Below, piece after piece: positions 1 to 64,000 of a DNA stretch of 64,000 nucleotides. Where the stretch lies: positions 95,270-159,269 of the IMG/VR virus record IMGVR_UViG_3300033074_000580; one strand, 5' to 3'. How positions within the stretch are numbered: position 1 is the stretch's first letter; every line of letters starts with the position of its first letter. Under the pieces are notes generated by a model. It was not told the origin of the DNA, made no database searches, and saw only the letters and a list, made by a program, of their open reading frames with translations. The translations under genes were made by a program, and so were the position numbers. The DNA is from a virus (lineage: Duplodnaviria > Heunggongvirae > Uroviricota > Caudoviricetes).

Positions 1-1
1 G

Positions 2-1156
2 AAGATTCTTGTGGTTAAATCTCAAAATTATGAGCAAGCGGCTAAATTAAGAGATGAGGAAAGAAAAGTCAACGAAAAATTAGAGAACGAAAAAATTAAA
101 TGGTCTGAAAAACAAAAAGACAATAAAACACCAATTAGTATTGATGATGTTTATAATATTGTATCAGATATGACAGGTGTTCCAATCACTAAGTTAGACA
201 CAAAAGAAACCGATAAACTTTTAAAAATGGAATCGATTTTGTCGGCAAAAGTAATTGGTCAAGATGAGGCGATTACATCTATATCTAAAGCAATTCGTAG
301 AAATCGTGTGGGTATTAAAGATGCAAACAAACCAATCGGTTCATTCATTTTCTTAGGTTCAACGGGTGTTGGTAAGACGTTCTTAGCAAAATCCATTGCA
401 GAATTATTATTTGATGACCCTGATAAAATCATTCGTGTAGATATGAGTGAATTTATGGATAGACATAATGTATCTAAATTGATTGGTTCTCCTCCAGGTT
501 ATGTTGGTTATGATGAAGGTGGTCAATTAACCGAAAAAGTTAAAAACAATCCATTCTCCGTTATCCTTTTTGATGAAATTGAAAAGGCACATAAAGATGT
601 ATTCAACCTTTTATTACAAATTTTAGATGAAGGACATTTAACAGATTCATTTGGACGTAAGGTTAATTTTACCAACACAATTGTGATTATGACATCTAAT
701 GTGGGAGCTAAAAAAGTTTCGGAATTTGGTGGAGGTGTTGGTTTTAACACTAGCGGCAGTGAAGAACGTCAATATGACGTTAAAAAATCTATGATTCAAA
801 AATCATTAAAACAACAATTCAACCCTGAATTTTTAAATCGTATCGATGATATCGTATTGTTTAACTCATTGAATGAGGAAACTTTAAAGAAAATCATTAA
901 CATCGAGATTCAAAAATTGGGTAACAGATTAACTGATAAGAATTATAACGTTACTTTTGATAAGACTGTCATTAGTCGAGTTTTTGAATTAAACTCACAA
1001 GAGGAATATGGTGCAAGACCTCTAAAAAGAATCATTCAAAATCTTTGTGAGGATTTCTTAAGCGAAGAAATATTAAAAGGAAAAATTAAAGAAAACGAAC
1101 CGGTTACAATAAAATACAAAGACGAAAAATTGGTCATTGTAAAAAAATTGTTATAA
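2..1156 (+). CDS. clpC: ClpC/ClpB-type AAA+ chaperone, C-terminal part (gene starts before the window)
   Basis: UVR-like YEQAAKLRDE, Walker A GSTGVGKT, DMSEF..., LIGSPPGYVGY, Walker B ILFDEIEKAH, GARPLKR; frame is open from base 2. Confidence 0.9.
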   Translation, partial: KILVVKSQNYEQAAKLRDEERKVNEKLENEKIKWSEKQKDNKTPISIDDVYNIVSDMTGVPITKLDTKETDKLLKMESILSAKVIGQDEAITSISKAIRRNRVGIKDANKPIGSFIFLGSTGVGKTFLAKSIAELLFDDPDKIIRVDMSEFMDRHNVSKLIGSPPGYVGYDEGGQLTEKVKNNPFSVILFDEIEKAHKDVFNLLLQILDEGHLTDSFGRKVNFTNTIVIMTSNVGAKKVSEFGGGVGFNTSGSEERQYDVKKSMIQKSLKQQFNPEFLNRIDDIVLFNSLNEETLKKIINIEIQKLGNRLTDKNYNVTFDKTVISRVFELNSQEEYGARPLKRIIQNLCEDFLSEEILKGKIKENEPVTIKYKDEKLVIVKKLL

Positions 1157-1269
1157 ATAGTTGACTTTTTTGTAAAGTTATATATATTTATATTCTCAGA
1201 GGTTCTCTTTGTCGATTACCTTTTCGTTTTTTTCATAAGTAAGTGGGGTTGAACCCACCGAAAGACCTT

Positions 1270-1297
1270 AAACCCCGACAACTAGTTGGGGTTTTTT
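1270..1297 (+). terminator. Rho-independent terminator
   Basis: AACCCCGAC-loop-GTTGGGGTT followed by a T run. Confidence 0.75.
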
Positions 1298-1341
1298 ATT
1301 TAAATTTGGTTTTACGATTATTTTTCATTATATTTACTATT

Positions 1342-1515
1342 ATGAAAAAATATACATTTATTTTAGCTCTTGGTGTAGTACTTACACTAGCAGCATGTGG
1401 TTCAGGGTCAACCGCAACTGAAACAACTGACTCTACAGCGGTTCAAGCAGATACTACAACAGTATCGGCAGATTCTACATCGGCACCAGTTGCTGACACT
1501 ACAGCTGTAAAATAA
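1342..1515 (+). CDS. small Ser/Thr/Asp-rich lipoprotein
   Basis: Start moved to ATG 1342: MKK + hydrophobic stretch + lipobox LAAC. Confidence 0.75.
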   Translation: MKKYTFILALGVVLTLAACGSGSTATETTDSTAVQADTTTVSADSTSAPVADTTAVK

Positions 1516-1568
1516 GAATTGGGGTCGGTAATCACTCCGACCCTCATTTTTAATTTAAATCCCTCTCC

Positions 1569-1997
1569 ATGGATACAAATACAGAAACACAAGGTGATTT
1601 AATTCTCGTTAGAGGATTACCCGGCTCAGGTAAATCTACATTGGCCAAAATCATTTTACAAATACCATCAAACATTGAGCCAGAAGTATTATCCGCCGAT
1701 GATTTTTTCGTTAACTCTGACGGTGAATATATTTTTGATGCAACAAAATTAAAAGAAGCTCACAATTATTGTCAATTTAGATGTTCTGAAAGAATGAGAC
1801 AACATAAATCAAGAATTGTGGTTGCAAATACGTTTACTCAAGAATGGGAAATGGACATATATTATGATATGGCTAAACGATATAATTATAGAGTTCATAC
1901 TATAATTGTTGAAAATAGACACGGCAGTACAAATATTCACAATGTACCCGAAGATAAACTCCAACAAATGAAGGAGCGTTTTCAAATCAAACTTTAA
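1569..1997 (+). CDS. AAA_33-type polynucleotide kinase-like P-loop protein
   Basis: RGLPGSGKST Walker A, SADDFF, VANTFTQEWE; adjacent to RNA ligase. Confidence 0.8.
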   Translation: MDTNTETQGDLILVRGLPGSGKSTLAKIILQIPSNIEPEVLSADDFFVNSDGEYIFDATKLKEAHNYCQFRCSERMRQHKSRIVVANTFTQEWEMDIYYDMAKRYNYRVHTIIVENRHGSTNIHNVPEDKLQQMKERFQIKL

Positions 1998-2057
1998 TGA
2001 GTAGATTTATTGCTTCATATACTGAAACAACTTTTCCACCACCAAAAAAACCAAAGA

Positions 2058-3101
2058 ATGATTTCTTTAGACGTATTAGAAAAATATTATCAAAATGGTT
2101 TGTTATTAAAACAAACCCACCCAAAATATGATTTAACTATTTGGAACTACTCATCAAAAGTTCAATATGAAAGATTGTGGGATAATGTTACTATACAATG
2201 TCGCGGATTGGTAACCAATTCTAAAGGTGACATTGTTGCAAGACCATTTAAAAAATTCTTTAACTACGAAGAACATAAACCAGAAGATATTCCAAACGAA
2301 GATTTTGTTGTTTATGAAAAACTTGATGGTTCGTTAGGAATTCTTTTTTATTATAATGAATGGATTTTAGCAACTAGAGGTTCATTTACGTCACCACAAT
2401 CAATTAAAGGTAAAGAAATTCTTAACAGACACGATATTAGTGCGTGGAGAAAAGATAACACATATTTGTTTGAGATAATATATCCTGAAAACAGAATTGT
2501 TGTTGATTATGGTAATGAAGAAAAGTTAGTTGTCATTGGTGCCATTCATACAGAGACTGGTGAAGAAATACCGGATAGTAGTTTATTTTGGACACAGGAT
2601 TCGGGATTTGAAGTTGTGACAACATATAAGACTTGGGGTGAGGATTATGATTTACTTAAAGAAGAAATAAGTAAAGACAAAGAAGGTTATGTAATTCGAT
2701 TCAAGAGTGGTTTTCGCATGAAAATCAAAGGAGAAGAATATAAAAGGCTTCATAGGATATTAACTAATATTTCAAATAGAGATATTTGGGAATATCTTAA
2801 AGATAATAAACCATTTGATGAAATATTAGACAAGGTACCCGATGAATTTTATAAATGGGTTAAAGATACAAAAGATAATTTTTTACATCAATATGCGGTA
2901 ATTGATTTAGAATACAAATTGATATACAAAAACATTATTGAAAATAATGATATTGTTGACAGAAAAACATTTGCTCGGTTTGCCACTAGTTATAGATTCC
3001 AATCAATATTGTTTTCAATGTACGATGGAAAAAATTACGAAAATATAATTTGGAAATTATTATATCCAAATTATTCAAAACCTTTTAAAAAAGATGAATA
3101 A
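2058..3101 (+). CDS. T4 Rnl1-like RNA ligase
   Basis: Motif I EKLDGS, RGLV, ARPFKKFFN, ATRGSF, FEIIYPENRIVV, EGYV; likely start ATG 2058. Confidence 0.85.
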   Translation: MISLDVLEKYYQNGLLLKQTHPKYDLTIWNYSSKVQYERLWDNVTIQCRGLVTNSKGDIVARPFKKFFNYEEHKPEDIPNEDFVVYEKLDGSLGILFYYNEWILATRGSFTSPQSIKGKEILNRHDISAWRKDNTYLFEIIYPENRIVVDYGNEEKLVVIGAIHTETGEEIPDSSLFWTQDSGFEVVTTYKTWGEDYDLLKEEISKDKEGYVIRFKSGFRMKIKGEEYKRLHRILTNISNRDIWEYLKDNKPFDEILDKVPDEFYKWVKDTKDNFLHQYAVIDLEYKLIYKNIIENNDIVDRKTFARFATSYRFQSILFSMYDGKNYENIIWKLLYPNYSKPFKKDE

Positions 3102-3570
3102 AGAAAAAGTGATGTTATATTTGGATGACGTTAGAACTCCAAATGATAAAGAATGGATTGTTGTAAGAAATTACGAACAATTTGTTAATAGAATAAATCA
3201 ACACGGTCTTGAAAATATTGAAGTAATATCTCTTGACCATGATTTAGGAGATAGTGCAATGATTGAATATTATAATAATGTTAAAGACAATTACACATTA
3301 GATTATAATAATATATCCGAAAAAACAGGATACGATTGTTGCAAATTTTTAGTTAATAGAAGTATTGAAACGGGAATTCCATTACCTCAAATATATGTTC
3401 ATTCCGCCAATCCGATTGGTAGTGCAAATATGATGGGTTATGTTAACAATTATTTAATGAATTGTCATTTACCCCAAACTTGTATTAGAGTCCAAATTCC
3501 ACATAAAATAGACGAACCATTTCAAATGAGTCCAGACGCAAGGAACGCGAAATGGAAAAGAAATAAATAA
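3094..3570 (+). CDS. cyclic-phosphate-processing receiver-like domain protein
   Basis: LYLDDVR, ISLDHDLG, TGYD, VHSANP pattern typical of this phage RNA-repair-associated family. Confidence 0.75.
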   Translation: MNKEKVMLYLDDVRTPNDKEWIVVRNYEQFVNRINQHGLENIEVISLDHDLGDSAMIEYYNNVKDNYTLDYNNISEKTGYDCCKFLVNRSIETGIPLPQIYVHSANPIGSANMMGYVNNYLMNCHLPQTCIRVQIPHKIDEPFQMSPDARNAKWKRNK

Positions 3571-3624
3571 AATTTTGTGGATTCAAAAATAATAACTAAT
3601 TTAGTCATCTAAACTAATCACCAT

Positions 3625-3975
3625 ATGGCATACGAAAACAAGACCAGAACACCGTACAAAACAATGTACATCAAAGGAAAGTATCAAGATTTCACAGACT
3701 TTTATGATACTAACAAAAAACCAATATATGAAAATATTGTTGAGGTTTTTAAAGGGTTTCAAGAAAACAAAAAAAGAGTTTTAAGTTTGTACATCCAAGC
3801 CATAATTCAAGGTATGGAATGGGATACTGAATTTAAGTTTAACAGAAATGAAACAATCGTATTGACAAGAGATGTTTTACCTTTCTTTGAAGAGATTGAA
3901 GATTATGAAAAATGTCAAGAAATAAAAAATCTTTATGAAAGCTTGACAAATACGAAAACTTTAGTTACAATTTAA
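3625..3975 (+). CDS. hypothetical protein (UVR-like C-terminus EDYEKCQEIK)
   Basis: 116-aa ORF in operon orientation. Confidence 0.6.
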   Translation: MAYENKTRTPYKTMYIKGKYQDFTDFYDTNKKPIYENIVEVFKGFQENKKRVLSLYIQAIIQGMEWDTEFKFNRNETIVLTRDVLPFFEEIEDYEKCQEIKNLYESLTNTKTLVTI

Positions 3976-4012
3976 TTGTATCTGGAGAGAGATACTTTTT
4001 ATTTTTTGTCAT

Positions 4013-4046
4013 ATCCCCGTTGGTTTCTACTTACGGGGATTTTTTT
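4013..4046 (+). terminator. Rho-independent terminator
   Basis: ATCCCCGT/ACGGGGAT stem + T run. Confidence 0.7.
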
Positions 4047-4292
4047 ATTTAAAAAAATATTTGTACAATATAAAGAACTTCTTGTTATTATCCTATTTTT
4101 CTTGGTTTTCTAATATTTTTGTTGTATTTTTCTAATAGTTATATAAAAAAAATACAATATGTTAAATTTAATTATAGGTCTATTCGTTTTATGTTCCTCT
4201 TTTGGGATTACATTATCTAAAGTTACGACTGAATATGGTTTCCGTAAACAACGTCAACACATTAAACCATTAGTTATTGATAAGGATGTTAT

Positions 4293-4862
4293 TTAAAAAA
4301 GCGTCCTTATCGATTGTGAGGTTTTTCGTTTACAAACCCACTGTATTTCTTTCAAGTAATCGTGGTCAGCAATTAAGTTATTTTTTTCTGACGCTATTGT
4401 AATATCATTTTCGGTAATTTCACACCAATCCCAATCATTACTCTGTTTAAATTCGTTTTTATTTGTAAAGTAATCGTGGGCTAATATTAAATCTCCTTCT
4501 TTAATATGTGTGGAAAAATAATTAAATTCTTTTATTTTATTACCACCATCACAAAAAACGATAGTTCTACCAGGTTCGTTGATATATGGTATTATTATGT
4601 TTTTCAAAAATAAACTATCGAATATGTCTTGTTTAAAGAATGTTGAATTTTCATAAATTCTTTCGTCCTTTAAATCAATATCGACCGACATTATTGGAAC
4701 TGAAATATGTTTTTTTATAAGATATGTTAACCCACCAAAAGAACTACCAATTTCTAAAATTCTTGAGGGATTTGATTCAGATAAAAATTGTGGAATTATT
4801 TTTATCGATTTTGGGTTTTGTTGTAAAATATACCCTTCATATTCATATAAACCATTTATCAT
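4293..4862 (-). CDS. class I SAM-dependent methyltransferase (CmcI/Methyltransf_24-like)
   Basis: RILEIGSSFGG, IVFCDGGNK, AHDY; paralog of 35240-35866. Confidence 0.75.
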   Translation of the reverse strand: MINGLYEYEGYILQQNPKSIKIIPQFLSESNPSRILEIGSSFGGLTYLIKKHISVPIMSVDIDLKDERIYENSTFFKQDIFDSLFLKNIIIPYINEPGRTIVFCDGGNKIKEFNYFSTHIKEGDLILAHDYFTNKNEFKQSNDWDWCEITENDITIASEKNNLIADHDYLKEIQWVCKRKTSQSIRTLF

Positions 4863-6391
4863 AACATTACTCTTGAACCTATTAAGAAGTTACTTAACAT
4901 CGGAGAACCTGGTGCTGTGTTTAAATTTAATTTGTAATTGAAACTAAACCCAAATCTTTTAGTTATTTTATAATCAAAAGAACTACCCACTAAAAATCCA
5001 AAATGTCTACTTACATTTGTTTCACCAGTTAATGTGTTATATCCGATAGGTGACCACATTGTGAATATTTGAGGTGATATTGTTAACTTTTTACTATATT
5101 GATATGGTTTAGTCCAAAACACAACTGTGGATGTGGATAGACTAGTGGTATATGATTCCTCTCCTTTCATCAATAATGTTATTAAACCCAAGTTATAACC
5201 GTATGTTCCTAATTTTGGATGGGGTTTTATCCAAGTATAACCAACTAAATTCATTAAAGTACCTTTTAAATACGCGGCAGTCATAGAATAACTACTAATT
5301 GAATTTAATCTACCCTTATTATCTAATTTCATTACAGTCATTCCGGATGATAATGCGAATTGGTCAAATGTTGAAAAGGCCATACCATTTAAACTATATG
5401 ATTTATCACCCATTAACGATGATTTAGAAATACCAACTGTCATAGCCAAAGAATAGGTACCGTCAGCTGATTGTGCGGTTGTTAAATCTGATGCAATTAA
5501 CATCGGATTCATATTTTGTTGTTTTTTCTTTTCTTCTTTCTTTTTCTCCTCTTTCTTTTCTTCTTTCTTTTCTTCTTTTTTCTCCTCTTTCTTTTCTTCT
5601 TTTGATTCTTCCTTTTTCTCCTCCTTTTTAGATTCCGATTTTGATTCTTCTTTCTTTTCCTCAGTCTTACTTTCAGATTTTGATTCTGATTTAGATTCAG
5701 ATTTAGATTCAGATTTAGTTTCTGATTTACTTTCAGATGAAGATGATGATGAATTACTCTTACTCTCAGATGATGACGAAGAACTACTATTAGATGAAGA
5801 ACCACCACCACTTGAAGAGGATGATGAACTATTACTTGCAGGTGGTGTTGATGATGCAGATGACGATGTTGGAGGTGGAGTACTTGATGCTGCAGTTGAA
5901 CTTGCAGCACTTGACGCCGAACTACTTGCAGCGCTTGATGCTGAACTACTTGCAGCAGAACTTGCGGCGGTGGATGCCGCCCCACTAGCCGCGGAAGATG
6001 CTGCACTACTTGCGGCAGAAGATGCTGCACTACTTGCCGCATTTGCTGCGGCAGTTGCTGCGGCCGAGGCTGCTTGTGTTGCTGCGGCTGCAACTTGTTG
6101 TGTTATTGTTTGTTGTACCACAACATTTGTTGGACATCCCATACTATTATATGTGATATATGTTTCTTGTAACCAAGCTTGTAATGCCCCACTTTGTACC
6201 TGAGCAGGAGTAAAGGTTTTTATTTGGTTGTAAAAAGAAACTACAGCATTTCCGTTTACATATGTAGTTGTTGCAATTTTAACCTCACCAGTACATTTAT
6301 CAATAAAGGTTTGAGTCATTATAGTTTGACCATACGACTTAAATCCAAAAATCAAAAAAATAATAAAAAACGATAATAATTTTTTCATCAA
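4859..6391 (-). CDS. secreted protein with Ala/Ser and Lys/Glu low-complexity stalk and probable C-terminal beta-barrel
   Basis: Signal peptide; AASS and KKEE tandem repeats; alternating aromatic beta-strands at the C-terminus. Confidence 0.7.
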   Translation of the reverse strand: MMKKLLSFFIIFLIFGFKSYGQTIMTQTFIDKCTGEVKIATTTYVNGNAVVSFYNQIKTFTPAQVQSGALQAWLQETYITYNSMGCPTNVVVQQTITQQVAAAATQAASAAATAAANAASSAASSAASSAASSAASGAASTAASSAASSSASSAASSSASSAASSTAASSTPPPTSSSASSTPPASNSSSSSSSGGGSSSNSSSSSSSESKSNSSSSSSESKSETKSESKSESKSESKSESKTEEKKEESKSESKKEEKKEESKEEKKEEKKEEKKEEKKEEKKKEEKKKQQNMNPMLIASDLTTAQSADGTYSLAMTVGISKSSLMGDKSYSLNGMAFSTFDQFALSSGMTVMKLDNKGRLNSISSYSMTAAYLKGTLMNLVGYTWIKPHPKLGTYGYNLGLITLLMKGEESYTTSLSTSTVVFWTKPYQYSKKLTISPQIFTMWSPIGYNTLTGETNVSRHFGFLVGSSFDYKITKRFGFSFNYKLNLNTAPGSPMLSNFLIGSRVML

Positions 6392-6591
6392 TGTTTATGT
6401 CTCGTAGGTTTATGTCCTCGATAAATGTGTGTTTCTAACAATATACCTCTACCTGGTATCCAAATCGGTGTTGTATATGTGTTATAACGATGTCTTTGAT
6501 AATAGTTATGCTTTCTATCAAAATTTACATATTTGGGTGAAGCACAACCAAATAGAACAAATACAATTGAAATAAATAATAATCTTTTCAT
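6388..6591 (-). CDS. small lipoprotein
   Basis: MKR + hydrophobic stretch + LFGC lipobox. Confidence 0.6.
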   Translation of the reverse strand: MKRLLFISIVFVLFGCASPKYVNFDRKHNYYQRHRYNTYTTPIWIPGRGILLETHIYRGHKPTRHKH

Positions 6592-6602
6592 TTATATAAA
6601 TA

Positions 6603-7292
6603 TTAAATTAGTGATTTAACCATACTATCTGAATGGGATAAAATAAACCTTTTATTATAGAATTTACTATAGTCAGTTCCCTTATCTGAAGGTATTTTTG
6701 TTAAATCTTTATTTGAATAAACTAAAACCCAAGCACTTCTTGGATGTTCGGTGGTATTTTTTTCCGAATAATGCGGGGTATTACCATCCCAAACAATCAT
6801 ATCACCCGCATTTGGTAACGGTCTTACCCATTGATTGTTTTCTTTGTCAAAGATATAAATCGGTCCATTATTTTCATTAAAATCATCTAAAACCCAACAA
6901 CATGTTATGGTTCTAAATTCATTTTTAATTGCCATTGAATTGTTAGGACCCAATTCATTATCGGTATGTTTTTGAAATATAAAATCTTCGTTTGGTAATT
7001 TGGTGGTTATTTGGTCATTAAATAGATAAATTTCATCAGTCTCCAAAAGTTCGGACGCCACATTAAACATAATATCCGATGTATACATATTATATAATTC
7101 ATCGGATAATATACTGGCCATATCGACACCTCTCCAATAAAAGTTTACACCGTAATTTTTTTTAACACCCAATAAGTTTTCATCAATAATTCTTTTTTTT
7201 ATTGATAGTGTTAAATCTTTCGCTCTTTTAAGTGTTTCTTGTGGTATAAAGTTTTCATAAAGGATATAACCTTTCTTATTAAACTTTTCCAT
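6603..7292 (-). CDS. PhyH-like Fe(II)/2-oxoglutarate dioxygenase
   Basis: KGYILYENF, HxD (HTD), ITCCWVLDD..NGP, AGDMIVW, distal His and Arg. Confidence 0.8.
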   Translation of the reverse strand: MEKFNKKGYILYENFIPQETLKRAKDLTLSIKKRIIDENLLGVKKNYGVNFYWRGVDMASILSDELYNMYTSDIMFNVASELLETDEIYLFNDQITTKLPNEDFIFQKHTDNELGPNNSMAIKNEFRTITCCWVLDDFNENNGPIYIFDKENNQWVRPLPNAGDMIVWDGNTPHYSEKNTTEHPRSAWVLVYSNKDLTKIPSDKGTDYSKFYNKRFILSHSDSMVKSLI

Positions 7293-7298
7293 TAAAAT

Positions 7299-8018
7299 TT
7301 ATTTTGTGAAAATTCCCTTTTTAATCATTCTATCCAAAATATTGGCACAAGCAATGTCAAGAGCCTTTTTTGTTGCAATTGATATTGTTGATTGATTAAA
7401 TTTAATTGGGTCAACGGTTGCATCAGATAATAAGGTTAATTCTCTTCTTGTTGTAGCCTCACCTAAACCAGATGCACCAAATAAAACACCCGTTTCCGCG
7501 TCGGTAAATCTAACTTGTAAACCAATACGAGTAACCATATTATCTTTAATACCGTCTTTTAAGTTAATTGTCTCATCTTCCGATATTGAATAATCGTAAC
7601 ATTCAATCGTTACAAAATACTTGGCTAAATTTATTTTACCACGACCGTCTAATTTATTCTCAGAAATCCCCGCTTGAGATGCTTGGAATTGTTTTACCAT
7701 ACGATTCTTAATTTCTGTTTTATCCTCAGTAAATTTGAATCTGTTTAAATTCTCAAGATATTCCATAGATATATTTGCAACCCCTAAACCTACACGTTTT
7801 TCTTTTAATTCAGGGTACATTTCATATACCTCATCAGAAATACCACATTTAAGGATTTGAATAGGAATTTGGGGTCCCTCATAATCCATATATGCTGAAA
7901 TATCTTTTTTCTTTTCAAAATCTGCCTTATATTGTTCAGTTTTAGTTGACCCAATAGTTTGGGCTTCTGAAATGAATCCTATTAAAATTAAGGATAATAC
8001 TAATACTATTTTTTTCAT
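7299..8018 (-). CDS. CsgG/HfaB-like envelope protein
   Basis: Signal peptide; GLGVAN...NRFKFTED...LAKYFV...IGLQVRFTDAETG...A.KKAL layout resembles the CsgG family. Confidence 0.65.
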   Translation of the reverse strand: MKKIVLVLSLILIGFISEAQTIGSTKTEQYKADFEKKKDISAYMDYEGPQIPIQILKCGISDEVYEMYPELKEKRVGLGVANISMEYLENLNRFKFTEDKTEIKNRMVKQFQASQAGISENKLDGRGKINLAKYFVTIECYDYSISEDETINLKDGIKDNMVTRIGLQVRFTDAETGVLFGASGLGEATTRRELTLLSDATVDPIKFNQSTISIATKKALDIACANILDRMIKKGIFTK

Positions 8019-8020
8019 AA

Positions 8021-8245
8021 TTATTTAGATGGTTCTTCATACCATATATTATCGGGGTTATTTTTAAATGTCCCGTCTATTTTCCAAGCAATTTCATTTG
8101 AAATTTTTCTTTCCAAATCTTCGTTGGTGAAATGTACTCCAATCATAACTAAATCAAAAGTTAAAGCAAATCCCAACCAAATGAATACCAAAACTAGGTA
8201 CCCTTTGAATAATGTCTCCCCAATGTTTTTTAATGATACTGTCAT
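8021..8245 (-). CDS. small membrane protein
   Basis: One long hydrophobic segment; TATTTATA motif upstream. Confidence 0.55.
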   Translation of the reverse strand: MTVSLKNIGETLFKGYLVLVFIWLGFALTFDLVMIGVHFTNEDLERKISNEIAWKIDGTFKNNPDNIWYEEPSK

Positions 8246-8302
8246 AAAATATTTTATATATAAATATAACGAAAAAAAAAGGAGTCATTTGACTCCTTTT
8301 TA

Positions 8303-8551
8303 TTAACCTTCGGTTTCTTCTTTCTTTTTATGTGTGAATTTATCTAGAGTATCGGCACCCATTCCGATACCTGTTATAATCATCACCGCATTTACTAAAT
8401 CAGGTGATGGTGCAAAATCCGCGTGAGAGAACGAATTAAGAATCATTGTTATACATAAGAACAATGCACCAATCATTGCGATTACCGGTTTTACCGATAT
8501 TGAACCTCTTTCATCTTTGAAAAGTTCGATTATCCATTCTTTAAATTTCAT
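8303..8551 (-). CDS. small two-TM membrane protein (holin-like)
   Basis: Two hydrophobic helices, charged C-tail. Confidence 0.55.
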   Translation of the reverse strand: MKFKEWIIELFKDERGSISVKPVIAMIGALFLCITMILNSFSHADFAPSPDLVNAVMIITGIGMGADTLDKFTHKKKEETEG

Positions 8552-8580
8552 AATTTTTTATTTTTTGTCTTTCTTATTTA

Positions 8581-9207
8581 TTATCCCTCCATGTGGATTT
8601 CTGCGGATTCGTCCTTTATTTTTCCACATTTTAAGCATTCTTCTGTTCCATCGCCATCCAAGTCACCCCAAACGTGTTCACATTGTCTATGTGCGAAATA
8701 TTCATCGATTTTACCGTCACCATCGAAATCTAAACCATCCATTACACCATCTCCATCTTCATCGATTTCAACACCTTTCTTTTCGGTTTCAACTACTTGT
8801 TTTACTTCTTCAGAAATTGGTACTTGAACAAATGTATCGTTAAGAGTTTCAGATAACACCAATGGTTTTGTATCAACAGGAACAATTGGATTATTTGGCA
8901 TATCGGCAGTGTTACTTAATGATACTCCATCTTCCTCATCCATCTTTTGTACTAACATCTTATCCTTATCGGTATCACTAAACCAGTAGTCAATGATTTT
9001 ACCATAAGAACCAATAAAGGCACCTAACATCAACAATAGAAGTTCTTTCCATTCTGCCGATGCTGATGTGTTAGTTGTAATTGCACCAAATATACCTCCG
9101 ATGATTATTACAAATGAACCCAATACTAACGCAGTGATATACCATCTACGTTTCATCATTGAGTTTAATAAATCTTTAAATCCACTCGGTTGTTGTTGTT
9201 CACTCAT
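8581..9207 (-). CDS. two-TM protein with DxDxDG Ca-binding repeats and a CxH...CxxC motif
   Basis: DEDGDG, DFDGDG, DLDGDG; CEH...CLKC. Confidence 0.65.
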   Translation of the reverse strand: MSEQQQPSGFKDLLNSMMKRRWYITALVLGSFVIIIGGIFGAITTNTSASAEWKELLLLMLGAFIGSYGKIIDYWFSDTDKDKMLVQKMDEEDGVSLSNTADMPNNPIVPVDTKPLVLSETLNDTFVQVPISEEVKQVVETEKKGVEIDEDGDGVMDGLDFDGDGKIDEYFAHRQCEHVWGDLDGDGTEECLKCGKIKDESAEIHMEG

Positions 9208-9291
9208 CTTTTTTTTCTATTTTAAAACTATATCTTATTAAGAACGATAGTAACCCCATAAAGAATACTATCGTCCCTATTTGATAATAAA

Positions 9292-9612
9292 TTACCATTT
9301 TGGTGCTTCCTCCTTAAACTCATCCCCTTCCTTCTTTTTAGGTTTTGGTTGAGCTTGTGCGGGAGCTGCGGATTTTTCCTTAATAATAACAGTTTTACCT
9401 CCACCACCATTTGATTGTGTTTGATTGTTGGTATTTGCAACATTCAAGTTAATCACAGGTTGAGCTGCAGGTTGTGCCGGTTCCGCTTTATCGCCACCAC
9501 CTAATAATGTTGATAACCATACACCTCCAGCAGTTACTACTGTACCCGCAACACCGATTATCGTCTTTTTTAAACCTGACCAGGTTCCTTCTTGTTCTGT
9601 TTCTTCAGCCAT
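9292..9612 (-). CDS. membrane-anchored hypothetical protein
   Basis: Single TM followed by a P/Q/N-rich linker. Confidence 0.6.
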   Translation of the reverse strand: MAEETEQEGTWSGLKKTIIGVAGTVVTAGGVWLSTLLGGGDKAEPAQPAAQPVINLNVANTNNQTQSNGGGGKTVIIKEKSAAPAQAQPKPKKKEGDEFKEEAPKW

Positions 9613-9632
9613 TGTATTTTGTTTTTATATAA

Positions 9633-10013
9633 TTATTGTATTTTATTAAAATCTGTAATTCCTAATTGTCTACCGTTAGAATCAAATAAACCAATTCTAT
9701 AGGCGGATGATGGTAAAGCATTAGTATAAACCTTTAACACATTATCACCAGCAACAACATTCATTGTTTCTTTAGAAACTACTCTGTTTGCGATATCGAA
9801 TATTTTTACTGTCACAGAACCTGCCGTTTCAGTCTTAACGTTCATTGCAACCTCTGATGTTACAAATGCTGTTTGTAATTTAATACCAACAGAATTTGTC
9901 ATTTTAAGTTCTTCAGATACTGATTGTGGTGTTGGTACAATATCTTCTTTATAACATCCAGTTAAAATTGTGGATATTAACACTATTGAGAGAATTTTTT
10001 TCATTTTTGTCAT
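9633..10013 (-). CDS. lipoprotein with T9SS-CTD-like Ig fold
   Basis: LTGC lipobox; VTVKIFDIANRVV..., LPSSAYRIGL resembles Bacteroidota C-terminal sorting domains. Confidence 0.55.
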   Translation of the reverse strand: MTKMKKILSIVLISTILTGCYKEDIVPTPQSVSEELKMTNSVGIKLQTAFVTSEVAMNVKTETAGSVTVKIFDIANRVVSKETMNVVAGDNVLKVYTNALPSSAYRIGLFDSNGRQLGITDFNKIQ

Positions 10014-10015
10014 TT

Positions 10016-10357
10016 TTAATTTATTATTATTGTTGTCTTTTTTAGTTGATTCCTATCCACATCCTCAAGTACTAAATATAAATATCCTTTCGGTAATGAA
10101 TTGGTATAAATCTTTTTTACATTTTCACCGGTTTGTCCGATAAACTTTTCTCGACTGATTACTTGTCCACTATTTTTGTCGATTAAAGTTAAATAATGTA
10201 CAGTATTTGACGTTAAGTCAAAATATATTGATTGTCCATTTGTAACACTACTTTCACCCACATTGAATATCTTCTCAACCGGAGGATTTGGTGTAGGAAT
10301 GTCCACTTTTGTACATCCCCATAGTAAAACCACGAATATGAATGGTATTTTTTTCAT
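10016..10357 (-). CDS. lipoprotein with T9SS-CTD-like Ig fold (paralog of previous)
   Basis: LWGC lipobox; YTNSLPKGYLYLVL parallels YTNALPSSAYRIGL. Confidence 0.55.
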   Translation of the reverse strand: MKKIPFIFVVLLWGCTKVDIPTPNPPVEKIFNVGESSVTNGQSIYFDLTSNTVHYLTLIDKNSGQVISREKFIGQTGENVKKIYTNSLPKGYLYLVLEDVDRNQLKKTTIIIN

Positions 10358-12657
10358 TAGTTCATTTTTACTTTTAATTGTGCACCACTTTTATTTACCG
10401 CATCGGTCGATGAAATTGACGTTAATCCAAGTACACCATTTAATCCGACTTTTGGTGTGAATGTTATTTTATATTCTGTCGTTTTATCTAATGTTGTTGA
10501 ACCATCAGTAATCAAAGAACCTAATGTTACATACGTTCCTTTATCAGTGCCAAAATTAGTTGGATTACCTTTTGTTACAAATTCTATCGTTTTAAATTGT
10601 AATGCCGTATTATCATAGTTTAATTGAAATTGTGTTCCAACCAATTCTTGCTGTAATGGGTCTATCGAAATTGTTACAATCAAATTGCCACCAACATTTT
10701 CACTCATAAGTTCTGCGTTAATTTGATTAGAAATCGAATTAGTAGTTAAACTCATAGTTCTAATTGAATTACTTGCAACTGCGTTTGTTGTAGGTTGTGC
10801 AGAATGAGATAAATTCACATCACCTAACCAACTAACACTTACATTATATGTGTTATTTAATCCACCCAATGTAAATGGAATTAAGTTACGAGTATTGTTA
10901 AATTGAGTATTCCAATTAGATGTTGTTATAGCATCATATTCCGATTTATTATACAACTTCATTAAATAAGTCAATGCGGTATATTGTGATAGGGGTTGTA
11001 TTCCTGTCAGATGTTGTAATAGTTTGTATGTATCGTTTTCATCAAACACACCATTCATATCCACATCTGCATTCATATATTGAATACCTTTTGAAAATCC
11101 CATTCCACTTTGATTTCCAAATATACCTTTATCGGATAATTCCTTAAATGCTAAATATACATCCGATACACTTACAATATTACTATATAAAGTATTCAAT
11201 TCGGCTTGTGAATTTGCCACAATTTCCATTCCATGTGGTTTGTACATTTGATTTACCGAAAAAGTATAATCTGCCTTAAATGCGTACCACCCATCTTGTA
11301 ATCTCAAATTACTTTGAAATGAACTTGCAGCAACTTTACTTGCTAAATCTATACTACCTGGCACTACCCATTGTTTCCACCAACCATTGAAATCCATTGG
11401 AACAATCGGTCCTTCATATACATCAAATAACTTTATGTATTTTATATCATTTAAATTTATACCTGTTCCAAAAAATACTCTTTCATCAATTTGTAATCTA
11501 TGTCCATTTCTAGCGGGTTCATATGGATTTATAAGTGACCACTCAACTTGTCCTGGTACTATTGTTGCTTTATATCCATCGGTTATTTTTGTAGTATCCA
11601 ATCCACTTGTCAAATCTACTTTACCCAATCCACTTAATCCTTTTGTAGTTCCATTCACCAAATTCCACATACTGTTTGTATATGTGTATCCTTTTGCTGA
11701 AAATTTAGTTTCATCTACATTACCTCCAAAATCGATATTGAATGATGCTCTTAATACATCTCCGTTTGAATGAGTTACACTATTGGTATAGAATTCAGTA
11801 AATGTTGCATCATCAGGATTAGACCAAGTTCCGTACTCAATTACATAAGGATTACTCCATTGATTTGATAAATCATTCCATTGAGCCCCATTCCACTTTG
11901 TTACCGCATAATCTTCACCATGATTATATCCATTTGGTTCACCACCCGCCCAGTTATTGTATACACCCGGAATATTCCCTGCGGTTTGTCCGTTTTGAGT
12001 TTTCATTACAGTCCCTTTTTCGGGACCGGCATCGATTACCCAAGTTCCATCGGTTACTTCATCCGTTGCCGCAAACCATATGTTAGTAACTGGTACGTTA
12101 TTGTAAATAAATTGGTCTTCCGAGGCTGATGTTATTGTTACCAAATATCCTGTTTGTCCTTTGAATGTGGTTAATAGTGACCTACTTCTCGCGTTTGTAT
12201 ATGTGGTTCTTTCACTAGTTGCGGTTATTGGTTTATAAAAATGTCCATTAACACCATTATAGTAATACCCAACGGGATTGACGGTTGCTGCAACTGATAG
12301 TTGCACATTACCAACTACCGAACCTGTGTTTACTTTTAGACTAGCCAATGCTAAATTGATATTAGACATTGTACCCGTTACCACTAAACGAGTCTTATTA
12401 CCACTTAAAGTAAATCCACTGGCTGCCGTTAAACCGGTTGAAGTGTTTAAATAAAATGTGGTACCCGTTGATGGATTGATTAAACTGATTGATGCAAGTA
12501 ATGTTTCAGTTGTTCCGAAACCATTTAATACGAATCCGCTAGCATCTTGTCCGTTTGTAGATGGTATAAACGATTTAGAGTCCGGAGCAGATACACTCTG
12601 TCCGAACCCTAAAAATGATGTTATTACTAATAAAAATGTAACTAATAATTTTTTCAT
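10357..12657 (-). CDS. secreted protein: C-type lectin + dockerin-like + C-terminal cohesin-like domains
   Basis: GYLVTITSASE..WFAATD..YNNWAGGEPN..WNDL (CTL); ADVDMNGVFDENDTYKLLQHL (dockerin/EF-hand-like); LVGTQFQLNYDNTALQF (cohesin-like). Confidence 0.7.
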   Translation of the reverse strand: MKKLLVTFLLVITSFLGFGQSVSAPDSKSFIPSTNGQDASGFVLNGFGTTETLLASISLINPSTGTTFYLNTSTGLTAASGFTLSGNKTRLVVTGTMSNINLALASLKVNTGSVVGNVQLSVAATVNPVGYYYNGVNGHFYKPITATSERTTYTNARSRSLLTTFKGQTGYLVTITSASEDQFIYNNVPVTNIWFAATDEVTDGTWVIDAGPEKGTVMKTQNGQTAGNIPGVYNNWAGGEPNGYNHGEDYAVTKWNGAQWNDLSNQWSNPYVIEYGTWSNPDDATFTEFYTNSVTHSNGDVLRASFNIDFGGNVDETKFSAKGYTYTNSMWNLVNGTTKGLSGLGKVDLTSGLDTTKITDGYKATIVPGQVEWSLINPYEPARNGHRLQIDERVFFGTGINLNDIKYIKLFDVYEGPIVPMDFNGWWKQWVVPGSIDLASKVAASSFQSNLRLQDGWYAFKADYTFSVNQMYKPHGMEIVANSQAELNTLYSNIVSVSDVYLAFKELSDKGIFGNQSGMGFSKGIQYMNADVDMNGVFDENDTYKLLQHLTGIQPLSQYTALTYLMKLYNKSEYDAITTSNWNTQFNNTRNLIPFTLGGLNNTYNVSVSWLGDVNLSHSAQPTTNAVASNSIRTMSLTTNSISNQINAELMSENVGGNLIVTISIDPLQQELVGTQFQLNYDNTALQFKTIEFVTKGNPTNFGTDKGTYVTLGSLITDGSTTLDKTTEYKITFTPKVGLNGVLGLTSISSTDAVNKSGAQLKVKMN

Positions 12658-12658
12658 A

Positions 12659-14311
12659 TTACTCGACGATTAAGTCAACTTTATTTCCTTTCGCGTCAAC
12701 AGCATCAGATAAAACAAAGTAGAATAAACCGGCGGTATTTGTTAAAGTTGTTTTTGGTGTGAATACTAACTTATATGGAGTACCAACTTTAATTCTTGCA
12801 GTTTTCAATTGGTCAATAGAACCAAATGTTAATCTACCGTTTTCATGTGTTGAGAAGTTAGTTATTGTAGAACCTGCATCAAATATTACATTATCTAAAT
12901 TTAATTTAGACTCATCGTAATTCATCACAACTTGTAAACCCGCTAACTCTGCCTTTGTTAATGTTGTTGTTAAAATTACTTTACCACCTTCTAATGTTGA
13001 TGTTATACCTAATGTTGCCTTTTCAGCTGCAACTGTTTGATATGCCATTGGTGCGGTGCTCATAGATTTAATTGAATTTGTTGCGATTTCACTTACCGCA
13101 TTTGTATATTGTCCTGCACTTATTTTACTAGCAATTACCGAAGGGTCTGATGAATGTGACCAGTTTAAGTCACCACCCCAAGCAAATACTACATACACTT
13201 CTTTAATTGGTGAATCAATTAAAACTCTATTTTTTACAACACCATCTAACCAACTTTGATTCAATAGACCACTATACCATCTTACCGATGTTGAAGTTGA
13301 TGTAGGAATCATTGCCACAGAACTCATGTCTTGTCCCATAACATGTGCAAATAATGAGTAAGAATCGGCCTCACCAAATGGATTTGCGTTATTTGTAACT
13401 TTACCTACTTTCTTTTCCAATGTTGGTAATGTGAAGAAGTTTGGTGTTCCACTAATGTCAGTTTGTGAGTGTCCTAAAAATGCTTTGTATGCATCAGATA
13501 CTGTCACAATATTATTCATCCAAGCTTTAGTCATTGCCGGTCCAACAAATACACCAACTGAATCGCCAACTTTAACTTGTGTCGTGAATAATGCTTCACC
13601 ACTTGCATCCAATGGTAATTGTGCGATAGGTTGTTGCGACCAATCGATTTCACCACTACCATTTGATTTCAATCTCATCAATTGAACACTATGGTCAGTA
13701 ATCGTATATCCTTGTGGATATAATACTTTTACTTTGAATTGTGACGTGTTACCAACAACATTACTTAATGATGACCAACCACCACCATAGATTGTACCAA
13801 CATTTTGACCGGCAGTATCCGTACCTGTTGCCAAATCTATTTTAAAAATATTGTTATATGTGTTTTGGTCTTTTAGTATGTATTTTTGAGTTGCAATTAA
13901 CCCACTAATAGACACATCCGCTCTTTGAACTGTTAATTGACCAACATTCCAATCTGCATTTACCACGTAATTCCATGGAGTTAATCCATATTGAACATCT
14001 AAATCATTATCACTAGCACCACCATTAAAATTAAATTTGTAGTTATTCCAACCGGTGTAGAATGTTTGTGCTGAAACACCTTGATTAAATGTGGTTGACA
14101 CATAAGCTAATGCCTTGTTGTTATATTGGTATCTGAACCAAAGATAACGTGGATTTTTAATTACTTGTCCTTTTGTTAAATTGTATTTTACGGTTATTGT
14201 GTCTCCAACCTTTAAACCTGTTGCAGGTGTTAAAGATTGACTAATCGTCAATTGTCCAAAAGATGTTAAGGCGAACAATAAGAAAACGCCGAGAGAGATT
14301 AGTTTTTTCAT
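12659..14311 (-). CDS. secreted cohesin-like/dockerin-like modular protein
   Basis: KVGDTITVKY..FRYQYNNKAL; VTVSDAYKAF (matches VSVSDVYLAF in neighbour); LAGLQVVMNYDESKL. Confidence 0.6.
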   Translation of the reverse strand: MKKLISLGVFLLFALTSFGQLTISQSLTPATGLKVGDTITVKYNLTKGQVIKNPRYLWFRYQYNNKALAYVSTTFNQGVSAQTFYTGWNNYKFNFNGGASDNDLDVQYGLTPWNYVVNADWNVGQLTVQRADVSISGLIATQKYILKDQNTYNNIFKIDLATGTDTAGQNVGTIYGGGWSSLSNVVGNTSQFKVKVLYPQGYTITDHSVQLMRLKSNGSGEIDWSQQPIAQLPLDASGEALFTTQVKVGDSVGVFVGPAMTKAWMNNIVTVSDAYKAFLGHSQTDISGTPNFFTLPTLEKKVGKVTNNANPFGEADSYSLFAHVMGQDMSSVAMIPTSTSTSVRWYSGLLNQSWLDGVVKNRVLIDSPIKEVYVVFAWGGDLNWSHSSDPSVIASKISAGQYTNAVSEIATNSIKSMSTAPMAYQTVAAEKATLGITSTLEGGKVILTTTLTKAELAGLQVVMNYDESKLNLDNVIFDAGSTITNFSTHENGRLTFGSIDQLKTARIKVGTPYKLVFTPKTTLTNTAGLFYFVLSDAVDAKGNKVDLIVE

Positions 14312-14313
14312 TT

Positions 14314-14832
14314 TTACTTTTTGTTAAAAAATATTTTATTGATTAGTGATTCGCACGTCTTTTTTATTGCGGACGACAACGCTTGTTGATTTACTTTTCC
14401 ACTACCTTCATCGGTAATTAAAGTTGAAGTTGAAATTTCTGAACTTGATTCTTCAGCCGTACCATCTTTTATCTTCTTACCGTTATTATCGACAAGAAGA
14501 CCTTTCATCACGACCAAAGTTTCTTCAACATCTGAGTGAAATACTGAGACGTTACGCTTTGTTCTGTTTACGTCAAAATAAAGAATATCCGCACTGAAGA
14601 CTAAGTCTGCTTGACTTTGGTCCTCAACAATTGAGAATTCTTTATCCTGTAAAATTTCTTGAAAAATGTTCTTTACACCGAACGCAAAGTTTCGATTACC
14701 GGTGAACTTACCAATCTTGATTTTGTTCTCTACTGCACTGATATACACCTTTTTAGTGTCCTGAGCAAATGAAGAGAGTGCTAAGGACAAAGTGAATAAA
14801 AGGAGGAGAGAGATTCCCTTTATTTTTGTCAT
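14314..14832 (-). CDS. secreted CsgG-like/alpha-beta envelope protein
   Basis: Signal peptide; similar layout to 7299-8018 (FAFGVKNI..., ALSSAIKK); TATTTAT motif just upstream. Confidence 0.5.
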   Translation of the reverse strand: MTKIKGISLLLLFTLSLALSSFAQDTKKVYISAVENKIKIGKFTGNRNFAFGVKNIFQEILQDKEFSIVEDQSQADLVFSADILYFDVNRTKRNVSVFHSDVEETLVVMKGLLVDNNGKKIKDGTAEESSSEISTSTLITDEGSGKVNQQALSSAIKKTCESLINKIFFNKK

Positions 14833-14923
14833 ACTGATAAATATCAGGTTCGGGCAACTAGTCCAAAAAAAATTATGTTATAACTTTTTTTTATCTTTTC
14901 TTGTTTTTCTCGATACTTATTAG

Positions 14924-14931
14924 TATCTTTG
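14924..14931 (+). promoter_or_regulatory. Bacteroidota-type -7 promoter element for tRNA cluster 1 leader
   Basis: TATCTTTG matches TAnnTTTG. Confidence 0.7.
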
Positions 14932-14959
14932 TAAAAGATTTAAATAAAAAACAAATTCA

Positions 14960-15058
14960 ATGAGACAATTAGTACATACAATGTCGTTTATTATCTGTTC
15001 AAAATGGGCGGATGAGCGTTCTATGTCTATAGGTCTCGATGATACTGATGTGGGTTAA
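14960..15058 (+). CDS. 32-aa leader peptide of putative attenuator 1 (MRQLVHTMSFIICSKWADERSMSIGLDDTDVG)
   Basis: Lies between promoter and terminator; codons match the cluster 1 tRNAs; contains antiterminator segment 15033-15039. Confidence 0.75.
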   Translation: MRQLVHTMSFIICSKWADERSMSIGLDDTDVG

Positions 15059-15081
15059 ATTAGTTTAACTTAAAATATTAG

Positions 15082-15113
15082 AAAACCTCGGGACAAAATC
15101 TCGGGGTTTTTTT
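15082..15113 (+). terminator. attenuator/terminator hairpin upstream of tRNA cluster 1
   Basis: AAAACCTCGGGA/TCTCGGGGTTTT stem + T run. Confidence 0.8.
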
Positions 15114-15118
15114 ATTTT

Positions 15119-15191
15119 GGGCCGGATGTCAATGGCAGACCACCTGATTTGCAATCAGAGTGAAAGGGTTCGATTCCCTACGTGTCCACCA
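15119..15191 (+). tRNA. trnA: tRNA-Ala(UGC)
   Basis: Anticodon loop TTTGCAA, G3.U70, encoded CCA; irregular acceptor stem. Confidence 0.8.
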
Positions 15192-15193
15192 TA

Positions 15194-15268
15194 TTCTTAG
15201 GTAACTCAATGGTGAGAGTACCTCGCTGATACCGAGGAGGTTGGTAGTTCGAATCTACCCCTAAGAAC
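15194..15268 (+). tRNA. trnI: tRNA-Ile(GAU)
   Basis: TTCTTAG/CTAAGAA acceptor; CCTCG-CTGATAC-CGAGG; TTCGAAT. Confidence 0.9.
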
Positions 15269-15272
15269 TGAA

Positions 15273-15345
15273 GGAGATGAAGCTAACTTAGTAGAAGCGA
15301 AGGACTGAAAATCCTTAGGAATTGGAGCGTAACCAATCATCTCCA
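15273..15345 (+). tRNA. trnF: tRNA-Phe(GAA), atypical T-loop AGCGTAA
   Basis: GGAGATG/CATCTCC; AAGGA-CTGAAAA-TCCTT. Confidence 0.85.
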
Positions 15346-15411
15346 CAAAACCAATTTGATAAATGATACGAGCCTCCAAAGTTCGAAATGAGTTATCTTA
15401 TTGGTTTTAAT

Positions 15412-15485
15412 GACCTCGTAGCTCAATTGGTTAGAGCACTACACTTTTAATGTAGGGGTTCTGCGTTCGAGTCGCAGCGGGGTCA
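15412..15485 (+). tRNA. trnK: tRNA-Lys(UUU)
   Basis: GACCTCG/CGGGGTC; CTACA-CTTTTAA-TGTAG. Confidence 0.92.
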
Positions 15486-15491
15486 CAACAC

Positions 15492-15562
15492 ACGGGTGTA
15501 GTTCAATGGTAGAATTATGGTCTCCAAAACCATCGATGGGAGTTCGAATCTCTCCACCCGTG
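15492..15562 (+). tRNA. trnW: tRNA-Trp(CCA)
   Basis: ACGGGTG/CACCCGT; ATGGT-CTCCAAA-ACCAT. Confidence 0.92.
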
Positions 15563-15577
15563 CTAAAATTAAAAACA

Positions 15578-15823
15578 ATGGAACAAGATAACGTTTTAAA
15601 CAGATTGGTACCAAGATTAAAAAAGATAGGAATCAACATAGAAATGTCGGGTAACTATCCTTGGATTTATCTTGATAAGGTGAATGGTAATAGAATTAAA
15701 AAAGAAGATTACTTCTGTGGTAATCACGGATTTACAATTGCATTTTTACCTATAAAACCTAATGTTAAAATGGAATTGACGGACATAAAAGAAGTTTTTA
15801 AAGTGATAAGAAAATACAAATAA
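15578..15823 (+). CDS. hypothetical protein inside the tRNA array
   Basis: Start moved to ATG 15578 (the longer ORF overlaps tRNA-Trp). Confidence 0.65.
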   Translation: MEQDNVLNRLVPRLKKIGINIEMSGNYPWIYLDKVNGNRIKKEDYFCGNHGFTIAFLPIKPNVKMELTDIKEVFKVIRKYK

Positions 15824-15852
15824 TGTTTACTGTTTATAGTAAATAGTAAATA

Positions 15853-15924
15853 GGTCTCTTGGTGTAATGAATAGCACGAAACACTACGGATGTTTTGGTA
15901 AGGGTTCAAATCCTTTAGAGACCT
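15853..15924 (+). tRNA. trnR: tRNA-Arg(ACG)
   Basis: GGTCTCT/AGAGACC; AAACA-CTACGGA-TGTTT. Confidence 0.9.
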
Positions 15925-15984
15925 CAATGTTCACAAATTTTAGATGTTCACGGAACGTGAACAGAAGAAAAAAGTGAACAAACA

Positions 15985-16059
15985 AGTCAGGTTGGCCGAG
16001 TTGGTTTAGGTGATGGTCTGCAAAACCATTTACATTGGTTCGAATCCAATACTTGACTC
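15985..16059 (+). tRNA. trnC: tRNA-Cys(GCA)
   Basis: AGTCAGG/CTTGACT; ATGGT-CTGCAAA-ACCAT. Confidence 0.9.
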
Positions 16060-16063
16060 ATAT

Positions 16064-16135
16064 GGTGTTTGAAGCTTTAAGGTGAAGCACGAGTTTGTGG
16101 AGCTCGGGAAGTCGGTTCGATACCGTCCTAACACC
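16064..16135 (+). tRNA. trnH: tRNA-His(GUG)
   Basis: 8-bp acceptor with G-1; CGAGT-TTGTGGA-GCTCG. Confidence 0.88.
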
Positions 16136-16140
16136 CAAAT

Positions 16141-16209
16141 TGCGGGAAGAAAAGGTTTCCCACCGGTCTCATAAGCCGAGTGTTTCAGGTTCGATTCCTG
16201 ATCCCGCAA
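16141..16209 (+). tRNA. trnM: tRNA-Met(CAU), probably elongator, short D-arm
   Basis: TGCGGGA/TCCCGCA; loop CTCATAA; TTCGATT. Confidence 0.75.
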
Positions 16210-16250
16210 CAAAAAGATTTTGAATATTTTGTAATTTCACAATTTATTCT

Positions 16251-16258
16251 TATCTTTG
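16251..16258 (+). promoter_or_regulatory. internal Bacteroidota-type promoter upstream of tRNA-fMet
   Basis: TATCTTTG. Confidence 0.6.
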
Positions 16259-16268
16259 TAAAACAAAT

Positions 16269-16341
16269 CGCGAGATAGTAGCAGCGGTAGCTCGCAAGGC
16301 TCATAACCTTGAGGTCGGGGGTTCGATTCCCTCTCTCGCAA
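16269..16341 (+). tRNA. trnfM: initiator tRNA-fMet(CAU)
   Basis: C1:A72 mismatch; loop CTCATAA. Confidence 0.88.
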
Positions 16342-16344
16342 CAA

Positions 16345-16608
16345 CAGGTGAAGACTGTGGTGGAACCCCACGGTATATGAATCCTAAACAGCCGTCTTGA
16401 TTCGCGGTATCAGAGCGGTGAAGGTAGAGTCACTATAAGTGGGGAGTAATTAACCCAATTGCGAAAATGTGACCACCAAGTGTAGAGGTACATTTGGTCA
16501 TGATGTTCGAATGGGAACGAAAAACCTGTAACTTATTGAGACTAACTCAACGAGGACTTTGTTAACCATGGCATGACCAGGAGGTGCAATTTAAGGTGAG
16601 TTAGAATC
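16345..16608 (+). ncRNA. unidentified ~260-nt structured RNA
   Basis: CAGGT/ACCTG long-range stem, TGACCA..TGGTCA and CTAACTCA/TGAGTTAG helices; higher GC, no ORF. Confidence 0.55.
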
Positions 16609-16613
16609 AAAAT

Positions 16614-16686
16614 GGGATTGAGGTCAAACGGTTAAGATGTCGCCCTGTCACGGCGCACGGAGCGGGTTCAACTCCCGTCAGTCCCG
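16614..16686 (+). tRNA. trnD: tRNA-Asp(GUC)
   Basis: GGGATTG/CAGTCCC; loop CTGTCAC. Confidence 0.9.
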
Positions 16687-16689
16687 CAA

Positions 16690-16897
16690 TGAGTAAGAGA
16701 TACTCAGGAAGTTTGGTAACGTTCTTTATAAATGTTATAGTTGACGCCTCAAACAACTCAAAGATGAGGTCGTGGGAACGAAGGACATCAACAATCCTCC
16801 CAGTAGTTGTGACTTTTATGTGCGGCTAAGGACCGTCGAGAGTTTTGAAGAGAAAAACCTAAGAAAATCCTACTCACCCGAATCTCAAGGTGGGGCA
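16690..16897 (+). ncRNA. unidentified ~210-nt multi-hairpin RNA
   Basis: TGAGTA-AGAGA-TACTCA, CCTCA/TGAGG, CTCACC/GGTGGG hairpins between tRNAs. Confidence 0.45.
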
Positions 16898-16901
16898 AAT
16901 T

Positions 16902-16988
16902 GGAGAGTTGGTAGAGCGGTTGAATACACCAGTCTTGAAAACTGGCATACTGGAAACGGTATCCGGGGTTCGAATCCCTGACTCTCCG
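16902..16988 (+). tRNA. trnS: tRNA-Ser(UGA)
   Basis: GGAGAGT/ACTCTCC; CCAGT-CTTGAAA-ACTGG; long variable arm. Confidence 0.92.
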
Positions 16989-16993
16989 CATTT

Positions 16994-17065
16994 GCTCGGT
17001 TCGACTAGTGGTTAGGTCGCATCCCTTTCACGGATGTAGCACGGGTTCGAATCCCGTACCGAGTA
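16994..17065 (+). tRNA. trnE: tRNA-Glu(UUC)
   Basis: GCTCGGT/ACCGAGT; CATCC-CTTTCAC-GGATG. Confidence 0.92.
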
Positions 17066-17107
17066 CTTCGTATATTTATATATAGATGGGTTACGACATC
17101 TAAAAAA

Positions 17108-17560
17108 ATGAAGAAAGTTTTCTTATTATTAGTCATTATGTTTTTGGGAGTGGAAACAATGACGTTTGGACAAGATATCAAATCATTATTTGATAAAACA
17201 AAATCACAAGAAGTTCTAATTTTCGGAACTAATAAATCTCAAGACGGTTACATTACGGGTGGTTATATGATTGGTGAATGGGGTCTTTATGCGGGATTTC
17301 CATATTCAGAAAGAAACAACTTATTAAACACATCAAATGGTACTGTTTCAAAGCAAATGAGATTCGGTATTTTAAAACAATTAAAACCTGATAAAATTTT
17401 AATGGGTGCAGGTGCTCAACCAACAAATGAAGGGACGAAATTAAATTGGTTTATTGGTTATAATCCATTACGTAGTAAAGACATGAAACTGTTAATAACA
17501 GGAAATGTAATCGGCTCAGAATTTGTTTTAGGTGCCGGTTTATCTTATAAAGTAAAATAA
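17108..17560 (+). CDS. secreted small beta-barrel-like protein between the tRNA clusters
   Basis: Signal peptide, alternating beta-strands, C-terminal GAGLSYKVK; TATTTATA upstream. Confidence 0.65.
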   Translation: MKKVFLLLVIMFLGVETMTFGQDIKSLFDKTKSQEVLIFGTNKSQDGYITGGYMIGEWGLYAGFPYSERNNLLNTSNGTVSKQMRFGILKQLKPDKILMGAGAQPTNEGTKLNWFIGYNPLRSKDMKLLITGNVIGSEFVLGAGLSYKVK

Positions 17561-17595
17561 TTTTAAAAAATATTTTACATTTTAAAAAATTTTTG

Positions 17596-17603
17596 TATAT
17601 TTG
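17596..17603 (+). promoter_or_regulatory. Bacteroidota-type promoter for tRNA cluster 2 leader
   Basis: TATATTTG. Confidence 0.7.
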
Positions 17604-17620
17604 ATTATACTTATTAAACA

Positions 17621-17731
17621 ATGAAGAACATAAATAATATATTGACCCTTACGAGTAGACCAGTTAATAATGGTAACGGGTATGGTGTGCAACCGTTATA
17701 TTACTTATGTTCGGATATCAATAAAGGATAA
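17621..17731 (+). CDS. 36-aa leader peptide of putative attenuator 2 (MKNINNILTLTSRPVNNGNGYGVQPLYYLCSDINKG)
   Basis: Lies between promoter and terminator; codons 3-29 all read by cluster 2 tRNAs; antiterminator segment 17708-17714. Confidence 0.78.
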   Translation: MKNINNILTLTSRPVNNGNGYGVQPLYYLCSDINKG

Positions 17732-17754
17732 TAAAATTTAAAACTTATATCGAG

Positions 17755-17784
17755 ACCCGAACACAAAAAATGTTCGGGTTTTTT
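17755..17784 (+). terminator. attenuator/terminator hairpin upstream of tRNA cluster 2
   Basis: ACCCGAACA/TGTTCGGGT stem + T run. Confidence 0.82.
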
Positions 17785-17844
17785 GTTTTATGATTTTTTA
17801 TTCTTATATTTGAATTGTAGTTCTTTGACATTGTGAGAAAATTT

Positions 17845-17929
17845 GCCGAGGTGATGGAATGGTAGACATGACAGACTTAAAATCTGTTGGGACGAAAGTC
17901 CCGTGCGGGTTCGACTCCCGCTCTCGGTA
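17845..17929 (+). tRNA. trnL: tRNA-Leu(UAA)
   Basis: ACAGA-CTTAAAA-TCTGT; variable arm. Confidence 0.92.
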
Positions 17930-17964
17930 CAAACACTATCGTTCTTTGATAAAATTAAAAGCGT

Positions 17965-18210
17965 ATGGATATACTATCATTTATTTTAGGAATGTCCGTT
18001 GTGGTGGTTATCGCAGTTGCGGTAGTTGCTGTAATGGCCTTTGTTAAGGTGAAGAAACATAACAAAGAAATTGAAACAATCCACACAATTATGAGTGGAG
18101 AATTTGAACGAGTGAACAGAGATATGACGGATATGCAAAGAGATATTTTCTCTTCGTTAGATTCCCGATTAGATAAACTAGAAAGTAAATTAAGCAGCCG
18201 TAAGGCATAA
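17965..18210 (+). CDS. membrane-anchored coiled-coil protein
   Basis: N-terminal TM, heptad C-terminus. Confidence 0.65.
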   Translation: MDILSFILGMSVVVVIAVAVVAVMAFVKVKKHNKEIETIHTIMSGEFERVNRDMTDMQRDIFSSLDSRLDKLESKLSSRKA

Positions 18211-18249
18211 AGATTAAATAAAAACTTTCAAAGACGATAGTGTTAATTT

Positions 18250-18323
<74 letters not shown>

Positions 18324-18324
18324 C

Positions 18325-18465
18325 AAAGATAATGGTCTGATGTTATTATGGTTGTCGACAAACCTGATAACTACTTCAACAGACAGCACCCTCTGCCGAG
18401 GCCTCAGTAAAACTCTGATGAAGCAGTTAAGATTGGAACGAGACGGGTATTCCATCATTGTCTTT
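18325..18465 (+). ncRNA. unidentified ~140-nt structured RNA
   Basis: AAAGATAATG/CATTGTCTTT closing stem enclosing several hairpins. Confidence 0.5.
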
Positions 18466-18471
18466 ATTTTT

Positions 18472-18547
18472 ATAGATGTAGAGGAGACAGGTTTATCTCG
18501 CCACATTTGGGATGTGGAGCACGTAGGTTCGAATCCTACCATCTATA
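18472..18547 (+). tRNA. trnP: tRNA-Pro(UGG)
   Basis: ATAGATG/CATCTAT; CCACA-TTTGGGA-TGTGG. Confidence 0.9.
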
Positions 18548-18553
18548 CAACAC

Positions 18554-18625
18554 GCTGATGTAGCTCAACGGCAGAGCAATTGACTGTTAATCAATAGGTT
18601 GAGATATCGTAATTCTCCATCAGCG
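18554..18625 (+). tRNA. trnN: tRNA-Asn(GUU), atypical T-arm
   Basis: GCTGATG/CATCAGC; ATTGA-CTGTTAA-TCAAT. Confidence 0.85.
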
Positions 18626-18631
18626 CAACAT

Positions 18632-18712
18632 GGCCGAGTGGTGTAATGGGAGCCACGCTAGTTTTAGGCACTAGTGTCGAAAGACGTGAGAGTTCGAATC
18701 TCTCCTTGGTCA
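18632..18712 (+). tRNA. trnL: tRNA-Leu(UAG)
   Basis: CTAGT-TTTAGGC-ACTAG; variable arm. Confidence 0.88.
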
Positions 18713-18718
18713 CAAAAT

Positions 18719-18802
18719 TGGAGGATGGGTGAGTGGCTAAAACCGGCAGACTGTAAATCTGCTCTCAGAACGGGTACGGGGGTTCGAATCCCTCTCCTCC
18801 AA
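18719..18802 (+). tRNA. trnY: tRNA-Tyr(GUA)
   Basis: TGGAGGA/TCCTCCA; GCAGA-CTGTAAA-TCTGC. Confidence 0.92.
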
Positions 18803-18808
18803 CATTTT

Positions 18809-18882
18809 GGACTTGTAGCTCAGTAGGTTAGAGCAACTGACTCATAATCAGTAGGTCCCTGGTTCGAGCCCAGGCTGGTCCA
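18809..18882 (+). tRNA. trnI: tRNA-Ile2(CAU, lysidine type)
   Basis: ACTGA-CTCATAA-TCAGT; body resembles bacterial Ile2 rather than Met tRNAs. Confidence 0.75.
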
Positions 18883-18961
18883 CGCAATGTGTCATTAGTC
18901 CCTGAAGTAATTCAAACTAATGGTCTCGGTAGACAGAACGCGTCTGATTCTACCCACAATT

Positions 18962-19033
18962 AGTCTCTTAGCTCAGAGGGAGAGCACTTGCCTTACATGC
19001 AAGGGGTCGGGATTTCAAAATTCTCAGGGACTA
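18962..19033 (+). tRNA. trnV: tRNA-Val(UAC)
   Basis: AGTCTCT/AGGGACT; CTTGC-CTTACAT-GCAAG. Confidence 0.88.
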
Positions 19034-19039
19034 CAACAA

Positions 19040-19115
19040 GCGGAAGTAGCTCATTCGGTAGAGCGACGCCTTGCCAAGGCGTAGGTGGCCAGTTCGAGCC
19101 TGGTCTTCCGCTCCA
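19040..19115 (+). tRNA. trnG: tRNA-Gly(GCC)
   Basis: GCGGAAG/CTTCCGC; ACGCC-TTGCCAA-GGCGT; encoded CCA. Confidence 0.93.
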
Positions 19116-19118
19116 TAA

Positions 19119-19190
19119 GCTCGGTTAGTTCAACCGGTAGAACAAATGATTTGTAATCATTAGACAACAGTTCGAATCTGTTACTGAGCT
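19119..19190 (+). tRNA. trnT: tRNA-Thr(UGU)
   Basis: GCTCGGT/ACTGAGC; AATGA-TTTGTAA-TCATT. Confidence 0.9.
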
Positions 19191-19244
19191 CAAAATAAAA
19201 TAAATACTTCCAAGTTTTTAATGTATTTGGAAGTATTTATAGAT

Positions 19245-19676
19245 ATGAAAACAAAAATATGCCCAAAATGTGAAATAGAATTACCATTAGATGATGAACA
19301 TTTCGCATCAAGATATGATAGAAAAGAAAAAATGTTCCAACATATCTGTAGAAAATGTCAAAGTGAGTATAGAAAAATTCACTATGAAAAAAATAAACAA
19401 AAATATATTGATAAGGCTAAGGTTTTTACTCAATCAATTAAAGAATGGTTTATTGAATATAAAAAAACATTAAAATGTAAAGAATGTGGTGAGGATAGGT
19501 ATTGGGTGTTAGATTTCCATCACAGGGACCCAAAAGAAAAAGATATTGATGTTTCTACTTTAATTAGAAAAGGAAACAAAAATAAAATATTAAAAGAAGT
19601 TGAAAAATGTGATGTTCTATGTTCTAATTGTCATAGAGATTTACATTTTAAACAAAATAATGCGGATTTCGCCTAG
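19245..19676 (+). CDS. HNH homing endonuclease
   Basis: N-terminal CxxC pairs; LDFHHRDP..CDVLCSNCHR; start moved to ATG 19245. Confidence 0.85.
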   Translation: MKTKICPKCEIELPLDDEHFASRYDRKEKMFQHICRKCQSEYRKIHYEKNKQKYIDKAKVFTQSIKEWFIEYKKTLKCKECGEDRYWVLDFHHRDPKEKDIDVSTLIRKGNKNKILKEVEKCDVLCSNCHRDLHFKQNNADFA

Positions 19677-19735
19677 TTGGTATGGCATCACACTTCCAAT
19701 GTGAAATAGGGTCGGTTCGAGCCCGATAATCCGCT
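19662..19735 (+). tRNA. trnG: tRNA-Gly(UCC)
   Basis: GCGGATT/AATCCGC; TCACA-CTTCCAA-TGTGA. Confidence 0.9.
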
Positions 19736-19741
19736 CATAAC

Positions 19742-19816
19742 TGTCCTCTCGTATATCGGTTATTACATCTGGTTTTGGTCCAGATAAGTGGGGTTCGATT
19801 CCCTGGGGGACATCCA
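19742..19816 (+). tRNA. trnQ: tRNA-Gln(UUG)
   Basis: TGTCCTC/GGGGACA; TCTGG-TTTTGGT-CCAGA; encoded CCA. Confidence 0.9.
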
Positions 19817-19828
19817 AAATTTTAAACT

Positions 19829-20059
19829 ATGAGTATTTTTGCAATTTATTACGTAATATGTATTGCGTATTGTTTTTATCAATTAAATAAGAAATATAAA
19901 AACAGAGGTATCGATTACGGAACATCACCTGAATTAGATTCCATTATGGTTTTAGTAATGGCTTGGATTTTAGCACCAATTGATGTTTCTATAACTTGGA
20001 TACGAATGGTAAAAGAAGCTGAAGAAGCTAAAAGAAGACAAGATAAACAAGTACTTTAA
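19829..20059 (+). CDS. small two-TM membrane protein
   Basis: Two hydrophobic segments. Confidence 0.6.
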   Translation: MSIFAIYYVICIAYCFYQLNKKYKNRGIDYGTSPELDSIMVLVMAWILAPIDVSITWIRMVKEAEEAKRRQDKQVL

Positions 20060-20060
20060 C

Positions 20061-20146
20061 GGAGAGTTACCCAAGTTGGTGAAGGGGGCAGTTTGCTAAA
20101 CTGTTAGGTCGTTCGCGGCGCAAGGGTTCGAGTCCCTTACTCTCCG
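20061..20146 (+). tRNA. trnS: tRNA-Ser(GCU)
   Basis: GGAGAGT/ACTCTCC; loop TTGCTAA; variable arm. Confidence 0.92.
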
Positions 20147-20151
20147 CACAT

Positions 20152-20300
20152 TGTAGTGTGACGAAACTTTGGCAGACGTGCCCTCCTGTCTCGGGGGTGT
20201 GGACAAAGAAATAGACAAGTGATATGGGGTAGACCACCTTCCGGCCGGATGTGTTACTTGTTGAATCTCCACTTGAGTGGTTCGAATCCCTCCACTACAG
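20152..20300 (+). ncRNA. 149-nt tRNA-like RNA with giant branched variable arm
   Basis: TGTAGTG/CACTACA acceptor, Leu-like D-loop, CCCTC-CTGTCTC-GGGGG, TTCGAAT T-loop, ~75-nt insert. Confidence 0.75.
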
Positions 20301-20331
20301 CTAAACAATAATTATAATAAATGAAAATGTA

Positions 20332-20793
20332 ATGAAAAAATTTAGAACTCTCTACGGAACTCCAATTCCAGATGTTGTTGAATACATCAGAGAGTACATC
20401 TCAACAAGAGAGGATGTGGAAATCCTTATTGGTTCTGACTCACAATGTTATGGTAATCGTAAAACAATTTATGGTATCGTAGTTGCTCTTTATACAAAGG
20501 GTAAAGGTGCTCATGTATTGTGTACACGTGAAACTGTTCCTATGGAACATAACACACCATCAAGATTACTAAGTGAAGTTTGGAAATCTCTTGAGATTGC
20601 TGAATATTTAAAAGATAATGGGTTACCAAAACCAACTTGGATTGATATTGATTTGAATCCTGACCCTAAATACAAATCTAATTCTGTTTTAAGACAAGCA
20701 GTTGGTATGGTTGAAGGTATGGGATATAAAGTTAGATACAAACATGTTGGTGCTTTAATGACCTATGCTGCAAATCATTTAGTAAGATTATAA
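20332..20793 (+). CDS. YkuK/DUF458 RNase H-like protein
   Basis: ILIGSDSQ, RLLSEVWKS, IDIDLNP..KSN pattern. Confidence 0.8.
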   Translation: MKKFRTLYGTPIPDVVEYIREYISTREDVEILIGSDSQCYGNRKTIYGIVVALYTKGKGAHVLCTRETVPMEHNTPSRLLSEVWKSLEIAEYLKDNGLPKPTWIDIDLNPDPKYKSNSVLRQAVGMVEGMGYKVRYKHVGALMTYAANHLVRL

Positions 20794-20794
20794 T

Positions 20795-21526
20795 ATGAAG
20801 ATTGTTGGTTTTGGTGATAGCTTCATCCAACCCAAAAGTACGGTTGAATATCAATACACAAGATTAGTTATTGATAAGTTTGGTGGGGAGTTTGAATTAT
20901 TTGGTGTCAATGGATGTGGAATTTGGGATACCTTTTTTGAATTTAAAAGATACGCCGAAACAAATAAATCATTTTCTGATGTCGATTTAATTTTATTTGC
21001 ATGGTCAGACGCGAGTCGATTATATAATAGTGAAGTTAGAAATGCCTGTTATGCGAATTCAATAAATCACAAAGACTCAAAAGACCCATTTTGGATTGCG
21101 GTTAAAAATTATTACGAACATATTTTTGATATTGATAAGACAAGATATGAATTTGATGCGTTCTATTATTGGGTAGATGATTGGTTTGAGAAAAACTATC
21201 CTGACAAGAAAATTGTCAATATGTATAGTTTTCCTAAAATGACCAAATCATCGGCGGTGTATTTCGAATATTTGGATATAGTTAAAAATAATCCTGAAAA
21301 TGAAGTTTATTATCATGAATTTAAAAATTCAGTAACAATTAAACCGTCTTTATTACATTTTAGTTTAAACGATGAATGGCCCGAAGATAATGATTTAAGT
21401 AGAGAACACAGATTCCAACATTTAACACCTAAAATGCATAAAGAGGTGTCAAAAATTTTAATCGAATCGATTGAAAAGTATGAAAAAGGAAAAGTTTTCA
21501 CTTATAAACCGAAAAAATTTATTTAA
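20795..21526 (+). CDS. SGNH-hydrolase-like protein
   Basis: N-terminal GDSF, C-terminal HLT..H. Confidence 0.55.
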   Translation: MKIVGFGDSFIQPKSTVEYQYTRLVIDKFGGEFELFGVNGCGIWDTFFEFKRYAETNKSFSDVDLILFAWSDASRLYNSEVRNACYANSINHKDSKDPFWIAVKNYYEHIFDIDKTRYEFDAFYYWVDDWFEKNYPDKKIVNMYSFPKMTKSSAVYFEYLDIVKNNPENEVYYHEFKNSVTIKPSLLHFSLNDEWPEDNDLSREHRFQHLTPKMHKEVSKILIESIEKYEKGKVFTYKPKKFI

Positions 21527-21578
21527 TATTTTTTATTCTTAAAATTTTTATCTATATTTGTAATATAAAGATTGAATT

Positions 21579-21800
21579 ATGAAATGTATTAAGTTAATTA
21601 AGGCAAGTAAAGGTCACGAAATTGGTGATATACTAAGAGTAGATGACAATGAAGCGGATTTAAGAGTTAAAGGTGGTTATTGGGCATTTGCACCAAAGAC
21701 TGAATATAAACTATTTAAAAATCCTGATTATAAAACTAAGAAGACAACTGAAAAAGTTTCTTCTAAGAAACAATTAAAGAAGACAAAAACTTCTGAATAA
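21579..21800 (+). CDS. small basic hypothetical protein
   Basis: TATATTTG promoter at 21553. Confidence 0.6.
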   Translation: MKCIKLIKASKGHEIGDILRVDDNEADLRVKGGYWAFAPKTEYKLFKNPDYKTKKTTEKVSSKKQLKKTKTSE

Positions 21801-21850
21801 AAAAAATAAAAAAAGTTTCACAAATATTTTGTTTTCTCAAAAAGTCTTCG

Positions 21851-21887
21851 TATATTTGTAAAACAATAAGAGAAAAAGTTCTTTGAA
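21851..21887 (+). promoter_or_regulatory. promoter (TATATTTG) plus boxA-like AGTTCTTTGAA upstream of the large ncRNA
   Basis: A similar GTTCTTTGA motif occurs at 17820 and 17941 in tRNA cluster 2. Confidence 0.55.
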
Positions 21888-21894
21888 TTAAAAA

Positions 21895-22700
21895 TATTGG
21901 CCGCCTATGGTCATTAAATAAACTGTGAAAGCAGTATAAAGTGAGTCTGAATTAGTTATTTGGATTTGCGGTTTTCGAAAGAGAACTCGAGTAGGCAAGC
22001 GGGATATCATTGAACCGTAAGTACTGAGGGTAACACTGTAGGGAAAGTGGTTTGGTGACTGAGCGATACCGGTCGTTCAGTTGAGGTGGGAACACTAATA
22101 AGAATAACTCGTAGAATTGTTGTGAGAAGTATGGTCATCCAACTATACAATTGCGGAATTCAATACAATGGGAATCTTAAAACCGAAAGGTATGATTGAG
22201 TACAGGTGGTGCTGTTACAGTCCTTGATTTGAATCTACCAAGGTTCATGTCTCGAAGGGGTCCAAAAGTGTGGAGGTCGGGAGACTTCAGAGGGTAGTTT
22301 AGTATTTCGTCGCTCAAAAGGTGATGAAGCTGGTTGACGGACCGCTACCTTCCAAATCGGTAACTAAAATCATTTTGTTAATTTTGGTTTAACAACTTAA
22401 AAGCAAAAGGAAAAGTGTCCGTCAGTCATTGGAGACAGGTGACTACATAGTCGTGAGGGGTTCACGGCCACAAAGGGTCCCAAACCCGATGTGAATTATG
22501 AGAAAGTTCTCTAGTCCCGCAAGGATGAGTTGGGGTGGCAACCTCGAAGAGTAATGAGTATTATGAGAGTATCTAATGACTCAAGGATTGGTTAATCTAA
22601 TTGACCGTCACTGGTTGGTACAGTTCAAAAGACTGTGGATATGAAAGGAAACAATAATCTTTCTAAAGTCAACTACTAAAACTTGTAATCTCAGAGTTTT
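21895..22700 (+). ncRNA. ~800-nt large structured RNA, GOLLD-like
   Basis: ORF-free, raised GC, many GNRA hairpins, repeated YCAAAAG loops; size and tRNA-proximal phage context fit GOLLD; family not verified. Confidence 0.65.
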
Positions 22701-22814
22701 CTTTTATCTATTAACAGTTATCTTTTAACTTTTTATTTTTTCTTAGTTTTTTACGAATAAACTAAGTGGTGGAATTAAGTACGATATTAAAAACCGTGCG
22801 GCCCTCAACAAATT

Positions 22815-22842
22815 AGTCAGAAGAAATTCTGACTTTTTTTTT
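22815..22842 (+). terminator. Rho-independent terminator
   Basis: AGTCAGAA-GAAA-TTCTGACT + T run. Confidence 0.8.
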
Positions 22843-22875
22843 GCTTTTTAAAATATATTTTGTATATTAGTTATT

Positions 22876-23625
22876 ATGAGAATAGTTTGTATATCCGACA
22901 CACATAGTTTACATGAAAACATGAGACATGAATTACCAAAGGGTAATATATTGATTCATGCGGGTGATATTTCTAATAGAGGTGGTGAAAGAGATGTAAC
23001 TAATTTCATACATTGGTTTCAAAACATTGAAGGTTATGATATGAAGATATTTGTATCAGGTAATCATGATTTTTGTTTTGAGAGAGTTAATGAACCACAT
23101 CATAAAGGTGACTATGATTGGTTACATCATTTAATGTCAGAAGAAAATTTATCACAATCAGATGTGGTTTATTTGGAAGATGATTATGTATTATATGTAA
23201 GTGACGAACTTTCAATACCTTTAAAAATTTATGGTAGTCCTTGGCAACCATGGTTTTATGATTGGGCATTTAATTTACCAAGATTAGGAACTGAATTACA
23301 AGAAAAGTGGGATATGATTCCTATGGATACCGATATTTTAATTACTCATGGACCACCTAATGGTTATGGTGATTTTGTAGATAATTTTAGACAACCAAAT
23401 CGTAATGTGGGTTGTGAATTATTAAGAAATAAAATTGAAGAAATAAATCCAATATTAAATATCTTCGGTCACATACATGAAGGATATGGTGTTTATACTA
23501 ATGAAAAAACCACATTTGTTAATGCATCAACATGTACTGCGAGATATGAACCAACAAATAAACCAATCATTATTGATTTAATCGAAATTGACGGTAAAGT
23601 AATTGCAACATATGTCCAAGAATAA
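22876..23625 (+). CDS. calcineurin-like metallophosphoesterase
   Basis: ISDTH, HAGD, GNHD, LITHGPP, GHIHE. Confidence 0.9.
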   Translation: MRIVCISDTHSLHENMRHELPKGNILIHAGDISNRGGERDVTNFIHWFQNIEGYDMKIFVSGNHDFCFERVNEPHHKGDYDWLHHLMSEENLSQSDVVYLEDDYVLYVSDELSIPLKIYGSPWQPWFYDWAFNLPRLGTELQEKWDMIPMDTDILITHGPPNGYGDFVDNFRQPNRNVGCELLRNKIEEINPILNIFGHIHEGYGVYTNEKTTFVNASTCTARYEPTNKPIIIDLIEIDGKVIATYVQE

Positions 23626-24295
23626 TCAACCAATTAGTGTAGTAATATCCACAAGAAAAATTGATGATACGTACCTAAAGCACGTAGAAAAAATGTTTTC
23701 ACATCCAAAAACGGAAATACTAATTTACGAAAATGAAGGTGAATTTACACTACCTGAATTATATAATAAAGGTTTAGACGAATCGTCAAATGATATTGTT
23801 GTTTTCATGCACGATGATTTAATTTTAGAAACACCAAACATCACACCTAAAGTTGTTAAACTGTTTGAACAAAATCCAGAATTTGGAATTATAGGTTTGG
23901 CGGGTACTGATAATTTAATAAGTGGTATGTGGTGGCAAGATAGAGAATCGATGTACGGTGTTGTGGGTCATGAACATGAAGGTAAACGACATGTGAATCA
24001 CTATTCAAAACAATTGTTTGGTGAAAAACCAAAAGAGGTTGTGGTAATTGATGGTTTATTTATGATGGTACATAAGAATCGAATTAAACATAGATTTAAT
24101 GAAGAATTTAAAGGATTCCATTTTTATGATTTACCATTTTGTTTAGATAATTTTACAGATGGGGTTAAAGTTGGTGTAACCACTAAAATAATGGTAACAC
24201 ATAAATCCATTGGTATGGTAAATAAACAATGGGAAAAATATAAACTCTTTTTTGAGGCATTATATGAGAAACGATTCCCAATTAGAGTTAACTGA
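23612..24295 (+). CDS. GT-A fold glycosyltransferase (GT2-like)
   Basis: YNKGL, FMHDD, IDGLFM, FHFYD. Confidence 0.8.
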   Translation: MSKNNQPISVVISTRKIDDTYLKHVEKMFSHPKTEILIYENEGEFTLPELYNKGLDESSNDIVVFMHDDLILETPNITPKVVKLFEQNPEFGIIGLAGTDNLISGMWWQDRESMYGVVGHEHEGKRHVNHYSKQLFGEKPKEVVVIDGLFMMVHKNRIKHRFNEEFKGFHFYDLPFCLDNFTDGVKVGVTTKIMVTHKSIGMVNKQWEKYKLFFEALYEKRFPIRVN

Positions 24296-24337
24296 TTTTA
24301 ATATAATAACAGATATTTATATATAAACTTTTAAATT

Positions 24338-24553
24338 ATGAAGAAAATTTTTGAATTGATTAAGAAACTTTTGGGTGGCGGTTCTGCTGCTGAAAAGGCA
24401 GTACAATTAACCCAACTTGAGACTGAAGTTAAAAAAGAAGTTGCTGAAGTTAAAGAAGAAGTTAAAGAAATCGTAGCTGAAGTTAAAAAGAAGGTTGGTA
24501 GAAAACCGGCAGCTAAAAAACCGGCAGCAAAAACAACTGCTAAGAAAAAGTAA
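24338..24553 (+). CDS. small protein with histone-H1-like KPAAK tail
   Basis: KKKVGRKPAAKKPAAKTTAKKK; TATTTATA upstream. Confidence 0.7.
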   Translation: MKKIFELIKKLLGGGSAAEKAVQLTQLETEVKKEVAEVKEEVKEIVAEVKKKVGRKPAAKKPAAKTTAKKK

Positions 24554-24633
24554 TTATTTTTAATTAACATATACTGTTTTAGGGTTAAAATTTGTTTTTT
24601 AACCCTTTTTCATCTATATTTGTATTACCATTT

Positions 24634-25035
24634 GGGGATGTTTGGATTTGATTTCAGGTATCAGGGATAAATGGCACGTAGTCAGACTTCATCTATGACT
24701 TAAATCCACGGTGGAAAAAATTAGACGGCAACGTTTACAACAACATGGAAGTAGCAGGTATTCTTGCAACTTCTAACGTAGCAGTAGCCTAAGGCGAAAC
24801 TACCCTCGGGTCGACGTACATATAACCTAGGAACAGAAGTACTTAAAGTGTGATACCACTTAGAGTGTCAAAGGTCTCGTTCAGAGGGCTACCTTAAAGT
24901 GAACTCGACACAGTTATAGGGAACGATGTCAAAATAGGAACCTTTTATTTGTCAGTTGAGAACCAATTGAATAAACGTGTAGTCATTTATTGTTGAACAG
25001 GAAAGACACGGGTTCGACTCCCGTCATCTCCACCA
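24634..25035 (+). ncRNA. ssrA: tmRNA
   Basis: 5' GGGGATG / 3' CATCTCC-ACCA with G3.U; T-arm GGTTCGACTCC; tag ORF 24727-24792; TATATTTG promoter at 24615; terminator 25036-25060. Confidence 0.92.
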
Positions 25036-25202
25036 AAGGTCCTTTTTAAGGACCTTTTTTATTTAATTAAGATGAAAGTCTATTAACGAACAAAGAGGTC
25101 TTTAGGACCCCTCTGTCGAGATTAAGAACACCTCCTTTTCGTTTATAAGTATTATCGTTTAACGGCGACCAAACCAATTAAACTCTCTTATAAATATCTC
25201 AA

Positions 25203-26108
25203 TTATGCGTATTTTTGAGCAAATGCCTTTAATAATCCGATATTAAACATACCATTTAAACCACCATTTTCAGAGGAAACTTCATCTCTTCCTTCTATTT
25301 TAGCTAAATCGCTTTCAGATGTTGTTGAATTAACCATTTCAGAAAATTTTGGATTGTTTGCAAATCTTTCCAATTCTTTCGGGTCCCCCATCTTTTTTTC
25401 AAAATCACTTAAATTAGGTATACCTAAGAATGATAATAAATTATTTGCAGCAATGAAATTTCTAATATATTGTCTTTTAGCTCTACTACCTTTATATGTA
25501 ATGTTATACCATTTTGATAACCATGTACTTGGTACTTCACCTTTTTTTGCGATGTATTGTGCCAATTTTTCTTCTCTAAAGAATTTAGTTAAACCTCCAC
25601 CTATTTTACCTGTGTCGGCAATTGCATGTACAATACCTTTTGGTTTCTCTAATAATTTTGCAAAAACAGATTTGTGTGAAACAAGAGACTGTTCAACTTT
25701 TCTTGCAAATGTTGGTGAAACTTTTTCTAATTGACCTATAACCACTTTTAATGATTTGTTATCTAAATGTTTACCTAATTTCATGTATTGTTCCATTACT
25801 TTAGGATTTGCTTTTAAATATTTTACCAAATCATCAGTACTTTTAAGTGCAGTTTTTGCAACCGGATTTTTGAATATTTTAATTAAAGGTTTGGCAATAA
25901 AATCACCGACTGTTGGTATCAATGCAATTAACATTAAACCTGCATATAACCATTCTTTTTTATAACAATAGTATAATATTAAAACAAAGTCCGCAACTTC
26001 ACCAATCACAGGAAAAAAACCCGCAACCATCAAACTGTTTTCAATCCAGTTTTCATTTATAAGTTGTTTGTTCTCTAATATTTCTTTTTTATTTAAATGT
26101 TTTTCCAT
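25203..26108 (-). CDS. protein with pre-toxin TG (PT-TG)-like hydrophobic segment; putative virion/membrane protein
   Basis: VAGFFPVIGEVAD....LIPTVGD motif. Confidence 0.55.
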   Translation of the reverse strand: MEKHLNKKEILENKQLINENWIENSLMVAGFFPVIGEVADFVLILYYCYKKEWLYAGLMLIALIPTVGDFIAKPLIKIFKNPVAKTALKSTDDLVKYLKANPKVMEQYMKLGKHLDNKSLKVVIGQLEKVSPTFARKVEQSLVSHKSVFAKLLEKPKGIVHAIADTGKIGGGLTKFFREEKLAQYIAKKGEVPSTWLSKWYNITYKGSRAKRQYIRNFIAANNLLSFLGIPNLSDFEKKMGDPKELERFANNPKFSEMVNSTTSESDLAKIEGRDEVSSENGGLNGMFNIGLLKAFAQKYA

Positions 26109-26719
26109 TATCCATGTATCATTTTACAAAACTTACCTGACGCTATTTCACCTAAATTTGATTGTTTAATAGACTCTCCAAATATGTTTCCCACACCCAT
26201 TGTTAATGTGTTACTTGTTCCAGTTATCTGACCACCAATTTGTCTACCAATTGCTTCCATAATTGCATCACACAATTCTGGCATATATTGTTGACAATTT
26301 GACGAATCTTTAAATGGTTTAATTAAATTTAACGGGTTATAATCTGCAAATACAATTGCCGCAGTTTCTGCAAACTCTTTCTTTAAACCAACATTTGTTA
26401 ATAACCATTTAATAGCATATTCTTTAACCATTGATAAGATGGAACCTCTTGCAATTTTACCCCAATCCGCATTTTTAACTTTATCTAACGCATCATCTGC
26501 AGTTGCCGCAACACTTTGTTCGTTGATATATTCATCAACTTCTTCAATTGTATATCCTTCACTAATTAAACTAGATGAAGCAATTAAAACATTGTTTAAA
26601 AAATCCTCATGTGTTTTAGATTCATGAGCATTTTTAAACGATTCATCAAAACGTTGTTTTCTTGTTTTTTGTAGGTTTTCACTTACAACTTTCTTAATGT
26701 CTATTTTTATATTTTTCAT
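26108..26719 (-). CDS. hypothetical protein
   Basis: Coupled ORF in operon. Confidence 0.6.
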   Translation of the reverse strand: MKNIKIDIKKVVSENLQKTRKQRFDESFKNAHESKTHEDFLNNVLIASSSLISEGYTIEEVDEYINEQSVAATADDALDKVKNADWGKIARGSILSMVKEYAIKWLLTNVGLKKEFAETAAIVFADYNPLNLIKPFKDSSNCQQYMPELCDAIMEAIGRQIGGQITGTSNTLTMGVGNIFGESIKQSNLGEIASGKFCKMIHG

Positions 26720-26727
26720 ATTTTAAA

Positions 26728-28770
26728 TTATGCTTTTCTCCAAACCCATTTTTCACCATATCTTTTACCCTGTTCAACTGGTTTAAATCTCTTATAACCT
26801 CTTTCATTAAAGAATTGGTCTAATTTTTCAACATCAGCATCTGGTAATTCACCACCCTTATATGGTATTCTATTATTCTCATCCACTTTTCTACCTCTAA
26901 AGAAACCTTGTCTTTGAAGTCTATTATAAACATCTTCACCCGTTTCTTGTGGTGTTGACGGTTCAGGTGTTTTTAAATTTGGTACATCGGGATTTTCACC
27001 ATTTGTTGGCATTTCAGGTTGATTTGGTTTTTCTTCCGGTGCCACAGGTGCGGTTGATTTCTTATCGTCTGTTTTTGTTGCTTGACCACATCCAGGTAAT
27101 GTTTTAATTTTATCATACATTTCCTTAGTGATAACCGCATCTTTTTGAATATATTCTAAATTCTTAAGTGCGGATAAAGTCTTAGGACCGAAATAACCTT
27201 TTTGTGGTTTTACACCAATACATCCTTGGATTTCCGCAATTTTTGGTGCAATACATCCAAATTCAAATGGAAAATCTTTTGATGAACAATCGTGATAATT
27301 CACTCCTTTCTTTTTTGGTGCGGGATTAACTCCATCACCACCAACTTTTTTCTGACCATCCCAAATAATTTCAATATTACCTAAGCCAACTTTAGCACCA
27401 GGTTTTGGTGCAGAACCACCTTTACCCGATAATATTTCATTGTAAAGGCCTATCAATTTTTCTTTAAGTTGTACCGCACGAGCGTCAATTGTTACTATAT
27501 TATCAATTGTTTTACCTAAACTACCTTTACCAAAACCAGTTTTTTGATATAAGTTTAAGAATTCTTTTCCTTTACCATTATTTTTATATGTTGTTAACAA
27601 ATTTACCGCACTTGCCATATCACTTTGTGAAACTGGAAAATCTAATAAATCAATCATTACCTCAACATCACTTGCAACATCTTCTTTAATTAAACCAACT
27701 AAGGTTATTTTTTCTGATTCAGCAATGATTGGTGTACCGTTTTTACATTTCCATGAACCTTTCTTTTTACCTGCTACATCTAAAACTCGTCCATTTGGAT
27801 AAAATAAAATACCACTTGGATATTCTGCATTTTTAACCATTACACTTATTTCTCCATTTGCACTTTTAGCGATAACACCTTCTTTTGATTTCAATAATTC
27901 TTGAATACATGGTGCCCATCCTCCAGCCACATCAGGAATATCATTTCCATTTTCATCTGTTAAAATTACATTATCACCACCAAAGAAATAATAAAGAGCC
28001 GCAATACCCAAACCTGCACCAATCAATGTAGATTTAACAGGATTATTAACTATTACTCTTTTTACATTACCAGGTAACTTAGCGATTTGTTCTTTAGTTG
28101 CTGTAAAGAATCCGTTCTTTGTTTTAACTTGTACTTTTCCTTTAACACCACCTGCAACTGATTCACCTGTACCCTCAATAACTTTAGCTTCTTTTTTAAG
28201 AATGTCCGCCACTTTCTTCGCACTTAACTTATCCATACCTGCAATTACTCTTTGCATATCTGCATATTTTGTTTGTAATTTGGTATTTGCGATAAGTTCC
28301 TTTGTTGCTGCAGTTAAATCTTGTTGTGTTGCCTTTCCTGCGTTTACACCCTTTTGTGTTTTACTTACTGTAGAAGTTGCAACCTTTACGTCTTTATCTA
28401 TAATTGTTTTAGACATGGCAGCTCTTTCCGCCAATTCTTTTTCCATTCCCGTTTGAACATCGTTCACCAATTTTTGTGCTGTGTTCTTATCAAATTGTAA
28501 TAATTGGTCAAATGTTTTACCGTATTGTGCTCTTGATGCCTCAGCAACTGTAGTTTTAAGTGCATCTTGGTAAGATGTGTTTTTTCTTAACGCAGATAAC
28601 GCGACTTTTTTACCTCCTTGGGCAACATCGTTTAATGCTTTTTGTAACAATGTTTCAGCCGTTGATCCGATGGTTCTTTTAAACCCTTTAAATGTTGCGG
28701 TTAAAAAATCAGTTAATGCACCTTCATTTAAAATTTCAACATTTTCATTTAAAACTTCTTCAAATTTCAT
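26728..28770 (-). CDS. large protein with TM segment and PG-binding-like motif
   Basis: LIGAGLGIAALYYFF; IQGCIG...GYFGPKTLSAL. Confidence 0.6.
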   Translation of the reverse strand: MKFEEVLNENVEILNEGALTDFLTATFKGFKRTIGSTAETLLQKALNDVAQGGKKVALSALRKNTSYQDALKTTVAEASRAQYGKTFDQLLQFDKNTAQKLVNDVQTGMEKELAERAAMSKTIIDKDVKVATSTVSKTQKGVNAGKATQQDLTAATKELIANTKLQTKYADMQRVIAGMDKLSAKKVADILKKEAKVIEGTGESVAGGVKGKVQVKTKNGFFTATKEQIAKLPGNVKRVIVNNPVKSTLIGAGLGIAALYYFFGGDNVILTDENGNDIPDVAGGWAPCIQELLKSKEGVIAKSANGEISVMVKNAEYPSGILFYPNGRVLDVAGKKKGSWKCKNGTPIIAESEKITLVGLIKEDVASDVEVMIDLLDFPVSQSDMASAVNLLTTYKNNGKGKEFLNLYQKTGFGKGSLGKTIDNIVTIDARAVQLKEKLIGLYNEILSGKGGSAPKPGAKVGLGNIEIIWDGQKKVGGDGVNPAPKKKGVNYHDCSSKDFPFEFGCIAPKIAEIQGCIGVKPQKGYFGPKTLSALKNLEYIQKDAVITKEMYDKIKTLPGCGQATKTDDKKSTAPVAPEEKPNQPEMPTNGENPDVPNLKTPEPSTPQETGEDVYNRLQRQGFFRGRKVDENNRIPYKGGELPDADVEKLDQFFNERGYKRFKPVEQGKRYGEKWVWRKA

Positions 28771-28776
28771 ATTTTT

Positions 28777-29910
28777 TTATTTTTGAGCCATTTGTAATAT
28801 AGCGTTTCCTTCGGCATCAGAAACCTTAAGAGAACCTAATCCTGTTGATGTTCTCATTTTATCATCAAATGAAAGAATCGCATTACCAACTCTTCCGTTT
28901 TTATCTATTTTTTCAATACCTTTACTTACAACGTGACCAACACCAGCAACCGCACCCGCAGTTGCAACTGCCTTAGCACCCTGTTTAGAAAATAATCGAG
29001 GTATGAATTTAATCAATTCATCAAGTATTCCGTCAATAAATCCTTTTATCTTACCAATCACACCTGTTGATTTTGGTCCTAACCCTTTTTCTAAACCTGA
29101 TGCGACGTTTTTTAATTGTGATTTTAAACCAGGTATTTTTTGACCCATAGTTTTTGCGGTTTTTGCTAATGATGGTGCGGCCTTTTCAATACCTTGTTTC
29201 ATTATTGCAGGTGCGGCTTTTTTAGCACCTAAAGCGGCAGCACCAGTAAAGATACAACCCAATAAATCCGCAAATAAAAAGAAGAACGGTAATTGCATTC
29301 TTTGGGGGTCTTGTGGGTCAAAATCACCCGTTGCAATTTCATAAATGTCTAACAACACAATCACAAACCAAACAATTGCATTTGTTTTTGCGGCTAATAT
29401 TGAAACAACCACATCAATCACAATACCCACTCCAGTATATAAACCACGTCTAACCCATCTAAGTGCAGGTATAACACCCTTAGTAAAAATACCTTTAGCC
29501 ATTTCAACTGCACTATTTCCGATTTTACTTACTAATGATGACGTACCCGATTTTAAATCATCCCACCAAGTTTCAGTTATAATCGTTTTTTCGGTTAACC
29601 ATTCATTAACTAAATCTTTAGACCATTTAATATCTTGAATAATATTTGTTAATTCACCTTGAATTGACTCATTTAAATCTTTAAACGATTCTTTAATCAA
29701 TTCATTGAATATATGTGTATTCTCCCATATTGACCCTATTGTTACTCCGTTACTATCTTTAGTAAAAACTTGGTCCATAATAATGACATATTTTTCATTT
29801 TCAGTAACCACAAAATCAAAAACAAAATCTTTTTGAGGTTTTAAACCATACATTGACCTGATTTGATTTCTTTCAGATTCTGAAATGATTTGTTTTCTTT
29901 GATATACCAT
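28777..29910 (-). CDS. amphipathic multi-TM protein, putative virion/ejected protein
   Basis: IISESE N-terminal motif; three hydrophobic segments. Confidence 0.6.
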   Translation of the reverse strand: MVYQRKQIISESERNQIRSMYGLKPQKDFVFDFVVTENEKYVIIMDQVFTKDSNGVTIGSIWENTHIFNELIKESFKDLNESIQGELTNIIQDIKWSKDLVNEWLTEKTIITETWWDDLKSGTSSLVSKIGNSAVEMAKGIFTKGVIPALRWVRRGLYTGVGIVIDVVVSILAAKTNAIVWFVIVLLDIYEIATGDFDPQDPQRMQLPFFFLFADLLGCIFTGAAALGAKKAAPAIMKQGIEKAAPSLAKTAKTMGQKIPGLKSQLKNVASGLEKGLGPKSTGVIGKIKGFIDGILDELIKFIPRLFSKQGAKAVATAGAVAGVGHVVSKGIEKIDKNGRVGNAILSFDDKMRTSTGLGSLKVSDAEGNAILQMAQK

Positions 29911-29946
29911 TATTTTTGGGATTTCTATATAAATATCTTAATATTC

Positions 29947-30216
29947 TTATTTTAATGGGTTTGATTTACCTCTTACAAGTGTGGAACCAACAATATCGGA
30001 CCATTTTGTAACCCCTATTTGATTCGCCGACCCTCTTTTAACTCCACTCTCCCATTTTCCCACTTCAGGATAACCTTGACCACCAGATTGGGTACTAGAA
30101 GTTCCTGCGGTTGGTTGAGCATCCGCCGGATTTGAGTCCTGCTCGTCAATTTCTTGATTTTCAACCTTTTTTGATACAATATGTTTCAATTGTTTCTCAC
30201 TAATCATTACTTTCAT
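29947..30216 (-). CDS. small late protein with ISEKQLK N-terminal motif
   Basis: Start moved to 30216; TATTTATA upstream. Confidence 0.65.
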   Translation of the reverse strand: MKVMISEKQLKHIVSKKVENQEIDEQDSNPADAQPTAGTSSTQSGGQGYPEVGKWESGVKRGSANQIGVTKWSDIVGSTLVRGKSNPLK

Positions 30217-30297
30217 AATATATAAATACAAAAAAAAATCTTTGAAATTTGTGTGTATATCCTAAAAAATACATATTTTTGTGAAAATTATAAAGAC

Positions 30298-31386
30298 ATG
30301 AATAGAATAATAATCTCATTACTCGTTTTAACCTTAATTTCGTGTAATAAGGAAATTGAAATTTTACCGATTCAAAAAACCCCAACATTTGAGTATCAAG
30401 GATTTAATCTCGGGGTTTGGTGTAAATCGTGTGGTGATGTTACATCTAATAGAGTTGAAATATTATTGGACTCGATGAAAAATATTGGGTCAAATACCGT
30501 TACAATAGATTTTGGTGTCATGATTGATAATTCAGGTAAAGTCATTCCAAATGGAATATATGAACCAAATTTGAGTGATATTAAAAATATCATCATCCTA
30601 TCCAAAAATAAGGGATTTAAGGTGGTGGTGAAACCTCACACAATTACTGATAATTCCACAAACAATAGAATGATTTATAATACTTCAGATACTACAAATT
30701 ATAATAAAAATATCATTGATGAGTGGAAAAACTTTTTGGTAAATATGGTTAAAAATTTGGGTGGTAGTAATTTTGATGTTTTATGTTTAGGTACCGAGAT
30801 GGATATGGTTGATACGAAAAGAAGGGATGAGTGGGTTTTGTTAATTGATGAAGTTAAGAAAGTATATTCAGGTAAATTAACATATGATGCGGTTTTTAAT
30901 AGATGGAAAGGTAATCCTGATGTTAATGAAGTCGTTTTTTGGGATAAATTGGATTTTATTGGTGTCTCATTGTACGTTCCATTAAGTGACAAACCAACTC
31001 CAACATTAGACGAATTAAAAAGTAATTGGGATAACGCTAACAATACAAATCCTGAATATATAAACGATATTACCGGTTATTTAAATGGAATATCTACCCA
31101 ATACGGAAAAAAAATATACGTTTTAGAAAGTGGATATAAAAGTTCGATTAACTCACTATCGGAGCCATCAAACTTACCAATAAAAACAAATTCACCATAT
31201 TATGAATTACAATCAATGGGAATTGATGTTTTATTGGGTAAACTATCAACTAATACAAATATTAAAGGAGTGTCAATTTGGGGTACAAATACAACCTATT
31301 TTTCTGAAAAAGATAAAGAATGGGATTTTGTTACTTTTGGTAAACCCGCAAATATTTTAATTAAAAAATACTTCGGAATATATTAG
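30298..31386 (+). CDS. GH113-like (GH-A TIM-barrel) glycoside hydrolase lipoprotein
   Basis: LISC lipobox; VVKPH, GTEM, WDKLDFIGVSLYVPL, ESGY. Confidence 0.7.
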   Translation: MNRIIISLLVLTLISCNKEIEILPIQKTPTFEYQGFNLGVWCKSCGDVTSNRVEILLDSMKNIGSNTVTIDFGVMIDNSGKVIPNGIYEPNLSDIKNIIILSKNKGFKVVVKPHTITDNSTNNRMIYNTSDTTNYNKNIIDEWKNFLVNMVKNLGGSNFDVLCLGTEMDMVDTKRRDEWVLLIDEVKKVYSGKLTYDAVFNRWKGNPDVNEVVFWDKLDFIGVSLYVPLSDKPTPTLDELKSNWDNANNTNPEYINDITGYLNGISTQYGKKIYVLESGYKSSINSLSEPSNLPIKTNSPYYELQSMGIDVLLGKLSTNTNIKGVSIWGTNTTYFSEKDKEWDFVTFGKPANILIKKYFGIY

Positions 31387-31754
31387 TCGTCGTAAATGGT
31401 TGGGTCTTCTTTTGCGTAAAGTTTGATATATTGTCCCGCCTTAGCGTTAGCTTCATCCTCTATTTCCCCACCAATATCGGGAGGTTGTGGACCATTTAAA
31501 CGACCTTGTTCAAATTGTTTATGGTGCACAAGTTCATGTGCAATACTTCTCATAATATCAACCAACGCACGATTTTTACCATACACCTTGATGATTTTAT
31601 TCTCTTTAGTATAATCGTAATTTGCTGTGGTTTTTAAACCGTCTCTATTACCTTTAATATTGATGGTTGGAACAGTTTCCAACTCCAATTGGTTCTTTAC
31701 GAACTTAACGAAACTGTCGAGTTTCTTCTTTTTATCGTCATCTAAAAATCCCAT
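31383..31754 (-). CDS. HExxH metallopeptidase-like protein
   Basis: IAHELVHHKQ...EDEANA. Confidence 0.65.
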   Translation of the reverse strand: MGFLDDDKKKKLDSFVKFVKNQLELETVPTINIKGNRDGLKTTANYDYTKENKIIKVYGKNRALVDIMRSIAHELVHHKQFEQGRLNGPQPPDIGGEIEDEANAKAGQYIKLYAKEDPTIYDD

Positions 31755-31766
31755 AATATATAAATA

Positions 31767-32006
31767 TCACAGACTTATCTCTTCAGGTAAATTATTTTCT
31801 TTTAAGTATTGTTCTATCAATTCTACAATAAAATCCTCATCGATGTCATTCATTTCGTCTTCAGATATGATTTCAGGTGAGTAATATTCAATTTGTTCGT
31901 AGTCAAGTTTTAAAACTCGATAAAAACTATCCCCATCGTCTTTTGTGGAGAACTCAACGTATAATAATCGATTGTCGTCGTTATAGTAATATTCGAGTAT
32001 ATTCAT
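31767..32006 (-). CDS. acidic hypothetical protein
   Basis: ORF. Confidence 0.55.
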   Translation of the reverse strand: MNILEYYYNDDNRLLYVEFSTKDDGDSFYRVLKLDYEQIEYYSPEIISEDEMNDIDEDFIVELIEQYLKENNLPEEISL

Positions 32007-32062
32007 TGTAAACAATCATAATTATTTATTTTTTCCCAAAAAGACATTTTTTATATACAAAA

Positions 32063-32419
32063 TTGATTAAAAACCATATAATTACTGGTATGTTAGATTG
32101 GTATACCGTAGAATATCTTTATCACGAATCGTTTAAAAGATTCACAAGTGTCATGTTCCCAAATGTTGGTGTATTGAGTATATCGACATTATGTGTTTAC
32201 GACACTAAAAAGTTATATCAGTTTTTTGATAAGGAAGGAGTATATCTTACCGTTGAAATGTATAACCCACATCAATGGGTTTTCACAATTTCATTATCAA
32301 ATGGGATAGTTTTTGGTCCAACCCAAGATTCTAAGAAAACAAGAGAAGAATGTGAATTAGAGGGATTTATGGATTGTTTTAAAATATTAGATAAAATGTT
32401 AGTCGGTAAAATTCAATAG
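32063..32419 (+). CDS. hypothetical protein
   Basis: ORF. Confidence 0.55.
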   Translation: MIKNHIITGMLDWYTVEYLYHESFKRFTSVMFPNVGVLSISTLCVYDTKKLYQFFDKEGVYLTVEMYNPHQWVFTISLSNGIVFGPTQDSKKTREECELEGFMDCFKILDKMLVGKIQ

Positions 32420-32427
32420 GTATTTAT

Positions 32428-32718
32428 ATGAAGTATAATTTTTTATTACAAACCACAATGGTTTTAGGTTATAATAATTGTAATGATGAAGAGTTAGAAA
32501 TGGTGTATAATTTTTTATTATCCATTGACAATGACGTTTTAAATTATTATAATAGTAATTGTACAATTATATCATATGAAACCGATTTGGACTTATTTAT
32601 TGAAGTATTGGAAGCCACAATTGGTATTTTTGAAGATAGGGAGGAATATGAAAAATGTCAAATGTTGAAAAATAAAATAAACGAAGTTTTAAAAATAAAA
32701 AATAAAAAAACAATTTAA
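32428..32718 (+). CDS. hypothetical protein (UVR-like EEYEKCQ)
   Basis: ORF. Confidence 0.55.
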   Translation: MKYNFLLQTTMVLGYNNCNDEELEMVYNFLLSIDNDVLNYYNSNCTIISYETDLDLFIEVLEATIGIFEDREEYEKCQMLKNKINEVLKIKNKKTI

Positions 32719-32720
32719 TT

Positions 32721-32870
32721 ATGAGTATATTTGGAATGTCTGAAGAAGAAAAAAAGAAAATTTTAGAAAAGCATAAAGACGCTACTAAAAATCACTATGT
32801 TAAAGTAAACGAAACTAAAAAAGGTTTACAGAAACCTGAAGACAAAAAAGATGATAAAAAAACCTCCTAA
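32721..32870 (+). CDS. 49-aa charged protein not in the ORF track (MSIFGMSEEEKKKILEKHK...)
   Basis: ATG 32721 to TAA 32870; terminator hairpin overlaps the stop. Confidence 0.55.
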   Translation: MSIFGMSEEEKKKILEKHKDATKNHYVKVNETKKGLQKPEDKKDDKKTS

Positions 32871-32886
32871 TTGGAGGTTTTTATTT

Positions 32887-35238
32887 TTAGTTTTCTTTCC
32901 TATCTTTACCCGGATAAAAATCAAATCTATCGTGTTCTGTTGGTGTTGCTAACAATATCCCCGGATAAATTTTACCTTTTAATGTTTCTTGATAAAAGTG
33001 AGACATCCAAGTTTGTTCAAACGGACTACCCCATTTTACATCTAAAAACATTTTTTTATTTCCCTCTCTTGACACAACTTGTGGCCAATTACAATAATAT
33101 ATTTCACCTGTAGCATATGGTACACCATTTAATGATTTAATATTTTTAAAATTTAAATTAGGTGCGTAATTGTAATCATCGTTAAATTTGATTGGCTTAT
33201 CGGGAAAAAGACTGGCCCTAACACTACCAGGAACATTGTGCCAAGCCCATTGTTTTGAATTATCACCAAAGAATTCAGTAAAATTCCATTTTAAAAAATC
33301 AAAATTCTCTAACCAAATGATATCCATCATTATATTATAGAAATTTTTTATCTTTCTTCTGAAACCATTTTTACAAAATTCATCTGGACCCAAATAAAAA
33401 AACATGTCATCTTCAAAAAAGAAATAATAATCAAACTTATTTTCTTCAGCATGTTCAGCAATAAATTGTCTGCCACCACATATACCGATATTATTCTTTT
33501 TAATTTCCTCAAACCCATACCTCTCACATAGTTCAGTATACGCCAAATCTGTCTCCCTATCTATTGAATTATTTAATAAAAACTTTTTGGGTCTATCTAA
33601 AAAATCTTTATCATACATTTCAAATGATAAACATAGTTTTTCAAATTGTTTAGGTGAATTGTATGTTAAAACATAAAGTGCAGTATTGTTTTTACTATGT
33701 GGATTTACTTTAAAAACATTTGACTTTTCAACTTTAGCGGTTAATGAATCTGTTTTCAAATTTTCAAAAAACGTACCCAATAATCCATTATTTTGAATTT
33801 CAAAGTATTGTATTAGTTCGGGGTGTTTATAGGTCATTATAGTAAAAATACTTTCTTCTGTACCCATCAAACCTTTCGATAATGTTTCGTTTAATAAACT
33901 ATAATAAATGTTATTTATTTTAGTCATTAAATGTTTCGGACCACCAAAAATTCCACCTCTTGCGACTTTATCAACTTCTCCTTCAGAGTATCTACACATT
34001 TCATCATATTTGAAACCATGTATTTCAACCTTGCCGTCATAAGGAAAACAAACAAATGTAAATTTGTTTAAAACATCACCCAATTTTTGAATTACATTAT
34101 CTTTCCAAAAATATCCCTCGTGGACAGTATTAGTTAACGCCCCGTCAATCCAAACTAAATGACTTGAGTTAAATGGGTCTAAAATGGATGCATCATTTAA
34201 TAAAAACATTTTAGACATCACAATTGGATTATACATTTCCAATTTAGCTTGAGTACTTTCAGATAACCATCCCACTTGATTATACCAATCGGGATTAGTT
34301 CTAATTTTTTGTATTTTATTAAACAAATCACCGTTTGATTTAAACCAATCTAATTCTTTGACAACAATTAAAGTGTTATGTTTTTGTCTACGTTCTTCTA
34401 CAAAATTTTTATATTTTTCCTCAATAAAGATAATCATATTATCTTCCACCAACATTAGTTTTTCCAAATGTTTAAGATAGTGTTCAAATTTTCTACTCCA
34501 ACCTTCACTTAACTCATCTCTTTTAATGTCCCATATTCCCGTAACAATTGTTGTACCACCATATTTCACATTCTTTTTTGTTTCCATTGGAGGGTTAAAA
34601 TTTTCAACATTCCCATTCTTCTTATAGACCCCTAATTGTTCACATACTTCAACAACGGTATATTCTACACCTCTTTCTTTAAACGTATCTTCAATCGCAG
34701 CTCTAACTCCAGGTAAATCTACACGTTGGTAATCATGAAAACAAATGTATCCACCATCAGTAACTCTATCAAATATTTTATTTAAACTATCATATATTGA
34801 ATCATAAAAGTCTCCGTCTAAAAATGCAAAAGAAATTTTTTCAGGAATTTTATCTTCGGGAACATTTTTAAACCAATCTTTATGAATTGTTGGTAATGGT
34901 AGATTATTCTGTTCAAAATTTGATACTAAAATCTCTTCGGTACTCTTTAATGTTCCAGCTCTCCATCCTGTACCTTCCTCCCATTTTGACAATGGTGGTA
35001 AACCTTCAAATGAATCGTAAACATATAGTTTTTTAGTTGAATTGGTTTCAACTAAAGTTCTCATTAGGTACTTGCTAGATTCCCCCACATAACAACCAAA
35101 TTCAACAACATCCCCATCAATTTTATTTTCAATGGAATTATGTAGATATTTTACTAAGTTTGTTATTTGGTCGAAATTTATAATTGACGAATCAATTTGT
35201 TTATTTTCAGACGATAATATTTTATCGATAACGTTCAT
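32887..35238 (-). CDS. fusion: TylF-type O-methyltransferase + HtrL/WlaTC-like GT + GT-A domain
   Basis: VVEFGCYVG, DSFEGLP, AFLDGDFYDS; NPDWY..W.DG; FFFEDD; start moved to 35238. Confidence 0.75.
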   Translation of the reverse strand: MNVIDKILSSENKQIDSSIINFDQITNLVKYLHNSIENKIDGDVVEFGCYVGESSKYLMRTLVETNSTKKLYVYDSFEGLPPLSKWEEGTGWRAGTLKSTEEILVSNFEQNNLPLPTIHKDWFKNVPEDKIPEKISFAFLDGDFYDSIYDSLNKIFDRVTDGGYICFHDYQRVDLPGVRAAIEDTFKERGVEYTVVEVCEQLGVYKKNGNVENFNPPMETKKNVKYGGTTIVTGIWDIKRDELSEGWSRKFEHYLKHLEKLMLVEDNMIIFIEEKYKNFVEERRQKHNTLIVVKELDWFKSNGDLFNKIQKIRTNPDWYNQVGWLSESTQAKLEMYNPIVMSKMFLLNDASILDPFNSSHLVWIDGALTNTVHEGYFWKDNVIQKLGDVLNKFTFVCFPYDGKVEIHGFKYDEMCRYSEGEVDKVARGGIFGGPKHLMTKINNIYYSLLNETLSKGLMGTEESIFTIMTYKHPELIQYFEIQNNGLLGTFFENLKTDSLTAKVEKSNVFKVNPHSKNNTALYVLTYNSPKQFEKLCLSFEMYDKDFLDRPKKFLLNNSIDRETDLAYTELCERYGFEEIKKNNIGICGGRQFIAEHAEENKFDYYFFFEDDMFFYLGPDEFCKNGFRRKIKNFYNIMMDIIWLENFDFLKWNFTEFFGDNSKQWAWHNVPGSVRASLFPDKPIKFNDDYNYAPNLNFKNIKSLNGVPYATGEIYYCNWPQVVSREGNKKMFLDVKWGSPFEQTWMSHFYQETLKGKIYPGILLATPTEHDRFDFYPGKDRKEN

Positions 35239-35239
35239 T

Positions 35240-35866
35240 CTATTTTGTTTTACAAACCCATACAACTGAGTCGAAAATTACTTTATTATATGGTTTTAAA
35301 TTATTTCTGTCACATGCGATTGAGATATCACTTTCAGATATTTCGTGCCAATTCCAAATTTTCCTATCGTAATTTTGATTGAAATTTTCTCTGGTATCAA
35401 CATAATCGTGAGCCATAATAAAGTCACCTTGCTTAATAAAGTTGGATAGTATATTAAATTCACCCACTTTATTACCTCCATCACATAAAACAATTGTAAT
35501 ACCATCTTGTTGAATAAAATCAATGACTTCTTGTTTAACCGTAAGATAATGTTCGTCAAACACATTTTCAACTTTAATATCTAAACCAGGTTTAACCATA
35601 GATTGATACCAATCCATCCTATGTATATCATAAGATAAAATGTCGATGTTTAACTCAGACTCATCTGATACGTTTTTTAAAAATTGAGTGAATCCACCTA
35701 ATGCGGTTCCAATTTCTAAAATTCTTTTTGGTTTTATTTCATTTAAAAAATTATAAAAGATTTCATAAACATTATGATTTTGCTGAGATGCTAAATTCAT
35801 ATATGCAGATAATCCGTCATTATTTTCTAGGTTAATTTTTTTAATTGTTGTTTCGTTAAAAATCAT
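35240..35866 (-). CDS. SAM-dependent methyltransferase (paralog of 4293-4862)
   Basis: RILEIGTALGG, LCDGGNK, AHDY. Confidence 0.75.
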   Translation of the reverse strand: MIFNETTIKKINLENNDGLSAYMNLASQQNHNVYEIFYNFLNEIKPKRILEIGTALGGFTQFLKNVSDESELNIDILSYDIHRMDWYQSMVKPGLDIKVENVFDEHYLTVKQEVIDFIQQDGITIVLCDGGNKVGEFNILSNFIKQGDFIMAHDYVDTRENFNQNYDRKIWNWHEISESDISIACDRNNLKPYNKVIFDSVVWVCKTK

Positions 35867-35869
35867 ATT

Positions 35870-36580
35870 TTAAAATTTAATACTTATTCCACCATCTTTA
35901 CTTGTGAATTCATACATACCTCTAAGATAGTGTTCCCAAGTTGCATATGAAAAGTTTAATTTTGCGTGAGCCATAGACATACCAATTTCGGTACCCTCAG
36001 CAAATGGCCACAATTTATTTTCAGCTGAAATTTCATATAGTTCTTTCCATTTTTCAATGAATACATTAAATTTATCATTTTTTTTAAAAACAATAAACTG
36101 TTCATTACAAACATGTCCTAAATCATATTCAGTAGTGTCCATTAACTTATAAAAATCCCTCTTATGACCCCAAAAACAATCCCTACCATCAAATTTTCCA
36201 GCACCAATTGTATGAGGTCGTTCAAATAAAATATCAAAATTATTCTTATTCATAAATTCAAACATGGATATAACCCCATTTTCATCGTATTTTTCTTTAA
36301 TCCTCCAATCAGAATCAATAAAAATAATATGTTCATATTCCATATCTTTTGCAAGATATAATGGATAATACTTTAAACAATAGTTAAACCCATCGTTGAT
36401 GAATACTACTTGGTCTTCAGGTATATTAACAAATGTTGTATTATCATAATTCTCCTCTGGTTTATCTGTTACAATTAAGAAATGGTGATTTTGAGATTTT
36501 TCATTTAAAACTTTCGACATTTCTTTTGCCGAATTCAAATAATAATCACCAACCGCTATGGTACAATATAAGTGTCTCAT
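35870..36580 (-). CDS. GT-A-like glycosyltransferase
   Basis: IIFIDSD (DxD); cluster context. Confidence 0.55.
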   Translation of the reverse strand: MRHLYCTIAVGDYYLNSAKEMSKVLNEKSQNHHFLIVTDKPEENYDNTTFVNIPEDQVVFINDGFNYCLKYYPLYLAKDMEYEHIIFIDSDWRIKEKYDENGVISMFEFMNKNNFDILFERPHTIGAGKFDGRDCFWGHKRDFYKLMDTTEYDLGHVCNEQFIVFKKNDKFNVFIEKWKELYEISAENKLWPFAEGTEIGMSMAHAKLNFSYATWEHYLRGMYEFTSKDGGISIKF

Positions 36581-37554
36581 GATTCAATAACTTTAGTTAG
36601 GAAATCCAAAGTATAATCAAAATCCATATAGTTTGGTAACTTATTATCTAAATAAATTGGTTCTTTTATATACTTTTTATAAAGTTCCTCGTTGTTATCA
36701 ATTTCTTTCACCAGATTTAAAAATTCGTCTAAATTATCTTTATAATCGTGTAAATTTATAAAGCTATTTGGGTTAAAACCCTCAAATAAAATTTTGTCGT
36801 TACCGTAAAAAATTGGTATCGCACCACTAAAATATGCATGAAATATCTTCTCTTGTAAAATATATGGAGTGTCTGTAAAATGTATTGAAATATTGAATTT
36901 ATACTTTTGAAAAAATTCGATTTTTTCTCTGTAAGTTAATCCATCTATTCTACCCATATATAGATTATTATGCCATTGGTACTTGTTCAATCCACCGTCT
37001 TCATAGTTAATATTTTGTTTCCACGGACCTGAAGATTTTACAGTTTTATATTCACATAATTTATCAAACACTTTTTCTCTAAAATCATTATGTGATGCTT
37101 GTGTTATTGAACAAAATCCAACATTTCTATTTTTAATTTTATCGAAATTTCTTTCTTCGACCAACCAATTAAATGGTGAATCTGTTAACCTCGCCTCATC
37201 AAATAATGTCCAAACATCGAATATACCTGATGGTTGTCTCAAATATCTCGGGTGTTCAAAATTTTGATAACCGATTGACCAAGTGTTTTCATTATTTAAC
37301 ACTCCATGAAAATCGGCCTGTTCACCAGAAACATAAATGTATTTTTTATTTGAGTCGTATTGGATTGGTTTACATTTTAAAAATGTATCTTCATCGTCAT
37401 AAGAAAAATGTATGTTACTTCTTATGATAATATCAGGATTAACCGAGTCTACTATTACGTTATATTTTTTAGATAGGACAAAAATAAAAAATCTCATCCA
37501 ACTATGCATTCCATGATTGGGAAACCCAATTCTCGATATTTTAATTGTTTTCAT
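36577..37554 (-). CDS. GT10 alpha-1,3-fucosyltransferase-like
   Basis: YKFNIS...YILQEKIFHAYFSGAIPIFYG motif. Confidence 0.8.
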   Translation of the reverse strand: MKTIKISRIGFPNHGMHSWMRFFIFVLSKKYNVIVDSVNPDIIIRSNIHFSYDDEDTFLKCKPIQYDSNKKYIYVSGEQADFHGVLNNENTWSIGYQNFEHPRYLRQPSGIFDVWTLFDEARLTDSPFNWLVEERNFDKIKNRNVGFCSITQASHNDFREKVFDKLCEYKTVKSSGPWKQNINYEDGGLNKYQWHNNLYMGRIDGLTYREKIEFFQKYKFNISIHFTDTPYILQEKIFHAYFSGAIPIFYGNDKILFEGFNPNSFINLHDYKDNLDEFLNLVKEIDNNEELYKKYIKEPIYLDNKLPNYMDFDYTLDFLTKVIES

Positions 37555-38227
37555 ATAATAATTCTTTTTTTACTGCAACCATATCTTCACTATATGATTC
37601 GTTAACTTTACAATAATCAATAACAAAGTATCCCAAATCTTCTAACATCTTTTTTTGTTTATCGTTAGATGGGATAGTTAAATTTTCTCCCGTAGTTGTA
37701 ACTAATTGACCATCTTTACCATCTTGACATCTCCAAGAGCATGTTTCAAAAAACAATACCTTTGGATTAAGGTATTTTAAAAAATCGTTAATTATTAAAT
37801 GGTCAATTCCCTCGGCATCACAGAAAATATAATCTATTTCACCTATTTCATTTTCATCAATAAAGTCTTTAACTGTTACTGTGTCAACATTCACCCTTTC
37901 GATAATTCTATCCTCCACCGTGTTACCAAATGATGACCCTTGATTCAAATCATCATAAGATAATATATTCATAGTTTTGTAATCAACTAATGATTCGGGT
38001 AAAATTGCTTTATTAAAAAATTTTGAATTTACATAGTTACGTTTATTATCAATCAATAAATCAAAAGGTTTTTTTATGGGTTCAAAAAAATAACCAAAAT
38101 CATTTTCTTTAATTATATTATTCGCGTAATCATTTGTAACACCGTCATTTGCACCAATTTGAATAAAAGAAATTGTTTCTTTTAATATTCTTTCTCTGGT
38201 GTGTTTTAAAAATTCTAATGGTTTCAT
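37541..38227 (-). CDS. FkbM-family methyltransferase
   Basis: FIQIGANDG, FEP, CDAEGID. Confidence 0.8.
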   Translation of the reverse strand: MKPLEFLKHTRERILKETISFIQIGANDGVTNDYANNIIKENDFGYFFEPIKKPFDLLIDNKRNYVNSKFFNKAILPESLVDYKTMNILSYDDLNQGSSFGNTVEDRIIERVNVDTVTVKDFIDENEIGEIDYIFCDAEGIDHLIINDFLKYLNPKVLFFETCSWRCQDGKDGQLVTTTGENLTIPSNDKQKKMLEDLGYFVIDYCKVNESYSEDMVAVKKELLYENN

Positions 38228-38934
38228 TATTTAAAATATTCTAATAGTTTTATTGTGTTTTCCGTAAACCCACCATTATCATGTATGAATATTGGAGATT
38301 TATCAATAAACTGAACTTTATTATCGACAATAGTAAACTCGTCTTTAGCGTTAAATGTATTTAAAACCAATAGTTTTTTATAATCAATTTCAATATCACT
38401 ATTTTCACATAACAAATATTCAATTTGCCAATTACCTTGGTCACATAAGCCAAATTTACCCCTTTCAATAACATCTTTTAATTTTTTATGATAAAACTCA
38501 ACCTCGGTAATCATTGTACCGGCATTTAAAAATGTAAATCTACCCTTCTGTTTATTTTCATATAAATGACTATATTCTGTACCTGGCCATAAATTTGTTT
38601 CGGCACCAAACAACATTTTTGTATTGTATTCATTCAATATATCTTTGAAATTTTGAATTCCTCCAACATAACCAATATCTGTACCATCTAATAATAAAAG
38701 ATATTTGTACTTTCCTAAAATATGTTCCTCAACATATTTTAACATTTCGACAATTCTAAAAAGTGTAAATTTAAAATATAAAGATTCATTTTTCTTACCA
38801 TAATCCTCACTTTTAAAATAGATTCGATTAAAGTCAGAAGAATCAAAGTCCGCAAATAATTTTTTTTCGTATGTTGTAATTTGATTATCCGGATAATCAA
38901 AATAAACGGTTATAATGTGTAAATCTTTCATCAA
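38227..38934 (-). CDS. PLOD-type glycosyltransferase domain protein
   Basis: LLDGTD, LFGAETNLWP, FLNAG, CDQ. Confidence 0.7.
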   Translation of the reverse strand: MMKDLHIITVYFDYPDNQITTYEKKLFADFDSSDFNRIYFKSEDYGKKNESLYFKFTLFRIVEMLKYVEEHILGKYKYLLLLDGTDIGYVGGIQNFKDILNEYNTKMLFGAETNLWPGTEYSHLYENKQKGRFTFLNAGTMITEVEFYHKKLKDVIERGKFGLCDQGNWQIEYLLCENSDIEIDYKKLLVLNTFNAKDEFTIVDNKVQFIDKSPIFIHDNGGFTENTIKLLEYFK

Positions 38935-39866
38935 ATACCTAATAAGTTTAGTGTGTGTTTAACGTTGTTTCCTCTATTCAAATAAGTAGTATAATATTCT
39001 CTTGCATTTTTTGATATGAAATCTAAAAAATCTTTATCGTCTTTGACTTCTAAAAATCTATCCTCAATCATTTTCGCATGTTGAATGTTACCTAACCTAT
39101 CTTTTATCAAATCCTCAGGTCTATCAATTGATATGTAATGGAAATTAGGTATTAAATTTGGACTTAATTCAGAATTATATTGAAATCTTAAAAACGGTAT
39201 CCCCAACGCCATATATTCAATATCTCGATAACATAGTTCCCCCCTACCTGCAACCGATAAACCGATTTTATAATTTATCAAATCATTAAAATATGTTTGT
39301 GGACTACCGATTGGATTATAACCATTTAAATAATTTTGGTCAATATAAGTGACAATTGGTCTATCGGAAATTGAAGTTCCTCTAAAGTACATTTTATCAA
39401 TATATTCATTTAAACTTTTTCTCTTTTCATAATGTGATTCTAAATCATCTATAGTACATGGAAAATAAATCCATGGGCTATATCTTTCCATGTTCACTTC
39501 ACTAACATGTGATACAATTTCTTGTCGATTGAATTGTGATATTAGTACCTTTTTAAGTGATGGATTTGATTTCTCGTTTAAAGTGGCATGTGATAAATCA
39601 TCTGATACTGACATAATATAAAATTCACCAGTATCTTCAAATTCAATAACATACTCACACTCCATTAAAAGAAAATCACCATCAGAACAGGTTTGATTTT
39701 TTAAATTTACTTTGAATCTTTGTTGATTTGCCAATTCATAGTATCTATTTTCAATTACTTCATATTTTTTCTTTAACTCATCAGTTAAATCGTCCCAAAA
39801 CAAATTGTAATTCCTAAAATATCTAGTGTGTTCGTTACATGGATTGTGAACTATTATTTTTCTCAT
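38931..39866 (-). CDS. glycosyltransferase-like protein (GT-B/GT47/GT90-like)
   Basis: MYFRG, YKIGLSVAGRGELCYRDIEYMALG. Confidence 0.55.
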   Translation of the reverse strand: MRKIIVHNPCNEHTRYFRNYNLFWDDLTDELKKKYEVIENRYYELANQQRFKVNLKNQTCSDGDFLLMECEYVIEFEDTGEFYIMSVSDDLSHATLNEKSNPSLKKVLISQFNRQEIVSHVSEVNMERYSPWIYFPCTIDDLESHYEKRKSLNEYIDKMYFRGTSISDRPIVTYIDQNYLNGYNPIGSPQTYFNDLINYKIGLSVAGRGELCYRDIEYMALGIPFLRFQYNSELSPNLIPNFHYISIDRPEDLIKDRLGNIQHAKMIEDRFLEVKDDKDFLDFISKNAREYYTTYLNRGNNVKHTLNLLGI

Positions 39867-40476
39867 CTATTTTTTGTATTGTTTGTATTATTTTTTCGAA
39901 TGTTACATCATTTAGGGATTCTATTTTAATAATGTTTGCCCCACTTTTTTTCGCTGAAATCAAACCATTATACGAATCTTCAAGTATTAGTGTTTCTTCA
40001 GGTAAAACCCCAAAAAAACTCATAGAATTCCAATACATTTCAGGATGAGGTTTGGCGTTTTTTACATCCTCATTACTTAATATTAAATCAAAATATGGCA
40101 ATATTCCCAAATTTGATAACATAAACAAAACGGATTGTTTTATTGAATTTGAACAACAGGATAGTTTATACCCCATTTCTTTCAAATCGTTTAACATATT
40201 ACAATGTATTACGTTCTTTTCAATTTTTGATATTAAATCAAATGTTTTTGATTGTTTATTTTTCCATATTTCATCACAATATTCTAACGGTAAATTTTTA
40301 TGTTTAGATAAGAATTTTAACTTATCTGTTGTTTTTAATCCATTAAAATGTTCGTCTTCTGTTGGGATGAAATCAATTCCCGCAACCTCTTTTATTGATT
40401 CATTAAATGCTTGTGTATGCAAATCGACACTATCAACTAAAACACCATCTAAATCAAACGCAATTAACTTTATCAT
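39835..40476 (-). CDS. HAD-family phosphatase
   Basis: FDLDGVLVDS, KPHPEMY, EDS. Confidence 0.88.
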   Translation of the reverse strand: MIKLIAFDLDGVLVDSVDLHTQAFNESIKEVAGIDFIPTEDEHFNGLKTTDKLKFLSKHKNLPLEYCDEIWKNKQSKTFDLISKIEKNVIHCNMLNDLKEMGYKLSCCSNSIKQSVLFMLSNLGILPYFDLILSNEDVKNAKPHPEMYWNSMSFFGVLPEETLILEDSYNGLISAKKSGANIIKIESLNDVTFEKIIQTIQKIDEKNNSSQSM

Positions 40477-40916
40477 AAAAATTGTGTAATGTTATCGGAA
40501 CAAACCCCTAAACACTCATTCAATATATACTTGTCTAACCCATTTAATTCAGGCATAACACATATTGAATTTGCCGTTAATTTTTTCCCCGGATATACCC
40601 ATATAATATTATTTGATGTTAAGGTATAATCGTCATTTTGATGCCAAAAATAATGTAGATTGGTATTTTGAATCCATGGTAATAAATCAACATTTTTACA
40701 ATGAATCCATAGTTTATCAATACGTTCACCAAGCCATTTATCATCCACTTCATATTGTGGTTTATCGTGACCTAAATAAACCCTACCATCGGTCCACCAC
40801 ATATCAATTTCCACATCAAATCCGGCATTTATCGCCTCATCAATATATTCGGGATGATTTTCATTATTTAAAATTTTCCCATTTACATTACCTCTATGTG
40901 AAATTAACTTTTTCAT
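40473..40916 (-). CDS. GDPD/PLC-like phosphodiesterase
   Basis: LISHRGN, DVEID, WIHCKN. Confidence 0.7.
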   Translation of the reverse strand: MKKLISHRGNVNGKILNNENHPEYIDEAINAGFDVEIDMWWTDGRVYLGHDKPQYEVDDKWLGERIDKLWIHCKNVDLLPWIQNTNLHYFWHQNDDYTLTSNNIIWVYPGKKLTANSICVMPELNGLDKYILNECLGVCSDNITQFL

Positions 40917-42166
40917 TACAAATCCCCCGTTAATCTATTACACCACCCCTTAGAAGTACTATATGGCCAAACAACCCAATATTTTGGAGTTTTATCAACT
41001 TGGAATTCTCTCCAAATTTTGCAATAACCGTCTGGGTCGTTTTTTAAACCTCTAATTTCATTTGAATCGGCATCTTTTCTAAAGATAGTTTCATCTTTTT
41101 CATCATGAAATGCAACAACCCAAAATTCGTAATCATCTTCAGGAACTCTATCATATGTCACATCTATACAATGTTTAAAGACTTTCAAAAACGAATTATC
41201 AAATTCTTCACCATATAATGGAGGATTCGGAGCTAAATTGTTATCAATCGTATATTTTTGAACAGCTCTTTTTTTGAATGATAAACCCGAATATCTTTCA
41301 TAATCTTCTAATGTTCTAATTTTACCAAAATCATAAACACCAAAATCAATATCCTTTATTTCTCCATCCATTTCAAATAGCTTCCTATTTCTTTTATGAC
41401 ACGCAATGTTTCTTGAAACCCAAACAGGGTCATCATCCCATTGTTTTTTTCTACCTTTACGTGTATATTCGTGCCATACCACCACTTTGTGTGGATGGAA
41501 CAAGTCATAACCCCATGTGTAAGCTCTTACCGCAATTGATATTTCTTCTCCGTGAAAATAATATTCAGGGTCGTGAGGTACTTCAACAGCAAATTGACCC
41601 AATGTAAAACAGAAGTGTGCAGAATAAAATCTTGCAGGAATTGGTTCGGTTCTTTCTTGGTAATCATCAATTGTTGCGGGTAAAAAGAATACCGCACCTT
41701 CAGGAATGAATCTATCAAAATTCATTTTCCAAGGTTGTTGAATTCTACCTGCCGGGTCATTATCTGGGTCAAAAGAAGAAACATAACCCGTTAATAATGG
41801 TTTTTTATGACCTTTTTTTTGTAATTGTTTTATCATTTTTATACACTCATCATCCCAATTTTCCACAAATCTATGGTGAGAATCTAATTGAAGTGTATAC
41901 TCTTCTCCATTGTATTGTTGTTGTAATTTATTTCTCGCCCAACAAGCACCTTGTGAGTCTTTGTAGTTAATGTCAACAATTTTAAATCTACTATCATCTT
42001 TAAACTCATCTAAATTATCCCATTCATCAAATGATGCATGTTGCCATGCTATTGAAAACACTAAATTTTCAGGTTTCTTTGCTTTTTCGATGCAATCTTT
42101 AATTGTTGGAATTAGTTGTGGGTCCCTATAGGACGCAATTTGAATAAAAATCTTTCCGTTTCCCAT
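40916..42166 (-). CDS. GT60 (Skp1-type) GlcNAc transferase-like
   Basis: IFIQIASYRDP, GACWAR, LQLDSHHRF, FHGEEI. Confidence 0.85.
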   Translation of the reverse strand: MGNGKIFIQIASYRDPQLIPTIKDCIEKAKKPENLVFSIAWQHASFDEWDNLDEFKDDSRFKIVDINYKDSQGACWARNKLQQQYNGEEYTLQLDSHHRFVENWDDECIKMIKQLQKKGHKKPLLTGYVSSFDPDNDPAGRIQQPWKMNFDRFIPEGAVFFLPATIDDYQERTEPIPARFYSAHFCFTLGQFAVEVPHDPEYYFHGEEISIAVRAYTWGYDLFHPHKVVVWHEYTRKGRKKQWDDDPVWVSRNIACHKRNRKLFEMDGEIKDIDFGVYDFGKIRTLEDYERYSGLSFKKRAVQKYTIDNNLAPNPPLYGEEFDNSFLKVFKHCIDVTYDRVPEDDYEFWVVAFHDEKDETIFRKDADSNEIRGLKNDPDGYCKIWREFQVDKTPKYWVVWPYSTSKGWCNRLTGDL

Positions 42167-42273
42167 TTAATATAAAATTATAGTATAATATACTAAAAAA
42201 TACGGTAAATTTCAATTCTATATTTGTTTTAACGGTTTATTTTATCTATATTTAAACTATTAAATAAATTGAA

Positions 42274-42618
42274 ATGCAAAAAATATACCAACCAATTGTT
42301 ATTCAAGAAACCGAAAATCTAATAGAGGGATTAAAAGAATCTTTATTTTTTAAAGATTATGAAATTGAGGATTTAACCTATACTAGACAACATATATTGG
42401 ACTTAATGACCGAAAAATTTATTAACGGTGAATTAGATTCCGATATTGAAGAAATTTTTAGTGAAGAAGAGTTTGAAAAACTATTAAAAGAAATTGTTGC
42501 AGGTTCTTTATTGTATGAATTAAAACAAAAAGGGTTGGTAAATTCATATGAAGATGAAAATACTGAAGAAATGTTTTTTTTAACTGAAAAAGGTAAAAAT
42601 TACTTAAAAGGTAAGTAA
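42274..42618 (+). CDS. hypothetical protein (possible winged helix)
   Basis: C-terminal FFLTEKGK. Confidence 0.55.
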   Translation: MQKIYQPIVIQETENLIEGLKESLFFKDYEIEDLTYTRQHILDLMTEKFINGELDSDIEEIFSEEEFEKLLKEIVAGSLLYELKQKGLVNSYEDENTEEMFFLTEKGKNYLKGK

Positions 42619-42957
42619 TTATTTGATGTTTTTCTTCTCATCAACTTGTTGAGAGAATGAATTTTTCTTGTGTTGTTTCAACTTATCCTTTAATTGGGCA
42701 ATTAGTTTTTGAACTTCAAGTAAATTTGAAGATATTCCTGAAACTCTACCATTTGCAATTGTTTTTAATCCCGCAGGTATCGAATCTTCCATTTTTCTAA
42801 ATTCCCTAACGGTATCATTTAGAGAATTTTGTAATTCCTCAATTTTAAATTGAAGTCTATTATATTCTTCTCTTTTTACCTTAGATGTTTCCTCGTTTAA
42901 AAGTCTACCTAAAACCTCTTTTACTTTATTTTCGGTTAAAATCCCTTTTTCAGTCAT
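42619..42957 (-). CDS. coiled-coil hypothetical protein
   Basis: ILTE..LLNEE N-terminus. Confidence 0.6.
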   Translation of the reverse strand: MTEKGILTENKVKEVLGRLLNEETSKVKREEYNRLQFKIEELQNSLNDTVREFRKMEDSIPAGLKTIANGRVSGISSNLLEVQKLIAQLKDKLKQHKKNSFSQQVDEKKNIK

Positions 42958-42969
42958 AATTGATATTTT

Positions 42970-43230
42970 TTAATCCATATCTGGCTCAACCATAAATTCC
43001 TTATCCTCAGAACCACTAATTTCACCATCTCTTTTCATACCATCTTTAATGTAAGTTCTAATAAGTTTAGAAACGGACACTTTTTTATTTTTTGCAACCT
43101 TTTCAATTTCCTTATAGTATGCAGGAACGACTCTAAAAGTTAACATTTTTATAAATTGGGTATGTTTTGGTTTACTTTCACCATCCTTACCAAAGGACTC
43201 ATCAAAATTTTGTGTGTTCTCTATATTCAT
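42970..43230 (-). CDS. small ribbon-helix-helix-like protein
   Basis: MLTFRV..EIEKVA..VSVSKLIR; start moved to 43230. Confidence 0.55.
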   Translation of the reverse strand: MNIENTQNFDESFGKDGESKPKHTQFIKMLTFRVVPAYYKEIEKVAKNKKVSVSKLIRTYIKDGMKRDGEISGSEDKEFMVEPDMD

Positions 43231-43300
43231 GATAATATATTTCTTATAAATATTTTGTATTACAAATAAAAATCCGTATATTGAATAAAAAAATAAACAT

Positions 43301-43660
43301 ATGTCAGAAAATAGAGAACAACCCGTTGATGCGGTAAAAATGTGTGAGGAAAAATATCCTGAAACCACAAAAGAATTTAAAAAAATCCTTAAAGAACAGT
43401 ATGAAGTGTTTTGTAGGAAACAAATGAATTATGGACCAGATAATATATCGGTTGGAACACGTTTAGAGACTCCTGAAGAGGTTAAATTATCTCAAACGGG
43501 ACTTTGGTTCAGAATGAACGATAAGATTCAGAGATTGAAGCAATTGGTCCTTTTAGGTAAACCTGACACGGTTGGGGAAGCGGTAGAAGACACATATCAA
43601 GATTTATCTGTATATAACATTATTGCACAAATCGTAATTCGTGGTAAATGGGCTAAATAA
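43301..43660 (+). CDS. DUF1599 / nucleotide-modification-associated domain protein
   Basis: KQMNYG, RMNDKIQRL, EDTYQDLSVY. Confidence 0.75.
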   Translation: MSENREQPVDAVKMCEEKYPETTKEFKKILKEQYEVFCRKQMNYGPDNISVGTRLETPEEVKLSQTGLWFRMNDKIQRLKQLVLLGKPDTVGEAVEDTYQDLSVYNIIAQIVIRGKWAK

Positions 43661-43721
43661 ATGGCCCATTTTTTAAAAATTTATCCATTTATTGTCTATT
43701 TATAAAAAAACGAAATTGTTT

Positions 43722-44081
43722 ATGAAGGTAAACGTAAATCACCCATCTTTTATATCATTTTTAGAGTCGGTTACAGATAATATTTTATCTTCAGTATCGA
43801 TAAATAATTACTTTACATTACCTCATGATAAGAAAATGGGTGTTCTATACGTTGTTTTCAAGATGATGAAAAATTCAGTAAAATTACGTACAAGACTTAC
43901 CGATTTGGAGTTAAAAACATTCATTACGGTTTTGTGGAAGAAAAACGAGGAGTCTGAAAATTATGAATTTGCGGCAATTTTAAAGGATATTAGTAATAAT
44001 TTTGATGCGGTTAATGAATTTACCAAAACACCACCTAAAAAGACGAGAACAATAAAAACAGATAAGTCAAATAATGAGTAA
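43722..44081 (+). CDS. hypothetical protein (UVR-like ENYEFAA)
   Basis: ORF; TATTTATA upstream. Confidence 0.6.
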   Translation: MKVNVNHPSFISFLESVTDNILSSVSINNYFTLPHDKKMGVLYVVFKMMKNSVKLRTRLTDLELKTFITVLWKKNEESENYEFAAILKDISNNFDAVNEFTKTPPKKTRTIKTDKSNNE

Positions 44082-44469
44082 AAAGAGTATCAATATTGAC
44101 GTTAAAAAATTTTATGCCAATGAAACTATGAAATGGTGTAAAAAAACGTTTGGTACCAACGAAAGAAAAAGAACAAAACTCATTTTTGAATTTAGTCATA
44201 GACCAAGAACAATGAAAAAACATATTGTTTTTGGTAATTATTGTTTTTGGAGAAACAAAATAACTTTATATCTTCCTAATTGTGATACTATACATGATAT
44301 TGTTTCAACAATAATTCACGAATATACGCATTACCTACAATCAAGAACAAAATATTTGGATTATCAGGACCATTACTATTATTCAACTAATCCATACGAA
44401 AGGGAGGCAAAAAGAAATGAAGAAAAATACACAAAAACGTGTATCACATATATTAAATCATATCTTTAA
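44074..44469 (+). CDS. HExxH metallopeptidase-like protein
   Basis: IIHEYTHYLQ...NPYEREA. Confidence 0.65.
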   Translation: MSKKSINIDVKKFYANETMKWCKKTFGTNERKRTKLIFEFSHRPRTMKKHIVFGNYCFWRNKITLYLPNCDTIHDIVSTIIHEYTHYLQSRTKYLDYQDHYYYSTNPYEREAKRNEEKYTKTCITYIKSYL

Positions 44470-44662
44470 CGATTTTCGCCTCTTCTATTTCTCTTAAAAA
44501 TAATAAAGAGTCATCTTGTTGATTTTTGCTTCTCACAACCATATCACACATCCAAAAATCTTTTAAGTCACTAACTGAACCTTCTTTAACTTGGGAATGT
44601 TTTACTTTTCTGTAGACCCAGTATAATTTATCTTGATAATTTATTAGTTCTTTATTTAACAT
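44453..44662 (-). CDS. hypothetical protein
   Basis: ORF. Confidence 0.55.
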   Translation of the reverse strand: MLNKELINYQDKLYWVYRKVKHSQVKEGSVSDLKDFWMCDMVVRSKNQQDDSLLFLREIEEAKIVKDMI

Positions 44663-44671
44663 ATATTAAAT

Positions 44672-45271
44672 TTATTTGTGGTCTGAATCATCACATACCA
44701 TTTCTAATTCATCCCATTTGAATTTTGGTTTTTGATTTAAAAATACATAACATTTCCATTTTTTTTGTTTTTCAAAATAAATGTGTTTTTGCATATGTGT
44801 TGGAATTGCAGCATTTGTAGGTAATCTTTTCGCCGGTTTATCAAAAAATACTTTAATTAACACAGTTAAATCTTCAGAATCATCCCATTTTCTTTCTTGT
44901 TCTTCCAATAATCTCCATTCACCTCTGTTAAGATATTGGTCTTGTAAAATACAATTCAAGTATGAAAAAGTTTGTTTTAGATTTTCCATATTATCCGAAA
45001 ATGATGCTGCGGGTGCTCCGTGACCTTTATCGTATATGTTTTTTAAATAATCCGCACCATCTGACGTTTTTATTCCCTTTTCTGTATAGAAATCCATAGC
45101 ACCTCTATTAACATTAGTAGGTCTATTTGTTGAACGATATTTTATCCATAAAGGTTGTTCCAAATTTTGAGAATAAAGTACCTCAAATACGTTGTTTTTT
45201 ACTCTTATTGTGTCTTGAGAAAATGAACTTATTGATATGATAAGTCCAAATAATACTAAAAATTTTTTCAT
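44672..45271 (-). CDS. secreted DNA/RNA non-specific endonuclease (NucA/EndA type)
   Basis: Signal peptide; YDKGHGAPAA, LNRGEW..LE. Confidence 0.85.
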   Translation of the reverse strand: MKKFLVLFGLIISISSFSQDTIRVKNNVFEVLYSQNLEQPLWIKYRSTNRPTNVNRGAMDFYTEKGIKTSDGADYLKNIYDKGHGAPAASFSDNMENLKQTFSYLNCILQDQYLNRGEWRLLEEQERKWDDSEDLTVLIKVFFDKPAKRLPTNAAIPTHMQKHIYFEKQKKWKCYVFLNQKPKFKWDELEMVCDDSDHK

Positions 45272-45272
45272 A

Positions 45273-45818
45273 CTATAATTGTGTTATATACTTAAATATA
45301 TCCACAGCAGTATTAGTATTAACATCAAATTCAGCAAAGGGTATATTATTAACGAGAAGTGTTTGTCTAATATCCTCATCAATTTCTTGTGCTTCTTGTA
45401 AATCTTGTATCCTACCATTTGGGTCGTATGTTTCATTATTACGTTTTAATAGAATGTTTATGTTATCATATTGTTTAAATAAATTCCATAGAAATTTACT
45501 TAATCCCGTAACACCATAAAAAGATGCAGGATAATCGGTACCATATCTCTGTTCATAAAAACAACCAAGTATTATTGGTGAATCTACTATAATATAGTCA
45601 ACTTTACCATACAGTCGACTAATGTTTCTGTGTTGATTACCTGTTATAAAAAATTGGTCTTTTAATTGACTAATATTACCTTCCCACGCAACTTCTTTTG
45701 GGAATTCGTAAGTGTATTCAACACTCATATGATTACGTTTCATTTCGGTAAACAAACCCGAAGCTTGGGTGGATTTCCCAATACCAGGACCACCAAATAA
45801 GTTAATGATTTTTGACAT
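45273..45818 (-). CDS. NadR/AAA_28-like P-loop nucleotide kinase
   Basis: GGPGIGKST, EFPKE, IVDSPI, GRIQ. Confidence 0.75.
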   Translation of the reverse strand: MSKIINLFGGPGIGKSTQASGLFTEMKRNHMSVEYTYEFPKEVAWEGNISQLKDQFFITGNQHRNISRLYGKVDYIIVDSPIILGCFYEQRYGTDYPASFYGVTGLSKFLWNLFKQYDNINILLKRNNETYDPNGRIQDLQEAQEIDEDIRQTLLVNNIPFAEFDVNTNTAVDIFKYITQL

Positions 45819-45888
45819 ACTAAAATATAACAAAAAAGGAGTAGATTATCAAATCTACCCCTTTCTTTTTTAGTCAATTTTTATTCTA

Positions 45889-48800
45889 TTATCTACCAAA
45901 GATATAACGTACACCCAATTGTGCACTCCACACATCAAATACTGATGAATTGTATTGATATGTATCCTTAGCTAAGATAGTAGAACCATCTAATAATTTT
46001 TGAGTTGCTAACTTATAAACTGGTTCACCATTTGTTGTAGTTGAATAGTTTAAGATAGTTGGAGCAGTTGCTCTTTGAGAAACACCCCACTCATTATTCA
46101 ATAAGTTACCAAAGTTTAAGATATCAGCTCTTACTTGAATTGTATTCTTTTTACCTTTAACTTTTACATAGATATCTTGTACTACCGATAAATCGAATCT
46201 ATGTAACATAGGGATAAATGAACCATTTCTTTCAGCGTATTGACCTCTTCTCTTAGACAAGTACTCATCTTGTTCAATATAAGACCAAAATGCTGCCTGT
46301 TGTTCTTCTTGTGTATAAGTTCTTGTACCAACTACTAATGGTGCAAATTTAATATCTGCCATTTGTTTAGGTACAAAGATTAAATCGTTACCTGCGATTC
46401 TATCACCATTCATATCACCACCAATTGTGTAAGAGAAAGGATTACCCTGATTTCCTACATAACCTAATGTGAATGATGTTGCACCACCATAGTTACCACC
46501 ATATTCTAATCTATATCCTAACAAACCTACTAAACGATTTGGAGATAAGAAATCTGAATTAGAAAGTGATAAATCGTTGTTACCATTTACACTTCTTGCA
46601 CCTGTCCAAGAACCACTAGCAATTGAACCCGCACTCATATAATCTTGCGCATCTGATACCGTCCAAGCAAATGAACCAAATAAACCTTTTTGGTAAGGAT
46701 ATTCTAATTTCAATGTTAATGAATTGAAATAAGTATCATTTGAATTTGCTAATACAATGGCGTTTGAAACGTTGCCGTTTACTCTAACACCCGCATCAGT
46801 TCCTGCATACTTTGCTCTTTGGTCAACACCGGCAAATACACCGGTTGGAACACCAAGGTTTGCATTATAATAATGAACAGCATTTAAGTTTTTGTTTGTA
46901 ATAAATTCAGCAGTACCGATGAAACCAAATGGTAACTTTTGGTCAACCGCAATATTTGTTTTCCAAACTTGTGGGAACTTATAGTTCTCTTCTGTAAATG
47001 CTAAATCAAATGTAGATGGTAAAGTTGGAGTTGATGGAATAAAGTATTTGTTAGGGTCAGCAGTGAAACCATATTTAGCAGCAGCCGCGCCACTCACATC
47101 AATATATCCTGTCAACACACCATTGTTACCAACTTGGTTAGAAATAAACACATATGGAGGTCTACCGGTGAACACACCACTACCACCTCTGAATTGAGTT
47201 TTTCTATCACCAAACACATCATAGTTAAATCCGAAACGTGGTTCTAACAATGTTTGTGTTTTTGGTAAAACACCAGTATTAAACTTCAATCCACCCGCAA
47301 ATGTCATTGCTGTTACCGCCGGATTTTCTAATGCGGTTTGTTCGAATGAAACAATCGCCGCTCTTAAACCAAAAGTTAATTTTAATTTATCATTTGCTTG
47401 ATATTCATCTTGTCCGTAGATATCTAATCTATCAGTTTTCAAAGTTTGCATTGGGTCAACCGCCCCTGGTAATGCCGAATAACGGAATTGGAAACGAGCA
47501 GGAACTAATGTAGATGGTGCTCCACCATTTGCTAATGATTGATTAGCGGCAGTATAGAAATCCGCTAAACTATTGAAGATATAAACACCATTAGATGCTG
47601 GGAAGAATAAGTTATTAGATTGATATTTCTCATAATTAAAACCAAATGTCAAAGTGTGTTTGTTTGCATACTTTGTTAAGTTGTTTGTAATATGGAAAGT
47701 ATTGTAATCTAATTTATTTCCTGGAGTGAATGGGTCAAATCCTACTGATGTAAGAGTTGTTGCACCATCTTTAATATCAATTGTTGGGAACATTTGAGAA
47801 CGATATGCTCTATCCTCAATTTGTTTATCATAACCAACGATTAAGTTGTTATGTAAAGTGTTTGATAATTTAGAGTTCAATTCTAATACATAAGAACGAG
47901 TATTATCCATAATAATGTAACCACTATTTTGGAAACTCATTGCCAATGCAGAAGTTGTTCTATTACCAAAACCTGCTGAAGTTGAGTTTGAAATGTTAAT
48001 CTCCGCTTCAGAATCGTGATGTACATAACGAGCCGTTAATTTGTGTTTATCATTGATGTTCCAATCCACACGAACTAAGAATTTCTTAGAAGCATTTGTA
48101 TTAGAATATCCTTCAAACGGACCCGTTGTGTAGTTAAACTTATCTTGCATAAATTTAGATAAGTCTGATAATTGTGTATAAGTTGGTCTACTAATTTGTG
48201 AACCTGTCAATGGAGAACCCGTTGAAATCCAAGTTGTACCTGGTTCAGTTTTTTCGATTTGTTCGTAGTTACCAAAGATGAACAATTTATTCTTAATGAT
48301 TGGCGCACCTAAACGGAAACCTTGTACCTTCTCATCGAATTTAGATGCGGTTACTTTTGTCCCTCTAGCATTATCACCCACATATGTTGAACTATTGTCT
48401 CTTTGTGTTTGATATACCGAACCTTCAATTTCATTTGTACCTGAACGTGTTACCGCATTGATACCCGCACCAACGAATCCACTTTGACGAATATCAAATG
48501 GTGCTATGTTTACCTGCAATTGCTCAATCGCGTCTAACGATATGGCGGAAGCCCCTGTTCTACCGCCAGCCTGTGCTGATGAACCTAAACCAAATCCATT
48601 ATTGAATTGAGAACCATCGATTGTAAAGTTATTCAAACGAGAATCTTGTGCGCCAAATGAGTTACCATTTCCGTTTGGATTATACTTTGTAATACCATCG
48701 ATTGTTCTTGCTCCTGTAATTGGAATATTTTGTAAATCTCTACGAGTAAATTGTTGAGACGCACCTGTTCTTTCTCTAGATATAATATTATTTCTACCTG

Positions 48801-49161
48801 AAGAAACAACCACTTCTTTTAATGATGTATTAGTTTCAACTAACACAACATCCACATTTGTGGTATTACCTAATTGAGTATTGATGTCAGATTGTTCGTT
48901 TTGTTTAAAACCAACAAACGACACCACCACTTTATATGGGCCACCTACTCTCACAGCAGGAACCACATATCTACCAGATTGATTTGTACTTGTACCATAT
49001 TTGGTTCCCGTCGGTACGTGTACAACTTGTATTGTGGCACCTGGCAATGCCTCTCCCTTTTCAGATTTTACGATACCTGATATCGTCGAGGTCGTGACTT
49101 GGGCAAACCCCGAAAACCCAACTGCTAGCATCAGCAGTAAACTGAGAATTGTTTTTTTCAT
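45889..49161 (-). CDS. Oar-like TonB-dependent receptor with carboxypeptidase-regulatory-like N-domain
   Basis: Signal peptide; SGIVKSEKGEALPGATI; NNFTIDG, AVTRSGTN plug; C-terminal QLGVRYIF; start moved to 49161. Confidence 0.9.
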   Translation of the reverse strand: MKKTILSLLLMLAVGFSGFAQVTTSTISGIVKSEKGEALPGATIQVVHVPTGTKYGTSTNQSGRYVVPAVRVGGPYKVVVSFVGFKQNEQSDINTQLGNTTNVDVVLVETNTSLKEVVVSSGRNNIISRERTGASQQFTRRDLQNIPITGARTIDGITKYNPNGNGNSFGAQDSRLNNFTIDGSQFNNGFGLGSSAQAGGRTGASAISLDAIEQLQVNIAPFDIRQSGFVGAGINAVTRSGTNEIEGSVYQTQRDNSSTYVGDNARGTKVTASKFDEKVQGFRLGAPIIKNKLFIFGNYEQIEKTEPGTTWISTGSPLTGSQISRPTYTQLSDLSKFMQDKFNYTTGPFEGYSNTNASKKFLVRVDWNINDKHKLTARYVHHDSEAEINISNSTSAGFGNRTTSALAMSFQNSGYIIMDNTRSYVLELNSKLSNTLHNNLIVGYDKQIEDRAYRSQMFPTIDIKDGATTLTSVGFDPFTPGNKLDYNTFHITNNLTKYANKHTLTFGFNYEKYQSNNLFFPASNGVYIFNSLADFYTAANQSLANGGAPSTLVPARFQFRYSALPGAVDPMQTLKTDRLDIYGQDEYQANDKLKLTFGLRAAIVSFEQTALENPAVTAMTFAGGLKFNTGVLPKTQTLLEPRFGFNYDVFGDRKTQFRGGSGVFTGRPPYVFISNQVGNNGVLTGYIDVSGAAAAKYGFTADPNKYFIPSTPTLPSTFDLAFTEENYKFPQVWKTNIAVDQKLPFGFIGTAEFITNKNLNAVHYYNANLGVPTGVFAGVDQRAKYAGTDAGVRVNGNVSNAIVLANSNDTYFNSLTLKLEYPYQKGLFGSFAWTVSDAQDYMSAGSIASGSWTGARSVNGNNDLSLSNSDFLSPNRLVGLLGYRLEYGGNYGGATSFTLGYVGNQGNPFSYTIGGDMNGDRIAGNDLIFVPKQMADIKFAPLVVGTRTYTQEEQQAAFWSYIEQDEYLSKRRGQYAERNGSFIPMLHRFDLSVVQDIYVKVKGKKNTIQVRADILNFGNLLNNEWGVSQRATAPTILNYSTTTNGEPVYKLATQKLLDGSTILAKDTYQYNSSVFDVWSAQLGVRYIFGR

Positions 49162-49395
49162 TCGTTTTTTGTTTAAAAATTTATTGTTTTGTATAATATA
49201 CGAAAAAATATCCATAAAAAGAAGTTTGGACATATTTGTAATTGATTTTCGCATACACAAATAAATAAGAATTCGACCTTAAAAATGTCCATATTTTTAG
49301 TGACTATTTGTCAGTAAAAAATTTATTTGGGATTTGGGGTCGACTATGTTAAAAAAGTTGGAAATTTTATTTTGTAATACACTATTTATAACAAT

Positions 49396-49701
49396 ATGGA
49401 AAACATTTATTCGGTTTTAATCACTGCGGTTACATTATTAGGTGGTGGTAGTGCATGGCGTTATTATGAAAGAAGGGCAATGCATAAAGAAAAAGATGAA
49501 GATTTTATTAGACACGATTGTAAAGATAGAATCGCCAAATTGGAGGCATTGTTAGAAACGTCAGCTAAAGAAAAAGACGAACTTCGTAATATGGTGTTAG
49601 CTTTAACAAAAGAAGTGGCTGCACTATCTGTTAAGGTTGAATATCTCACAAAAGAAAATGAAGATTTACATAAAAAAGCAACAAGAAAAATAGTTAAGTA
49701 A
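49396..49701 (+). CDS. membrane-anchored coiled-coil protein
   Basis: N-terminal TM + heptads. Confidence 0.65.
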   Translation: MENIYSVLITAVTLLGGGSAWRYYERRAMHKEKDEDFIRHDCKDRIAKLEALLETSAKEKDELRNMVLALTKEVAALSVKVEYLTKENEDLHKKATRKIVK

Positions 49702-49702
49702 T

Positions 49703-50098
49703 ATGAAAAAGTATATATTCACAGAATCACAAATTAAAATGGTTATCGATAACCAAATAAACGAACAAATGAGTCCTGAAGATAAATTTGCAAAACAACA
49801 ACAAGCAAGTTTTGATGCGGTTTACAATAACCCACCGATTTCACAACAGATGAAAAAATATCCGGCAGGTACTAAATTTGGATTTTCTCCAGCAAAAGCC
49901 GCTGAAATAAGTAAAAACAGTCATAGTAACATTTTATACCAAGTAAAACCTGGTGATACAATTAGTGGTATAGTACAAAAGAAAGGTGCAAATTCCGAAT
50001 ATAACGTATTGTATGACAATGACTTATTAAAAGGTAACCCTAAGGCAATCCAACCAGGTATGGTTATCACATTTAGTTTATTACCATCAGGAAACTAA
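49703..50098 (+). CDS. LysM-domain protein with FTESQIK N-terminal motif
   Basis: YQVKPGDTISGI...IQPGMVI. Confidence 0.75.
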   Translation: MKKYIFTESQIKMVIDNQINEQMSPEDKFAKQQQASFDAVYNNPPISQQMKKYPAGTKFGFSPAKAAEISKNSHSNILYQVKPGDTISGIVQKKGANSEYNVLYDNDLLKGNPKAIQPGMVITFSLLPSGN

Positions 50099-50664
50099 AC
50101 ATTTTTAGTTAATGAATCAAAAATATTGATTATATCATCTAAACCGTTATAATCAAAACATTCAGAATAACCTGAAAAAGATTCCAAAATTGGTCTGTAT
50201 TTTTTTACAGACCTTTTTTTATTCAATTTCTCTTTTATGTCACTTTCCAACTGTTCAGCATTTGGAGTATCGATTCTTCTTAAAATGGTTTCAACCATAT
50301 ATCCATCATAACCATATGCCTTACTAAAACGCCTCATTATAAATCTCTTAGAAGTTATCCCAACCTTAACGAATGTTTTACCTGTAGATTCCTCTTTGAT
50401 TAAAACCAAATATAAAGATTTAGGTAATTTATCGACTTTTTTCTTTTTATCCTGTGATTTTTTAACCAACTTCAACCCAACATAATCCTTAGCTTTTTCC
50501 AAAGACGAGAACTCTTTTAAATCCCTATAGGGGTTCATTATGGTTTTTTTGAACCTTTCAATATAGATAGTTTTTCCACTATCTACGATGTATTTCGTAC
50601 CTTTTTTAGTTTCATCGATAAAAATTGAATAATATCCCATTTTAAATAATAATTCTTTAGCCAT
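50095..50664 (-). CDS. GIY-YIG/T5orf172-like nuclease
   Basis: LYLV..FVKVGIT..R..E..ECF. Confidence 0.6.
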   Translation of the reverse strand: MAKELLFKMGYYSIFIDETKKGTKYIVDSGKTIYIERFKKTIMNPYRDLKEFSSLEKAKDYVGLKLVKKSQDKKKKVDKLPKSLYLVLIKEESTGKTFVKVGITSKRFIMRRFSKAYGYDGYMVETILRRIDTPNAEQLESDIKEKLNKKRSVKKYRPILESFSGYSECFDYNGLDDIINIFDSLTKNV

Positions 50665-50724
50665 AAGAATATTTGGATTTTTGTTATAATATACATACCT
50701 TTGTGGAACAAATAAATTTTAAAC

Positions 50725-51075
50725 ATGGAAAAAACTAAAAAGTGTTCAGGTTGTAAACAAGAGTTATCACTATCTAATTTTTATAAAAACAAACTGATTT
50801 CTGATGGTCATAGTAACTATTGTGTCTCATGTACCAAAGAAAACTCACAAAGATATTTCCGAAGAAAGAAAGAGAAACAAATAAAAGAAGGTAACGACAA
50901 CTTAATGAAAATGGTTTTATTAAGTGAATCAACTAATGGTAATCCTGAAAATGTTGATAATTTGTTAAGGGTAATTACCATTGAAAGAATGGCTAAAAAG
51001 ATATTAGAAGAAATTGACATATTAAAAAAGAATTTTTCCCCGTCAATAAAAGAAGATGTATTACAAAACTCTTGA
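50725..51075 (+). CDS. Zn-finger protein (HNH-associated N-domain)
   Basis: KKCSGC..F..DG..YCVSC. Confidence 0.6.
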   Translation: MEKTKKCSGCKQELSLSNFYKNKLISDGHSNYCVSCTKENSQRYFRRKKEKQIKEGNDNLMKMVLLSESTNGNPENVDNLLRVITIERMAKKILEEIDILKKNFSPSIKEDVLQNS

Positions 51076-51116
51076 TTTTTAATATGGTAAAGGTATTTAT
51101 ATAATATTTATCTATT

Positions 51117-52826
51117 ATGAACATCAAGAAAATTGTATCTACCGTATTATCAGAGGCGGTTAGTAAAAAAGACTTCCCTGCAATTGTTAGAAAGAAATTA
51201 TCGGACGCATATCCGGTATCTTTTAACGAGTTGACACCAGAAGAACAAAATCAATATATAAATCAAATTATTACAAGACACGATGTTATCAAACCATTAT
51301 TAAATGTTGATAATTCTATTGTGTATAATTTCTTATTACGTCATGATGGTACTCACGGAAGTAAAAAAATAGAACTACAACAACTTCAAAGTTTACCAGA
51401 AGCACCTATTGAGGAATTATTAGAATTGATGGTTGCGTTAAGTAAAGGTAAATTTGAGAAAAAATCTTTAAGTACAGATTCGGGAACCGAATCGGAAAAA
51501 AGTGATGAAGAAATTGAGAAAGAGAGAGTTGATTCTATTTTTAAAGAAAATTCAAATAGACCAACAGATGAAAAATTAGAATACTCAAAATCAATGTGGG
51601 AAGACCCTAATACCGCACTTATAAATGAAAATGGTGTTAGAGTTTACTACGTTAAAGACCAAGAAACTTCAGAAAGATTTGGATATTATTATGAATCCAT
51701 ATTCAAGGAACAATTTAAAATAGTTAAGGGTGACCCTAAATTCTCAAGTGTCGATTTAAGAGCTCCGTGGTGTCAAGTATGGAGAGGAGAATCTCAATAT
51801 GGATATGAAGTAAAAGACGAAAATGGTAGACCATTATATAGTCATTCACCAAATAAGTGGGGTCAAATGAGAGAGCAAATTGGTTATACTTTTTATTATC
51901 TAATTGATGATAAAATTGACCCGTTACAAAATGTTGTTGAAAAAGGTCAATGGCACATGGTTGCAATTGCAATAAAAAGAAATGGAGCCATTATCTTATC
52001 ACCAATGTTAAATGCGGGTGAGATTTCCAAACCATGGGCGTCAGTTGTTCAAATGTATCCGGAACTTGAAAAATATAGAAACGTATTTCAAAGTGAAGAA
52101 TTTGAAGAATCTGAATTAAAGGTTAAATTAAAACAGGGTGAGGTTAGAGTTAGTGAAAATGAGGGTAGTCCTAAAGAATTTGCCAGATTAAGTCCTGACG
52201 AACAAATTATATGGATTCAACAAGATAATGATATTACTAAAGTTAAGTCATGGAAAGCAATGGCTCCACCGGTAAGAATTGCATACATTGGTACAATTGA
52301 TGCAAGTAACTATACACATAAAATATCAAACTGGGATTTATTAAAGGCAATACTTTCAACTGAAGGATTTGCTAGTAAAATTAACAGAAGAGTACCAAAT
52401 GGTGTGAGTAAATTGGTTGGATTCTATATTAACGTTGACTTTAATATGGCATTTTCAGGTAAGAAAACTGAAACAACCGTTGTTTTATCTAACAAAAATA
52501 CCAGAAAAATGGGTATATTTGATACGTTAAAGGGTGGTTGGGTTGAAAGTGGTGGTATCACATATAGTGACAAATTTGTAAATCAAGATAGGGATGGTGA
52601 TATCGTTGTAACAAATGATGGTGATTATATATTGGTGTATAAATTTTTATCCGATGACGGCAATTCATTCTACATCATTAACGATGAACCACAAGACAAA
52701 CAACACATTGGTTATATTTTAAGTGAGAAATCATATATGGCGTTTAGAGATGAATTCCTAAGTGACTCAACTAAATTTGACCCGAATAGTAAACAAGTAG
52801 ATATTGGTGAATTATCAATAAAATAA
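51117..52826 (+). CDS. large hypothetical late protein
   Basis: 569 aa; VLSE N-terminus; TATTTATA upstream. Confidence 0.65.
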   Translation: MNIKKIVSTVLSEAVSKKDFPAIVRKKLSDAYPVSFNELTPEEQNQYINQIITRHDVIKPLLNVDNSIVYNFLLRHDGTHGSKKIELQQLQSLPEAPIEELLELMVALSKGKFEKKSLSTDSGTESEKSDEEIEKERVDSIFKENSNRPTDEKLEYSKSMWEDPNTALINENGVRVYYVKDQETSERFGYYYESIFKEQFKIVKGDPKFSSVDLRAPWCQVWRGESQYGYEVKDENGRPLYSHSPNKWGQMREQIGYTFYYLIDDKIDPLQNVVEKGQWHMVAIAIKRNGAIILSPMLNAGEISKPWASVVQMYPELEKYRNVFQSEEFEESELKVKLKQGEVRVSENEGSPKEFARLSPDEQIIWIQQDNDITKVKSWKAMAPPVRIAYIGTIDASNYTHKISNWDLLKAILSTEGFASKINRRVPNGVSKLVGFYINVDFNMAFSGKKTETTVVLSNKNTRKMGIFDTLKGGWVESGGITYSDKFVNQDRDGDIVVTNDGDYILVYKFLSDDGNSFYIINDEPQDKQHIGYILSEKSYMAFRDEFLSDSTKFDPNSKQVDIGELSIK

Positions 52827-52851
52827 AAAAAGGGACATTAAGTCCCTTTTT

Positions 52852-53694
52852 TTATGATAATAAAGAATAGTATTCTTTGAAGTGTTTTATACGGTCAGCT
52901 AAACCAATTGTTCCTCCATTAACTCTTTTAGTAATTTTTGTTACAACAGTATCACTTGCACCTTCGTCCGCCATTTTATGTAAACCATTTTTATTGAAGA
53001 ACCAAGCTGCAGATAATAATGCGTAATCTGATGCAACTTTATCTGGATTTGATAAAATATCTTCGTTTATTGACTTACCAAATGCTGTGTAGTTTTCTTT
53101 ACCGGTTAATTGAATGTAACCACGTCCACAGAATTTTGCACCTTCACCTGATGATTCGGGACCATTGCCCATTCTGTTTCCATAAACTTTATTGGCAATT
53201 TTTGCGGGTTGTCTTTCATAAGGTTTTGCGGCAGCTTCTGTTGGGAAGTATTTCTTAAATGTTCCCGTTAAACCTTTTGCAGAATAATTTAAATTTTCTT
53301 TTGTTAATCTAAACCCACCCGATTCGTGACCACATTGTGCTAAGAAGTGCGCTAATCTTAATGGTGTGTTAATTTGAAATTTAGCAGCAGTATCAGGAAT
53401 TTGTCTAATAACCGCGTCAGGTACGTGACCTTTTAATTTTTCTAACTTTAAACCACCAACACTTGCAACAGGTGCGGGTTCCGTAATTACTGTTGGTGCA
53501 CTTACAACACCCTCAGCAAATAATTTACCCCAAGTACCGTCACCAACAATACCATCTGCGGTTAGTCCATTTGCAGTTTGCCAAGCTTTAACGGCAGCTT
53601 CGGTTTTAGGACCGAATTTACCTATTGGGTCCACCCCTAATTTTTGTTGGAGTTTTTTTACATCTTCTCCTTCTGAACCTAATTTTAATAACAT
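52852..53694 (-). CDS. endolysin: PG-binding domain + GH19 lysozyme/chitinase domain
   Basis: LKLGSEGEDVKKLQ..ADGIVG; FLAQCGHESGG, GRGYIQLTG, INGG-like VNGG. Confidence 0.9.
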   Translation of the reverse strand: MLLKLGSEGEDVKKLQQKLGVDPIGKFGPKTEAAVKAWQTANGLTADGIVGDGTWGKLFAEGVVSAPTVITEPAPVASVGGLKLEKLKGHVPDAVIRQIPDTAAKFQINTPLRLAHFLAQCGHESGGFRLTKENLNYSAKGLTGTFKKYFPTEAAAKPYERQPAKIANKVYGNRMGNGPESSGEGAKFCGRGYIQLTGKENYTAFGKSINEDILSNPDKVASDYALLSAAWFFNKNGLHKMADEGASDTVVTKITKRVNGGTIGLADRIKHFKEYYSLLS

Positions 53695-53859
53695 AGTATA
53701 AAAAGTTTTGTGTTTATTATATAAATACTCTTTCCTTTTTTTAAGTTTTCACTATACTTATTATTAGACCTTGTGGTTGAATCGGAAGTGTCCTTGTGGC
53801 ATTTGAGTTGGAATTGATACCAACGAATTCGGGTTCAAATACAAAAAAATATAAGGAAA

Positions 53860-54690
53860 ATGAACAGAAGAATTTCAGTTACAACAACTGGTCTTGCTGT
53901 ACCACAATCTTTTATTACCAAAGGTAAACAAAGATTAAAACAGCACACAGATACCGTTTATCTTAATAACGGTGACGAGTTCGAAATCGAACTTTTTAAT
54001 CCCACACACAATAAAGTTTTAGCAAAAATTGAGATGAATGGTAATTCCATTGGTAATGGTATTATACTTCGTCCTGGTGAACGTGTTTTCCTCGAAAGGT
54101 ATCTTGATGAGGCGAAGAAGTTTTTGTTTGAAACATACATTGTAAATGGGAATGATAAAGAAGTTCAACAAGCTATTGCCAATAATGGTGATGTGGTTGT
54201 CAAATTCTATAATGAAATTTTATCACCAACATACTACAGTAGTGGCTCTGGTACAGTAACAATTAGTAATCCGGCATGGATAAATACGGGTTCACCATTT
54301 ACTTACACCACACATAATACGTTAGGTACAACTACATTTAATCCCACAAGCATAACAACAACAGGAACAAATGCAACATATTTCTCTAATACATCATTAA
54401 CAAGTGGAACATTTAGTACTTCAAATACGCTTCTTAAAAATAATACAAAAAGTCCATTAAGAAGTCTTGAAACAGGTAGGGTGGAAAAAGGTTCAGATTC
54501 AGACCAATCTTTCACATATGATACTACATCATTCTATTCTTGGGCATCAACCACTAATGAATGGAAAATTAAACCTCAATCAACTAAACCAATCATGAGA
54601 GAGGATTTAGTTACTTACTGCTCTGAGTGTGGTAGTAAGAGAAAAAAAGACACACATAAGTTTTGCCCACATTGCGGAACAAAATTCTAA
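53860..54690 (+). CDS. hypothetical protein with Thr/Ser-rich linker and C-terminal zinc ribbon
   Basis: CSECG..FCPHCG. Confidence 0.7.
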   Translation: MNRRISVTTTGLAVPQSFITKGKQRLKQHTDTVYLNNGDEFEIELFNPTHNKVLAKIEMNGNSIGNGIILRPGERVFLERYLDEAKKFLFETYIVNGNDKEVQQAIANNGDVVVKFYNEILSPTYYSSGSGTVTISNPAWINTGSPFTYTTHNTLGTTTFNPTSITTTGTNATYFSNTSLTSGTFSTSNTLLKNNTKSPLRSLETGRVEKGSDSDQSFTYDTTSFYSWASTTNEWKIKPQSTKPIMREDLVTYCSECGSKRKKDTHKFCPHCGTKF

Positions 54691-54717
54691 TAATAAACTA
54701 ATCACAAGGTCAAATAA

Positions 54718-54746
54718 AAAACCCCTCATTAGAGGGGTTTTCTTTT
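54718..54746. terminator. bidirectional terminator between convergent genes
   Basis: AAAACCCCTC/GAGGGGTTTT. Confidence 0.7.
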
Positions 54747-55089
54747 AATTATGTTTTCCACACCAAGGACAAATCGGTAGTGATTTTTTCTTTTTGTAGG
54801 TTGTTTGGGTATATAATTTCTTACAAGCCTTACACTTCAAAAACTTAGCATCCTTATTTAAATCATCGATACTTTTAACTTGTTTATCTGTAAGTGAACC
54901 TAATCTAATTTCATTGTCGTCATCTTCATTTAATTTTTCGTTGTCGTGCCCACATTTATGACACACATACATATCTTTTCCACCTTCAGATTTTTTCCAT
55001 TCCCACCCACATTTATCACAATGTATTTTTCCATTTTTTTCAGACTCAACTATATTCTTTAATTGAGACTCCGTTATAATAATTTTCAT
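54745..55089 (-). CDS. tandem zinc-ribbon protein with ITESQLK N-terminal motif
   Basis: Four CxxC pairs. Confidence 0.65.
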   Translation of the reverse strand: MKIIITESQLKNIVESEKNGKIHCDKCGWEWKKSEGGKDMYVCHKCGHDNEKLNEDDDNEIRLGSLTDKQVKSIDDLNKDAKFLKCKACKKLYTQTTYKKKKSLPICPWCGKHN

Positions 55090-55101
55090 AATGATAAATA
55101 G

Positions 55102-55320
55102 TTAGGTAATCTGTGTTTTTTCAAATCCATCTTTTAAAAACACCGAAAAGTCACCTGTAATCTTTTCTTTAAAGTTATGTAACTCCTCATAATGTTTTGT
55201 ACAAAGATATGTTGTAAATGAATACATACCAAGATTACTATCCAATACTTTGTAAGTTTCTTTGTGTTTCACATCCCTGTGACAACCAATAAATTGACAT
55301 TCGTGTTTTTCCATAAGCAT
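55102..55320 (-). CDS. small Cys/His protein
   Basis: CQFIGC..LCTKH. Confidence 0.55.
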   Translation of the reverse strand: MLMEKHECQFIGCHRDVKHKETYKVLDSNLGMYSFTTYLCTKHYEELHNFKEKITGDFSVFLKDGFEKTQIT

Positions 55321-55350
55321 AAAAAAACCCTCAATAGTGAGGGTTTTAAA

Positions 55351-55605
55351 TTATTTAATAAATCTATCAAATTCTTTTTTTATTGATTCATTCAAACTAT
55401 AATCAAATCTTGAATCATTATCTTTTGGTGCTTCAAGTGTTTTATTCTCCAAATGACTTATTATCACTCTTTTAGTATTTTCACTAATCTTATCACTTTC
55501 AGATAATGCCTTAACCATAAAGTCTCTAAATTCAATAGAAGGATTATTTAAAAGTGATGTCACCACGGCAGCTAAATAATCTCGTTCGTTTGCAACTAAA
55601 CTCAT
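55351..55605 (-). CDS. small protein with NESIKKEFDRF C-terminal motif
   Basis: ORF. Confidence 0.6.
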   Translation of the reverse strand: MSLVANERDYLAAVVTSLLNNPSIEFRDFMVKALSESDKISENTKRVIISHLENKTLEAPKDNDSRFDYSLNESIKKEFDRFIK

Positions 55606-55832
55606 TATAAAAATCTTTTAAAATTATCTTTAATTTTTTGAATTGATTCATTCATCATTGAATCTTCTTCTTTAACCTCTTCAGGTTCCTTAACATCAAC
55701 CTCTTCTTGGTCTTTATCCTCCAATTGGTCCATGTCTGTCATTTCTTCCTCATTTGTTTCCGCTTGATAAGTATGACGACGTTCCATGATTGTCTTTAAT
55801 TGTGCTTCTGTGATTTTGATTTTCTTTGCCAT
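55605..55832 (-). CDS. acidic small protein with ITEAQLK N-motif and NESIQKIKDNFKRFL C-motif
   Basis: ORF. Confidence 0.7.
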   Translation of the reverse strand: MAKKIKITEAQLKTIMERRHTYQAETNEEEMTDMDQLEDKDQEEVDVKEPEEVKEEDSMMNESIQKIKDNFKRFL

Positions 55833-55860
55833 GTTGTGCTTAATATCTTTATAAATATCG

Positions 55861-56772
55861 TTAAAATTCTTTATTTTTCATCTTCTCTTTGTGTTTTTCA
55901 AATTCGATGTCACCACCTCTTTGTGTAATCCACAATAAAGCCATTTTTGGTTCATCTGTATGAATAATATCCCCAACACAGAAACTCAATAATTCACCCT
56001 CAATAGCATCTATTTTATCTCTATACTCAATTCCTCTTCTTCTTTCATCGTCAGTTAAACTATACTTATCATTCTCATATTTTTGATTCAAATAGTCCAT
56101 ATCTCTTCTCCACGGTTCTTTTACTGTTGTCCATAATACATCCTTTGCAACAATATCGTGAATTAAGATTTCATTCCAAGAATTACTTAAAGTTGCTTGT
56201 GTTGCCTTATTTCTAATTTCGTGTCTATGTTCCGTTATAAATTCCTCAACCATTAAGATAAATCTAGCAATAAATTTAATTACTTCTTTTGGTTTCTTTT
56301 CATTATCGCCATACCAACTACTTGTATTTTGTGGGTAATTGTTTCGAATGTAATTATCCACCATACGACGATATTCACTATCTAAATGAGATGGGAATAC
56401 CGTACTTGATGATAACCATTTTTTACCTCTGTTGTCTGGATATGTTACTAAATTATAGTTACCCAAATATAATGTTTTACCTTCCAATTGAAATAACACA
56501 CCTCCACTTGTTCTAACTCCACTTAAATTTTTAAGATAACTTTTATCCATAAATGTAAATGATGAAATTCCTTTCTTTTCATTTATCATTTGTTTAATAC
56601 CCGAAATACCTGCAATATCTGTTACGTGAAACGTTGTGATTCTATAGTTACCGAATAATGTGTTACCAATTTTATTGGTTAATGGAACATAAAAACTCCT
56701 TAAATGAGATAATTCATCACCATAATTGGCTGGTTTACCATAATCTTCGTCTAAATTTACTTCTTTCATCAC
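55861..56772 (-). CDS. hypothetical protein
   Basis: 303-aa ORF. Confidence 0.6.
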   Translation of the reverse strand: MMKEVNLDEDYGKPANYGDELSHLRSFYVPLTNKIGNTLFGNYRITTFHVTDIAGISGIKQMINEKKGISSFTFMDKSYLKNLSGVRTSGGVLFQLEGKTLYLGNYNLVTYPDNRGKKWLSSSTVFPSHLDSEYRRMVDNYIRNNYPQNTSSWYGDNEKKPKEVIKFIARFILMVEEFITEHRHEIRNKATQATLSNSWNEILIHDIVAKDVLWTTVKEPWRRDMDYLNQKYENDKYSLTDDERRRGIEYRDKIDAIEGELLSFCVGDIIHTDEPKMALLWITQRGGDIEFEKHKEKMKNKEF

Positions 56773-56773
56773 A

Positions 56774-56787
56774 TATAAATATTTATA
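56774..56787. promoter_or_regulatory. palindromic divergent late-promoter-like motif TATAAATATTTATA
   Basis: Fills the 19-nt gap between divergent starts; TATTTATA precedes many genes on either strand. Confidence 0.6.
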
Positions 56788-56791
56788 AAAG

Positions 56792-57433
56792 ATGAAACTT
56801 ACCGATATAATATATGATATTGTTCTCGAATCATATTCTGATTTAAATGAACTTGGAACCGAGAATAAACAAATATACGATAAAGGTGCGTTTCATAATA
56901 TCTACCAATCAAAAAACAACCCAAACGTTCTATATAAAATAGGTACAGAAAAGATGGTTGATAGTTGGGTTAATATATTCAAATCTCGTCCTGACTTATT
57001 TCCTAAGGTTTATCGCACGGGTAAAATGGACTATGAGTTACCAAGGGATTTTACTGAATTAACCAATGGTGATATAGTAAAACACAAGGCGGGTGATGTT
57101 ATTAAAATATCTTATGTTGAGATTGAGAAGTTAGATGTTAGACAAGCCATTATACATTGGGACAGTTTAGATAACATTATCAAAACAATGTCTCCATCCA
57201 ATACTAATTTACAGACATACTTAACCCATTTAGGTCTTGAGGATTCATTAGAAGATGAATTTGTTGAATTGGGTGATAAACTAAAGGGAATTGGTAATGA
57301 ATATGGGTACGAACTATTCCGTGATTTTTATAATCTACTAATTCAGGTGTATGAAATAAAACCTGCCGCAGATGTTCACAAAAGAAATTTTGGTTACGAT
57401 AAAAATATGAAGTTAAAGATGTTGGACATCTAA
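56792..57433 (+). CDS. protein-kinase-like fold protein
   Basis: GAFHNIY, VLYK, DVHKRNFG, KMLDI. Confidence 0.6.
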   Translation: MKLTDIIYDIVLESYSDLNELGTENKQIYDKGAFHNIYQSKNNPNVLYKIGTEKMVDSWVNIFKSRPDLFPKVYRTGKMDYELPRDFTELTNGDIVKHKAGDVIKISYVEIEKLDVRQAIIHWDSLDNIIKTMSPSNTNLQTYLTHLGLEDSLEDEFVELGDKLKGIGNEYGYELFRDFYNLLIQVYEIKPAADVHKRNFGYDKNMKLKMLDI

Positions 57434-57745
57434 TTACTTATGTTTAATAATTAGTTCGCCCAACACCTCAATAATACCAACGAGTTTTTGGAACTCAACT
57501 TGTTCCATATCATCTGACAATTTTTTAACACATTCGTTAAATTCTTTCTTAGCATCTTCCACGTTAAACTTTCCTTCGGATGCTTTCTTATAATACGGTA
57601 ATTTCACCTTGAAGTGGTGATATGTTAACATTGCGGGTCCACCTTTTTCCTTTGCGTTATTTGCAATCTTTTCAGCTCCACCCATACGTTTTTCTGCGAA
57701 GGTGTCAAATGATTTAGACTCAGTTATAAGGTCGGATAGTTTCAT
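57434..57745 (-). CDS. hypothetical protein (LITES N-motif)
   Basis: ORF. Confidence 0.6.
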   Translation of the reverse strand: MKLSDLITESKSFDTFAEKRMGGAEKIANNAKEKGGPAMLTYHHFKVKLPYYKKASEGKFNVEDAKKEFNECVKKLSDDMEQVEFQKLVGIIEVLGELIIKHK

Positions 57746-58203
57746 TATAGAAATCTTTTAAAGTTTGATTTGATTTTTTCGATTGATTCGTTTAACTCAG
57801 GATTTTCCATAGACTCACTATCTTCATAATCTTCTGTTGGATTCTCACTAACATTTGCAAAATCCAATTTAAAATCACGAAGCATATCCATCAATCTTTC
57901 ACCATACTCATTTGATATTTTTCTAATTTCTTTTTCGAAATATCTCAATGAATCTGCTTGTTCTTTTATAAGTTTTTGTGTTTCAACTCCACCATAATCA
58001 ATTCCGGCCTCTTCAGCAATCAATTCATACGCATCGGCCATTTGACGTACCTGATATTCCATATCATCAAACCCAAAATCTTCATGATATGATTCTAATA
58101 TCCTCAATGCCTGGTCTCTATTTTCCATCTCACTTTGAGGTTGGTCCATTATATATTTTACCTTATCGTAAACATTTAATTTGTTGAATTCTTGACGTGT
58201 CAT
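57745..58203 (-). CDS. acidic protein with NESIEKIKSNFKRFL C-motif
   Basis: ORF. Confidence 0.65.
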   Translation of the reverse strand: MTRQEFNKLNVYDKVKYIMDQPQSEMENRDQALRILESYHEDFGFDDMEYQVRQMADAYELIAEEAGIDYGGVETQKLIKEQADSLRYFEKEIRKISNEYGERLMDMLRDFKLDFANVSENPTEDYEDSESMENPELNESIEKIKSNFKRFL

Positions 58204-58344
58204 ATTATAAAATGATTTATTAACATAAATATATAAAATTTTTGTTTAAATACAAAAAAGGGATATGAGTAGCGAATTCATATCCCAAACCCAGAACGTG
58301 TAACCATTCCGGTCCTAAGCGGGGTCTTCAAACCCCGGTTATCT

Positions 58345-58467
58345 TTAAGAATTATCTTTTACCAAATACTTTTTAAGTATTGCAAGGTTTTTCTGATATA
58401 ATTCCATTTTCTTTCTACCTGAACGTACACTTCTTTTTGCACGTGGTTTTTTTGCTGCTGTTCCCAT
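58345..58467 (-). CDS. 40-aa basic peptide not in the ORF track (MGTAAKKPRAKRSVRSGRKKMELYQKNLAILKKYLVKDNS)
   Basis: Manual translation; in operon; structured 3' UTR and terminator follow. Confidence 0.55.
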   Translation of the reverse strand: MGTAAKKPRAKRSVRSGRKKMELYQKNLAILKKYLVKDNS

Positions 58468-58477
58468 ATGTTATATT

Positions 58478-58840
58478 TTAATATTGTGAGTTATAGGTTA
58501 TGTTTGTTATATTTTCCGCATCTTTAAAGAACTCATACTTTTGTTCTTTGCTAATGGTTTTATCCATCGCCATGAATAGTGCGTTAAAGGTTTTGTCATC
58601 ATATGTTTTTCGACCCGTATTCTTCTTTTCAAGGAGTTTTTGTGCCATCGGATATATTGTCTTCGAATTAAACAATAAACTCTTTTTAAGGTCATTTATG
58701 GGAGTATTCTGAAACTCCCCGTCTTCACCCCTTAGGAAACGATTTAAGAACCCAAGTAATGTTTGCTCACCAACGGTAAGGTTTCTATTTTGTTGTTCTA
58801 TAATGGTCTTTAATTGTGATTCTGATATAACTAATTTCAT
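58478..58840 (-). CDS. late protein with ISESQLK N-motif
   Basis: Start moved to 58840; TATTTATA upstream. Confidence 0.7.
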   Translation of the reverse strand: MKLVISESQLKTIIEQQNRNLTVGEQTLLGFLNRFLRGEDGEFQNTPINDLKKSLLFNSKTIYPMAQKLLEKKNTGRKTYDDKTFNALFMAMDKTISKEQKYEFFKDAENITNITYNSQY

Positions 58841-58892
58841 AACATATAAATATCGACCCCGGCGTACGAAACCCGATACCGGCATACGAGGT

Positions 58893-59084
58893 TTAAATCA
58901 AGGGGGTATAATTCACCTTATCCTTATATTCTTTTATTTTTTCTTCAAGGAACTCCACCCTATCGGAATCTCCCATAATGGAATCATATTTCCCATAGTG
59001 TTTAACGAACGACTCAAGACCATCCCTTTCGATGTGTTCTTTCATCGATTTTACTGAGGGTAATATGCATCCGTTAAATCCCAT
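58893..59084 (-). CDS. hypothetical protein
   Basis: ORF. Confidence 0.55.
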   Translation of the reverse strand: MGFNGCILPSVKSMKEHIERDGLESFVKHYGKYDSIMGDSDRVEFLEEKIKEYKDKVNYTPLI

Positions 59085-59093
59085 GTTAATGTT

Positions 59094-59816
59094 TTAGTAT
59101 AAATACTTAATCTGTGATATAATATATTGTGCGAAGTCCTGGTGACCTTTCAAAGACCAGTGGTAATCTTCAATGGTTTTATCACTCCAATCATGAATGG
59201 TCTGATAATTCTCACGTATATCGACATCCCAAATATAACAATGAATATTGTTCTTTTCAAAATATTTCTTAAAGTTATTATATACGGTAGAATAATGCTG
59301 GGAATATAAGTCCCTATCTGTATAGAGAATATCCACCATATACTGAAGAAGAATATTGAGTTGGTCCTTGGTATAACGAGAATTATCGTGTTTGATTAAC
59401 TCTGTAATATTATGAGAGTTCACACTTAACATACTCTTTAGATTAAACGGTTCAGGTATAAGTAATCTATCATTGAATGTTTTATTGATAAACACGTAAT
59501 CACCCGTATTGATATTGGACAACTCACCTATAATGGAACTTATAATCTCCTCATTGGATGCACCTGTAACCCCCTTATTGATACGTTCAATTCCCAAATG
59601 GTTGGAGACAATATGTGTCCACGTTTTATCCTTATGTTCTTCCTTATAGGAGTTGAAGTTCTTAAATGGGAATGTGTTCCACATCTCATCAGGTATCTTA
59701 TCAACCATAGGATAATCCCACGTCTTGTTTATCTCGTTGAGATGACTTATCTCATAATCAAAATTCAATCCATACCCTGAAGTAAAACTACATCCGAAAA
59801 AATACCCACGTTTCAT
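59094..59816 (-). CDS. SGNH-hydrolase-like protein
   Basis: FFGCSFTSG, GASNEEI, HWSLKGH. Confidence 0.6.
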   Translation of the reverse strand: MKRGYFFGCSFTSGYGLNFDYEISHLNEINKTWDYPMVDKIPDEMWNTFPFKNFNSYKEEHKDKTWTHIVSNHLGIERINKGVTGASNEEIISSIIGELSNINTGDYVFINKTFNDRLLIPEPFNLKSMLSVNSHNITELIKHDNSRYTKDQLNILLQYMVDILYTDRDLYSQHYSTVYNNFKKYFEKNNIHCYIWDVDIRENYQTIHDWSDKTIEDYHWSLKGHQDFAQYIISQIKYLY

Positions 59817-59864
59817 ATGGTATAAATAGGTTTACATTCACATCTTTGTTTTCTATATTTTAGT

Positions 59865-60422
59865 ATGGCATATAGAGCATTTATTTGGAGACACAACAAT
59901 CCCGAGAAAAGGTCTGAACACAGAAGAAAGTATGTGGTTAGAAAAAAACTAAAAGAATTGGGTTATCTACCCTTAGATAATTCCCTAATGAATGAGGAAC
60001 AAAAAGAACTATACGAACAAATTGGTAGAAGTGATTATTCTTTTTGGGATAAGGTTAAATCGAAGAATGGACATGATGGTGGAACAAGAATAAGACAACA
60101 AAAGAAACAAATAAGGTCCGCCGAATATAGACTATGGGACAGACTTAGACAAAGTGCAAAAGATTCAGGTAAAGAATTTACCATCGAAGTTGAAGATATT
60201 GTTATTCCCGAATATTGTCCATATCTAAATGTGAAACTTACCACGGAACAAAGTGATTATAAACTACCGAATTATTATACGGGTGACAGAATAGATAGTA
60301 GTTTAGGATACATTAAGGGAAATGTACAAGTACTATCTTTCCTTGCTAATACTATGAAGAATAACGCAACCATAGAACAATTGGTAGAATTCTCTAAGAA
60401 TATTATTAAGTTGTACTCATAG
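59865..60422 (+). CDS. His-Me finger (HNH-type) homing endonuclease-like protein
   Basis: IPEYCPYL..DRIDSSLGYIKGNVQVLS..ANTMKN. Confidence 0.75.
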   Translation: MAYRAFIWRHNNPEKRSEHRRKYVVRKKLKELGYLPLDNSLMNEEQKELYEQIGRSDYSFWDKVKSKNGHDGGTRIRQQKKQIRSAEYRLWDRLRQSAKDSGKEFTIEVEDIVIPEYCPYLNVKLTTEQSDYKLPNYYTGDRIDSSLGYIKGNVQVLSFLANTMKNNATIEQLVEFSKNIIKLYS

Positions 60423-60423
60423 G

Positions 60424-60614
60424 TCCAAATTTCCCAAAAATTTCTGGAAAATTTTTTTTCTACTTTTAGGGAAAAAGTCGGTTTTTCAAGATTTTTTCCG
60501 GAAAAATTTCTGTTACGGCATTGACCCCCCTATACAGACACCAAAAAACCCCCTATATAAGGGGGGGTACCGACAGTCACGGGGGGAGGGAGGGGGGTCT
60601 TTCGACCCCCTACC
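60424..60614. other. phased A/T-tract, G/C-run and cruciform element (candidate origin or packaging/terminus site)
   Basis: A/T tracts roughly every 10-11 nt, CCCCC-TATATAA-GGGGG and GGGGGTC-TTTC-GACCCCC hairpins, G7/G6/G3/G6 runs. Confidence 0.45.
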
Positions 60615-60617
60615 TAC

Positions 60618-60971
60618 CTACACCTCCTCAGTTACTCTAAGGTCTCTACATACCTCGTCGTAAACGTTCTCGATAGAGTTCTTTAACTCACGAACCAAAC
60701 CGTCCGTATCATAAGAGACCTCAATACAATTCCCGTTAAGGTCTAAGGTCACGTTGTCCTCAATGTACGAACCGTCTACAACCTCCTCCACTCTATCCTT
60801 AATCTCTTGGATTAAGTGACTCTCAAACTCCGAAGTTCCACGTGGAACTTTTAGTAATTCGACCTCCATCGAATTGAGTAGTTGAATAACGTCTACCTTA
60901 GTGAAGATAGAAGGAAACGAACTTTCGACTTGTACCTTGTACTCCTCGATTACTTGACTAATGTTTTTCAT
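60618..60971 (-). CDS. acidic early protein, Ala-free
   Basis: Start moved to 60971; minus-strand TATATTTG at 61048-61055. Confidence 0.7.
   Translation of the reverse strand: MKNISQVIEEYKVQVESSFPSIFTKVDVIQLLNSMEVELLKVPRGTSEFESHLIQEIKDRVEEVVDGSYIEDNVTLDLNGNCIEVSYDTDGLVRELKNSIENVYDEVCRDLRVTEEV
60833..60850. promoter_or_regulatory. parS-like palindrome AAGTTCCACGTGGAACTT
   Basis: Perfect 18-bp palindrome with the parS core GTTCCACGTGGAAC. Confidence 0.6.
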
Positions 60972-60993
60972 AACATTAACATTTACATTAAAT

Positions 60994-61009
60994 TGTTTCA
61001 CGTGGAACA
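60994..61009. promoter_or_regulatory. parS site TGTTCCACGTGAAACA (minus-strand reading)
   Basis: 16/16 match to the chromosomal parS consensus TGTTNCACGTGAAACA. Confidence 0.75.
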
Positions 61010-61365
61010 TTTGGTGAGTTACCCGTGTTATGGACTATTCCATACACCAAATATAATGGATAGGTACATAATATCCTAATACTCCATGAAATTTAGAATG
61101 AATCTAAATAAGGAGAAATGGTGATTCCCGGCTGATCAGGGAAATACTTTACTGGATTAACTGGTATCTGGTAAAAATCCTGGCTGATCCCCAGAACAAA
61201 ACTAAACTGGATTGAAAAATAAAATTTGGTATAATGGATTTTTCTTTATACCTTTGTGTTTTGTATCTACTCCAGTAAAATAAAATTCGGATCCCCCGTC
61301 AAAAAAAGTTTGTTCTGGACCGAAAAATAATTGGGGTAAAATGATATTGATATTATATAAAGTAG

Positions 61366-61400
61366 TATATTTGAGTATTGTTTAACACTTAAATGTAATG
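61366..61400 (+). promoter_or_regulatory. early promoter/leader cassette TATATTTG(A/T/G)GTATTG-(T)TAAACACTTAAAT, repeated at 62198, 62764, 63498
   Basis: Near-identical sequence before each early ORF. Confidence 0.75.
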
Positions 61401-61943
61401 TTTATGAAAAAGAGAATCAAAATTTCCCGACCTGACTTTGTCAAAGTAATGGACTCCGTTAATGGAGGTACCTTTGTACGAGTGAAAAGTCGTACTCCTG
61501 TTAAAATGAACAAAACAGGTAACCCTTATTTCGGAGAGGTATTCAAGACCTCCGAGGGTATCGGAATGATTGGGAATGTTTACGAAGACCGAATCAACAA
61601 CAACCTTGGAAAAGAGGGTAAAGACAAGGACTTCAAAGTGAGTCGTAACAAAGTGGGTATCCACAAGAATCGTGTTATCGTGGAAAACACGAAGACCGAC
61701 AAGAAAGGAGTGGTAACCAAAAAAGACCACTTTATGTATGAGTGGTTTTTTGAGAAACCACATCGTAGGTCGTTTGAGTTTCAAGGTAACCCAATTGACC
61801 GACAATTATTTGAGTCGTGGGTAATCAAGTCAAATGGGTACTATACCCAACCTACCGACCGAAAGGTGTTAGTCTTACAACCCGAACTGAAAAACATTTT
61901 AGAGGTCACATACAAAGGAACAATATACGAACTGACCGACTAA
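61398..61943 (+). CDS. basic early protein, Ala-free
   Basis: Promoter, ORF, terminator (61950-61976) cassette. Confidence 0.75.
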   Translation: MFMKKRIKISRPDFVKVMDSVNGGTFVRVKSRTPVKMNKTGNPYFGEVFKTSEGIGMIGNVYEDRINNNLGKEGKDKDFKVSRNKVGIHKNRVIVENTKTDKKGVVTKKDHFMYEWFFEKPHRRSFEFQGNPIDRQLFESWVIKSNGYYTQPTDRKVLVLQPELKNILEVTYKGTIYELTD

Positions 61944-62229
61944 GAAACCAACCCCCGAGAAATCGGGGGTTTTTTTGTGTCATACATATTTTGTTTAACC
62001 TTTTCTCCTGAACCCTGAACAAACATTATACTGGATTAAGTCGTCATACACAACACAAAAAAAAACAACGACCGTTGGATCAATGAACATTTTACTGGAG
62101 TACGAGGTCCAGTATAATATATTTTTGTCATACGGGGAATGGGTTTGGGTTAGTCCTGGACTGAAAAGTTTATTTGGAAGTATAACGAATATGATTGTAT
62201 ATTTGTGTATTGTTAAACCACTAAATGTA

Positions 62230-62574
62230 ATGAAATTGAAAAAGACATTTTACCTATTAAGAGAAAAGAGTTTTGTAAACGACAACGTTTTAGATGTTGG
62301 AGTATTCATCGAGAAAATCGTGTTAACGACCGAGTCCGAAGACTTTAAAGAATTTACCAAGAGTTGTATCCAAAGGTCAACCGAAGAAATGTTTGAAGTC
62401 TATATTGACAATTTCCGATTCTACTTTAAAGATGAATTGGAAAATGAATCAGTAGAAGATGAACAATTTATGGTCTATAACAACATTCTTTTAGATGAAG
62501 ACCAATACAAGATGTTGATGAAACAAACGGAAGATATACCCCTTAGGGAAGTATTAGTGAACGAATTAGGATAG
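62230..62574 (+). CDS. acidic early protein, Ala-free
   Basis: Start moved to 62230; terminator 62596-62622. Confidence 0.7.
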   Translation: MKLKKTFYLLREKSFVNDNVLDVGVFIEKIVLTTESEDFKEFTKSCIQRSTEEMFEVYIDNFRFYFKDELENESVEDEQFMVYNNILLDEDQYKMLMKQTEDIPLREVLVNELG

Positions 62575-62801
62575 TTAGTTCCCCCACTAACTTAGACCCT
62601 CAACGAAAGTTGGGGGTTTTTTATTTCTCCTGATCTGATCCTGATCAGGAAGATAAATTTACTGGACTAAATCGTCATACAGACAAGAAAATTTGGGACT
62701 CACCTTCACAGAATACACTTTACTGGACTATGAATTTAATTTGTGTATAATGATATTACTTTGTATATTTGGGTATTGTTAAACACTTAAATACTAATGT
62801 T

Positions 62802-63005
62802 ATGTTACTCACAATGACTTCGACTTTAACGGGTAAGGTTCACACAATGGATTTGGACGTTACCGAAACCCAACTATCAACCTACTTTTCGGGTGGTGGT
62901 TTGTTACAAAACGTTTTCCCTCAACTGACTCCCCCTGAACGTGAGTTCATCAAAACGGGAATCACCCCAACGGAATGGGAGGAGGTCTTCGGAATGGACA
63001 TATAA
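62802..63005 (+). CDS. small early protein, Ala-free
   Basis: Start moved to 62802; terminator 63026-63054. Confidence 0.7.
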   Translation: MLLTMTSTLTGKVHTMDLDVTETQLSTYFSGGGLLQNVFPQLTPPEREFIKTGITPTEWEEVFGMDI

Positions 63006-63536
63006 ATAAAAGTTCCCCCACTTTTAACCCCGACAGAAATGTTGGGGTTTTTTTATGTCTGAAGGTCTTTACCGTCGCGCATGGAGGACAATTATACTGG
63101 ACCGTGGAGTTTGTTATAAAAAAATTATAACTTTTGTTTGGCTTACTGGTTTTCACGCCTTATCTTTGTGTCATCAATGAGAGAATGTAATGGTCGTGTG
63201 TTTATATTAGTGTGAATTTTATGGTGAGTTAAACAATCGGGAGAGGTAGACGAAAGTCTACCTTTCTTCGTTTATGTCATACACGTTTTCCTTGAGGACG
63301 AGGTCCCCGTAATTTTATGTACTGGAATGTGCTGGTCATACAGCGCAAACTTCCAGCGCAGGACCAGTGCTTTCGCTGTGTATATTTTACTGGACTGTCA
63401 TACTCCAGTACATTATTCCCGTCGCCGGCACAGACTCAGGGTGGGAGATGGTAATACTGGAATGAAAATTTAATTTGTAATAAAATAAAAAGGGTATTAT
63501 ATTTGGGTATTGAAATTATTCACACATAAACAAATA

Positions 63537-63899
63537 ATGAAAATGAAAGATTCTTTTGAAGAAAAAATGAAAAAAGATTATGTAACGAAAGGTTTCTTAT
63601 CCTCTCGTGAAAGTCCAACACAACAAGCTGTAACAATGTATTCAGTTTATTTATCAAATTTACCCGAAGATTGGGACGAAAAAATTATTCACATACCAAG
63701 TGTCGATAAGGTTAGACAACATTTTGGTATCACCTACGGATTTGAGAATATGATACGTTGGGGATTACAATTTGATTGTTCACATTCAAAGACATCGTCG
63801 GGTAGACACGTTTCAATGAATAGAGCTTATCTTATGGCAAAATCAAACTTATCAATGGGAATGATTATAACCAATAAGAAATTAAAAATGGCTTCATAA
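63537..63899 (+). CDS. early hypothetical protein
   Basis: Start moved to 63537; terminator 63928-63955. Confidence 0.7.
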   Translation: MKMKDSFEEKMKKDYVTKGFLSSRESPTQQAVTMYSVYLSNLPEDWDEKIIHIPSVDKVRQHFGITYGFENMIRWGLQFDCSHSKTSSGRHVSMNRAYLMAKSNLSMGMIITNKKLKMAS

Positions 63900-64000
63900 C
63901 AATTACAATAATTAAACAATCAGAATTGGGGTATCAGAAATGGTACCCCTTTTTTGTTGCCAATAATTTCTCGACGGTGCTGCGCTGCGATTTATTTTAC

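What the first reader, a model, noticed from the sequence alone, without database searches (positions are those of the whole stretch)
60520..63076. 2.5-kb segment almost devoid of GpC: four consecutive proteins (479 aa) contain no alanine
SEEN (manual count): only 2 GpC in 2557 nt (61131 and 61183, both in GGCTGATC), and none from 61185 to 63076, while CpG is plentiful. Roughly 80 would be expected if G and C are each about 18% (estimate). AGC, TGC, GGC, CGC and codon-junction GC are also absent, as are GCs in spacers, so selection acts on DNA and is strong enough to purge Ala from four ORFs. GpC also thins toward this region from about 58.9 kb. KNOWN: many restriction sites contain GC (AGCT, GGCC, TGCA, GCGC, GCNGC), and T5's first-injected DNA lacks restriction sites. 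INFERENCE: this is first-entering DNA evading GpC-directed restriction or modification-sensing defences before protection is established, and the Ala-free proteins are candidate anti-defence factors.
Basis: partly seen in the sequence, partly recalled or inferred. Interest (0 to 1): 0.85.

Follow-up and report, generated by a model that had tools for sequence, protein, structure and literature searches.

The report
GpC-free, alanine-free phage early gene cassettes
A giant lake phage keeps the two-letter DNA word GC out of every one of about twenty first-expressed gene units, so their proteins contain no alanine, which points to an unidentified enzyme that reads GC and acts on the phage's first wave of gene expression.

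Summary
Window 60520-63076 has 2 GpC against 91 expected, with normal CpG. It is the left end of an 11.3-kb block (genome 155.8-167.1 kb of a 324-kb jumbo phage with Bacteroidota-type promoters). The block holds about 20 promoter-to-terminator cassettes and 2,312 alanine-free residues.

New here:
- The purge follows transcription units: CDS 4 GpC in 7,369 nt (all in one ORF), UTRs 0 in 1,581 nt, inter-cassette spacers 25 in 2,295 nt. Relatives show the same contrast.
- It is selection, not mutation. Conserved Ala became mostly Ser. Own and relative sequences differ by 23%, yet no new GpC has appeared (76 expected).
- DUF932 lost all Ala at least twice independently.
- The whole genome avoids GpC where that is synonymous. 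Unrelated DUF932 phages of similar G+C have GpC o/e of 0.9-1.2.

"First-entering DNA escaping restriction" fits poorly, because the spacers keep AGCT, GCGC and GCWGC sites.

My best reading is that a GpC-reading factor acts on early transcripts or on their templates. The agent is unidentified. The scan has noted the same phenomenon in other lake jumbo phages (e1-5386907, e1-5337450, e1-5436935).

The parts
60423..60617 (.). Left boundary of the block: convergent-gene spacer with runs of G and C and a hairpin terminator. The last ordinary GpC is at 60518.
   Evidence: Sequence read; terminator-like hairpin (L001 5818-5834). Homologous element at the contig ends of relatives L008, L039 and L023.
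60618..61010 (-). Gene for a 130-aa acidic protein (pI 4.4) with 0 Ala and 0 GpC, transcribed leftward from the divergent promoter region.
   Evidence: No Pfam or PHROG family. Contig of RNA library X1 covers L001 5945-6293.
61011..61256 (.). Divergent promoter spacer. It holds the only two GpC of the finding (61131 and 61183, both GGCTGATC), one TTTACTGGA copy (61148), a -7 box for the minus gene (reverse complement at 61047-61054) and the first plus-strand -7 box (61249-61256).
61398..61943 (+). Gene for a 181-aa basic protein (pI 9.8) with 0 Ala and 0 GpC. Its own -7 box is at 61366-61373 and its terminator at 61950-61977. It appears to be a paralogue of L001:12815-13390; this rests only on a shared NLGKEGK motif seen by eye and was not aligned.
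   Evidence: No family found.
62230..62574 (+). Gene for a 114-aa acidic protein with 0 Ala and 0 GpC. The true start follows the -7 box at 62198-62205; the longer ORF from 62083 reads through the spacer. Terminator at 62594-62625.
62802..63005 (+). Gene for a 67-aa acidic protein of family phrog_20898 with 0 Ala and 0 GpC. -7 box at 62764-62771, terminator at 63026-63055.
   Evidence: E 4e-20; homologues in diverse phages.
63077..63987 (+). GpC-bearing island inside the block. 18 of its 22 GpC lie in terminator-to-promoter spacers (63077-63157, 63331-63428, 63959-63987). Between them is a short GpC-free promoter-to-terminator unit (about 63168-63274, no ORF) and one ORF (63510-63899, 129 aa) whose 4 GpC are all Ala codons. 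That ORF is absent from the closest relative fetched, L009.
63996..64000 (+). Start of the next cassette (TTTACTGGA copy). The GpC-free block continues past the window to genome 167,073 (L001:17073) with 16 more Ala-free genes, including DUF3846, DUF4314, an RNA polymerase alpha-CTD-like protein and DUF932.

Best explanation
The segment is the start of an 11.3-kb array of about 20 immediate-early gene cassettes of an uncultured 324-kb jumbo phage. Each cassette has a host-type promoter (TTTG-N19-TAnnTTTG, the Bacteroidota form), a conserved leader, one small and mostly acidic protein gene, and an intrinsic terminator. Shown: continuing purifying selection keeps GpC out of everything between promoter and terminator. 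The price is the removal of every alanine, mostly replaced by serine. The spacers between cassettes keep GpC. Inferred: the unit being protected is the expression unit, not the integrity of the DNA molecule. A factor that reads GpC would otherwise interrupt the first wave of gene expression, before the phage's own countermeasures exist. Later genes avoid GpC only where that is synonymous. I favour the early mRNA as the substrate (about 0.3 absolute): a GpC-directed endoribonuclease or RNA-modifying defence enzyme, or the phage's own host-shutoff RNase. This would work like CpG-poor immediate-early mRNA of cytomegalovirus escaping ZAP, or ACA-less mRNAs surviving MazF. The alternative within the same reading (about 0.2) is a GpC-reading enzyme acting on the DNA template whose damage, occupancy or cut matters only inside a transcription unit. 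The agent itself is not identified.
For: Own block: CDS 4 GpC in 7,369 nt (all in one ORF that L009 lacks), UTRs and terminator stems 0 in 1,581 nt (17 expected at the spacer rate, P 3e-8), spacers 25 in 2,295 nt. An automated partition gave Fisher p 6e-15. The contrast replicates in relatives: L012 has 4 in 3,415 nt against 14 in 834 nt; L006 has 12 in 3,332 against 22 in 667; L008 has 28 in 6,158 against 51 in 2,141. With database gene calls, pooled relatives give CDS 5 in 16,019, UTR 2 in 2,528 and spacers 25 in 4,920. Untranslated transcribed sequence is purged too, so the constraint is not at codon or tRNA level. It is selection: GpC is zero at all three codon phases against 94, 9 and 10 expected; conserved Ala columns of DUF932 became mostly Ser, also Gly or Val; the 1,183 substitutions separating own sequence from L009, placed at random, would give 76 +/- 8 GpC, and 5 are observed; Ala-free DUF932 arose in two separate, well-supported clades. 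Genome-wide, NGC codons make up 4-7% of their NGY pairs against 21-35% for most other NNY pairs (GTY 8% and CTY 12% are also low), and G|C junctions have o/e 0.37. Control phages with distant DUF932 and 31-36% G+C have GpC o/e 0.9-1.2. Early character: 44 copies of TTTACTGGA occur only in genome 156.4-174.1 kb, 13 of the 31 plus-strand full promoter motifs lie in the block, and terminator-like sites number 28 against 7.8 expected. Two-letter specificity is usual for RNA-targeting enzymes: CmdT modifies GA in mRNA (10.1101/2024.02.24.581662) and MqsR cuts GCU (PMC4905990).
Against: GpC is its own reverse complement, so strand specificity, the decisive RNA signature, cannot be read from sequence. 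CATG, a second word excluded from early transcription units in L009 and L012 but kept in spacers, is also a palindrome, which is more typical of enzymes that read DNA. Spacers of the purged zone are themselves depleted (o/e 0.2-0.4 against a genome mean of 0.59). Part of the contrast could therefore reflect GpC retained in functional spacer motifs such as GCTGATC. Promoters and terminators are predicted, not mapped. A contig from an RNA library (X6) covers one GpC-bearing spacer. No MazF or barnase family gene was found in the phage; the MqsR search rang in no control genome and is uninformative. The host is unknown. One ORF with 4 GpC sits inside the block.
Confidence: 0.5

Rival explanations
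1. The block is the first DNA to enter the cell, or the DNA exposed before protection is set up. It avoids GC-core restriction sites or a GpC-directed DNA nuclease. [quoted passage not shown]
For: GpC is a palindrome, and many Type II sites have a GC core. The genome shows classical site avoidance elsewhere: GATC 43 against 960 expected and CTAG 0.25. Relatives avoid ACGT, or CTGG together with CCAG, across the whole locus. Spacers of the purged zone are also somewhat depleted. Published precedent for motif loss confined to the leading region: PMC12455610. Contigs of several relatives end at or inside the block.
Against: Spacers inside the block keep 25 GpC, including AGCT, GCGC, GCWGC and GCCGGC. 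In L006 and L008 most GpC of the zone are in spacers, so removing Ala from the proteins would barely reduce the number of targets. All 16 NGCN contexts are purged while CpG is untouched, which no known set of restriction sites predicts. The block is mid-contig, and its position differs among near-complete contigs of relatives. The contig ends are explained by a 72-bp tandem repeat and by G/C homopolymer runs.
Confidence: 0.2
2. Avoidance of modification. The phage (it encodes two C5-cytosine methyltransferase-like genes and an N6/N4 methyltransferase) or its host methylates GpC. Early transcription units must stay free of modified sites because modified template, or proteins bound to it, hinder host RNA polymerase or mark the DNA. 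Spacers may carry the marks.
For: PF00145 hits at genome 207.2-208.1 kb (325 aa, closest solved relatives DNMT3A/B catalytic domains, E 1e-13) and at 204 kb (236 aa), plus PF01555 at 217.6 kb. This model explains both the palindromic word and the confinement to transcription units. GATC and GpC cluster together in spacers as ordered TGATC repeats after terminators. A GpC-specific methyltransferase exists in chloroviruses (M.CviPI; own knowledge).
Against: The specificity of the phage methyltransferases is unknown. 5-methylcytosine is not known to block bacterial RNA polymerase (own knowledge). Self-inflicted protective methylation does not explain the genome-wide synonymous avoidance of GpC.
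Confidence: 0.12
3. Mutational or historical origin: a GpC-context cytosine deaminase, or recent import of the block from a GpC-poor donor, without continuing selection.
For: AC is enriched in the block (o/e 1.33 against 0.99). Block codon usage differs from the rest of the genome.
Against: Ala is replaced mainly by Ser, which requires a G-to-T transversion, not by Val or Thr as deamination would give. GT is not enriched. At 23% divergence no new GpC has appeared. The purge is convergent in two clades. The boundaries follow promoters and terminators.
Confidence: 0.03
4. Selection on alanine decoding: early proteins avoid Ala because tRNA-Ala or alanyl-tRNA synthetase is attacked or limiting early in infection.
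For: There is no Ala in 2,312 residues. ARAGORN finds no tRNA-Ala among the 23 phage tRNAs in the window.
Against: AGC, TGC, GGC, CGC, G|C junctions, 5' and 3' UTRs and terminator stems are purged as completely as the Ala codons. None of these involves alanine.
Confidence: 0.02

Closest known systems
CpG suppression of the cytomegalovirus immediate-early 1 gene to evade the RNA sensor ZAP (PMC7498042)
   Same: A dinucleotide is removed from the earliest temporal class of viral genes only, at synonymous sites and beyond, so that first-wave transcripts are invisible to a host factor that reads the dinucleotide.
   Different: That case is a eukaryotic virus, the word is CpG, and the sensor is known. 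Here the suppression is absolute and removes an amino acid from about 20 proteins.
Restriction-motif loss confined to the first-injected region (T5 first-step-transfer DNA, own knowledge; Murciavirus leading region and Type I RM, PMC12455610)
   Same: Word avoidance is limited to an early, hypervariable region that encodes small early proteins.
   Different: Those cases concern 4-8 bp or bipartite restriction motifs anywhere in the entering DNA. Here the word has two letters, restriction palindromes persist in the spacers, and a terminal location is not shown.
Defence enzymes and toxins that read very short RNA words: CmdT ADP-ribosylates GA in mRNA (10.1101/2024.02.24.581662); MqsR cuts GCU (PMC4905990); MazF with engineered ACA-less mRNAs (own knowledge)
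   Same: These enzymes have two- to three-letter specificity on single-stranded RNA, and transcripts lacking the word are immune.
   Different: No such enzyme for GpC is known, and none was found in this phage. The CmdT authors judged escape by loss of sites implausible; this block shows that it can be achieved for a gene set.
Genome-wide counter-selection of GATC and other palindromes in phages (own knowledge); chlorovirus frequent-cutter systems including the GpC methyltransferase M.CviPI (own knowledge)
   Same: This genome has GATC at 4% of expectation and GpC at 59%. Giant viruses with enzymes of 2-4 bp specificity are the only known DNA-level readers of GpC.
   Different: Classical avoidance is uniform along a genome. 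Here GpC loss is total in one temporal class, and GATC is concentrated in that class's spacers.

Membership tests
Leading / first-injected region with restriction-site avoidance (T5 FST type) | The region lies at the genome end that enters first | tested here: inconclusive
   The block is at 155.8-167.1 kb of a 323.9-kb contig that IMG/VR classes as linear without end repeats. Its position differs among 286-336 kb contigs of relatives. Contig ends near the block are explained by repeats. The read-level terminus test was not possible.
Leading / first-injected region with restriction-site avoidance (T5 FST type) | The avoided words are restriction recognition sites, and they are avoided throughout the region's DNA | tested here: not met
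   All 16 NGCN contexts are purged from the transcription units, while AGCT, GCGC, GCWGC and GCCGGC persist in the spacers. Spacer density is 13- to 20-fold that of the transcription units.
Leading / first-injected region with restriction-site avoidance (T5 FST type) | The region encodes known anti-restriction or takeover proteins | tested here: inconclusive
   DUF3846, DUF4314, RNA_pol_A_CTD and DUF932 domains are present and most proteins are acidic. There is no hit to a characterised anti-defence family.
Dinucleotide-suppressed immediate-early transcripts (HCMV IE1 / ZAP type) | Suppression covers synonymous sites and untranslated transcribed sequence, but not flanking untranscribed DNA | tested here: met
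   CDS 4 in 7,369 nt, UTR 0 in 1,581 nt, spacers 25 in 2,295 nt; replicated in relatives. The transcription-unit borders are predicted, not measured.
Dinucleotide-suppressed immediate-early transcripts (HCMV IE1 / ZAP type) | Suppression is confined to the earliest temporal class | tested here: inconclusive
   The cassettes have host-type promoters and share the early-block word. The distal part of the same block, beyond the GC-rich element at genome 168.0 kb, has ordinary GpC. No timing data are available.
Dinucleotide-suppressed immediate-early transcripts (HCMV IE1 / ZAP type) | A host factor binds or cuts RNA at the dinucleotide | not testable with these tools
   The host is unknown, and no GpC-specific RNA enzyme is on record in the papers searched.
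Site-less mRNAs resistant to a sequence-specific endoribonuclease toxin (MqsR / MazF type) | A cognate RNase gene is present in the phage or the host | tested here: not met
   PF02452 and PF00545 are absent from the phage genome. The PF15723 search rang in no control genome and is uninformative. The host was not examined.
DUF932 (PF06067) phage/plasmid-like protein | Full-length match to the family profile | tested here: met
   L001:15040-15885 carries PF06067 in the precomputed table. It has 2,004 homologues, and jgi names include the TIGR03299 family.

The most novel reading that the evidence does not exclude
Bacteroidota, or these phages themselves, possess a still-undescribed enzyme that recognises the dinucleotide GpC in single-stranded RNA: a nuclease or an RNA-modifying defence toxin. 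A whole lineage of lake jumbo phages has answered with "stealth" immediate-early mRNAs that contain no GpC at all, giving up alanine in about 20 proteins. This would be a natural counterpart of ACA-less mRNAs under MazF, and it would show that escape from a two-letter immune specificity is evolutionarily attainable.
Probability: 0.3. Interest if true: 0.9.

Novelty: new variant of a known kind. Interest (0 to 1): 0.82.

Why it matters
Word avoidance is the classic footprint of restriction. Here it reaches an extreme: a two-letter word is removed completely, an amino acid is lost from a whole temporal class of proteins, and the removal follows transcription units rather than DNA. That points to an immune or takeover activity with dinucleotide specificity that nobody has described in bacteria. 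It also gives a clean handle for finding that activity: restore GpC and look for what cuts, modifies or blocks. It shows that 20 proteins, including members of widespread families (DUF932, DUF3846, DUF4314, an RNA polymerase alpha-CTD-like protein), appear to remain under purifying selection without alanine (90% aa against about 80% nt identity for DUF932 between own sequence and L009). At conserved positions Ser takes the place of Ala, and this happened at least twice independently. It contradicts the published expectation that phages cannot escape a dinucleotide-specific defence by losing sites. It also marks the immediate-early gene set of an uncultured phage family from sequence alone.

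Tried and rejected
- Megablast of window 55000-64000 against the phage collection: no match.
- Pfam, PHROGs and ESM Atlas on the four ORFs: only phrog_20898 (function unknown) for the 67-aa protein; no function for the 130-aa or 181-aa proteins.
- Rfam over the block: nothing above threshold.
- Known RNase toxin families in the phage: MazF/PemK and barnase/T1 absent. The MqsR model rang in no control genome, so that search is uninformative.
- Public RNA runs: contigs of one metatranscriptome (X1) lie within eight cassettes at low depth. DNA carry-over cannot be excluded. Uncovered spacers are not evidence, and one contig of another RNA library (X6) covers a GpC-bearing spacer. This gives no verdict on whether the spacers are transcribed.
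- Positional gradient of GpC along other genes: none.
- Sense-strand depletion of CAT-containing words looked like an RNA-level signature. It is mostly explained by a general shift from NAT to NAC codons in the block.
- Lineage-specific loss of CTGG with CCAG (L046) and of ACGT (L018) looked like block-specific DNA-level purges. Both extend over the whole 20-kb loci, so they are ordinary locus-wide avoidance.
- The clustering of relatives' contig ends just upstream of DUF932 looked like physical termini. The ends lie in a 72-bp tandem repeat or in the G/C-run boundary element, which are likely assembly breaks.
- Literature searches found no earlier description of GpC-free or alanine-free phage early genes. 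The moraphage paper does not mention it.
Full report
**Observation.** Window 60520-63076 contains 2 GpC where 91 are expected from base composition; CpG is 84 against 91. Both GpC (61131, 61183) sit in GGCTGATC. The window lies in a single 323,865-bp contig at 32% G+C, at genome positions 95,270-159,269. The genome carries tail-fibre genes, 23 tRNAs and a tmRNA in the window, so it is a jumbo phage. IMG/VR rates it 97% complete. Genome-wide GpC o/e is 0.587. Even at that rate the segment should hold about 53 GpC, giving P of about 1e-20.

**True extent.** The GpC-free zone runs from genome 155,787 to 167,073, with GpC-free stretches of 613, 1894, 3314, 3389 and 1017 nt. It is interrupted by a 0.9-kb GpC-bearing island (window 63077-63987) and four further short spacers that hold GpC. 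Excluding the island, the block has 8 GpC in about 10.4 kb (o/e 0.03), while CpG is at 1.00. Twenty genes totalling 2,312 codons have no alanine. They have no GpC at codon positions 1-2, 2-3 or 3-1, against 94, 9 and 10 expected at the rate of the rest of the genome. Zero-GpC ORFs elsewhere in the genome are few and short.

**Anatomy.**
- The block is built of cassettes. Each has a TTTG-N19-TAnnTTTG promoter, which is the Bacteroidota -33/-7 consensus (own knowledge). This is followed by a conserved leader, one small ORF and a hairpin-plus-T terminator.
- Terminator-like sites number 28 against 7.8 in shuffles.
- The word TTTACTGGA occurs 34 times on the plus strand and 10 times on the minus strand, only between genome 156,417 and 174,108. 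The GpC-free cassettes are therefore the proximal 11 kb of a block of about 18 kb.
- Beyond a GC-rich, GATC-bearing element at genome 168.0 kb, genes have ordinary GpC.
- Recognisable domains are DUF3846, DUF4314, an RNA polymerase alpha-CTD-like domain, DUF932 and phrog_20898. Most of the proteins are acidic.
- Codon usage differs from the rest of the genome. NAC codons are about 50% against 25-30%, and ATA is rare. This makes the total absence of AGC, TGC, GGC and CGC more striking.

**Key result: the purge follows transcription units.**
- With curated promoters and terminators, CDS holds 4 GpC in 7,369 nt. All four are Ala codons of one ORF (window 63510-63899) that the closest relative fetched lacks.
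- 5' and 3' UTRs, including terminator stems, hold 0 in 1,581 nt. Terminator-to-promoter spacers hold 25 in 2,295 nt. At the spacer rate 17 would be expected in the UTRs (P 3e-8).
- The spacer GpC include AGCT, GCGC, GCWGC and GCCGGC.
- An automated partition gives the same contrast in relatives: L012 has 4 in 3,415 nt against 14 in 834 nt; L006 has 12 in 3,332 against 22 in 667; L008 has 28 in 6,158 against 51 in 2,141.
- A partition based on database gene calls gives pooled CDS 5 in 16,019, UTR 2 in 2,528 and spacers 25 in 4,920.
- The spacers are not neutral. Their o/e is 0.2-0.4 here and 0.5-0.8 in more distant relatives, and outside the island this genome's spacers hold only 7 GpC. They are still 13- to 20-fold denser in GpC than the transcription units.

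**Selection, not mutation.**
- DUF932 (L001:15040-15885) has 2,004 homologues. Those at 67% identity or more have no Ala; those at 64-68% have 3-10.
- Columns where the Ala-bearing group is nearly invariant for Ala hold Ser in the Ala-free clade, and less often Gly, Val or Cys. These are not the Val and Thr that cytosine deamination would give.
- Across 5.2 kb aligned with relative L009 there are 1,183 substitutions (23%). Placed at random they would create 76 +/- 8 GpC; each genome has 5, all in spacers.
- In a maximum-likelihood tree the Ala-free DUF932 proteins form two separate clades with 100% support. One is nested among Ala-bearing sisters, so the loss happened at least twice.
- The boundary of the purged zone moves between lineages. 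In L012 and L006-L008 it stops just upstream of DUF932; in L011 it continues 7 kb downstream.

**Genome-wide and family context.**
- In the rest of the genome NGC codons make up 4-7% of their NGY pairs, against 21-35% for most other NNY pairs (GTY 8% and CTY 12% are also low). G|C junctions have o/e 0.37 and intergenic GpC 0.58. The whole phage therefore avoids GpC where avoidance is free, and only the early cassettes give up alanine.
- About 40 IMG/VR relatives (53-67% DUF932 identity) all show GpC o/e of 0.2-0.7, with the lowest values upstream of DUF932.
- Unrelated phages carrying distant DUF932 genes at 31-36% G+C have o/e 0.9-1.2. Low G+C therefore does not explain the pattern.

**Interpretation.** If a GpC-reading DNA nuclease threatened the entering genome, the spacer sites would be as dangerous as sites in genes. 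Stripping alanine from proteins while leaving 25 sites in the spacers, or a majority of sites in L006, would buy little. Alanine decoding is excluded as the target because non-Ala GpC and untranslated RNA are purged equally. What is protected is the expression unit.

I therefore read the block as "stealth" immediate-early units facing a GpC-reading activity that acts on the transcripts or on the template during transcription. I favour RNA for two reasons. Two-letter specificity is normal for RNA enzymes: CmdT acts at GA and MqsR at GCU. It is almost unknown for DNA enzymes. RNA-level pressure also explains the milder genome-wide avoidance, since nearly all of the genome is transcribed.

Several points argue against RNA:
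- GpC is a palindrome.
- CATG, a second word missing from early units in L009 and L012 but present in their spacers, is also a palindrome.
- No RNase candidate was found in the phage.

Rivals:
- A template-level variant of the same reading: damage, a roadblock or a tolerated cut that matters only inside a unit.
- Modification avoidance. The phage has two C5-methyltransferase-like genes, one DNMT3-like, and an N6/N4 methyltransferase.
- The classical first-entry restriction model, which cannot be excluded without terminus mapping.

**Comparison with the known.** The nearest analogues are CpG suppression in cytomegalovirus IE1 against ZAP (PMC7498042) and motif loss in first-injected phage DNA (PMC12455610). 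Neither involves total loss of a dinucleotide, an amino-acid-free proteome, or a contrast between transcription units and spacers. I found no published description. Earlier notes of this scan report the same trait in other lake jumbo phages and in small Synechococcus elements. It therefore looks like a recurrent strategy, not a curiosity of one genome.

Noticed in passing
whole genome; early-block spacers at genome 156.4-174.6 kb (window 61134 onward): GATC occurs 43 times in 324 kb against about 960 expected (o/e 0.04). 30 of the 43 lie in spacers of the early block, often as ordered TGATC triplets just after a terminator and about 10 nt before TTTACTGGA. GATC is thus purged everywhere except where it seems to be used as a signal.
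   Followed up: partly
window 63168-63274: A short promoter-to-terminator unit without an ORF, GpC-free. It folds at -35.5 kcal/mol (z -4.0 against shuffles) and has no Rfam match. It may be a small early RNA; the region is partly conserved in relative L009.
   Followed up: partly
window 60520-60600: Boundary element made of runs of C and G (possible G-quadruplex or hairpin). A homologous sequence forms the very end of contigs of three relatives (L008, L039, L023).
   Followed up: partly
genome 155.9-167.0 kb against the rest of the genome: Early cassettes use different codons from the rest of the genome: NAC about 50% against 25-30%, ATA 8% of Ile codons against 31%, and CGA enriched. This would fit translation before the phage's own tRNAs are available.
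   Followed up: no
L009 1-19300 and L012 1-13200: CATG is absent from all early transcription units of these relatives. It survives only in GC- and GATC-rich spacers (5 of 5 copies), and is common just outside the early block. This is a second word that follows the unit-versus-spacer rule.
   Followed up: partly
L013:820-1797(-), L014:1150-1860(-), L016 (genome 203-218 kb): Two C5-cytosine methyltransferase-like genes (325 aa, nearest solved relatives DNMT3A/B catalytic domains; and 236 aa) and one N6/N4 methyltransferase. Their specificities are unknown.
   Followed up: partly
L001:12193-12489 (genome 162193-162489): An alanine-free 98-aa early protein with an RNA polymerase alpha-subunit C-terminal domain (Pfam E 1e-11). 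It is a candidate decoy for host transcription factors or UP-element binding.
   Followed up: no
window 59865-60422: An HNH/endonuclease VII-like gene (phrog_3322, E 1e-26) with 6 Ala sits directly left of the block. It is probably a homing endonuclease insertion.
   Followed up: no
window 15195-20147: ARAGORN lists 23 tRNAs and no tRNA-Ala or tRNA-Asp. An earlier first-reader note on this window counts 26, including Ala-UGC. The discrepancy was not resolved.
   Followed up: no
L040, L043, L054 positions 1-130: Three independent assemblies of one relative end at the same base inside a 72-bp tandem repeat rich in GpC, 6.6 kb upstream of DUF932.
   Followed up: no
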